DNA of 46,504 nt, counting the filler, from Catajapyx aquilonaris (taxonomy: Eukaryota): assembly GCA_000934665.2 (NCBI GenBank). It is 2 parts of 2 records of this genome, joined end to end, with 100 filler letters (N's around TTAATTAATTAA, not from the genome) between each part and the next. Parts side by side here need not be neighbours in the genome. Positions count along the whole stretch, not along the records: positions 1 to 23,285 come from JYFJ02005739.1; 1 more part is not named here. One strand, written 5' to 3'. The notes beneath the pieces were generated by a model that was given only the letters and a program-made list of their open reading frames with translations, had not been told where the DNA came from and searched no databases. How positions within the stretch are numbered: position 1 is the stretch's first letter; every line of letters begins with the position of its first letter. This document shows positions 1 to 46,504 of the stretch, one piece after another. A program made the translations under genes and the position numbers.

Positions 1-1714
1 TAGGACAGTCACTTAGCACCAAAAATCAATCACTTCAGAAAGGTCCCTAAAACTAGGGTTTATTATCCCCCTCCAATAACCGCTTACAATTTTTTTTCCC
101 CCCTGATCTTCTTTCAGGGGGGTGATAACAGGGACTGAAGCAAATCCCCCAACTTCCTTCGAAGAAAAATGTCGGCGGGCATTAATGTCCGGAGAGAATC
201 ATGGAGGCGGAGAAGAAGTCACCAGGGCGTGGTCCATTTCGAGCTAAAATACCAAACCTTGTTAGAAAGCCAAGGGGAACAAAGATCCTAGTCGTTGGAG
301 GATCGCTCTGGGAAGTGTTTTCGGGTTATCCTAATTCAGTGGTTCAAAAAGGAGTGGTCCAGAGACCTCCAGTGCTCATATGCACAGGGTGGTGCACGCT
401 CCAATATTCATTGTTCCAGAAGCCAGAGTAATAAGTTCCTTCCGATTTTTTATAATAATAATTATTATTATTACAGTATATTATATATGTAAGAAAACTG
501 TTCTACAGAATGTACAGTACCACCCTGTGTATCCGGCAGGGCCTCGGTGGTGCTATGCACTTATCTGGCTGATCTAATTGAATTGCATAGTGGCTGACCC
601 TTGGTTTGAACCCGGGTGTCTTTGGTATGTATGTGCCACAGGTGGATTGAATAATTTATGAATGTATAAGTCGCGAAAGTTGCATAGGGAGGAGGAAAAC
701 AAAACACAGACACAAAAAAATGAAACCACGATTCAACTTATATGTCTCCACCCTTTACACGTGCCTGTCTCCGTATGTAAGACTAATAACGAAGTGGGTG
801 TTTTCTCAGTACGTGTTTGCCCTTAACATTGATAAAGTGCTGATGGATTTGTGAGACATCAGTTGGGATCCAACATGGCCGCACGCTACTAGCGACGCTC
901 TCCCGGCCAAAACCCGAACTAGCAATCAACCAATAAGATTCACCTCCTGAAGGATAGTATTTTCCCTGGGTCTTGATTCTCCCGAATCCCTCTCCAGACA
1001 GAATGATCGCCCCTCGAGTCACAATTACACGGGATCTCCTCGGGGGCCCTTGAATCCTCCATTCCCCAGCTCTCCCCACACGCAATCAGCAGCCGGCAGA
1101 AGCCGCTCTAATGAAGCTTAGCCCAGGCAGCGCTTTTTTCTCCAAAAGAAAAGCGTACGTGAGACGCCTCAGGAGAGAGACAAGTCTTAGTTTACTGATG
1201 GATATAATTATTAACACTACAGTTTAATCCGTCATAATCGACTCAACAGGTCAAACTGAGGCTTGAAATCTGATGAGGCGTCTAAAACGCGACGTACAAA
1301 ACGCAACGTATAAAGTGCATGTTTTTAAAGCCACCTCATGAAAATAATCACAATTATATGAATTGCAGTGGTAATATCCATGGTACAGTACATCCTAATG
1401 ACCGGTCGTGTGAACCCATTTGTAATCAGCTATTAGCCGTATTGAGCCTTCCCATAAGAGCACGCCCATTTGCTGTGGGCGACAGAGAAAATAGTCTCTT
1501 TAGGATTAGGGCCATTGAAGCCAGGGCGGAAGGGATTACACAAAAGGTGAGAAGCGGATGAAGACAGATGATCTTCCGACGTCAACCCAAAATGAAGATG
1601 AAAAGCCCACTCAAGTGGGCCAAAAAGCAAGGCCTGCTTTTCTTCAGGGGGGTTTGCTTGGTTATGTAGGGGGAAAGGCAAGGCGGGGGAGCAGGCCATC
1701 CAGACACCGGAGGG

Positions 1715-1945
1715 TATAAAGTGCTACACAAGTTTCCTACCAGGCCCTGACCCCCCAAACACTATTTTCGTGTCTGCTGCACCATTAGCTGGATTTGCCT
1801 AAGAGCTTCAGAAGTTGGAAGGAAAAAGTCCGGTAATTAAATCCTAGTCGTTAGGCTCTCAGACAACGGTGCGGATGAATCAATATCTTCAGGTTTTGTT
1901 GGGTTGTCCGCATCAATTCTGTGGGATCAAGAGCTAGGGGGTCAT
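1715..1945 (+). ncRNA. Candidate structured non-coding RNA, copy 1 (alternatively the R region of an old LTR)
   Basis: TATAAAG at 1715; closing stem TGACCCCC 1748-1755 / GGGGGTCA 1937-1944; four motifs colinear with 21907-22012. Confidence 0.35.
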
Positions 1946-2137
1946 TTACACTGCTGAATCAGATATTTCCCCTAATATCTACAATATACTGTACAATTCA
2001 ACAATCCTCTGTAGTCACGATAATTAGTTAATCACATTAGATGTTACTGACAGGTAACAAAGGGAAATCCTCCATTGCTGCATCATTGGGTAAGAAGCTC
2101 AATAAACAGTCCAGCATCGTCATTCAACATGATTCTC

Positions 2138-2223
2138 TTTATTTAAAGGGGTAACAAAAATCACAGTTAACAAACTTGAAAACCCAAATATATTGTTTGA
2201 ATATCACCCTGTAAGCTCTTATT
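2138..2223 (-). terminator. Candidate polyadenylation signals of the TTC3-like gene
   Basis: AATAAA on the minus strand at 2143-2138 and 2223-2218, 420-500 nt after the stop codon. Confidence 0.4.
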
Positions 2224-2639
2224 ATTTTTTTAAAATCTATGTAACGTGTACAACTGTAACTGAAACTCGTGCCATTACTTTTCAGACTGTTAACTCCATT
2301 GGCACAATACCCGTCACACGATTTCATGTTCCTTACTAAGCTTCACTAAGGTCAGTCTTATGATTATAAAGTTTCATCTGATTACATAACAACAGGGCAC
2401 TTCCTTGGAAGAGTTTCATACAAACATGAGTCTTAAAAAATAAATTGCGAGGCAGCCTCATAGCCTGGTACTGGCATAAAATATAAGCCTCGCCTTTGAC
2501 TCTCACTATCCGTATAAATATTACGAAAGACAAATGAAAAAAAAAAATACTTGATATCACAATGGTTCACTACTTGGCCATTTTTAATTTTCATCCTATC
2601 ACATTATTTTCTTCCCTATGACTTAAGCTACTTAGGCTC

Positions 2640-3023
2640 TTATAGAGCAGGGAATTCGTCAGGCATCAAAACGTGCTCACGGCACATCGGGCAGGTGCGG
2701 TTCTCCAACATCCAACTCCGCACGCACTGTAAAATAAAGCAATTTCATCAAAAGCTGTTTTTCCACATGACAATTCTATCAATGGAGAAGTAGGGTTATG
2801 CTACCACTCACCTCCTCATGAAATGAGTGCTTGCATTTGAAAGTAATGACTTTCAGTTTGCCTTCGTAGAGGGGGTCAGTGCAGATGCAGCATTCTTCCA
2901 AGTTGCCCTCATATGATGTCTGGCCTCCACCCCGAGTCTTGCCCCAAGGGTTGCCAGGTAAATCCCCAAACTTATCCAGGCCCATCGAATTGCCGGAAAC
3001 GGTTGCTTCACCCAGCAGTTCCT
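2640..3023 (-). CDS. TTC3: C-terminal RING-H2 of the TTC3-like gene (exons 3023-2812, 2726-2640)
   Basis: ECCICTDPLYEGKLKVITFKCKHSFHEE|CVRSWMLENRTCPMCREHVLMPDEFPAL*; C3H2C3-type ligand spacing; TAA at 2642-2640. Confidence 0.92.
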
Positions 3024-6000
3024 CTGTAGGAAATTTTATTTTTAAAACTCATCAAACGTACAGCTACACGATATTGCCTTACTTCCTTTCTCCTGCAGCA
3101 GTTTCTTGGTCTCTGTTACTATGTCCTCGACCTTCATGCCTGACAGGTTCCCACGCCGGCGACGCAATTCGTGCACCAAGACATCAAGCTGCTCTCTATT
3201 GGTAACAGAAAAATGTTGTCAACTGTCATTCATTATGTACAAGCGTGTAAACACTCACGTGGTGTTGTGTGGAAATGAACGCTTCAGATGAACCAGGAGC
3301 TTGTTGTACTTGGAACTGGTCTTTGGAGTCTCTGATGGTGAGCTGTGAGACCTGGAACAGTTGAAATTTTGTCAATTTCAGTGCATTAAGTAACTACCAC
3401 CAAATTACATGCTGCACAGTAGCAACATGGTATGAGATAATAGACTTCCCAGACACTGAAGTTGTTTCTACCAAATTATATTGTACTGCTGGCCTTTTAA
3501 TCCCGTTATCATTACTTACGCAGCAGAGGGTGCTGGTAGTTGCACCATACGAGGCCTGGCTGGGTCAGGCATCGCCGCAGCACCAGCAACCTTGGCTGGG
3601 TTGAGTATGCGAGGCCTCACACTCAATGTGTGCTTGCCAACTGCAATGGGCTGAAGGGAAATACAAGCAGGTCAAAAACAGTCATCCAGAGTATTCATCA
3701 CTTCATAAAACTGTCCACAAAGGCATGTGCAACTCACTCTATCAGCCAAGACCCTCTGGGCACTCTCTGTCTTGAAGAAGGTGACAATAGCAAAGTTGAC
3801 AAACTTGAAGGTTGCTGCAGCCTTAGTGTTCGAGCCCACATACACAGCCTCTATGCGCCCGTACTTGCTGAAGAAATCCTGCAAATGTTAACATTGGATG
3901 AGCCAAGGTTTTTAAACACACAAGCTGACTTATGTGTCCATATATGCAGCTACAAGTTCACAATATTCCCACACTACCAGTTAGTTTACTAGAAACATGG
4001 GGCATCAAAAGGTGAGCATATCATCATACAATCAAGTAATGAGTAGCGAAAAATGGAGCTGAGTACAATCTATGAAAAATGGTAGTGAAAAAATTACCTC
4101 GACATCTTTCTTGGCCCATTCATTTGGCAGCGTGCCGACAAAGATTTCATGGGGGGAAATAGGGGCTTGCGGTGTATTTTGCTCCTTGGTCTTTGAAGCT
4201 GAAACAAGTCAGAAAGATTACAACTCTGGACTCAATACATATTGGTACACCCTGCACATTGTAAGTGAATGCAGTTGGCCCACCGTGCTTACCCTGTTGA
4301 GATCGTTCCTCAGGGACTGCAGGCTTTGCAAATGCAGGAGCAGCAGGAGCTTGAACTGAAATGGAAACAACAGTTACAAATAACTGCCACCACACTTTCC
4401 CTAGGCACTGATGCTAAGGATCAGCTGACGGAATGGACATCACATCCAGTCTATTACAGGAAACATGCACCATACATGCAACTAAAGCAGGTTATTTTAG
4501 TGCCCACTACAACAATGCCACAAGGGGGTAGTCACTTCTCAAAAAAGTGTACACCGGCTCTCTTGAGTTGCGGCTCTCCCCCGGCTCACCAGCAGGCTCA
4601 CCCACGGTCTTATGGGCTCAGCGATGGCTTGGAGAGCCGCAAAGAGCCACGGAGAGCCAACTACGTCACAACCTGCGGTTTTGACGATATGACGCCAAAA
4701 TGACGTAGTTTTCCGTCGGCTCTCCGCGGCTCACCAGTGAGGGTGTACACCGGCTCCCCGAAGTGGCTACCCCCTTGCAATGCCATTTCTTATGCATAAT
4801 CACTTGGAATCAACCTATGCAAGAGGCACGCCAATGATTTATTACTGAATAACTGCACGTATTGAAAATCTGTCCAAAACAACCTCTTGCACATGGCCCT
4901 GTTCATGTCCTTTAGGCCCACAATTCACTGGCAGAATGTTTTTTGTAAATACAGTATGTACAAGATCATTAATCACACATTCTATGTACAGTGCTGGATA
5001 TTAATGGATAGCCACAAGTATTGCCACCTGGTAGAGCTTTTCATTTACATGAACTTGCATGAAGCAAAGGAAAAGATCATCCAGGTGGCGATACTAGTGC
5101 ATTAATTGCCACCACTGTACTTGGAGGAAAAAATAATCACCACAGCCTTGCGAATCAACATTTCTTAATTTTCCTCCTCTGGCACAAATTGCTAAAAAGT
5201 AGTCCACACAACAAAATCTGCATGCATGACAACAAACAATACATCTACTGCCTCTCCTAATTGCATTGACGTATATAACATGGTTAAAGCATCATGCCAA
5301 AAAATTAGTAGGAATTAGTTACAAACTCAAGTTCATGGAAACCCTACAAGATGATCTCTCACTCGGCAATGAGGCTGCTCCTCTTGCTGGTGGTACAGTA
5401 GTTGTAGCTGCTTTTGCCAAAGAGGCTGAAGGTGTAGCTCTCAAGGACTGAGCCTCTGCAGTTTCCATGCTCCTAGTAGGAACTGACGAGTTCATCAATG
5501 GAAGCCCTGGTGGCCTTACCGGATCTGAGCTGGCCAATGAATGAGGTCTCTGGAAGAGGGGCTGCCCCAGCATGTTAGCAGCAGGACTTGGCATCATTGG
5601 CACTTGTGACACGGGGAAATTGACTCGACGCTCAAACATTTCCTCTGCCAGGGTGTCTATGGGCCAGGTGGGGTAGCAGGGGAGGGAGGGACATGCCAGA
5701 TGGGGAAGGGAAGACAAGGCATAACCCTTCATAAGTTGTTCCCGAAGGGTCGTCACTTCAGCCTGGAAACAAGAATTTTGGCTTGAATTACAAAGGAATA
5801 AAAAGGGTACTATCTAACTCTGCCTGACTTTTAATACCCACCAGCATTGCTCTTTGACGTATATGGCTACGTACACTGTAAACGGTGAAACATTAGAAGA
5901 GCATCACTGGTGAGTCTCTCATGGAGCATAAATTTCTAAACGCCCATTCACACAGGCCGTCGACGGTTTTGGTTTTCGGTCTCGCCGACGCCGCGGACCA

Positions 6001-7967
6001 ATCAGAGCGGGCCCTCGCCGTCGACGGTTTTGGTCTTCGGTCTCGTCGACCAAATCTGTTGATTTCTGTTTTGGTTTTGGTCGTAGTCGATCTGAAACTG
6101 CGACCGGCCAATAGGAGGCCGCGCTTGGGCAGCGTGCATGCCCATTGCCCAAGCGGTCATGTGAACATTAAACTGACAAAAGAAGAGCAGCTTGCGCAAA
6201 TCGGAGGTTGAGAAAAAGATGGCCGCCACGGTAGATGACGGTCGGGACAAGGCCCTTATCGACGAAGTGTAGAGGTGCAGCCTCCTCTACGAGATGGGGA
6301 AGGCCGAGTATCGGAACAAGGGGAAGCGGGAGAAGGCCTGGTACAGTACAAGTTGGGCAAGAGCCCTGGGAAGACCAAGTGCGTTCTGAACCACGTCCTG
6401 CACGTGTTCCGAGGGCCGTTCTGAGCGAATTTATGTACAAACTGCACTTGAAATAATGGCACGGTAGCTCACGTTGCTTCCTCTGCCTTCGAAGGACAAG
6501 AAGGGCGCGTATTAAAACCAGCTGGTGCATGTATGCAGCTGTAATGACATCCACATCCGCCATGTTGCCTACGCGTATGCGGCAGCGGCACTAGCGGCAA
6601 AGACCAAATCCGGCGATGTGACGGCCTGTGTGAAACTGACCAGCGGAAAAAGCGCGACCAGGACTTCGACGCGACCGCAAACCAAAACCGTCGATGGCCT
6701 GTGTGAATGGGCCTTAATGCTCCTATAATGCTTTTTAGCACCACAAGAGCATTAAAAATTGATGCTCCATGGGAGACTCATCAGTAATGCTCTTTTAAAG
6801 TTTTGCGGTTCAAAAACTCCTGATGGTATCATCCCAATCACTTCCGACATCCAGCAAAGGCAAAATCAACAGGCTCTGCTTACACTTGAACATGATATAA
6901 CGTGAGCTTCAAGTTTTATAAAGATTGGGCTATGCCAGTTACAAATCCAAAAGAATGAAAGTTTTGCAATCAATGCCATAAATCACAATACTCACAAAAA
7001 ACGCATCCCTGGTCACTGTGAGCCTGGCGAGGAAGGTGGTCCATTCACCAACACTCACTTGCAGCTCACTCTGCGTGGGTACAGAGGTCTCATTCAACTT
7101 CCCAAGCCAGGCATACAGACGGACTACTCTTTGCATCGTCTCCTCTAAGTAACGGGTGAAGATCTCCTTGCCCACTTCTTCTTTGATCTTCAATGCTTCA
7201 AGCTCGGCCCTGTGAGCCCTCTCTGTGGCCAGTTGCTGCTCCACTTCTGAGCGGCTCAGACTTTCCTGCAGCTCCTCTACACACGACCGAAAGTCGCCTC
7301 TACCCTGCATCACTGATACACTGTAACAGCAAATATATTTGTGAGCAGGAAACATCCACCTCTGAAGGATTAAAAAAGATCCTGAAACAACAGGATCATT
7401 CCCATGACGCTGTTTTAACCCTGGAACCGTGCCGTGCCTACGAGTATTACGGTAAGCGTGCCGTGGGGTCTTTTCGGAACCCACCATATTTTAATTTTTA
7501 TTAATTCTTATGTAATACTTTTCAATGTATTGACTATATACAATAATTCTTTGAACAATGCCTAAAAGGATCGCTAATTCAAAATAAATCTGCACTTCCT
7601 GTTATATACTGTAAAAAAAATGGCAAAAGTTCATTGTAATTATCATTTTAATGCATTTTTTCCCTTGGGGTCCAAAAAGACCCCACCGCATGGTTCCAGG
7701 GTTAATACCTCAGAACCCTGTTTAAAGAGAAACACTGCAAGTGGATGACAGTTCCTTCTGATGGGTTGGCACTCTTGGCTTCTGAGGTACAATCAGCACA
7801 ATATTATTCTGGACACTTTGATGTGCTTTTCATATGGGAATACATCCATGACAATATTGTGACCCTTGTACATAATATGAGGGTCACTTAATAGGTAAAT
7901 GCACAGTGGAGCACACAGCCCCTGAGTGCGTGACTCCACTCAGCGGCTGTGCTCCACTGTGCATTTA

Positions 7968-8010
<43 letters not shown>

Positions 8011-11000
8011 AATTCAGTTGTAGTGTGAGACTTGAAGTTGCAGATGGCTTCATTAGTACCACAGGTCATGGGATTGTGGATTGGCAAATGCTATAAATGC
8101 AGACCAATCAGGTACTGTGATGTGTGAAGATCAATGGTCGCACCTCAAGATTGCAAGTTTATGTGGCAAGAATCCAACAGCCATTCACAATGGTTTGCAT
8201 GAGGTTTCTGGTGATCAAGCAGTAGACCAGGTTAGTGTCCGGCTGGGTTATTTGCTTTCGTGAAGGATGTGTTAGCATAAACTCAAAATCAGGAAGGCCG
8301 AAAATTCCAATTGCACAAATTTGTGTTGGCAATGCAACATTGCTCAAGATTCTGCAATTTCCTCAATGTTGCTGAGCAGTTTTGTTTGACACAATCCCCA
8401 ACAAAGCACTGTGAATGTGTTGGATTTTTTGCTACATTAAATATCAATCTTGATAGTCAAACGTCACAGTATCCAAGGCAGCTGCATTGGCCACATCTAA
8501 AAATTAAACAACAAGAATCTACCGCTAGTTTGGGGTTTACCATTGGAACATGAACCCACTCCAGCCTAATAACCAATTTATAATTAAAGCAGAGTAGACC
8601 TGATCTTATTAATAAGCCATGATCTCTTGGCTGCATATTCATAAAGAAAAATGGAGTATGGAAAGGTCCAGTCATTTCTTTCAACATTTACAAGTAACCT
8701 AATCTGCTTTGCTTACAGGATATCAGCTAAACACAATTTCTGCATGCAGGCTTGTTGGTCCATGCTGAATATTAAATTATTAGGGGAGGGGGAGTGGTGC
8801 AGCGGTAACGTATGCGCCCACGGATGTTAAGGTCCCGGGTTCGAACCCAACCCGGGGAGTGCAGAGTTAAGAGTCGTCTCTGACTTCGTCTCGGGAGTAA
8901 TTTCCTTAGACTAATCCACCCGGGGGAACTCACAAAACGACCACATTTCAGACAAGGAACTGCACTTGCACATCCCCTCCTGTCATCCCAACCTGCCCGT
9001 GGGCCCGAGCGTTGTAAAAATAGGATTCCAAATTGTAACACCTCAAAAATAATAAATAAAGGTCTGGCTGAAAACTCCTAAGGGGTATCCCTATCCCCCA
9101 TTATAATATTAAGTTATTAGGAATATGAGGCAAGCCTAAAATTATTTGAAACTGGAATCATTACATGCTAATCAAAACGCTACATACTACATCAAAATGC
9201 CACATATTAAGTGAAAACAGAAGATTCATACCACATGCCCGGATTGCAGGGATCAGTGAAGGATTGGTGAGGGATAGGGTATCCATAGAACCGAAGGCAG
9301 GACAACCTTCAGAACAGCAACACAGTGATCAAGGTTTTGGAAGGTAGAAGAAAAACATCAGCATGCAACTTTTAGAAAACATTGAGGACAGCAAAGAGTC
9401 ACAAATTAATATACAGGGTGTTAATCCCAAGCTTGTCACCAGAAGATGGTAGAGGGCGCAGGTGTGAGCATTTTTGCATCAGGAACTAGGGGCCGGAAAG
9501 GCACCCTCACCGCCGCCACTCCGCCACGTGCCGCACGCCTCTTGCACACTGCCTGCCGCACACTTGCATAAGGAACTAGGGGTCGGAAACGCACCCTCAA
9601 CGAGTTACGCCCCTTACCTCGTTGAGGGTGCGTTTCCGACACCTAGTTCCTTATGCAAAAATGCTCACACCTGCGCCCTCTACCACCACCTTTTCTGGTG
9701 ACACGCTTAGGATTAACACCCTGTATAGTAATGCCATTTAATAGCTCAGGAAAGAATAGCTGGCTTTCCATAATGCCCAATTTGACGACTAACTTCAGAG
9801 TGAAGGCCTCCTTGAACTGCTCATCCTTCTTGGCAATTTCCTCCTTTAACTTTTCAATCTCGCTCTGCAGGGCACTCTGCCCAGCAGCCTCTTTTCGAAG
9901 CTCCTCCTCGTGCTTGGCCTTCAGCTCATTCACCTTTCGTGACTCAGCCTCTTTGTGGTGTGTCAGGCTCTGGGTGCTTTTACTTAAGGACTGATGCAGA
10001 AATGAAGCAAGAAAAAAATATTAGTAGCATATAACTCTACATCATTTGCACAATGTTCAACAATGTGCCAAATTGCAGTGCTCCAGTTTTGAAATATCAC
10101 AAAGGCAATATATAAACAATTATTGTACATGACATCCCCACACTATAACTGGTAGAACATAGTAGCAATAATCTTTTACAGTAACCACAATTCCAACTCC
10201 AGAAGTAAAACACAACTGCTGAGAAGTGTTTGTAGCAGATCTTATTTCCCCCTCTATTATTTTCAAAGAGATTCTGAAACTTTTTGACCACAATCTGATT
10301 ATGGCAGCCCAAAACCCTGTAACCTCATGTATTTTGGTAAAACTGCACATCGCTGGCCACTAAGAACTGAAACTTGCAGGTTTGGATGAGCTCATGATTT
10401 ACCAATGGGCCTTACACCTACCCTAACACTTAGTCCAAAACAAAAAATTTTAACTCGAAAGGTCACACACCTTAATCTCAGCCTTGCTTTCAGCCAGGTT
10501 CTTGTTGAGCTGTTTTACTTGAGCATCAGTGGAGTGCTTCATCTGGGACAATTTGTCCTTCAGTTCCTGATTCTCGGCCTGAAGCTTGTCACGGTTTGCT
10601 TCAACACTCCGGAGCTGCTTTGCAGGTACCAGGTCTGCTGAGGTCTGGGTGCTATGTGTAGACATCTGCAAGGAGTGATGAAAAATAAATAAAAATAAAC
10701 ACAGACATGTTGATACATTGGGGATCATGTATGGAGCATAACTTCTACACTACACAAGCCATTTATTAGGTTAGTAATGAAAATGACAAAATGCATATCA
10801 GTTTAAGAGCATAAATGAACCATAGCTAACCTTTCCCCTGCGGAACCACTCGTTCGTCCCTAGTCGCACACATCCTGTTTCCAAGTCTGCATGTGGGATG
10901 GTAACACCCTCTGGTCGGTCCACACTATCGGCACCGCGCTCTGTAGACTCTTGCTTTGCAACATTAGAAAATTTACTGGCCACATTATTGTTGTTCACCT

Positions 11001-14000
11001 CATCCTTTGCTTTCTTCTTGCTCTCCCGCTTGCCGTTCGCCTTGCTATTCTTCTCCATCCTGTCACCACCGGTCGATTCTTTTACCTCCTTGGGGATACT
11101 TGAAATCCAATCACCACCTCCGCACATCATCTGGGACAAGTTTGGTGACCCAGACATTTCATTCCTAATGGTCACATGTACGTTGTTATCTTCTCCACCG
11201 AAGATATGCCTGGGTTCTTCCAGGAAATTCAACCCCACTGAGCGTTCATACCCAATCGTTAGACGCTTGGCACCTGTGCCATCCCAAACATTCTTTGGTT
11301 CATCCTGGTTGGGTATGCAGTTTCCACGTTTGTTACTCTGATTGACCAGTTGCTCCAAACAGTGGCCAGAATAAGTCAGGATCTCGGAATTGCTGGCCTC
11401 CTCTGCTACCCTGGCCTGAGAAAAGGTACCAATGTGACCCTCCACCAGCGAGAATGCCTGGCACTCCAGTAGAAACTGAACCATGCCTGGAAGGTAGGAA
11501 CCCAAGTAGTGCTTGACTGATTTCCCATTCTCAGCAGAAGTCCCTTTACTACACTCCAACAACTTCATCACAGGGGCTCTATATTATATTCTCAAAAAAA
11601 TGTGCAAAACACTCCATTTCACACACACACACACACACACATTGCTGTAGTATTTGCTTGTCACACAAAATACAATCTGACGCCGTGTGATGTTTTGGGA
11701 TATACAAGTTAATTCTTCAGCACAGCTACGCACAAAGTACACAGCAGAATGGAATTAATTTTCCCGTAATGAACTGCTCCCCGCTTCTCCTTTCCCTCAA
11801 TAGTTCAAGGATATTTACAGAAACCTACTGTACCATGGACTTGAACTTGCCGAAGTTGGGGGAAGGTACTGTATTTTTTGAATGAAATGCCATTGAAGTG
11901 GTTGGGATGCATGGTCTGAAGGAATCAAATAAAAGCTGGAGGACAGTATCAGCTCAAGAGCCTTCTCAAATCCACAACATGCCAAAGACTATGTTCTCAA
12001 GCTCACTAGAAACAGCCTAGAAAGCACGAGCATGAACAATAAGCCAAATTTCTTGACCTCCACTGGTTTGCGGAGTATGCAGATTCAACAGACCAATGGG
12101 GTTATTTCACGCTTTTGCTGAGGCCGTTTCTCGTGGGCTTGGGAACACACATTAACTCAGCTCATGCACTTGGTTACACTGCTACAGAATACAGAACCAA
12201 AGGCAAACAATCCAGGAAAGTAATTATCAAGGTTGCTTATTCTAAAGCCCAAATAGAAGAAATACAGGTGAGGCCATTCAAGTGCACCTCTCATATAAAT
12301 GCATCTTGTAAGCCAAATGCTAATATGCATCTAAATTATCACAAGCAATGAAGAAATGAGCAGATATCTGTATGATCAGAAATCCTGAAAGTGTTTTCCA
12401 CGCGAAATTGATGACCTGTCCCTTCCGAGTTAAGACGTAAGATATAAACACTTTAAATTCCACGTCACATTATTACGATTCTGGTAATGAAAATATGGAC
12501 CACTTCTGTCCCTGCCTCTCGAGAATAGACCAATGATGCAGTAAAAAGATCGAGTAACACTCACTGCAGTTTCATCAATTACTTTTTACGGAAATTGGTC
12601 AGTGGACCAAAGTAACCTGATCCGTGTCTAACTTTATCCCATATTTTCAGACACAGGCGAAATATAGAAGTATTCATTGCAAATGCGTTCAAAGTGGTCC
12701 TAATGCGAAAGCTGACAACCTGTTAATAAATGCAGAAAAATGGCCAACATTACAGATACATCACTCACCACCAGAGCGCATCAGAATATTCCTAGCCGGT
12801 TCCGGCATGTTTTCCACCTCCTCCTTCAACTTCACATCATCCACTTCCAGTGGCCCGTTGCTTTTCAAGAAATCGAAGAAGAAGCTATCCAGAAGAAAGA
12901 AATCAAGTCAGATCTACATATCTGTGATTCAGATCCCTGCAGTCACCCATTTTTTTCATGATGCTATTTCCACAAATTTTGCAGGAGATGCACTGAGATA
13001 TCTTCAGTACCAAATTACAACATATCAATGTGAAATGGTCACATTCGCTAGCTTGCACAGTAGTCCCAATCGTTGGCATGTTATTACTTTCAAAAATGTT
13101 CCCTTTTACTTAGGATGCCACTGCCCAGGACGTACTTGATGCAGGGATCTACTTTGAATTACAATATATTCTTTGATATAATTACGAGTATAGGTTTTCT
13201 CGGATCATCCTATCCTCAGGAGAATCATCCGGATGCGGTTCAAATAACAAGAGCAGATCCTCTTCTGGTTCAGGAACAAACTAAACACAAAAGCAAAAAT
13301 AATGGTTAGAATGGCGATCTAGTGTAAGATCTCAAAACATTCTCCTAACATTGCCACTGAAGCAAAAATACTCACTTCATGAATTCTACTCAGTGCGGGC
13401 CAGTCTTTAGTTTTTTCCTTAGCGTAATCAAAGTCGTGTTCCGTGTCATCATCAGAATCATCTTCATCAGTGCTGTGGACAAAAAACAGGCAAGTAACGT
13501 TACCACCACTTTGAAAACTTTCATTGTCAGTGTTTCAGAATATTTTCCTACCAATGACTTGTCTCAATTTTATTGCAGCATTTTATAAAGCATATTTTAA
13601 ACTATCCATTCCCAGCTCATTTGCCTCTAACCACCATAAATTTTAAGGAAAGTTGTAGTTAATAACGTTAGGTGTAATGTGACATTCTCTTTTAATACAC
13701 TGATGCTGGTATTGAAAAAGTTCTAGTTAAGAAACCTTGTGATTTTCCTATTTAAATATTGCCACAAGTAATGGTAAATGCAGCTAAGAAGTAGACAGAA
13801 GCACCAATTCTTTTTTCCTTGCACTATAACCAGGTTAGGGGAATATTTCTAGTGACGTCACTTTTTAGATACCAGCGATCCAAGCTGACACATTTTGTGC
13901 AATACCTCACAATCTTTATATTTGGGGACAGTAGACTTGAAAACAAAAACTCATCTCAAACGACCAACACTCACATGCACACGTCATTCCCATTGGCCTT

Positions 14001-17000
14001 GCTTTCCACTTTCTGCCTGAAAGTCTCAAGATCCACAGGCTTCTCTCTCTCCTTTTTCTTCTTGTTGGCATGACGTTTGGTCTGTAAAGGACAGGTCAAA
14101 GTTTATGCAACCCTCGGCTTATAAGCACACTCAACAACATTCCTTCATCGCCTTGCTTTCTCACCTTTGTACTTTCACTGGTCTTCAACACATACTCAAC
14201 GTAATTTTCAACTGAGGGGTATTCTGGACTTTCATCCTCTTTGGTATGAACTTCCTCACTAAGTTTAAAGAGGAAAAGATACATCAATTCACATTGGCAC
14301 CAGGCAAGTTCACCAGAAAATCACTTTTGCAACTTTTTAGTTAATTTGAGAAAAGGAACCATGTTTTACTTATGAAGAAGTGCTCTTGATGGATAGATTA
14401 CATCCAGAATATCTGCCCACTGCTATTTCCCTTTAAGTAAGATCCTCTCCCCATTCCAAGATTTGTCGCTTAGTCACAAGTCATTAAGAAACTCAACTCA
14501 CTTTTTGTAACTACTCTTTCTGTTTCTGCTGCCACACCTGGAGTCATCACTGACATTGGATGAGAGGTCAGAATTTACACGCTGGCGGGAAAGTTTGGAG
14601 ACCACACAGGAACTGTCAAGGGGCTGGCTCTGCAACTGTGTATGTGGATAAGTGTACATGCACCTGGCTGGTTAATTTCTTAGATAAAAGCCACGCATTT
14701 CCAAGTTTGACACTGAATTGACATTTCATGCAACATTTTGGCATACTAGTAAAATCTACTGCTGCAATGATGAATTATCAGTTTCAAAATCAAACCCTAC
14801 ATAGCGCAAACACAGCAGTTAATGATTGCTTTAAACGCCGTTACACTGGTTTTTCATCACGTATAAAAATTGAGTGCCTGGCTACTTCAAATGCCATTTA
14901 CACACAGACCAAATGTCTTCTGATGACAATGACAATTCATTACCTCCTCACTGTCACTAACTGTGTCCTGTCTGTGCCTCCTCCTCTCGCACTCTTCCTT
15001 CTTCTTTAGCTTTTCCTGTGCTTCTCTCTTTTTCTCTGCCCTGAGTCAAACAAGACAAATTGTTAGTTGACAATAATATTCAACAAAATAATGAGAATGA
15101 AAAATAATCACAATGTTCAAGTCCCTTGTACAAAATTATGCGTCTCGTTCAGCCTGTTATCATGTCAATTTAGCACCTACTACAAAGCACACTTGTACTA
15201 CAACAGTAAAACTTTCACTTACTTCCTTTGCTCCTTTACTGATGGCTTTGGCTCCACTCCAGGATATTGAACTTTCACCTTCCCATCAGAATCTATGACT
15301 TTAATGTGAATTATGGTTGAGGGATGTTGCCCGTTTACTTTGCAGTCAGGAGTGACACAGTTCTGGCCCAAGAATTCCTGGAAATAATGACAGTTATCAA
15401 TTACTTATCCCAGATATTATCATCAGCAATTATTTGAACTAACATATTATGATCTAACACATCACTTACCTTATCAGTGACCTTAATAATGTCGCTATGC
15501 CTCTCCTTCCAAGCCTTCCAGCACTGGATGTGAAACTGGACCTTGCAGTTCTCCTGGCATGTCACCTCCACAAAACCCTTAAAGTCAGGGTCACTAAAAA
15601 ATCAACATCAATCTGTTACCAGAATCGGACACAATAAAAACATTATGAAAAAAATGGCAAACAGGCTCCAGTTATAATTTGTTGTTTTTAAGGCAACCAT
15701 TGCATTAAATTAGAACTTATTACACCTAGTAGTAGCCAAGGATGCTCCAGCAAATCAGTTATATTTCTCACCTGTAAAATATTTCATTAGATGGCATAAA
15801 ATGATGGCTGATGGTGGTGCAATCATCAAAGCGGCAAATGGCATCTGGACGGCTATTGATTTCATGAAGAGCAGATTGGACCAATTCCTGTTTGAATAAA
15901 AAGGGCCTTTAAGTTTAACATATAATTTCATGAGTCACTCACATGTCCCAAGCACAGGTTCCAAGATGCATGCCATGACTTCACATAGCACAGTAATCTA
16001 TATGATTTCCTGCCATGTATCAATGTCAACTTACCTCAAACTCCTGAACAGAACCAGTTCCTTCAACCACTTTAGATGATTGCGGCCACGTCACTTGAGT
16101 AATTTTTAAGCCTTGGGATGTCATTTCCAGGCACGACTCCAGCACCATTTTGGCATCCCTATACCTGTTCAGCTTTTTATAAGCATATCCCAGAATGTAG
16201 TTACGCAGTAGTCCATGCCCATTCTTCTGACTTAAGCCCTCTTTAGTATTTTCCACAGCCTTACGAACTGATTCATATTCCCCATGCATCACATTTGCTA
16301 TGGCACAGGCATATTTAAAGCTGCTCAAGTCACTCTCTGACAACTTTATCACCTGCAAAAATTTGAAGAAACATTAGGTACGGCGCAAATTGGCAACAAA
16401 ATAAAATAAAATAACTAGGAAAATAAAGCAACTAACCTTTTTCCCATCATCATTATATAAACTGAAGGCTTGATTATATTTCTCAGAAGCTACCCTATAG
16501 TTGCTTTTTTCCATGGCCGTGAAGGCTTCAGCGAGCAAGGCCTGAAACCTCTGCACAAGAAAATAAAATGGGTGTTAATGATATTACAACAACTACAGAC
16601 AACGATATGTTCGAACCTTCCATTGCCTAAATTTATTCATTTACCAATGTGTTTCACTACAAAATGAGCAGCAGTTCTTATGATACATTCTTACCATTAT
16701 ATAAACGTTACTGGTAGTTTTCTTGCGCTCAACCTTGGGCACAGGAGGGGGAGTCCCCCGCTGCAGCTCTGCCTTGGGTACACCTTCATTGTACTCTCCA
16801 CATATGCTGCGGGATCTGGACCTGCGCTTGCTTCTGCTACCACTCCTTTTCCGATCTTCAGAGCTGCTTCTCGATGATCTATGAGACCCTACCGCAGGTG
16901 GACATGGTGGGGGTGGCATTACTTGAGGAGACGACATTTTGGAAAGATGGCCATCTGATTTGGGCTTCTTTTCTTCATTTTTGGTAATGGTTTCACACTT

Positions 17001-19636
17001 CTGACTTCCACTGAATAAAGCAAGGCCTTTCAAGGCTTCCAGTGGCTCTGAGGTAATAGTAACAACATCCCCATAGGGTACATCATCACTTGCAAAAAGG
17101 TTCGAGGCTGCACTTGCATTGGCATTTTCACCATCGACACTTGCTAACCCCATTTTATGATCTGCGACGTTTGATTGTGCAATACCCAATTTCCCTGCAG
17201 CAGAAGCACATCCAGCTTCTTTCTCACTCACAGCACAATCTCCATTACTTTCAACTGTATGATTCTGTACTGGTTCTTCTAATGCGACACGTTTATTTTC
17301 CATGCCCTCTATGCCCTTCCCAGATTCTTCTTCTGCAGCAGGAGTTTCACTTGTGTCAGATCCCTCAATTCCATTTTCTTCCATCCTTAGTAAATTTGGT
17401 AAAAAGCCACTAGAAAGTTTAGTATACAGCTCCTCAAGCTGCTCCACATTATCAGTTTTTAACTTTCCTTTCACTAGCAACTTTTTCGCATACAGTAAGT
17501 TTTGTAAAGCAAAGGCTGACTTAATTCCAAGGGCATATGCATCCCCCATTGTTGGCCTGATTTTAATTGCGTCCTTGCTATGTTGTAAAGCTAACTGATG
17601 TTTACCAAGGATGAGGTAGGCTTCCCCAATCTTGACATGAAGGTCTGGGTCATTTGGTTCTGTATCCATGCCTGTGAGTTATAATAAAATGAGATCAGTT
17701 TTTTTTACCCCTTCTCATTATACACTTGGGTGTGGTGACAATACAAAATGTGTTAAACATAAACTAATATTTACCCATGTGAACTATCGAAATTTTAAGG
17801 AATCTCAAATTCAACATGTTGAAAGTGCATTGAATATCAAGGATGAAAAGAACACGCTGATTCCAGATGGTGAGAGTTCAGCACAGCACCAATGGAGAGG
17901 AACACTGTTACAGCTTACCCTTGCAACAGTAGCAATATTTTCACAGATCAATGATTAGCAACAGGTACTTGCCCAATGCCAAAGGAGTTCTCCCAGCTCG
18001 AAAATTACCTGTATATCGATATGACAAAAACTAATTTGTCGAGAATGCCTTAATCCCACAACTTAATGTTAATGAGGCATGTGGAAGAGTGACATTGGGG
18101 CGAGACCTCAAGGCATTCATCAATAAATCAAGTAGAATAGGACAATATTTATGCAGTACCCTTCATGACAATGGAGTTCGCCCAGAAAGCGAAATGCACC
18201 GCAAAGTTCACCCACTGTCAAATACAGTGATGTTGTCTCGGTTGAGGAAAATAGTTCAGTTCTCTTGCTCTGTGCCACCATGCCATAATGCATTGCACTG
18301 TGTCTGTCACAATCTCGGGGCAATGGTAAGCCCATTCCTCCAGAGGAACCACTGAGACAATATGGAAAATCATAAGATGTTCTAGACTACAGGAAACACC
18401 CCAGTCCAAAGTACCCCCGATGCTGGTTCCGGGGGCCTGGGGCTTCGGCTCCGGTTCTTCCTTGGGACAATATTGATTGGAAGATTTTGCTTGCCCCGGC
18501 CCCAGACTGTATGGGTCTGGGAACCGGACTTTGTAGGTTTGTTGCCCACAGGTGGTAAGGCCTCTTTGGCTAATTACACCTGCAATTCTGTTTATCTATA
18601 GTCCAAAGCACCCCGAGGGCCAAACTACAGAATGTTTGGGGCATCACCACCCCAGGACTTGTTCAACACAATGTCGCATCATGTGAAGGCCGTCATTGCT
18701 GCACATGAGACCCGGTTCTAGGTGAACTTTGTGGTGCATTAAGAGCTTTGGGCAAACTCCATTGTCGTGCAAGGTACGGCATAAATATTGCCCACTCCAT
18801 CTTGATCCCCTGATGAATGCCCCCAACATTACTCTTCCACGTGCCTCATTAATTTAATACAAGTTGGGCAATTAAAACATTATTAATTTTCTACTTATTC
18901 GTATTTGTCACATGGGCATGCAGGTGATTTTTGTGTTAGGTGAACTTCTTTTACATTGGGAAAGTAGAAGGTGAATCTATGTCCTGAGTCCAGCTATTAA
19001 TACAAAATCTTGTAACAGACATCCTCCATTAGCCATCACAAACATACCCTCATGTTTATATTCAGCAGAACCAGACCAATGCCGCAGAAAACAAAACAAA
19101 ACAAAAATTATACCTAATGCAATGTGGAAAATTTATCCAAGGGTTAGGCATATAAAGGTGAGTTCTGATGAATAAGACAATCCTTCCAATCTATCCATTC
19201 GCACCACAACTTGTCCCTAATTGAAGAGTAAGCCAGCTATAACAAAAGAATTGCAAGAATTACATGCTGCATTCCTCATCAGCTCACATCCAGGAAGTAA
19301 TTCTTGCAATTCTTTTGTTATCACTGGTTACCCCTTCAATTAGGGACAAGTGGTGATGTAAACAGACAATGAATTCATGTTGAAAATATGTATCAGCTTC
19401 AGTCGAACTGGGTTTTTAGCAAGTTTCACATTCCTGCTTTTGCCCATGGAAGACATCCAATCACTAAACACTAAGAAAGCATTCTTTGCATGCCTTCTGC
19501 AGTACACTTATTACAAAAAGGCATGCACAGGATGCCACAGGGATTGAAGCTCACCTTTGCAATAAGCAGCAATAGCATCTTCATATTTTTTTGAGGCCAA
19601 GCACTCATCTACTTCTTCCTTGAATGAGTCTGCCAT
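2640..19636 (-). CDS. TTC3: E3 ubiquitin-protein ligase TTC3/DZIP3-like (TPR, TTC3/DZIP3 Cys-rich domain, winged-helix-like segment, coiled coil, RRM, RING-H2); 27 coding exons, about 1,779 aa
   Basis: Manually spliced at GT/AG sites with consistent phases (5,340 nt). Exons: 19636-19555, 17671-16695, 16550-16437, 16352-16035, 15887-15772, 15593-15470, 15377-15223, 15040-14944, 14635-14502, 14258-14165, 14081-13975, 13472-13376, 13280-13186, 12884-12769, 11486-10831, 10665-10471, 9990-9794, 7320-6996, 5762-5363, 4355-4293, 4198-4098, 3878-3738, 3650-3520, 3351-3259, 3195-3083, 3023-2812, 2726-2640. Motifs include DPDFKGFVEVTCQENCKVQFHIQCWK, LYSFFFDFLKSNGPL...SGGMVQFLLECQAF and a terminal RING-H2. 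The exon at 19666 is open upstream of this ATG, so the true start may lie in an upstream exon (ATG|GT at 21392-21390). Confidence 0.88.
3520..4198 (-). CDS. TTC3: RRM domain of the TTC3-like gene (exons 4198-4098, 3878-3738, 3650-3520)
   Basis: HEIFVGTLPNEWAKKDVEDFFSKYGRIEAVYV...VNFAIVTFFKTESAQRVLADRPIAVGKHTLSVRPR, with RNP2 (IFVGTL) and RNP1-like (NFAIVTF) motifs. Confidence 0.82.
4521..4777. mobile_element. MITE with 8-bp TSD and CAAGG termini (P-element-like or hAT-like)
   Basis: TIR CAAGGGGGTAG(T/C)CACTTC, 17/18 match (4521-4538 / 4760-4777); perfect TSD CAATGCCA at 4513-4520 and 4778-4785. Confidence 0.85.
5893..6797. mobile_element. Small fold-back MITE split by a Harbinger insertion
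   Basis: AGAGCATCACTGGTGAGTCTCTCATGGAGCAT (from about 5898) is inverted at about 6762-6794; removing 5940-6717 restores the palindrome. Confidence 0.75.
5940..6714. mobile_element. Internally deleted PIF/Harbinger transposon with MADF and transposase-start remnants
   Basis: About 35-bp TIR GCCCATTCACACAGGCC(G/A)TCGACGGTTTTGGTTT; TAA TSD 5937-5939 / 6715-6717; plus strand from ATG 6219 reads MAATVDDGRDKALIDEV*RCSLLYEMGKAEYRNKGKREKAW (MADF-like). Confidence 0.85.
7419..7701. mobile_element. piggyBac-like MITE
   Basis: TTAA at both ends (7415-7418, 7702-7705); TIR CCCTGGAACC(G/A)TGC. Confidence 0.8.
7895..8008. repeat. 74-bp hairpin followed by an (ATT)n microsatellite
   Basis: GTAAATGCACAGTGGAGCACA...TGTGCTCCACTGTGCATTTAC (7895-7968), then about 13 ATT units. 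Confidence 0.8.
8783..9104 (+). mobile_element. tRNA-derived SINE, family 1
   Basis: A box GTGGTGCAGCGG, B box GGTTCGAACCC; flanking duplication AATATTAA(A/G)TTATTA at 8768 / 9105; homologous to 40110-40283 and 41490-41806. Confidence 0.85.
9414..9723. mobile_element. Tc1/mariner-type MITE
   Basis: TA-flanked; long TIR CAGGGTGTTAATCC(C/T)AAGC...GGTAGAGGGCGCAGGTGTGAGCATTTTTGCAT. Confidence 0.85.
10831..11486 (-). CDS. TTC3: TTC3-like internal exon (656 nt)
   Basis: Acceptor ccttccag|GC joins ...ILMRSG to GMVQFLLECQAFSLVEGHIG; donor AAG|gttag at 10830. Confidence 0.82.
11610..11641. repeat. (CA)n microsatellite
   Basis: Direct observation; intronic. Confidence 0.85.
15223..15887 (-). CDS. 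TTC3: TTC3-like exons (15887-15772, 15593-15470, 15377-15223) encoding the Cys-rich TTC3/DZIP3 domain
   Basis: AICRFDDC...EIFYSDPDFKGFVEVTCQENCKVQFHIQCWKAWK...DKEFLGQNCVTPDC; not shown in the ORF track because the exons are short. Confidence 0.85.
16695..17671 (-). CDS. TTC3: TTC3-like large exon: N-terminal TPR repeats followed by a low-complexity Ser/Arg-rich linker
   Basis: 342-aa ORF; with the previous exon it reads KYEDAIAAYCKGMDTEPNDPDLHVKIGEAYLILGKHQLALQHSKDAIKIRPTMGDAY, which fits the TPR consensus; AG acceptor at 17673-17672, GT donor at 16694. Confidence 0.88.
17968..18964. mobile_element. Old MITE or fold-back element with diverged TIRs of about 250 bp
   Basis: 17968-18212 is the diverged reverse complement of 18721-18964 (for example TTAATGAGGCATGTGGAAGAGT / ACTCTTCCACGTGCCTCATTAA); TA at both ends. 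Confidence 0.7.
19205..19356. repeat. Palindromic element of about 150 bp
   Basis: TTGTCCCTAATTGAAG...ATAACAAAAGAATTGCAAGAATTAC is mirrored as GTAATTCTTGCAATTCTTTTGTTAT...CTTCAATTAGGGACAA. Confidence 0.8.
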
Positions 19637-19785
19637 GTTTTGTGCAGGAATCTGAGAATCACTCACCTGTAAATGAGCAGAAACATGAGCAACAACAAGA
19701 ATGGCGACAACTAATATTAAAACGTAACTTTTAAATAACTATTGCGTGGTAAATTTCTTGATATATGACATGTAAACTATATATA

Positions 19786-20173
19786 CAGGGTGGTCCAAGT
19801 TCAAGTGTCGTTTTATAACGGCGATTAATAGCAGTGATTTTGCGATGACGCAGCAGCAACGTATAAAATGGCCCATTTCGGCGCCATCGAAAATATTAGC
19901 TGCCAATAGCAGCACACATGTAATGAACCCTGCTGCTGGGTTGACCTGGAAAAAAGTAGATGCACACATGACCTGAGATTGCCTGAGATGCGCCTGGGTA
20001 AAATGGGCGACGCCCAAGGCACCAGATGGACCTGAAATGCAAGGGGGAAGCCTGCAAACGAAACAAAGCTAATATTTCCGATGGCGCCGAAGTGGGCATT
20101 TTACACATCGCTGCTACGTCAATCGTTCTATTAATAGCTGTTATAAAACGACACATGAACTTGGACCACCCTG
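19786..20173. mobile_element. Tc1/mariner-type MITE (same family as 45009-45402)
   Basis: TA TSD; TIR CAGGGTGGTCCAAGTTCA(A/T)GTGTCGTTTTATAAC; near-identical copy at 45009. Confidence 0.9.
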
Positions 20174-20912
20174 TATAAATAATGCGCACAGCAGGTTCAT
20201 AACTCACTTTGCCTAAGAGACTATGCATCAACATGACAGTACTGTATACACCTAGCAACAACTTGTCCAAAGTCCTCATAACAACCGAGATTAATGTTCT
20301 CACAAGAGAGGATAGTAACATTACAGCTAAACAGGTGGATATTTCACATGTCTTATCTTGCAGTTATGTTAGGTTATGCTAAGGTTTCTGTACTGTAACA
20401 GACCCCTCCTTCTCACATGGAAGGCACTGGCATAAATGTTTCAACAGGTGGCAGATGGCATCATATTCGAAAAACTAGCAGTAGTTCTTCACATTATTAT
20501 TAATTCTGATCAACAAATGTTGCCAGGAGATTACTCGCTTTTTTTTTGCCTGGATGTGCGGCAAGGTATACTCTCGTCTGTCTCTCCAGCTGATGTTAAA
20601 CTGGCATAGAAGCTGGGAATGTTCAGTGTTGGGGGATAAAAGGTAGTAAGGGACAACAGGGGCAGCAGTCCAGGCCTGTAATCGATTGTGCCACTAGATG
20701 CAGTTAGGCTACACAAAACTGCAAACAATCCGTTCAAGAAATTGTGTCACGGGTAGATGTCTAATTTTACAGCCCAGATTATTAATGAAGCCCGATATTG
20801 CTAACACTGAAGCATGTGCCTCCATGATTCCCCATCGAAATCTCCAATCTGGAAAACTGCATACTGGACAACTGGCGATGTGCAAGTGCAGATGTTATTA
20901 ACATTGCTAAGT

Positions 20913-21143
20913 CAGTGGTTCCCAAACTTTTTTTGGTCGCGGCCCACCTAACGAGCCAGTTACACCTGGTCACCTCCCACGCAAAGGGAGCATGTGTATG
21001 CTTTCTGTGTTAAGAACTAAGCCGCGTGCAGAATGTTTTTCTTCTTTTTTACGTACTGTGCTCTTGGTCCTCATTTCGCCAGATCATTTTATAGTTTACA
21101 AAAAAAAAATTAAAGCTGGCGGCCCACAGTTTGGGAACCACTG
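20913..21143. mobile_element. hAT (Charlie-like) MITE
   Basis: TIR CAGTGGTTCCCAAACT / AGTTTGGGAACCACTG; 8-bp flanks only partly conserved. Confidence 0.8.
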
Positions 21144-21795
21144 CTTTAAGCTAACTCAGATTTGCCAGAGTCCTTTATTATAGGGGATGCCTCAACAATC
21201 ACAAAATCAGAATTTAGCAACATGTAAAAAAATGTAATCCTTGGACACTTACACAGATGTCAGATATTTAGCAATTGTGTTTAGTTATTAATTTGCTCAC
21301 TTAAAACGTAGTTTAAAAAATTCAACAAATTACGCAGGCCTGTGTGTCTCGGTTAACAACATACAACCAAAATATTGGCTATCATTTACCATCGCCTTTA
21401 TAAAAATTAAATTTGGGAGTTCGATTTCCTTGGATGGAGAAGCAAGTACGCCGAAGCACATTTTTGTATTAACTGTTCCACAATATAGTACCAATCCAGC
21501 CAGAGGCAACCATTTTTTTAAAAGAATTCCCCTACTTCACCATTTAAAAAAAAAAAAAAAAAATCGCCCACCTCGCACATTCGTATCTTTCGTTCCGACC
21601 TGTCTATCTCCCCGATAATCCGTCGATCCACCAGATCATGTCACCCTTTCCAAACAAAGGACGTCTCTCTCTCTAGCTCCGTCCCCTATCTTATCAACAA
21701 ACACCCCCCCCTCCCCCTCAACACTCTCTCTCCTCCCATCTCGGCCCAGGGTCCTGCCCCTAGAGCAGCCCCCCAATGCCCACCCACCCACAGAG

Positions 21796-22044
21796 TATAT
21801 AACATCCGCACCCACCTGTGCCAACCGGCCTCTTTGTTTGTTGTGACGGGCGAGAGAAGCGGCGCCACAGCAGGAGGAACCTTCTCTGTCCGGTCTGGAA
21901 GAGGCGCTGTTTCGTATCTGCCGAATCTTTGCGGACTGTTCGGTTCGGGGGGGAAAAAAAGTCTGCTCTCCGAAGCTTACTAGTCTTGGCTGGCAGGTGG
22001 CGGATCAGTCAAGGCGGAGCGGGAACGAACAAAGAAGCCGTTGG
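21796..22044 (+). ncRNA. Candidate structured non-coding RNA, copy 2, divergent from the TTC3-like 5' region (alternatively a solo LTR, 21639-22117)
   Basis: TATATAA at 21796; about 20-bp closing stem 21821-21842 / 22024-22044; motifs shared with 1762-1883; AATAAA twice at about 22094-22112. Confidence 0.38.
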
Positions 22045-22119
22045 AACATATTGGGATGTCACTGACGCTGCCACTATTATTTTCAGGCTGAATAATAAAC
22101 CGGTAAAATAAATAACACT

Positions 22120-22381
22120 ATAGAGGAGTTGTTTTTTTTACGAGCGCAACCGAGTGCGCACCCACACTCGCGCAGCTCCTCTGTCACAGCATCGTTACTC
22201 CTCCCCACTCCCCAGGATAGCTTTGGCAATGCCGCAAACGTAACCCATAGTTTCCGCCAACCGTAGTGTTGGAAATAAGTGCAGCGTAGTACCCTACGCA
22301 ATCATTGATAATGCCAACCGTGCACCCCGTGCGAACTGTGGTGCGCACTCGGTTGCGCATGCTTTTAAAAAATCATCTGTA
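22120..22381. mobile_element. MITE-like inverted-repeat element
   Basis: GCGCAACCGAGTGCGCACC (22144) / GGTGCGCACTCGGTTGCGC (22340). Confidence 0.6.
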
Positions 22382-22383
22382 GC

Positions 22384-22675
22384 AGGAAGCCCGTTCTTCC
22401 CACGGCCGCCTCCTATCAAACAAAACAAACGCTGCCATGGAGACCCGTCGCGAGTCGCCATAGATACAAACAAACAAGCAAACTTTGCCTTTTATATTAT
22501 GTAAGATAATTGGTAATTCCAACTGCGCGAACTATGGTGCGCACCCATAATAGCTGGCGGAAGACAGGTTATCAAACAAACAAAACAAACAAACACGCTG
22601 CCATGCGGAGACCGCAATGGGCAAATAAACAAACAAATTCCCCTTCATATATTATGATTGTAAGGTAAGATAATT
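22384..22675. repeat. Diverged tandem duplication of (CAAA)n-containing units resembling Helentron/Lep1-type element ends
   Basis: Two copies of TATCAAACAAA...ACGCTGCCATG...AAACAAACAA...TATATTATG...GTAAGATAATT. Confidence 0.45.
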
Positions 22676-23285
22676 TTAACCCACCAATCGGTCGGCACTT
22701 ATTCGAGTTGGTTTCCGTACAGTACATTTTGCACCCACGTGGATAAAAAGTGCGTCAACGACCCCCTGTAAAATGTGACCAAATTATTCATTACATACCT
22801 GCCTATTTCCGGACAACAGTTGCCAGAGTCTGCGCAATTTTATTATCAGTGCCCAGCCAACTGGCATCACACTGAAAAACCCCTTGTTGAGAATCTGGCA
22901 AAACAATATGAGCTTATCGCGCGACTCCATAAAAGGCAGCATTGCAGCTCACACAGCATTTTTCTCCCAGGCTGCGCTTCAAGTGGACTTTGACACTGAC
23001 CTGAGTACACAAGACTGTTGACACCCGATCCTTCACCGACGCTGAGTGTACCGGATGTTAGTCATGCGACGTATAGGAAAATGAAAAGAAAGGTGGACCC
23101 TGTCTGTACGACTGTGACCAATTATAAAAGTGGGCCTTCCCGGAAAACGGGGAAAATCCAAGGCCAATAACTGGTTCAAAATTGATCCCAGGCAGCTGCC
23201 GGGTGCTAAACAACCCCATATGGGCCTGGAGGGACACTTTAACAGCCCTCGAGCTGTAAACTGAGAGGCAACCCCTCTTGAGGGT

Positions 23286-23385
23286 NNNNNNNNNNNNNNN
23301 NNNNNNNNNNNNNNNNNNNNNNNNNNNNNTTAATTAATTAANNNNNNNNNNNNNNNNNNNNNNNNNNNNNNNNNNNNNNNNNNNN
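23286..23385. other. Assembly gap with artificial TTAATTAATTAA linker
   Basis: 100-nt block: 44 N + TTAATTAATTAA (23330-23341) + 44 N; the 12-mer puts stop codons in all six frames. Confidence 0.92.
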
Positions 23386-24167
23386 CCCCCCCCCCCCCAG
23401 AAAAAATTCCTGGACCCGCCACTGTTAGGACTAATGGGAGGTCAAGGAGGATTCGACTGTAGTTTGTCAGTTACATTCACCTAGGCTTGCGTAACCTTGA
23501 ACAACAAAAAAATTTCTGACAGAGCATGGAATCGCCAGGCTCATTAGTCAATTCCCTCAATGTTGTTATTGACTTTTTAAAACAAAGTTAAGATTTTTAA
23601 CGTAGATCTTTCTGACATAATTGCTTCGGTTCACTCTGATTTGACTTGACATTATACCTTAGGTACAGATTTTGAGAGTGGGAAGGAGCCAAAACATATA
23701 AGGCTATCTGGATGTTAGAAGATACACAGATGGGGCTGATGGAGATAGAAACGAAGGGGAAAAGAAGAAATACTGGATTTTTATTTATATCTTTGACTAG
23801 ATAATATCAGATAATATGGAATGGCGACAGTCATCACAACACAATACTGCTTACATACTTTTCTACAGAATTCATCTGGTTATATAAAACTTGAAACAAT
23901 CTTGCACACTAAAAATTATCATCATAGGTTGCTGCAAAATCAATAATGGAAGGGTGCCTTTGAAAAATGGGTGGTACCAGAAATGCATTCTCGGATGTCC
24001 ATCTACTATACTGATCTATACTTACCATACTAAATGTAACTTCTTATTGTCATTTGACTTCTAACTTTGAAGAAGCCCCGCCCCTAACTTATTCGAAGGG
24101 TGCATTCAGGTATTGGTTTACTGAATAGGTGAGCTAGGGTGACGTTATAAAATCAACAACACGGCCG

Positions 24168-24193
24168 CATAGACCTTACTAGTAAGGTCTATG
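24168..24193. mobile_element. 26-bp perfect palindrome between 8-bp direct repeats (TIR-only remnant or P-type excision footprint)
   Basis: CACGGCCG-[CATAGACCTTACT|AGTAAGGTCTATG]-CACGGCTG. Confidence 0.6.
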
Positions 24194-25499
24194 CACGGCT
24201 GAAAATCGAAAGTGTTTTGTGACCCATCAATATCCGTTTTCGCTGCCAATCTGCTGGCTCTGTGCCATTCTTGACCTGGGGTCAAAGCCGTGCCTCATCA
24301 GGGTTGCCCATAGCAGGCTGCGGCTGGTACGAGCAGCAGGAACACAATGGGGTCCTAGCCTACATTTGGCAAACCCATGTAAAAAATTGTAATTATTTTT
24401 AAATGAATTTTGGTGCTTTTTGTTTGAAGAAATAAATATTAGTTGTTGAGCTATGATCAATCTAAGTTCGAAGATCATAATTATACGGTACGGTATCGTA
24501 TTGCCCTCTGACATCACTGCTGTCCAAAAATCAACAAAAGATCAGGAATGCACCCGGCGTGCACCCGGGTTGCTTTGTTCCTTTGTTTGTTGCCTAACAA
24601 CGGAATCGAACGACCGCAAGTAAAGCTGAATAGAACGGAACTGCCATTAAATAAGCCGAATTGAACGACCGCGAGGCAACGACCTGCTGACGTCACTGTT
24701 GTCCGAGCCCCCCNCCCCCCCAATTTGCTAGTGACTTTTAAACCCCCGATAATTAACCGAGGAATGACATTTTGGTGCCGAAAAGTGGTACAATGAATGT
24801 TTATAAGTATGGTTGAGCTATTCGTGTACAAATTACCCAAATCCCAGGCCAAGGCTAGGACCCCATTACATATTTCCTTTCTCCGTGTTATTTACCAATC
24901 TCCCGTGGCAACAAGAACAATATATTGATGTTTTCAAAACGAACCCCATTAGGAATATCTCAGAAGAAAAAACTTCAAAGTGGCCAGAAGCATGGTGGAA
25001 CATAACTCGTATTTATACCGTATTAATACCGTATTACCTCTCATAAAGCGGCATGCCGGTGTAGTCGAGGTCGACCAGTTTTTAGAAATAATGCATGATC
25101 TGGTGGCTATACCAGCATCGCAGCATGCCAGTGTAAGGCGAGGTTTTCACATAAGTTACATTATCCTTTCCGAACGTGAATTTCGATTTTCAGGCATCCA
25201 TATATTGTTTTCAATAATTTCAGTGTCTGGCAATAATATCTGTTTAAACAGTATGTTGCAGCAGGTGGTTCCCCTGTCAAACCCCCTCACGATGGGATGA
25301 CTCACACACTCTAGATTTTTTAAAATATACACTGTGTAACAGAACTTGCATATTCTCACAACATGTACACCCGCCCATTTTCATTGTATCATTATTTAGT
25401 TCGGTACCAGGGAGTTGCCTCCTTGCCAGCAAAGTAGACGGACGCGTGATGAGGGGCGCTCTCCCTCAAGGCCGTACATTACCATTCAAATCCGATAAA

Positions 25500-25760
25500 A
25501 TGGGGGTGTCCAAGGAAGATATGGTTGATCTGTTGCAAATCTTGGAGAAGAAGCTGGATACCAAGATTCATGGGGCAATTGAGTCGGTAGCCGAGAAGTT
25601 AACAATAACAGAGCTCACGAAGATACTGGACAAGAAGACGGAAGAGCAAAACGAAAATGTGAACAAGCTCCATTCCATGGTGTCGGACCTTGCGAACCAG
25701 CTCGAATTTTCGACTTCCAAGATTCTGGCACTTGAATCCAGAACTGTCGACATGGGGGCA
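25500..25760 (+). pseudogene. Truncated coiled-coil ORF resembling the N-terminus of a LINE ORF1 protein
   Basis: MGVSKEDMVDLLQILEKKLDTKI...VNKLHSMVSDLANQLEFSTSKILALESR heptad pattern; intronless; runs into unrelated repeat-like DNA at about 25757. Confidence 0.4.
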
Positions 25761-26243
25761 ATTCCACGTGAACGTGATCACCTTTTTCACGAAAAAATTT
25801 GCCAGTCGATGAGTGTGAGATATGTTTGAGTCCATGTCAAGTTATGACCTTTCCCATAAGGATTTGGTCTGCCGATGCGTGGTTGCCTATCTACAGGAGC
25901 TAATTGCACTTGGATCACGGTTAGAGGCGCCCCCCTATTACATTTACATGACAACGTAAATGCATGATGTAATACATGTTTCATGTGTGAAATTGTCTCC
26001 TCTTTCTGACAAAAATAGTCACTTTCCGATAGCTGTGCAAATTCATGTCAAAATGCGACATTTTTGCAAACAAATGACATTTTCAAAAAGAGAGCCAAAG
26101 TCAAATGGCATTATATTGATATCAAAATACACCTCACAGTGTCCTCTATCAGTGGTACAAGCGGAATTTTGGAATACGAACTGGTTCCGGAGCTATAGGT
26201 ACTGACGTGGAGAGGTGCAGGAGTGCAATTCCATTATAGTCTA

Positions 26244-26677
26244 CAGGGTGCGGAAATTGAATCTACCTTCGCTTTGGGAAGTGATAGAGGGGTTCCAGGC
26301 GATCACTTTGAGTATATGCAACATGGGTCTCAGACGCATAATGACCGAGATAATGTGCTTTACACACAAGGTATAAAATATCCTGGCACGTATGCGTCCC
26401 TCCACGCGACCTTACCTTTTTAATTTAAATTTAAGGTTTTACCAGGTAATTTAATTTCAATTTACGATCCTGGTAGGAGTAGCAGGGAATGGCCTAGGCG
26501 ATGGAAGTGTCGTAAGCAGTATCCGAAACGTATAATCTGGGATAATGCACTTTTATTTCATGATAATTATCTCGGTAACTATGATTCGGAGACCCACGAT
26601 TCATATATTTAAAATGATCGTTTGGAAGCCCCCTACCATCCCCCAAAGCGAAGGTAGATTAAATTTTCCGCACCCTG
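26244..26677. mobile_element. Tc1/mariner-type MITE
   Basis: TA TSD; TIR CAGGGTGCGGAAA...AATCTACCTTCGCTTTGGG. Confidence 0.85.
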
Positions 26678-26708
26678 TATGGTACAAGTCTCAACAGTGA
26701 ATGTTCAT

Positions 26709-26768
26709 TTGGACTGTGACTAGGAACGAATAGACAATATTGTCTATTCGTTCCTAGTCACAGTCCAA
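26709..26768. repeat. 60-bp perfect palindrome
   Basis: TTGGACTGTGACTAGGAACGAATAGACAAT|ATTGTCTATTCGTTCCTAGTCACAGTCCAA. Confidence 0.92.
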
Positions 26769-27054
26769 CTAAGTAAACACTTGGAGTGCTCAAATGTCCA
26801 GCCGTGTCCAGCACAGTACAACGAATTATTTTACGACCCTGCCGGGGCGCGTTCTATAACATCATTTTTGCGTTCATTTCACTTCGCGTGAAGTCAACAT
26901 TTTCGAGGCAAACAGTGACGTCACTATTTGCCTACGAAAAAACGCCAATATCTCCGGAACTGAAACTGCTATCTTAAAACGGAATACGCCAAAAAAATCC
27001 AAAAAATATGGGCGAATTTATTATGTAGTTTCCAAAATGAAGGCTAGTTCCCCA

Positions 27055-27240
27055 TTAACTTAATTATGATTACACAAATGGAGCTTTCAACGTTTCAAAT
27101 ATATCATGAGATAGACAAAGATTTGCACTATCCAGGGTTCACAGGGGGATTTTTTTTTGGCCTCAGGGAAGTGTCAGAAAAAAATTCACTTGGCGGAGTA
27201 ACGTCGGCAACTAGTTAAAAAAAAAACGACACTTTTCCCC
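27055..27240. mobile_element. Terminal arm of the fold-back element family found at 40930-41984
   Basis: TTAACTTAATTATGATTACACA...AGACAAAGATTTGCACTATC...AACGTCGGCAACTAGT matches 41811-41984. Confidence 0.75.
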
Positions 27241-27558
27241 CTTCTTTTTGCGATAAAAAATTCGAGACTGATGATAGGAAAACAACTCGCATATAATATG
27301 TAACATGGACTTAAACGAGCTTTCAAAAGATATATAACTTAATTTTTTTAAATCATCTGCCTGGAAGTTGTTTAGAGTCAAACACAGGGGTCTATGTTAA
27401 ATAAACGGATAGTAGTGACATTGACAAATTGACAAATATCTTATTCTGACTATTACTGAGCTTTTACTTGATGTTCACTGAACAATATTGTTGTATTGAA
27501 CACTGAACATTCTGGATATTGACTGGGGCATTCATGAATATTCAATGAACATTATTTT

Positions 27559-27806
27559 GAGGGGTCCGGTGGAAAAACATGACAACCCTCACTTTTGTCA
27601 TTTCTGACCTGAACACCTAGCAACTATGTAAAAGACATGACAAACAGTTTGGTATACTATAAGTTCACGTATCATGCATGAGACGGCAACACATACTAGA
27701 TCAAAACCCACATTCCCTATGATTTGTGAAGAGAATGCAAACTTCAATTTGCTCTCTTAAAAAATTACACTTTTGTGGGTTGTCAAGTTTTTCCACTGCA
27801 CCCCTC
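27559..27806. mobile_element. MITE with GAGGGG termini
   Basis: TIR GAGGGGT(C/G)C(G/A)GTGGAAAAAC(A/T)TGACAACCC; TSD not resolved. Confidence 0.75.
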
Positions 27807-28034
27807 ACTTGTGTGTTACTAGGTTTGCCTATGGGCTAAAGCATAAAGCAATTCCTTCGTTACAAAAAATTATTTCCAATTTTCTTGCATGTATGTGTGA
27901 TCATCCTGTGGTGGGAACAATATATTGAAAATTTACTTTTACCCACTACTTCTCTCAGTTTCCCACACCTTTTTGTCACCAAGTGGTTTTCAAGAATAAA
28001 TATACTTCATGCCCATGTTTCAGGAATGAGTTGT

Positions 28035-28370
28035 TTAGTGTCCTTCTGTGACACTAACATGGAAATCACCCTTTACTATATCAGCTGGCTGGAGCAAGAT
28101 CAGGGCTGTGGATGGGTCAGTCAACTGGAAACTGGCAGGGTCCATGGCATCTAGGTCAACATCAGTGGCATCATCAGGCGGCTTATCCAGATATGCTTCA
28201 TCAGTCGGCATCAAGTTCAGGACTAGAGAGGAACCAATTGACGAGCTCTCAGTTTGGGACAACACCACATTTGGCTTGGCTGTTCTACGCTGTGTCCCAT
28301 GGGCGGTGTGAATGCGGCAGTGCTTTTTCAGATTGCTTGTGTCCGAAAAACAGCGGCCACATTCATTGCA
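28035..28370 (-). CDS. ZAD-ZNF terminal exon: last C2H2 finger and acidic tail
   Basis: ttccag|CNECGRCFSDTSNLKKHCRIHT...; TAA at 28037-28035. Confidence 0.82.
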   Translation of the reverse strand, partial: CNECGRCFSDTSNLKKHCRIHTAHGTQRRTAKPNVVLSQTESSSIGSSLVLNLMPTDEAYLDKPPDDATDVDLDAMDPASFQLTDPSTALILLQPADIVKGDFHVSVTEGH

Positions 28371-31300
28371 CTGGAATGGGCAGAATGAGTAACACTTCAA
28401 TTTGTATTCTGAGAGCATAGGAGTTATTCTGCAATTTTGCACTGGAGGCTTGGCAGTTGGACAAATGTACCTCCATTTGAATGCCCTAATAATGAATGCT
28501 GCCTGCATCTGGCTCCTACTTCCCACAAACATCCAGTGACCAAATCACACTAGAACCTACCATAGAGTGAGTGACTGTGAGTTATTGTTTGCAGACACAG
28601 ATCTGGGGTAAGAACAATGGTAGCAACAACTATCTTGTTCAAAATTTCAGTAGTAATTGCAGAACCATGGTTTAAAATCTTAAAATCTTTAAAATCAGAG
28701 GGAAGTGCCTATTAATGTTTTGATCTATGGTGACAGCCAAAGGATCCCTCACAGGTTCATTTCCATGTTACTAAAAAAAATTTGTAATGTTCTTCACCCC
28801 TTCTGTACCAGATAGGCCCTAACCATGTAGATTTCAGCCTACGCCCACTCCGAAGATACGGACAAGATATTTTACCAATAATAACAGATACTTATCTGGG
28901 AAAACACTATGAATGTGTCTGGAACAATTTTACTAGTCTAGAAGTCCGTAAATTAATTTCCAAAAAAGGGCTATGAAAACTCTAAATTAGAGTACTGCCA
29001 GCCAACTGTTAGGCTGATTTAATTGTGAAATGCATGAAAATATACTGAATAACAACCTTGAGAACCATGCCATGCGAATTTGCTGAAATAGCAGTACTTT
29101 GCGAGAAATAAATTATTATGGTACTTATTTCAGGTTTCCTGGCACTCCAGAAAACTCCCAAACTGCTTGGACTACCATATGAGATGAATTTGCTTGAAAT
29201 CGTGGTACTTCGCGAGAAGCAAATATTTGGGCGTTTTCCTAAGTAACAGGAAACCGCAAATAAGTATTAATTTATTTCTTGCAAAGTACGGTGATTTCAT
29301 CAAATTCGTCTGGCATGGTTCTCAAGGTTGTTGTTCCGCATATTTTCATGCATTTCTCAATTAAATCAGCCGAACAGTTGGTTGGCAGTACCCTAATTTC
29401 GAATTTTTATAGCCCTTTTTTGGAAATTAATTTAGGGACTTCAAGACGAGTAAAATTGTTCCAGACACATTCAGTGTTTTCCCAGATATGGTAAGTATGG
29501 CTGTTATTATTGGCAAAATATCTTGTCCGAATCTTCGGAGTAGGTGTAAGCTGAAATCTACGTGGTTCGGGCCTATCTGGTAGTGAAGGGGTTAATAATA
29601 TCCTCCTGAGACCTGGTGTCGACGTATGTCGGCATCAGCAAATAAATTTTTTGGCGCCAACTAGTGATGCCAACAGAACTGTAATCTGTTGGTATCTCAT
29701 GATTACAATCTGGCCTCAATAGGTGTATCCACCTAGTGTTGAATATCTGACTTTGGCCGCGAAAATTGAACCACTTATGAAAATGGCGGATTCCGCTGCT
29801 GAAGCTAGGTGCTCATATGATAAGTTTTATATTTTTACTCATATTTAGAGGGCGATTTTTGCAATGCAGTGAATGTCCTGGGATTCTCAAGGTATGTGTA
29901 TTAGGAAATACGAAAAGATGTGTCTGTAACAATCTTTGTTGCTGTAGAGAACTGGTAATTTTCTTTTCTTCCTGAGACCAAATGCCCATTTAAATGGACA
30001 TCCGAAATTATTATTTTTAGCTGAATGGGCTGTGGCATTTCTTTAAAGGGACACTGCACTCAAAAAACAAGTTTGCCTCTAAAAATCGGGCAAAAAACCT
30101 GAATCCGACTGTACAATTCGTTTTTCGCTACGCGGAACGGTAATCCCAGGGCGAGGTGTCAAAGTGTGTCGTCTGCTAATGAGCGGCGCCGCCACGCGGG
30201 GAACAGGGGAACAGGAAGGCTGCACCGCTCTGGGATGGGCCTAAGCGCGCGGGCAGGTGGGAGCAGCCCTCCAGTTCTCAAGGGCCCGAGGGCGGATGGC
30301 CAGCAGCTTCTAGCGCACTATTTGAATTTCTCCACTTTGACCCTTCGCCTTGGGATTACCGTTCCGCGTAGCGAAAAACGGATTGCACCTTCGGATTCAG
30401 GATTTTTTGCCCGATTTTTAGAGCCAAACCTGTTTTTTGAGTGGAGTGTCCCTTTCAGTGCCTGTACCTGTACACCCATAAGGAAGTGTGCTTTGCATTA
30501 TACAGTTCAGTTTTAAAATCTAGAATAGCAAGGTACCATACTAGGGGGTAAGAAGGGTAGGAAGGGAAGGAGCAAGCCCCATGCCTGGAGTGGTGGTGTT
30601 CAAAAATAATTTCATTTATCTTTAATTGTCTTCTGAGAGGAATTGCTACCACGAATTCCACAAATGAATTTTAAAAACATTGTTTTGAGGATAGAGCACT
30701 ATGTTAGTGATCCATTAAGTGGTATTTAAATTTTCTGCTTTCATCAGTTCTGCTTTTGTAGCAGCCAATTGCGTCCTAATGCTCTCATTGGTTGTTTGTC
30801 ACTATTTTTGTAGATATTTTAAAACTTAAAAATTTTTCTCGTTTCTTATTGGGAAAATGTTCAGAAAATGCAATAGGAACTGACATTGCGTTAAAAATTC
30901 TTCTCGGGTCTCAGGAGGATATCAGAAGCAAAAGTGAAATTCAGTTTTTTCCTACCGATAGCCTGAGCTATAAGCCCCCGCAACATTATTTTAGTACGGT
31001 ATCAGATGCATTCCAAAAAATTTGACAAGGATCAAAATTATGGAAATCTACCTCGGGTATTGTGGCATGCTGGCCACCCCCGGGTTATATCGGCATGCTG
31101 GTCAACCTCGTTTTATACCAGCGTGCAGTTTAAGTGAGGTAATGCGGTATTTTGATAACAGCTAAGAGGGACTGTGCAAAAGTAACTGGTTAATAATCCA
31201 TTTAGTGCTTATAAATTGCTAACCACTGAGGACAATTCAAATAATGAACACCGTATAACTATCACAAAGTGAAACAAATTTTGGAACTTATTCAATGACC

Positions 31301-34300
31301 CTTGTATGATCCCCAGACTATCCTACCCCAGCCTTACGGAGACCTCTGTGAGCTTGGTTGCTCTCCCCCACCCAGCTGTTTCCCAAGGTGGTTTGGGTGA
31401 AAGACTCTTTGTACCACAGCAGGATTGGCAGGATCCAGAGCACTTTCGTAGCTACTCATCTGCCAGTGCTCCAGATCCAGTGCTCTTTGCATTGCAGCTG
31501 GGTCTGAAGCAGTTCGCAGAGTCATCCGCCCAAACTGCCTTGGGGACTCTGGCGTTACAGCAGCGCCAAATCTGCCAAATCGAAGAGCAACTAAGGTCAC
31601 GCAATGGGGGGAGTATTGGGACTGGTATATTATAAGACCATGGTCTAGATTATGACATGATTTCTGATTGCAACTCACCTTAAATGGCTTCTCCCTTGTG
31701 TGAACCCTGGAGTGCCGGAAGAGCCCATTCTTTGTCACAAACTCTTTGTCACATATGCGACACTTCTCAGGTTTCTTTCCCACATGTCGTAACAAGTGTG
31801 CCTCCAGATTCTCCTTGTACCGGAATCCTTTGGAGCACACATTGCACTGGAAAGTTGTTGAATCTAGATGTACCCGGGAATGACTACGAAGTTGAGCAGA
31901 TGTTACAAACACCCTCTTGCAAATGGAGCATTCAAAGGGTTTCTCTCCAGTGTGGGTACGGAGGTGGTCAGAGAGGTGGTGGGCTTGGCGGAACCTATGC
32001 CCACACTCGCTGCAGGCATGTGTACGAGAGGTGTCTGTGTGGATGCGGACATGGTTGCTCAGGCCAGGTCGTGTAGAAAACCTCTTCCCACAAAACTCGC
32101 AACAGTATCTGCAAGAGTAAAAGTCACTAAAGCCCAGGAAAATAGCCAAAACATATCTTTACAACACACTTCAATGTGAAGTATGGATTGCAACGATGAG
32201 GGTTAAGCCATGTGTCACAGAGAGCCAGTTGCATGATCAATAGTAAACACGCAGAAAGTGATGTGAATGACTGCTTTTTCTGGGTTTACCATTAATCACA
32301 CACTCCTAAAACCGCAGCTCAAATCAGGTCTGGTGAGACAGGGTTTAAACCACCTCTGATGCAGGTTTGAAAAGTGACTCAGCCCTTTTTAACCGTATGT
32401 CTCCCGAGGTTGTATCATATTATATTACAACCACATAAAAATAATTTTTTTCAAATTCACTGGTATAACCCCGATGGAAATTTCTTTCACCATAGCCTTA
32501 GGTAACTCTTCTAGTTTCTAAGGGAGGCATGGTGGTCTGGTGGTTACGCCACTGGCCAGCCAAGCCAGAGGCCGGGGTTCAAATCCCGTCCCCGTCATCT
32601 CTGCTTGGCCGGGTCTTTTTCCGCTTTTCACCTGACATGCCGGGGTAGAATTGCACTCCCTATTCTGCCCAGGGCCAGGAGAAAAGGTCTGGTGTATTTC
32701 AGCAAGTCAGAAATGACTATAATTACAGTGCCCTCCCTCGGGAACCTCCCCCTTCCCCCCTAAAAGGGCTCCACCCTATCACAGGGTATTAATAATAATA
32801 ATAATTATTATTATTATGATGATGATGATGATGATTATTATTATTATTATCTCTTCTAGTTTCTATGTTCATGAGTATTTACACCACCCAAGTGATATTT
32901 TTAATCACATGATGTCATAAGGCAAAGGTCTCTTCATTGTAAACAAACACTAGTGCACGAATTTAAATAGACACAGCTACCTCCCACATATAATACAATA
33001 CCTCGGACATGAGCAATGGCCAAGTTACAGCAAGAGAAATTCCATTAAATTTTTTTGATGATTATCTGTTTAAGCAGTGGACGTGCAGCTGAAAACCATT
33101 TAAAAATTCCCGAAATTCTGCGACTTACTTTTCGCCGGGGAAAAAATCATAATGATCTGTCAAGGGGAGGCTAACTCCCCCAGCGCCATTTCGGCCGTAA
33201 AAAGTGTCCTCGCTCCTGATTGGCCGGGCCGAGTGCCACCTGAGCCACCTTTTTTGCACCTGGTGGCTCACATTACCTACTTTTAAACTGGACCTTTAAA
33301 ATTTTTTAAACGGACACTTAATGTTTTCATAATATTTATCAGAGGGAGTGGGCAATCATGTAGCATTATTTTGGATTATCATGAGGGGTGGAAGCCACCT
33401 AAAAAAAATTGCGTAGATGTCACAATAGGATGACGTCACCGTCTCCTGGGGTTGACGCCTTCTCTCGAGATGCAGCATAGGTTGGTAGGTCTCGCACGGT
33501 TCAGCCCCATCTTGTGCATGAATCGAGAGCGAAACCAATGGTCCAGTGATTTTCACCTAGGGCGCTATTTTTTAATCCCCACCCAAAATGTGCAGAATCC
33601 AGCGGCAAACATAGGGTTAAACTTCCAGCTGAGGTCAAACCAGATTAAACCATGGCCTTATCAATCTTAATAATAATGGATACCCTGTGATAGGCCCCTT
33701 GGGCCTCTTAGGGGATCATCTTTTGAATAACCGGCTTTAATCATTTGCCTGTAATGTGATGGATTTTGATAGCGGGAGGAAACGGAAGAACCCCGAGAAA
33801 ACCCACGCGAACACGGAGATAACCCATCGAAACTCTATCCACATAAGTATTCTCCGTCCGACCCGGGGATCGAACTCGGGACCTTAGAGGTGGAAGGCTG
33901 CGGCGCTAACCACTCGGCCACCGTGTCGCCCTGGCCTTATCAATCAACTCCTAAGGGCCAGTTGCACCATCCCAGATTTCACTCAGAGCCCGATGTTTTA
34001 GCCCTCAAAACCATAGTGTTACACCAGCATGAATTTCAGCAAACTTGGTATTCCAATATCCGAGTTTCGTATACCATCCCATTTTCCAGGGGTTCAGTCC
34101 CAAACCCGAGATACACAATGTGGTGGTCCACATAAGGATATCTGCAATTATATATGTTATAAAACTAATACTTTAAATAATAACTGTCTTACCTCCCTTA
34201 AAGCGGCATGCTGGTGTCGTCGAGGTCGCCCAGTTTTTAGAAATGCACGATCTGGTGGCTATACCAGCATGCTGGTCTAAGCGAGGTATTCTGGTATAAG

Positions 34301-37300
34301 GTGATGTTTTATTACGTACAGCATTATCACTATTGTAGTGCCTCACAATGAGGCGTAAGAGACACCACAAAATAACCCACGGAAACACACCAGGGGAAAG
34401 GGGAAAACAACCACTGTGGACTCTATTCAGGACAAGAGGTACAACACATCCGTCCAGGAGGACAATAGAACAAGAACTGATCCATTCCAAAACATCAACA
34501 ACGTCAGCATCCTGGCAACCAGGGCAACAGACAACAACCTGGTTGCCAGGACACTACACTATGTGAAAATTATTACTACTAAAATGAATGAATTACACAG
34601 GCATGCGATGAAATTTTTTCTTGAAAGTGAGAGGTGTTTGTTATGTATTTTGTAATGCTGATTTCGGGGAAAATACGCAAAATCTTCTATCACCCACAGT
34701 TTTGAGATATATCGTTTTAAAACTTTGAACGATTTACTAGGGGTCTTTCCGAATCAAGTGGGCCTAAATGTTGCTGGACCGTCTCGGATCTTGGTCAAAA
34801 TAATCGCAGATGTACTCAACTATTCGTTAATGGTGCTTATAAAATTTACGACATATTGCGCAATACCATGACGGGGAAAAAAATCGCAAAAATCTGGAAT
34901 TGACTGAAAATGAGGCCTTTTTGGGAGAATTTTTTTCGGTTAGTGGAAGTGATCAGAACCCAATGAACATATACGAGGGCATATCAAAAAGTTTTGGCCC
35001 TGAGACACTACCAAAAAGCAGAGGAGGATTATTTTATTTTCACTTCTCTACATAGTCCCCTCACACTACCACACACTTGCACCAGCGGTGCTACAGCCTT
35101 CGGATACCATGGAGGAAGAAGTTCTTGTCGACCCCTCCCAACCACTCATCCACAGCCGCCAAAGTGTAGTCCACGAACTCTTTCCTTTGGGCTTTCGTCT
35201 CCAGGTCATAATGTTGAATCCAGCTTTCATCCTGGGTGACATACCGAGCAAGGAAGTCATCAGGGTTTGCGAGGAAGAGGGCAAGGGCAGCCTCGGAAAG
35301 AGTCACACGTGAGCGCTTCTGGTCTGGCGTGGGCACCCATCTCACACAAACCTTGTGGAATCCCAACGTGTCGGTCAGGATGTTGTGGACCGACCCATAT
35401 GAGATGCCCACAGCGGTGGCCAATTCGTGGACAGTGATCCGACAATCTGCCAACATCAGGTCGTGGACTTTCCACTGTTGTCGGCGTTGTTGGGCGCCCA
35501 GAGAGGGGGTTGTCTTCAAGTCACTCTCTTCCCAGTTTGAAGTCGCGAACCCAGTTCTTGACTGTGGTGTATGGTGGAGCATCATCACCCACCGTTTCTA
35601 GCATGTCTTCGTAAATCTCCTTTGCCGACATCCCCTTCTTTATGGGGTACTTGATAACAGAGCGATACTCAATTTTCTCCATTGTCAGCAGCGTCCAACA
35701 CCTTGCTGTCTTCTCGGAGCTGTAACTTTGCAATGAATTATGCAATCGCATTGACACTTGCACCTGGCACTAGTAGTAGATGTGCCTACTATATGTTGGC
35801 AGCACAGTCCAAGGGGATGTGTCCATCTGTCTCAGGGCCAAAACTTTTTGATATGCCCTCGTACATCAAAAGACAGAGAAACACCAGGAGAATGCGTCTC
35901 TGGAATTAGTTTTCCTCTCAAATGCAAAAATTAAAATTTTATAGCATTTCATTGGTCACTTTCTCAGTCACATGCCCAAGAATATAATTATAGTGACCTC
36001 AACAATATTAGTGATGTGTTTGGGTTACATCAGTCATATTTGGTGACACTAGTTATGACTGACACAAGGTTCAGTATGTTAAGTTTGAGGCCTTGGTCAT
36101 GCATGGTTCGCGAGAAAATAATAGATAATAATGTATATTATAATGTATATCACAGGCCTGCGATGAAAGTTTTTTCTTCAAAGTGAGAAGTGTTTCTTAT
36201 ACAGGGTGTAACAAGACCCCATGCAGAAATGTTAAAGGTGGGTAGGGGACCCCAAAACAAACATTTTTGACCAATGAACCCACCCTCTAAAAAAATCACA
36301 AATTCACTTAAATCGATTACTGCGGTTAGTGTCTGTTAGTAACAGTTATGTGATTCCTGTTACTCTACAGGAGCGTTGTCATGGTAGTGTTGACAATTTA
36401 GTACAGTACTAGTAGTAGGCTGTGTGTACAAGTGGCTGGAGGACACTTTGAGCAGCTCCTTCGATTGCAGGTTAGGTCCAATAAAGGTGGTGGTGGTTTC
36501 ATGTCAGCGTTCATTGATTTGTGGTGGTGACGACCTTTTACAGTACTGTACTTAATTGTCAACACTACCATGACAATGCTACTGTAGAGTAGCAACAACC
36601 ACATAACTGTTACTACAGGCACTAACCAGTTATCGATTTAAGGCTGGGTTCACACTAGGCGTTTTTGTCGTCGGCGACTTTGTTGCCGCGTTTTCGTCGC
36701 TGACGCCTCACGAGGTTCACACTAGGCGTTTTCTCCCGCGACAAAAACGCTGCGACAAGTGCGAACGCAGATCACGCTCAGCACACCAGAAGATGCCAGA
36801 GAAGATGGACGTGCTCGAGTTGGTCTGCATTGCTGTCGCTGCGCGCCCCAAGAAAAGAAAAGGAAGGGAGCGAGAACATTGGGCCTTCCTCTTGGCTTCA
36901 CGATCGCCGTATACCTTTTCATCTGTCTTCCAAAGTACTATCCTTTCTTGCACGGAAAGTATCATCCTCTCCGTGTCGAACATCTTGCCGGTATGCTTCC
37001 CCTGATGCAACCCGAGTCCACTTCCCACACTTTTCACGCAACTTTGTCGCCAGGTGTGTCTGCCCCAACTGATTACCATGTGTTCAGTTTTCAGCGACTT
37101 TGTAGCGGCGTTTTTGTAGCGGCAGCAAAAACGCAGCATGCTGCGTTTTGCGACGACCAAGCAGGAAAGAAGTCGTGGTGCGTCATGCCCCATAAGTTTG
37201 CATGTGTTCTGTTTTGAGCGACTTGTCGCGGCGTTTTTGTCGCACGACAAAAACGCCTAGTGTGAACCCAGCCTAAGTGAATTTCATGATTTTTTTAGAG

Positions 37301-39628
37301 GATGGGTTCATTGGTCAAAAATGCTTGTTTTGGGGTCCCCTACCCACCTTTAAAATTTCTGCATGGGGTCTTGTTACACCTTGTATACTTTTTGATGCTG
37401 ATTTTGGGAAATATACGAAAAAACTTCTGTCACCTACAGTTTCGACACAAATCGAGAATTTCTGTCTGGTTGCCTACATATACTGGGTGCGCTGTTATAA
37501 AAATGTGTCAAACCAATATTTAGCTTAGAAAATAGGTATTTCAGGTCAATGACAATAAATTGAAACACAGAGAGTAGAAAAATGTTCAAATGTTAAAATT
37601 TCATTTATAACCTCTAATGTGGCAACACCTGAACCACGCGGCAGGGTGGGTGCATAGAAAACTTTTTTTTCCAGGAGTATGTGTAAGTACCTACTCATGC
37701 CATCTAGTTCATCTTGAAGGAGATGGCCGTGGCTTTGTAACCTATTTTTTTCTCACACCTACTCATCCCCCACCAAGGCCTGAACCAAAAAGCTTTTTTA
37801 CTCTGCTATACTCTTCTGTGTGATTTCCCTGAATCTTTATCCTCACTTTGTGGAAAAACATGACGTGATAGAGGAAAAAGCTCGGCATTTCTGAACTCAG
37901 CGTATCGAAATACATTAGAAACACATAAAACTGTGCAGAAAAAAAAGTATTATTTCGCAGGCCTGTGTTACACCATTTTCTATGGTGCGGATACAGCCCA
38001 GGACACTTCTATTGCCTGACACATCGCATAAGATCTATCGTTAAGTTCTCTCACAGCAACATTTTCAATTAAAAGTGCAAGGCTGCAAGAAGGGAAGCAT
38101 AACTATACCAGGATATTTCATACATTGGGATTGGATTTTATTATTTGAGTAACGAGGTTTCTCAGACAAATTGATACCACTACATAAAGAGATCTTCTGA
38201 TTGCCAATGAGATCTGCTACCAGCGAGCTATGGAGCAAAACAAAGGGCTGAATGAATTTATTGCCCTGATCCTTTGTAATGCTTAGGGAGTTCCCCTCTC
38301 AGAGCAGGCTGAATATGGGAGTGGTCACACTCCATGCCCTGTGAAACAGATGAACTTGCATATTCTCACAGGGCAGTGCCAGTGAAACAGATTCAGCCCA
38401 GGTGGTGAGTAACAAGTAGGGGAGGGGCCGAGGGGGGTATCTCATTTTCGAAATTCAAAACAAGTGCAATTATTACAGGATAAATATATTAGTAAGAGCA
38501 ATATTACCAAAAATGATTTTCATGTATTTGCGAGAAAGTGCGAATACAGAACTGTGTTTCGAATTTTTCGATATGAATTCGTCCATTAACTGTTCATCAA
38601 GTTTGCTGACCTCTTCGGAATAAATATGCCACATTGTTATGTCGTTCAATCGATTTTGGGACATCATCATTCGAAGATAATGTTTCAGACGCTCCCTGAT
38701 TTCGGGTGGGGAATTTCCCCATGCGGAATCATTCGGGTGGGGAGTGCTCCAAACCCACACCAGGTCTTTCACCGGCACTACTCACAGCCCTGTAGGCCTG
38801 TACTCGAACATTTTCACCATAACATTATTTTAATACAGTACCACACATGCATTCCAAAAAACTAGACAAGGATCAAAATTATGGAAATATACCTCGGGTA
38901 TTGCGGCATGCTGGCCACCCCCGGGGCGAGTGAAACATTTTCTCGTGGCCCTAAAATCATGAGACATTCTATTTCCATCTTCCCGTTACTGCTTCTCATC
39001 CACAAAAACTCTGTCAATTAACTCTTAAACCGCTGCGGCGTTGCCGCTACTGCAACACCGCTTGACTTAATCATAATATTTTAAAAATTTAATATCTCAC
39101 CAAGGCGATGTGTTAGCCCAATGCCGCGTATATCATTCGAACTGCGCTGAATCACTGCTCCTGCCAGATCTACTGCGCAGCTCCCATAGTCTAGGCCGTG
39201 CGTAGCATAATAGCTATAACTAATAATATAATAATAACTAATAAAAATAAAAATAAAGATATAATAATAACAAATAATAATAATAATAATAATATGGGGA
39301 AGGCGCGGTGGCCGAGATGGTAACGTCTCGGCTTGCTGAGCGGAAGGTGCCGGGTTCGATCCCTGCCCGGGATTTCTCTTCCGCCTGCGTCAGTGGGTCT
39401 CTGCCCGCGACTAATAAGGCGTATTGGCAACCTAGCCTTCTGGGGGACTGCAAGATCCATTTCCGACATTGTACTTGCACCTGTGTCCCCTCCCCAAAAA
39501 TCCCTATCCTTACCCCATGTCCTTTCATCCTTTCACCGGAGTTAGAAGAATAATTAGAAAAATTTAAGGAAAAATGGTGGTATTCCACCCCCCTATAAGG
39601 GCCTCTGGCCCTATCACGGGGTAACGTA

Positions 39629-39671
<43 letters not shown>

Positions 39672-41418
39672 GGGGTTAGTGAGGGCGACATGGTGGCCGA
39701 GTGGTTAGCACCACAGCCTTCCACCTCTAAGGTCCCGAGTTCGATCCCCGGGTCGCGCGAGGATACTTATGTGGATAGAGTTTCGATGGGTTCTCGCCGT
39801 GTTCGCGTGGGTTTTCTCGGGGTTCTCCCGTTTCCTCCCACAATCAAAATCCATCACAGTGCAGGAAATGATTAAAGTCGGTTAAATAAAAGATGATCCA
39901 CTAAGAGGCCCAAGGAGGCCTATCACGGGGTATCCATTATAATAGGGGTTAGTGCACCACCCATGATGGGCATCTGGCACGGTACCTTTATTTGCTTTAG
40001 GTGTACAAGCGAATACATTTTTGGTCCTTTTCCTTAACACCCAGGTACCGCGAGCGAAGGGGGATGAGTACGAGGGGATGTGCAAGGTGCATTGCAATGT
40101 CTCAATAGTAGTCATTTCGTGAACTCCCCCGGGTGGTTTGTCTTAACGGAAATACCACCAGCAACGAAGCCAGAAATGGCCCAACTCTGCACGAGATGAA
40201 GGGGGGAACCCCGAGCTGGGATCAAACCCAGGACCTTAACATCCGTGGGCCCATATGTTACTGCAGTGCCACTCCACCTCCCTTATAATAGCTATATAAC
40301 TATTTCTACGCATCTACTCGCGGGTCAGAAAAAATGTAGCGGTGAAATTTACGGGTGCAAAGACCGATTATATGCAAAATATCGCTTAGAATCCGATCTA
40401 AATCATTTCTAAAGTCTCAGAATTGAGCTAGAATTTATACAATCTCTATCACCGCGCATAGAGCTCTTTCCAATATGGCTGCCGGAAGATGACGTCATTC
40501 GAAAAAGTCCGATCATGGCCTTAGGATACTTAGGTCTTGTCACTCCCTCTTATCGCCTGACGGGGCATTTTGCAGAAGGTGCTCACTTGAGAGCACCTGT
40601 CTCGGATACAAATACATGTGGTGACCCTACCGGATCGCGCTGCACTTAGGGCCGATTTCTCGAACAGTGGTTCAAGTCAGTTTGAACTGAGTTTGCGCTA
40701 CACGCTGGATGCAGTTTAAACTCCCCTTCCGAGTGTGCGTATTTCTCGAGCTTAAACAAACCCTCGGTTACTATGTGAACGACAAGCCTCGGTTAGAATT
40801 GCGCCGTTGCCACATGTCGCGTCCTCCCCATTTCCCCGAACCGGTCTGAGCTTCAGCGCGAGTCTTTACCGGCTTGTAAACAAACTCTAGTCAGCAAGTC
40901 TAGAAGTTTCAGTGAGGGACATCGCATTTGAAAGTGACATTTTTTGACTAGTTGCCGACGTTACGCCGCAAAATGAATTTTTTATGACACTTCTCGAGGC
41001 CCAAAAATTCACGCTGTGGACCCTGGATAGTGCAAATCTTTGTCTTTCTAATGATATATTTGAAACTCGGAAATCGCCATTTGTGTAATCATAATTAAGT
41101 TAATTGCACACCTCTGTTATCTCGGCCGTTTATAATCCGAATTACTTCGCGAATGTATCGACCGCAAGCCAGAAATGTGCGTGATAAAATTACATATTGC
41201 TACACTACAAATTTTAAACGTATTTAAAAGTATCGCCGTCTATTCACGCCAGAAATCGGAGTACTTGTCTATTAAACTTACTAAAACAATACTTTTGAAA
41301 ATTTTAGTGTAATAGAGCACAATGTAATTTTATCACGCACATTTCTGGCTTTCCGTCGATACATTCGCGAAGTAATTCGGATGAGAAACGGCCGAGATAA
41401 CTGAGGTGTGCAATTAAC

Positions 41419-41477
<59 letters not shown>

Positions 41478-43388
41478 TGATTGGGTATTCGGCTAGCCCC
41501 AGCGGGGCCTTCTGCCAGACCTTTATTATGATGGTATACAATTTTTGGGAATCCTATTTTTGAAGCGCCCGGGCCCACGGGCAGGATGACAGGAGGGGAT
41601 GTGCAAAGTGCAGTGAATCTGACGCTGTGGCCATTTTTAGTGAACTCCCCCGGGTGGTTTAGTCTGTAGGAAATACCACCCGAGACGAAGCCAGAGGTGA
41701 CCCTGACCTCTGCACGAGATGAAGGGGGTGTCCCCGGGCTGGGATCGAACCCGGGACCTTAACATCCGTGGGCGCACACGTTACCGCGGCGCCACTCCGT
41801 CTCCCCGCAATTAACTTAATTATGATTACACATAGTTGCGATTTCTAAGTTTCAAGTATATCATTAGAAAGACAAAGATTTGCACTATCTATGGTTCACG
41901 GGGAATTTTTTGGCCTCCGAAAAGTGCCATAAAAACTCATTTTGCGGTGCAACGTCGGCAACTAGTCAAAAAATGACACCTTTCATTGTTGTTCCCGGCA
42001 TTCCAAACCCGGTTTATTTCAGATAACGGCTGGCAATCGGGCCGTCAGATGTGAACCGAGTTTAAACCGTATCCATGGTTTGTTTTTGCCTCTAGAAATG
42101 GAAATTTCTCTGAACTGGGTTCAAACCGGACTTGAACCTTGTTTACAATTGAACCACTGTTCGAGAAATCGGCTCTTAGGTAGAAGGGAAGCGTCTGTCA
42201 AAATCTCATACAAGTATTACTCGGATTACTCGTATGAGATTCTTAATTTTGACCGACACTTCTCTTCTACCTAAGTTCAGCACAATCCAATAGGGTCGCC
42301 ACATGTATTTGTATCAGAGACAGGCACTCTCAAGTGAGCACCTCCCGCAAAACGCCCGTCAGGTGATAAGAACTGATTATAGGGGGAGTGTCTGGGAGCT
42401 GAGTCCGACAAAGCACTTGAGCATGTGTTTTTTGTGTTGAATTCTGCGTTTTTTGCTTGTGAATATGCCGAAAACCACATTCATTTATGATTATAATTTT
42501 TTTTGCAAAAAAATCCCAAAATTTTTGTCCGGAATTGTCCGTGGAGGACGGACACAGCGGGGAGAGAGTTAAGGCAGGGGCCATTTTTTACGGTCAGACA
42601 AGCACTAGGGGCGGCCCCAAGTCAGGTGACAAATTCCATTCCATTCAGGCAGCAGTAATTTGGCAATTCCACTTGTCAATAGTTTGGTGGTGGTTTCAAC
42701 TTTGGACACTGTAATCAACAGAATACATAGGCAAGTAAGATGAACCATTGTTTGGAATCTTGAGATTGTCCATGTCACGTTCGAATAGCCATTCCTGGAC
42801 ATCTTTGGTTCAGAACTTTGCTGATCTGAGGTGGCATTGGTGCAACACTGTCATGGGGAACTTGGGGTTTCCATTTTGCCCATGCTTTCAAAACCAGAGA
42901 TTCAAACATGAAATGGTGCAATTAGCTCTTAATAGTTCGTAAATGTGATTAAGAGTTTCTTCAAATTAGTAATGAGATAAAGACTTGAGAAAACTCTGCA
43001 GAAGTACTAACTTGGGAGTTGGCAGGTGAGTGTCTGCATGATATCGCAGAGAATCTTCAGTCTTGAATTTTTTACCGCATTCTGAGCACTGATGTGGAAA
43101 GTTGTTTTCGTGTGTAAGCTGGTGCCTCCGGCAGTGAAAGGCATCAGGGAATGTCTTGTTGCAGGTATTGCAGGTGTAGAAGAGTTTATGTGGATCCTTT
43201 CTACACCTATTCTGTCGCTTAGCCATTTTCTTCTCAATGCTGCCAACCAATTCTTGTGCTTTCACATCCAGTACATGTGCAAACTTTTGCTGGGTCAACT
43301 TGCAATGGGAGAGGAAAGCATGCCAACCACTCACTGTCTTCAGGCATGTGTTGCATGCTCGCTTTGGGAGGTTGCCATCCTCTTGCAC
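28035..43388 (-). CDS. ZAD (zf-AD) C2H2 zinc-finger transcription factor, 5'-partial, 8 fingers; exons 43388-43012, 32108-31679, 28370-28035
   Basis: Exon 1 VQEDGNLPKRACNTCLKTVSGWHAFLSHCKLTQQKF is the second half of a ZAD, followed by 2 fingers; exon 2 has 5 fingers with a TGEKPF linker; exon 3 has 1 finger and the stop. Phases join (PK|YCCEFC; PFK|CNEC). The first ZAD half was not found and probably lies beyond 46504. Confidence 0.87.
28797..29591. mobile_element. Long palindromic piggyBac-like MITE
   Basis: CCCCTTC..TACCAGATAGGCCC termini; arms of more than 300 bp; TTAA on the right, TTCA on the left. Confidence 0.8.
29602..30918. mobile_element. Non-autonomous DNA transposon with ATAT target duplication
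   Basis: ATAT-CCTCCTGAGACC...GGTCTCAGGAGG-ATAT (29598-29601, 30919-30922). Confidence 0.75.
30047..30453. mobile_element. Kolobok-like MITE nested in 29602-30918
   Basis: TTAA-AGGGACACT(G/C)CACTCAAAAAACA...; TIRs of about 115 bp; right flank TTCA; purine-purine termini with TTAA fit Kolobok. Confidence 0.75.
31010..31085. repeat. Dispersed repeat (second copy at 38850-38925)
   Basis: CATTCCAAAAAA..GACAAGGATCAAAATTATGGAAAT.TACCTCGGGTATTG.GGCATGCTGGCCACCCCC at both sites. Confidence 0.75.
31679..32108 (-). CDS. ZAD-ZNF exon: 5 C2H2 fingers
   Basis: CEFC, CSEC, CSIC, CNVC and CRIC fingers with HxxxH; acceptor ttgcag, donor gtgag. Confidence 0.92.
32393..33616. mobile_element. piggyBac-like non-autonomous element containing a SINE
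   Basis: TTAA-CCGTATGTCTCCCG ... CGGCAAACATAGGG-TTAA (diverged TIR). Confidence 0.55.
32521..32850 (+). mobile_element. tRNA-derived SINE, family 3
   Basis: A box TGGTCTGGTGG, B box GGTTCAAATCC; tail (AAT)n(ATT)n(GAT)n; 15-bp TSD CTCTTCTAGTTTCTA at 32506 / 32851. Confidence 0.88.
33667..33931 (-). mobile_element. tRNA-derived SINE, family 2
   Basis: Head GGGCGACACGGTGGCCGAGTGGTTAG...GAGTTCGATCCC; 14-bp TSD TGGCCTTATCAATC at 33653 / 33932; near-identical to 39682-39940. Confidence 0.9.
34188..34290. repeat. Dispersed repeat (second copy at 25033-25145)
   Basis: AAAGCGGCATGC.GGTGT.GTCGAGGTCG.CCAGTTTTTAGAAAT...GATCTGGTGGCTATACCAGCAT at both sites. Confidence 0.7.
34974..35861 (-). mobile_element. 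Defective mariner transposon (irritans/Himar-like), 888 bp
   Basis: Perfect 34-bp TIR CGAGGGCATATCAAAAAGTTTTGGCCCTGAGACA; TA TSD; transposase remnant inside. Confidence 0.95.
35040..35682 (-). pseudogene. Mariner transposase pseudogene (stops, frameshift, internal deletion)
   Basis: MEKIEYRSVIKY...VKNWVRDFKLGRE*; HTH DCRITVHELATAVGISYGSV; RWVP; VTQDESW (first catalytic D); then jumps to the C-terminal FFLHGIRRL*HRWCKCV..GDYVEK*. Confidence 0.92.
36202..37383. mobile_element. Tc1/mariner-type fold-back MITE
   Basis: TA TSD; TIR CA(G/A)GGTGTAACAAGACCCCATGCAGAAAT.TTAAAGGTGGGTAGGGGACCCCAAAACAA; palindrome continues across 36310-36640. Confidence 0.85.
36642..37273. mobile_element. Internally deleted PIF/Harbinger transposon with MADF and transposase-start remnants
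   Basis: TIR GGCTGGGTTCACACTAGGCGTTTTTGTCGT; TAA TSD 36639-36641 / 37274-37276; minus strand from ATG 36983 reads MFDTERMILSVQERIVLWKTDEKVYGDREAKRKA (MADF-like). Confidence 0.88.
38374..38780 (-). mobile_element. Deleted hAT transposon retaining part of the C-terminal dimerisation region
   Basis: RLKHYLRMMMSQNRLNDITMWHI...LMDEFISKN (hATC-like); TIR (C/T)AGTGCC(A/G)GTGAAA; near-TSD CTCACAGG / CTCACAGC. Confidence 0.78.
39296..39667 (+). mobile_element. tRNA-derived SINE, family 4
   Basis: A box TGGCCGAGATGG, B box GGTTCGATCCC; tail CCTATCACGGGGTA + (AAT)n. Confidence 0.85.
39682..39940 (+). mobile_element. tRNA-derived SINE, family 2
   Basis: Near-identical to 33667-33931; 14-bp TSD AATAGGGGTTAGTG at 39668 / 39941. 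Confidence 0.9.
40930..41984. mobile_element. Fully palindromic fold-back element, interrupted by a SINE
   Basis: 40930-41215 mirrors 41300-41423 plus 41821-41984; another arm at 27055-27240. Confidence 0.8.
41424..41806 (-). mobile_element. tRNA-derived SINE, family 1
   Basis: 14-bp TSD GCAATTAACTTAAT at 41410 / 41807; (ATT)n tail; B box GGTTCGATCCC. Confidence 0.9.
43012..43388 (-). CDS. ZAD-ZNF exon: ZAD C-terminal half and 2 C2H2 fingers
   Basis: LPKRACNTC; YTCNTCNKTF...HQLTH; HQCSECGKKF...HADTH; AG and GT borders. Confidence 0.88.
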
Positions 43389-44080
43389 CTGAAAGTTAGT
43401 CAGTAAGAAGTCATTGTGCTCGGAATCGTGGACTGCTCCCAAGTGCATCAATAAACCATTGCCTTCAACAAGATAATGTAAATCACTATAGTCCCCGGCA
43501 GGTTAACTTGGCAGTCCGCTCTCCCAACACTCCCAGCCAATGGCGTGCCTGGATTGGGATGGGGGGGGAATGGAGGAGTCGAGGTGAAGTGGGTATGAGT
43601 GACATTCACAGGAACATCCACAGGATCAGTCGCTGGATGCTTGAAATACATGTGTAATATTGTCATTAAAGGTTTGCTTTAAGACGCTTTAAGATGTGTG
43701 TGGCAACAATTCGCGCTATCAATATTTCCAATTTTAACTGTCATCACAGTAGGGCTTAAGAGGTCTGAGTGGTGGAGGGATGTGACGTAGGAGGCAGCGG
43801 GAGGTGGTAGTAGTGTCGGTGGGGGCACGAGGGGGCATTGCCAGAAAACCCAACCCTCCCAGGTTAGGGGGAAATCTACTATAGTTCATATCCAGCCCAA
43901 CAAAGTTCAATACTAGGCCTATAAATGAATTTTTTGACGAGCCCAGGCACAGGTTTCAATTCAGTGTACTCTTTCATATCTTAGAATAATTCCTAGTTTA
44001 ACAAATACATACTAGACCTGGTATGACAAACACTAAACCCATTCAAATTGGCATCGATCTGAAGTACTGTATAACTGTAT

Positions 44081-44507
44081 CTAATTGCTGCTGTGGACTT
44101 AGATGCCTGGACCTGAGGCTGATTCTGATGCTGGGGCGTTGCAGTGGAAAGGAAGAAGCGGACGAGGATGCTGACTAACCGGAGCGGTGCAGCGCTGACC
44201 TGAGGCGAGAGCTGGTGGACTAACGATTGACGGCTTGGCGGTTGGACGAGGATGATGATGGTGACTTGATTACTGGATGATTGGTGATGTGATCGGATGT
44301 CTGAACGATTAATAGTGTGTTGACTGGATGATTGGTGGCCAGATTGTTTGATAACTGGAGGTTCGTGGACTGGTTGACTGGAAGCTCGACGCTTTATTAT
44401 CAGTGTTTTAAAATTTATTGTTGTAGTTGATTTTGTGTATTGTTCTAGTAGTTTAGTGTAAGGGCTTGGGAACCTTAACGGTTGGAAAGTCCAATAAACA
44501 CCTTAAA
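44081..44507 (+). mobile_element. Probable 5'-truncated non-LTR retrotransposon 3' end
   Basis: 13-bp direct repeat TGTATAACTGTAT at 44068 and 44508; insert ends GGGCTTGGGAACCTTAACGGTTGGAAAGTCCAATAAAC (stem-loop plus AATAAA). Confidence 0.6.
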
Positions 44508-44581
44508 TGTATAACTGTATATTGTATAACTATACATGGTGAAGGGAAACTCGCAGATAATAGCCAGGTAGACTGATAGTA

Positions 44582-44908
44582 CTCGTAAAACTAATATCAG
44601 GATGTGCAATTAGTTTTGGGTGCCTGTGCGTAGTTAAGGCGTATGGCGACGTCAAAGTTTCGTGACGTCACATCCGTTCTGCCAGCTTCAAGGAAACAAA
44701 AGCCAGTTCGAGGGCCTCCGAATAATCTGGACTTGTGCAATTGGTGATCCAATCCCGCCAGAGTAAGAATCTGGGTGCGACACCCGTGCACTTTGTCATT
44801 TTTACCTCATATTGTACCATCCGGCCATCTACACTTTAAAGGTGCCGTACGTATTACTACGCAACGGAGCCAAAAAGTAATTGCACATCCCTATATTAGT
44901 TTTGCGAG
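44582..44908. mobile_element. Tc1/mariner-type MITE
   Basis: TA TSD; TIR CTCG(T/C)AAAACTAATAT..GGATGTGCAATTA.TTTTGG. Confidence 0.8.
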
Positions 44909-45008
44909 TACTACCAGTCTATCTGGCACTTATCCAGGAGTTTCCCTTCCCTCTGTATCAGTTAAGGGGGGGAAAATGACCAAATGTTTTTCATTATACT
45001 ACACTATA

Positions 45009-45402
45009 CAGGGTGGACAAACTTCAAGTGTCGTTTTATAACGGCGATTAATAGCAGTGATTTTGCGATGACGTAGCAGCGACGTGTAAAATGTCCCACT
45101 TCGGCGCCATCGAAAATATTAGCTGCCAATAGCAGCACACATGTAATCAACCCTGCTGCTGGGTTGACCTGGAAAAAAGGAGGTGCACACATGACCTGCG
45201 ATGCGCCTGGGTGAAATGGGTGAAGCCCAAGGCACCAGATGGACCATGGACCTGTAATGCAAGGGGGAAGCCTGCAAACTAAACACAGCTAATATTTTCG
45301 ATGGCGCCGAAGTGGGCCATTTTACACGTTGTTGCTATGTCAATCGTAAAGCGCTTCTATTACTAGCCGTTATAAAACGACACTTGAAGTTGGTCCACCC
45401 TG
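45009..45402. mobile_element. Tc1/mariner-type MITE (same family as 19786-20173)
   Basis: TA TSD; TIR CAGGGTGGAC(A/C)AACTTCAAGTGTCGTTTTATAACGGC. Confidence 0.9.
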
Positions 45403-46504
45403 TATAAATGATCTGCTCTTTAAATAACATAGGCCTATAAATAGAAGATTTTGCGTATTTTTCCCGAAATCAGCATTAGAAAATACATAAGAAACACCTC
45501 TCACTTTGAGGAAAAAAATTTCATTGCAGGCCTGTGTTATTGACCTGTATTGTAATTCGACGGTTTTAGAGCAGTAATACTGCTTATCACAGTTGGTTCC
45601 ATTTTTCCTGTTGGCACTGTAGTACTGCCTCACTGTGCCCCAGACTAGCAAGGACTAACTTAAAAATTTCTTCTGAATATGAATTGTGACAAATGCTCTT
45701 TGCTCTGCTCTAATCTTGAAACTAGTGCAGACTCGCAACATGTTTCTGAACATAACCTCAAGTTTCCAGCAGAAGTATGAGTGGAGTGATGAGAAAAATT
45801 AGGCACTTCCTTCACATGGCTGGCTTTTACAGTTAACTGCTCTCAGACTTTTGCTGCAACCTTGTATTATGAGCCATATATCCTCTTGCAGGGCCCTGCA
45901 GAGCTTGTCTGAGGCCCGGGGCAGGATCATGTTAGAGGCCCCTTCTTATAACGACATAAAATGTACAAAGTCAGTCAATGAGATGCGCCAGTAGGTAGCC
46001 AACTGATTTCACTTGCACAAGCACAGAACAATATGCACACCCTGGAAAGGCAGCCAGTCGAGATGTGGAAAAGAGGAAAAGGGCTATAAATGCACACAAA
46101 TAGGGTGTTGGGGATCCGAGCCCCTACTATTGCAATGTCATGGCTTCTCTTGCACACATAGTATCTTAATTAATTAGGGGTTTTAATGCCCGACAGGAGG
46201 CATTTATAATAATTACAATATGTAACAAAAATCAACATTTTTGTTCTTGGAAATTAATCGCCATTTGTAGCCCTATGTTCCTTAGGTCATGGTAACTCAT
46301 AATGACCTATCATTCTGTCTGAATTTTGTCTTCAACGTTAATTGTGGCTGTCAAAGAACCAAAGTCCTCGAAATCAAGTGGGACGAAACATTGCTTGACC
46401 CTCTCGGATTTTGGTGGAAATAAACACAGAAGTGCACAACCATTCCATAATGCTAAATATCAAGTTTCATCCATATTGCTCAATACCGTGAGGAGGGATC
46501 AATT

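Follow-up and report, generated by a model that had tools for sequence, protein, structure and literature searches.

The window analysed here, a stretch of 46,504 nt from the genome of Catajapyx aquilonaris, contains a TTC3-like gene on the minus strand and two short plus-strand units, A (1715-1944 with its TATA box) and B (21796-22044 with its TATA box), and the gene lies between them and, most likely, over part of B. The name TTC3-like is taken from the order of the encoded domains (TPR, RRM and a C-terminal RING); an RNA contig covers seven introns of the gene and its end at 2148, and a protein homolog search with an exon of the gene found nothing. The original prediction regarded the two units as copies of a structured non-coding RNA that flank this gene. 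The gene does lie between them, but B also overlaps its likely first exon. The four shared motifs, and in each unit the TATA box and the closing stem, are indeed present in the sequence where they had been placed, and the features are as follows.

1715-1720, plus strand: TATA box of unit A, read from the sequence
1742-1944, plus strand: unit A, predicted RNA of about 200 nt, its start set by the spacing from the TATA box
1748-1755 with 1937-1944, plus strand: closing stem of unit A, pairing probability 0.87
1762-1883, plus strand: shared core of unit A, from sequence and motif-anchored alignment
1762-1777, plus strand: motif 1 of unit A
1788-1796, plus strand: inner motif of unit A
1821-1832, plus strand: motif 2 of unit A
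1844-1857, plus strand: motif 3 of unit A
1868-1883, plus strand: motif 4 of unit A
2101-2106, plus strand: AATAAA downstream of unit A, opposing the minus-strand signal of the TTC3-like gene (2138-2143)
2148-21927, minus strand: TTC3-like gene
19555-19666, minus strand: predicted exon 2 of the TTC3-like gene, likely start codon near 19636
21781-21808: 28-nt stretch holding the TATA box of unit B, between two 8-nt direct repeats, missing from the other allele
21796-21802, plus strand: TATA box of unit B
21816-21927, minus strand: putative TTC3-like exon 1 (5' UTR), antisense to unit B, upstream end at or beyond 21927
21821-22044, plus strand: unit B, predicted RNA of about 225 nt
21831-21842 with 22024-22035, plus strand: closing stem of unit B, extending to 21821/22044, probability 0.98
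21907-22012, plus strand: shared core of unit B, from sequence and motif-anchored alignment
21907-21921, plus strand: motif 1 of unit B
21931-21938, plus strand: inner motif of unit B
21952-21965, plus strand: motif 2 of unit B
21980-21991, plus strand: motif 3 of unit B
21996-22012, plus strand: motif 4 of unit B
22094-22112, plus strand: two AATAAA signals downstream of unit B

In both units the gap between motif 2 and motif 3 is only 9-12 nt long. Upstream of the TATA box of A there are what we take to be GC boxes (1523, 1682) and a CRE-like word (1577), and in a comparison of the two promoters the TATA box was the sole common element. The units share no open reading frame, and a 20-codon frame in A (1875-1937) was discarded as it has no counterpart in B. 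The RNA run X5 has no contig on A and none on B beyond 21927, which carries no weight either way. Elsewhere the window contains a Mariner-like element with terminal inverted repeats and a helix-turn-helix ORF fragment (34969-35866), as well as minus-strand C2H2 zinc-finger exons (28035-28544, 31334-32158 and 42966-43502), one such exon having a zf-AD domain just below the Pfam cut-off (25.5 vs 28 bits). Together with the introns and the TTAGG-type arrays of this genome, such a zinc-finger gene points to an arthropod host, perhaps a hexapod. Also on the minus strand, a strong branch point, a pyrimidine tract and an acceptor are found at 1473-1509, with no evident gene.

A local alignment of A with B scores 49, which is reached by 3 of 2000 shuffles. 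The original prediction had been staked on a score better than that of shuffled controls, and this holds in three of five scoring schemes, those with gap-tolerant scoring (p 0.0003, 0.0007 and 0.001), but not with strict scoring (p 0.053 and 0.14). When unit A is compared with 926 tiles of the window, three unrelated places score 50-51 and thus above unit B, and for unit B it is unit A that is the top non-self place (49 vs 47 for the next). By raw score, the A-B pair ranks 26, 728, 26 and 314 of 2148 pairs of TATA-led stretches in four schemes. After correction for composition it ranks 4 of 2082, with three dispersed-repeat pairs ahead, so that A and B form the best non-repeat pair, and their z of 4.93 is closely followed by AT-rich pairs at 4.89 and 4.86. 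This likeness is notable because the closing stems of A and B are also among the strongest in 66 TATA-led stretches, B holding rank 1 and A being tied for ranks 2-4 by a score for start-proximal closing stems that is our own and was defined after the units had been seen. Closing stems and corrected similarity together give about 6 x 4/2082 = 0.012 for the joint pattern, a post hoc value, and a p of 0.01 is easily met by chance given a scan-wide search over many windows. Judged from the letters, the likeness of A and B beyond chance is thus marginal.

Against shuffles, unit A folds with z-scores of -1.9 on the plus and -2.2 on the minus strand and unit B with -2.6 and -0.8, and the minimum-energy folds of the two differ from each other. 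It had been claimed that pairing is retained despite substitutions, and the inner helix (1788/1826) does have a probability of 0.91 in A, but its counterpart in B has only 0.01, and the changes in this helix are one-sided wobbles, none of them double. The pairing of motif 1 with motif 4, which was thought to exist in both copies, does not hold up, with probabilities of 0.00 in A and 0.02 in B, and forcing both helices costs 13.8 kcal/mol in A and 9.2 kcal/mol in B. In the folding model, these helices appear poorly supported, and the fold proposed originally is not the best supported one. In a structure alignment that was anchored on the motifs by hand, after the motifs had been seen, 6 or 5 helices of at least 5 bp (two gap placements) can form in both copies on the plus strand, and the minus strand has none in either placement. 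Three of the shared helices, X, Q and Y, together with the private arm of each copy, are located as follows.

1771-1776/1860-1865, plus strand: helix X of unit A, shared with B
1792-1796/1877-1881, plus strand: helix Q of unit A, shared with B
1828-1832/1872-1876, plus strand: helix Y of unit A, shared with B
1868-1914, plus strand: 3' hairpin found in A only, drawing motif 4 into an 11-bp helix and competing with the shared core, probability 0.98
21856-21913, plus strand: 5' domain found in B only, with half of motif 1 in an 11-bp helix, probability 0.97
21915-21920/21994-21999, plus strand: helix X of unit B
21934-21938/22006-22010, plus strand: helix Q of unit B
21961-21965/22001-22005, plus strand: helix Y of unit B

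In helix X, the tail of motif 1 would pair with the bases after motif 3, with one double change that covers the variable letter of motif 1; in helix Q, the inner motif would pair with the tail of motif 4, and its two double changes explain both variable letters there; helix Y would join motif 2 to motif 4 with 5 bp in both copies. The three are mutually compatible and crossing, that is of the pseudoknot type, and amount to 16 bp with three double changes. Tested against column shuffles, this combination reaches p 0.036-0.07 in one gap placement and 0.19-0.38 in the second, and the ensemble probability of X, Q and Y is near zero in A and B with a program that cannot model pseudoknots. Two sequences are too few to settle this structure. 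Homology and a plus-strand structure of the two units, as originally proposed, are thus supported, but at borderline significance only.

Further evidence comes from a second unit B, which a DNA search of the same genome finds on contig C1345. The start of this contig is allelic to the final 2.1 kb of contig C3420 (window 21153-23285); each version of B has about half the single-copy contig depth, and they are therefore alleles. The alleles differ by 79 events in 2130 nt, and the 248 nt of 21809-22056 contain a single allelic change, a homopolymer length, vs 10 expected (p 0.0004 pointwise, 0.013 scan-corrected). As for the missing 28-nt stretch, contigs of three DNA runs from one sample start exactly at 21809, as predicted by a branch there. 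The region of unit A is nearly homozygous and thus offers no usable polymorphism. The continuation of C1345 does not match the window after the gap at 23286-23385, and the scaffold join there may be wrong, or a structural polymorphism may span it.

The stretch of low polymorphism starts at the donor of the putative TTC3-like exon 1. The RNA in run X5 is spliced, and one contig of this run (record 27) matches 21809-21927 except for one letter, with 221 further bases that fit nothing in 20800-23200. A splice from 21816 to 19666 reproduces the overshoot of this contig to 21809 as well as its one mismatch; the other allele would not account for this. The donor (21816/21815) is within the top 2.7% of minus-strand GT sites, and at the acceptor (19667/19666) the exon start agrees with the intron start in 6 of the first 7 letters and departs from it thereafter. 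From these matches we infer the exon 1 junction 21816/19666, and unit B most likely lies antisense over the first exon of the TTC3-like gene. The TATA box of B is then located 13-19 nt inside the predicted intron 1, and the 28-nt deletion leaves the donor intact. This overlap and the allelic loss of the TATA box were both overlooked in the original prediction. Exon 1 or promoter function could explain the low polymorphism of B.

It may thus be asked whether there is an RNA gene pair at all, as B could be a GC-rich promoter with exon 1, A an unrelated stretch or a weak promoter, and their likeness the best of many chance pairs. The X5 contig is just what splicing from 21816 to 19666 predicts, the donor ranks high, the low-polymorphism stretch begins at this donor, the TATA box is dispensable in one allele, and the raw A-B similarity is within the window background. 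What this leaves unexplained is that the two best units by TATA box and closing stem are also the best non-repeat pair, and that the shared helices, with their double changes, exist on the plus strand only; moreover, the plus strand of B gives a better fold than the mRNA strand does. This explanation is to be taken seriously, albeit as somewhat unlikely. A related view is that A and B are homologous as DNA, stemming from an old duplication of a minus-strand promoter or first exon, with the plus-strand fold being incidental. B is the likely minus-strand first exon in question, and for A the corresponding position (1740) is a GT, with a high-scoring minus-strand acceptor at 1473 (top 0.9%), but this donor of A is only at the 41st percentile, there is no evident coding exon in the about 2.6 kb left of A, and no 5-bp helix is common to both copies on the minus strand. 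Such a duplication is considered improbable.

A and B had also been called a candidate family, which is not borne out, as the genome yields two loci only and the searches beyond it gave no homolog. DNA searches of the genome with A as query find only A, and with B only B and its allele. Four exact two-motif patterns gave 8, 7, 4 and 4 matches, 3 of which are each time A, B and the allele, compared with 38, 5, 2 and 9 matches of control patterns; the extra sites of the first three lack the other motifs, and the one extra site of the fourth was left out of examination. With mismatches allowed, one pattern had 4 matches and another 5, whose 1 and 2 extra sites, respectively, were rejected, and the loosest gave 87 rows, namely 5 own ones, 1 duplicate and 81 other sites. 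Among the 65 of these 81 sites that were examined (the other 16 are more copies of repeats already sampled), motif 3 occurs at two mismatches in 3 and motif 4 at three mismatches in 1, and both occur in none. These seven pattern searches, three of them with mismatches, thus found no third copy in the genome, although a more diverged copy may escape such patterns. A dispersed repeat family on at least 13 contigs has motifs 1, inner and 2 at three mismatches without motifs 3 and 4, a likeness that is taken as chance. A sequence-only model of the units, run over 120 kb, detected nothing beyond the copies it was trained on and the allele. In viral and metagenome contigs, which comprise few animal sequences, motifs 3 and 4 together had 0 matches, and looser searches with motifs 1, 2 and 4 had 21 and 60 matches, with motif 3 or the full motif 4 in 0 of 71 distinct stretches. 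The literature searched, which includes few subscription papers, contained no paper on such an RNA.

That the units are single-copy, by BLAST-type search and by contig depth, bears on another explanation, which the original prediction had itself mentioned as an alternative, namely that A and B are worn-out ends of mobile elements (solo LTRs or MITEs) with a TATA box, a structured R region and AATAAA. The order of TATA box, structure and AATAAA is LTR-like, the units are in direct orientation, and the closing stem of B could be a terminal inverted repeat. However, apart from the single-copy state, no TG..CA bounds with a 5-6 bp duplication enclose B, those around A are 3 scattered pairs at chance level, and no gag/pol domain was found among 11 ORFs scanned. 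Mobile-element ends are thus a very unlikely source of the two units.

The explanation that is favoured here, tentatively and with a confidence that falls somewhat short of even, is that A and B are two old, strongly diverged paralogs of an uncatalogued small structured non-coding RNA, encoded on the plus strand and transcribed by polymerase II from TATA promoters. Counted for it were the pair p values of the three gap-tolerant schemes and the joint pattern, and further the restriction of shared helices to the plus strand, the double changes in X, Q and Y, the low polymorphism of B, the AATAAA signals and the lack of a shared ORF. Counted against it were the p values of the strict schemes, the three window places that equal B as a match to A, the weaker structure test in the second gap placement, the differing folds, the alternative cause of B's low polymorphism, the absence of B's TATA box from one allele, promoters that are alike in the TATA box alone, and the lack of a third copy and of a homolog in the searches described. 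The observation holds for the letters and is borderline in its statistics, and a likely first exon complicates it.

If A and B are such RNA genes, polymerase II would start 25-30 nt after the TATA box, and the precursor would end at AATAAA and may be trimmed to the closing stem, yielding 200-225 nt, comparable to the RNase P RNA of Pancrustacea, which is cut out of polymerase II transcripts (PMC4287351). The core of 110-120 nt is predicted to fold into the crossing helices X, Q and Y, and would need a protein or metal for this, as each copy has a flanking arm of its own that would otherwise tie up one core motif. The role would then most likely be that of a protein-binding scaffold RNA. B might also interfere with the overlapping TTC3-like gene, A would be the copy free of overlap, and B may be decaying as an RNA gene while being retained as a 5' UTR. 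There is a smaller chance, and we would rather bet against it, that the pair represents a new class of small pseudoknotted arthropod RNAs made by polymerase II, with two long-kept paralogs and a core that is switched by the private arm. In the boldest form, for which the prospects are slim, A and B would be a stand-alone catalytic domain descended from RNase P/MRP and thus a third sister RNA.

Small structured RNAs of no known family are rare in animals, and arthropods have recently yielded unexpected RNAs, such as shrunken telomerase RNAs and an intron-borne RNase P RNA. Should both units prove to be expressed, with helices that covary in relatives, they would define a new RNA class, and the TATA-less allele of B provides a natural test, which gives direct access to allele-specific expression and to the response of the overlapped ubiquitin-ligase gene. 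Otherwise, the locus is a useful warning that a promoter with its first exon may look like an RNA gene of the other strand.

With regard to known RNA classes, an Rfam search (Rfam 15, gathering thresholds) finds no family on A or B, which agrees with the earlier exclusion of snRNA, 7SK, SRP, RNase P/MRP and tRNA. The whole window has 11 weak matches, none of them over A or B, and A alone and B alone have 2 each, with 5-14 bits vs thresholds of 44-100. Canonical U6, MRP, RNase P (6 matches) and U1 genes exist elsewhere in the genome, and so do 7SK-like and telomerase-like loci. The LTR features, snoRNA boxes, Sm sites, ribozyme cores and promoter words that were looked for are general knowledge. 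An Sm-class snRNA was rejected for lack of an Sm site, and the genome's snRNA promoter word is absent from A and B even with 2 mismatches allowed; box C/D snoRNAs were rejected for lack of a C box in either unit, and H/ACA snoRNAs as there is an ACA after both closing stems but no two hairpins split by an H box. An HDV-like ribozyme descriptor for a nested double pseudoknot, a simple one of our own used without a positive control, had 0 matches on the 4 strands; of the hammerhead core, a CUGANGA with stem II and GAAA, there is one CUGANGA on the minus strand of A with no counterpart in B, and group I intron-like and telomerase-like readings, made by eye, each fit one copy only. At the usual position, the U6 genes have no TATA box; one U6 class and all six U1 genes read have a common 11-nt upstream word, and the other U6 class has unrelated upstream sequence.

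Like 7SK snRNA (RF01052), A and B have a TATA promoter and a 5'-3' closing stem, but this class was rejected as each unit has one GAUC and not the repeated GAUC hairpin, and there is no T-run (T4) at either 3' end. A 7SK-like locus at C99:61440-61890 (29.8 bits, below the Rfam threshold) has a TATA-like box, two GAUC in its 5' hairpin and, some 440 nt further along, T-runs, and is the better 7SK candidate.

Insect telomerase RNAs resemble A and B in their small size and closing stem, and in Tribolium they occur as paralog pairs (PMC13023368); unlike A and B, insect telomerase RNA genes have snRNA-type promoters. B could also form an H-type pseudoknot with an A-rich loop (21920-21966) as in animal telomerase RNAs, which is not possible at the aligned place in A. 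A match to a TTAGG template is 5 nt long at most in A and B, and a 7-9-nt match to a TCAGG-type template lies inside the closing stem of A with none in B, so that telomerase RNA was rejected. The genome has 830 matches to TTAGG-type arrays, some of which (C53, C260, C414 and C429) have TCAGG units mixed in, and its telomerase RNA candidate (C671:72900-73370) has a 13-nt TTAGG template at 72942 and is located beside the Nup98 gene; A and B show no likeness to it.

Natural antisense RNAs that start in intron 1 are another possible comparison for B, which likewise would start in intron 1 and cross exon 1 and the promoter of the TTC3-like gene; unit A reads toward the 3' end of that gene. Promoter-overlapping antisense RNAs usually have no motif-sharing paralog and no closing stem at the start site.

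A further parallel is the catalytic domain of RNase P (RF00009) and MRP (RF00030), which like A and B has a closing stem and to which the predicted crossing helices of the units may correspond, with X and Y in the order of P2 crossing P4, an arrangement that has a low ensemble probability and p 0.036-0.38 over the two gap placements. Motif 2 resembles the CR-I of the genome's own P/MRP RNAs (purine run and GUC), albeit as a short common word. The six RNase P RNA copies of this genome comprise about three sequence types of 284-428 nt, and copies P3, P5 and P6 have a C box and a D box just in front, with 2-3 nt left up to the start of the RNA, reminiscent of a fusion to a box C/D RNA. Unlike A and B, with their short gap between motifs 2 and 3, RNase P and MRP have a specificity domain (CR-II/III, or P8 with a GARAR loop), and of the CR-IV/CR-V letters only AGU and UCAA are common to A/B and the six P copies and MRP. 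When anchored and compared with the genome's own P and MRP RNAs, A/B reach p 0.34-0.60 (MRP-vs-P control 0.018 and 0.085), and an anchored test of the 3' part (CR-IV/CR-V side) gives 0.45 and 0.45 (control 0.085). An RNase P profile without the S domain does not detect A or B and likewise misses the own MRP RNA, and thus has no power.

It has also to be weighed whether A and B are miniature RNase P/MRP-like RNAs that consist of the catalytic domain alone, with the specificity domain deleted. The order and crossing of X and Y and the purine run of motif 2 match, a hairpin is possible at the place of P3, the closing stem bounds the RNA, the genome has six diverged RNase P RNA copies, and a precedent is given by archaeal type T RNAs, which lack most of the S domain (PMC10966300). 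However, there is no match to the Rfam models of P or MRP, the anchored p values are well above those of the control, the CR-IV letters and the first half of CR-V are not kept, a mapping that fits B fits A poorly, and helix Q has no counterpart. Actual membership is thus highly doubtful, and the favoured interpretation remains that of two diverged paralogs of an uncatalogued RNA, which is not classed with RNase P/MRP and which, by analogy, may work like a compact pseudoknotted core of the P/MRP type.
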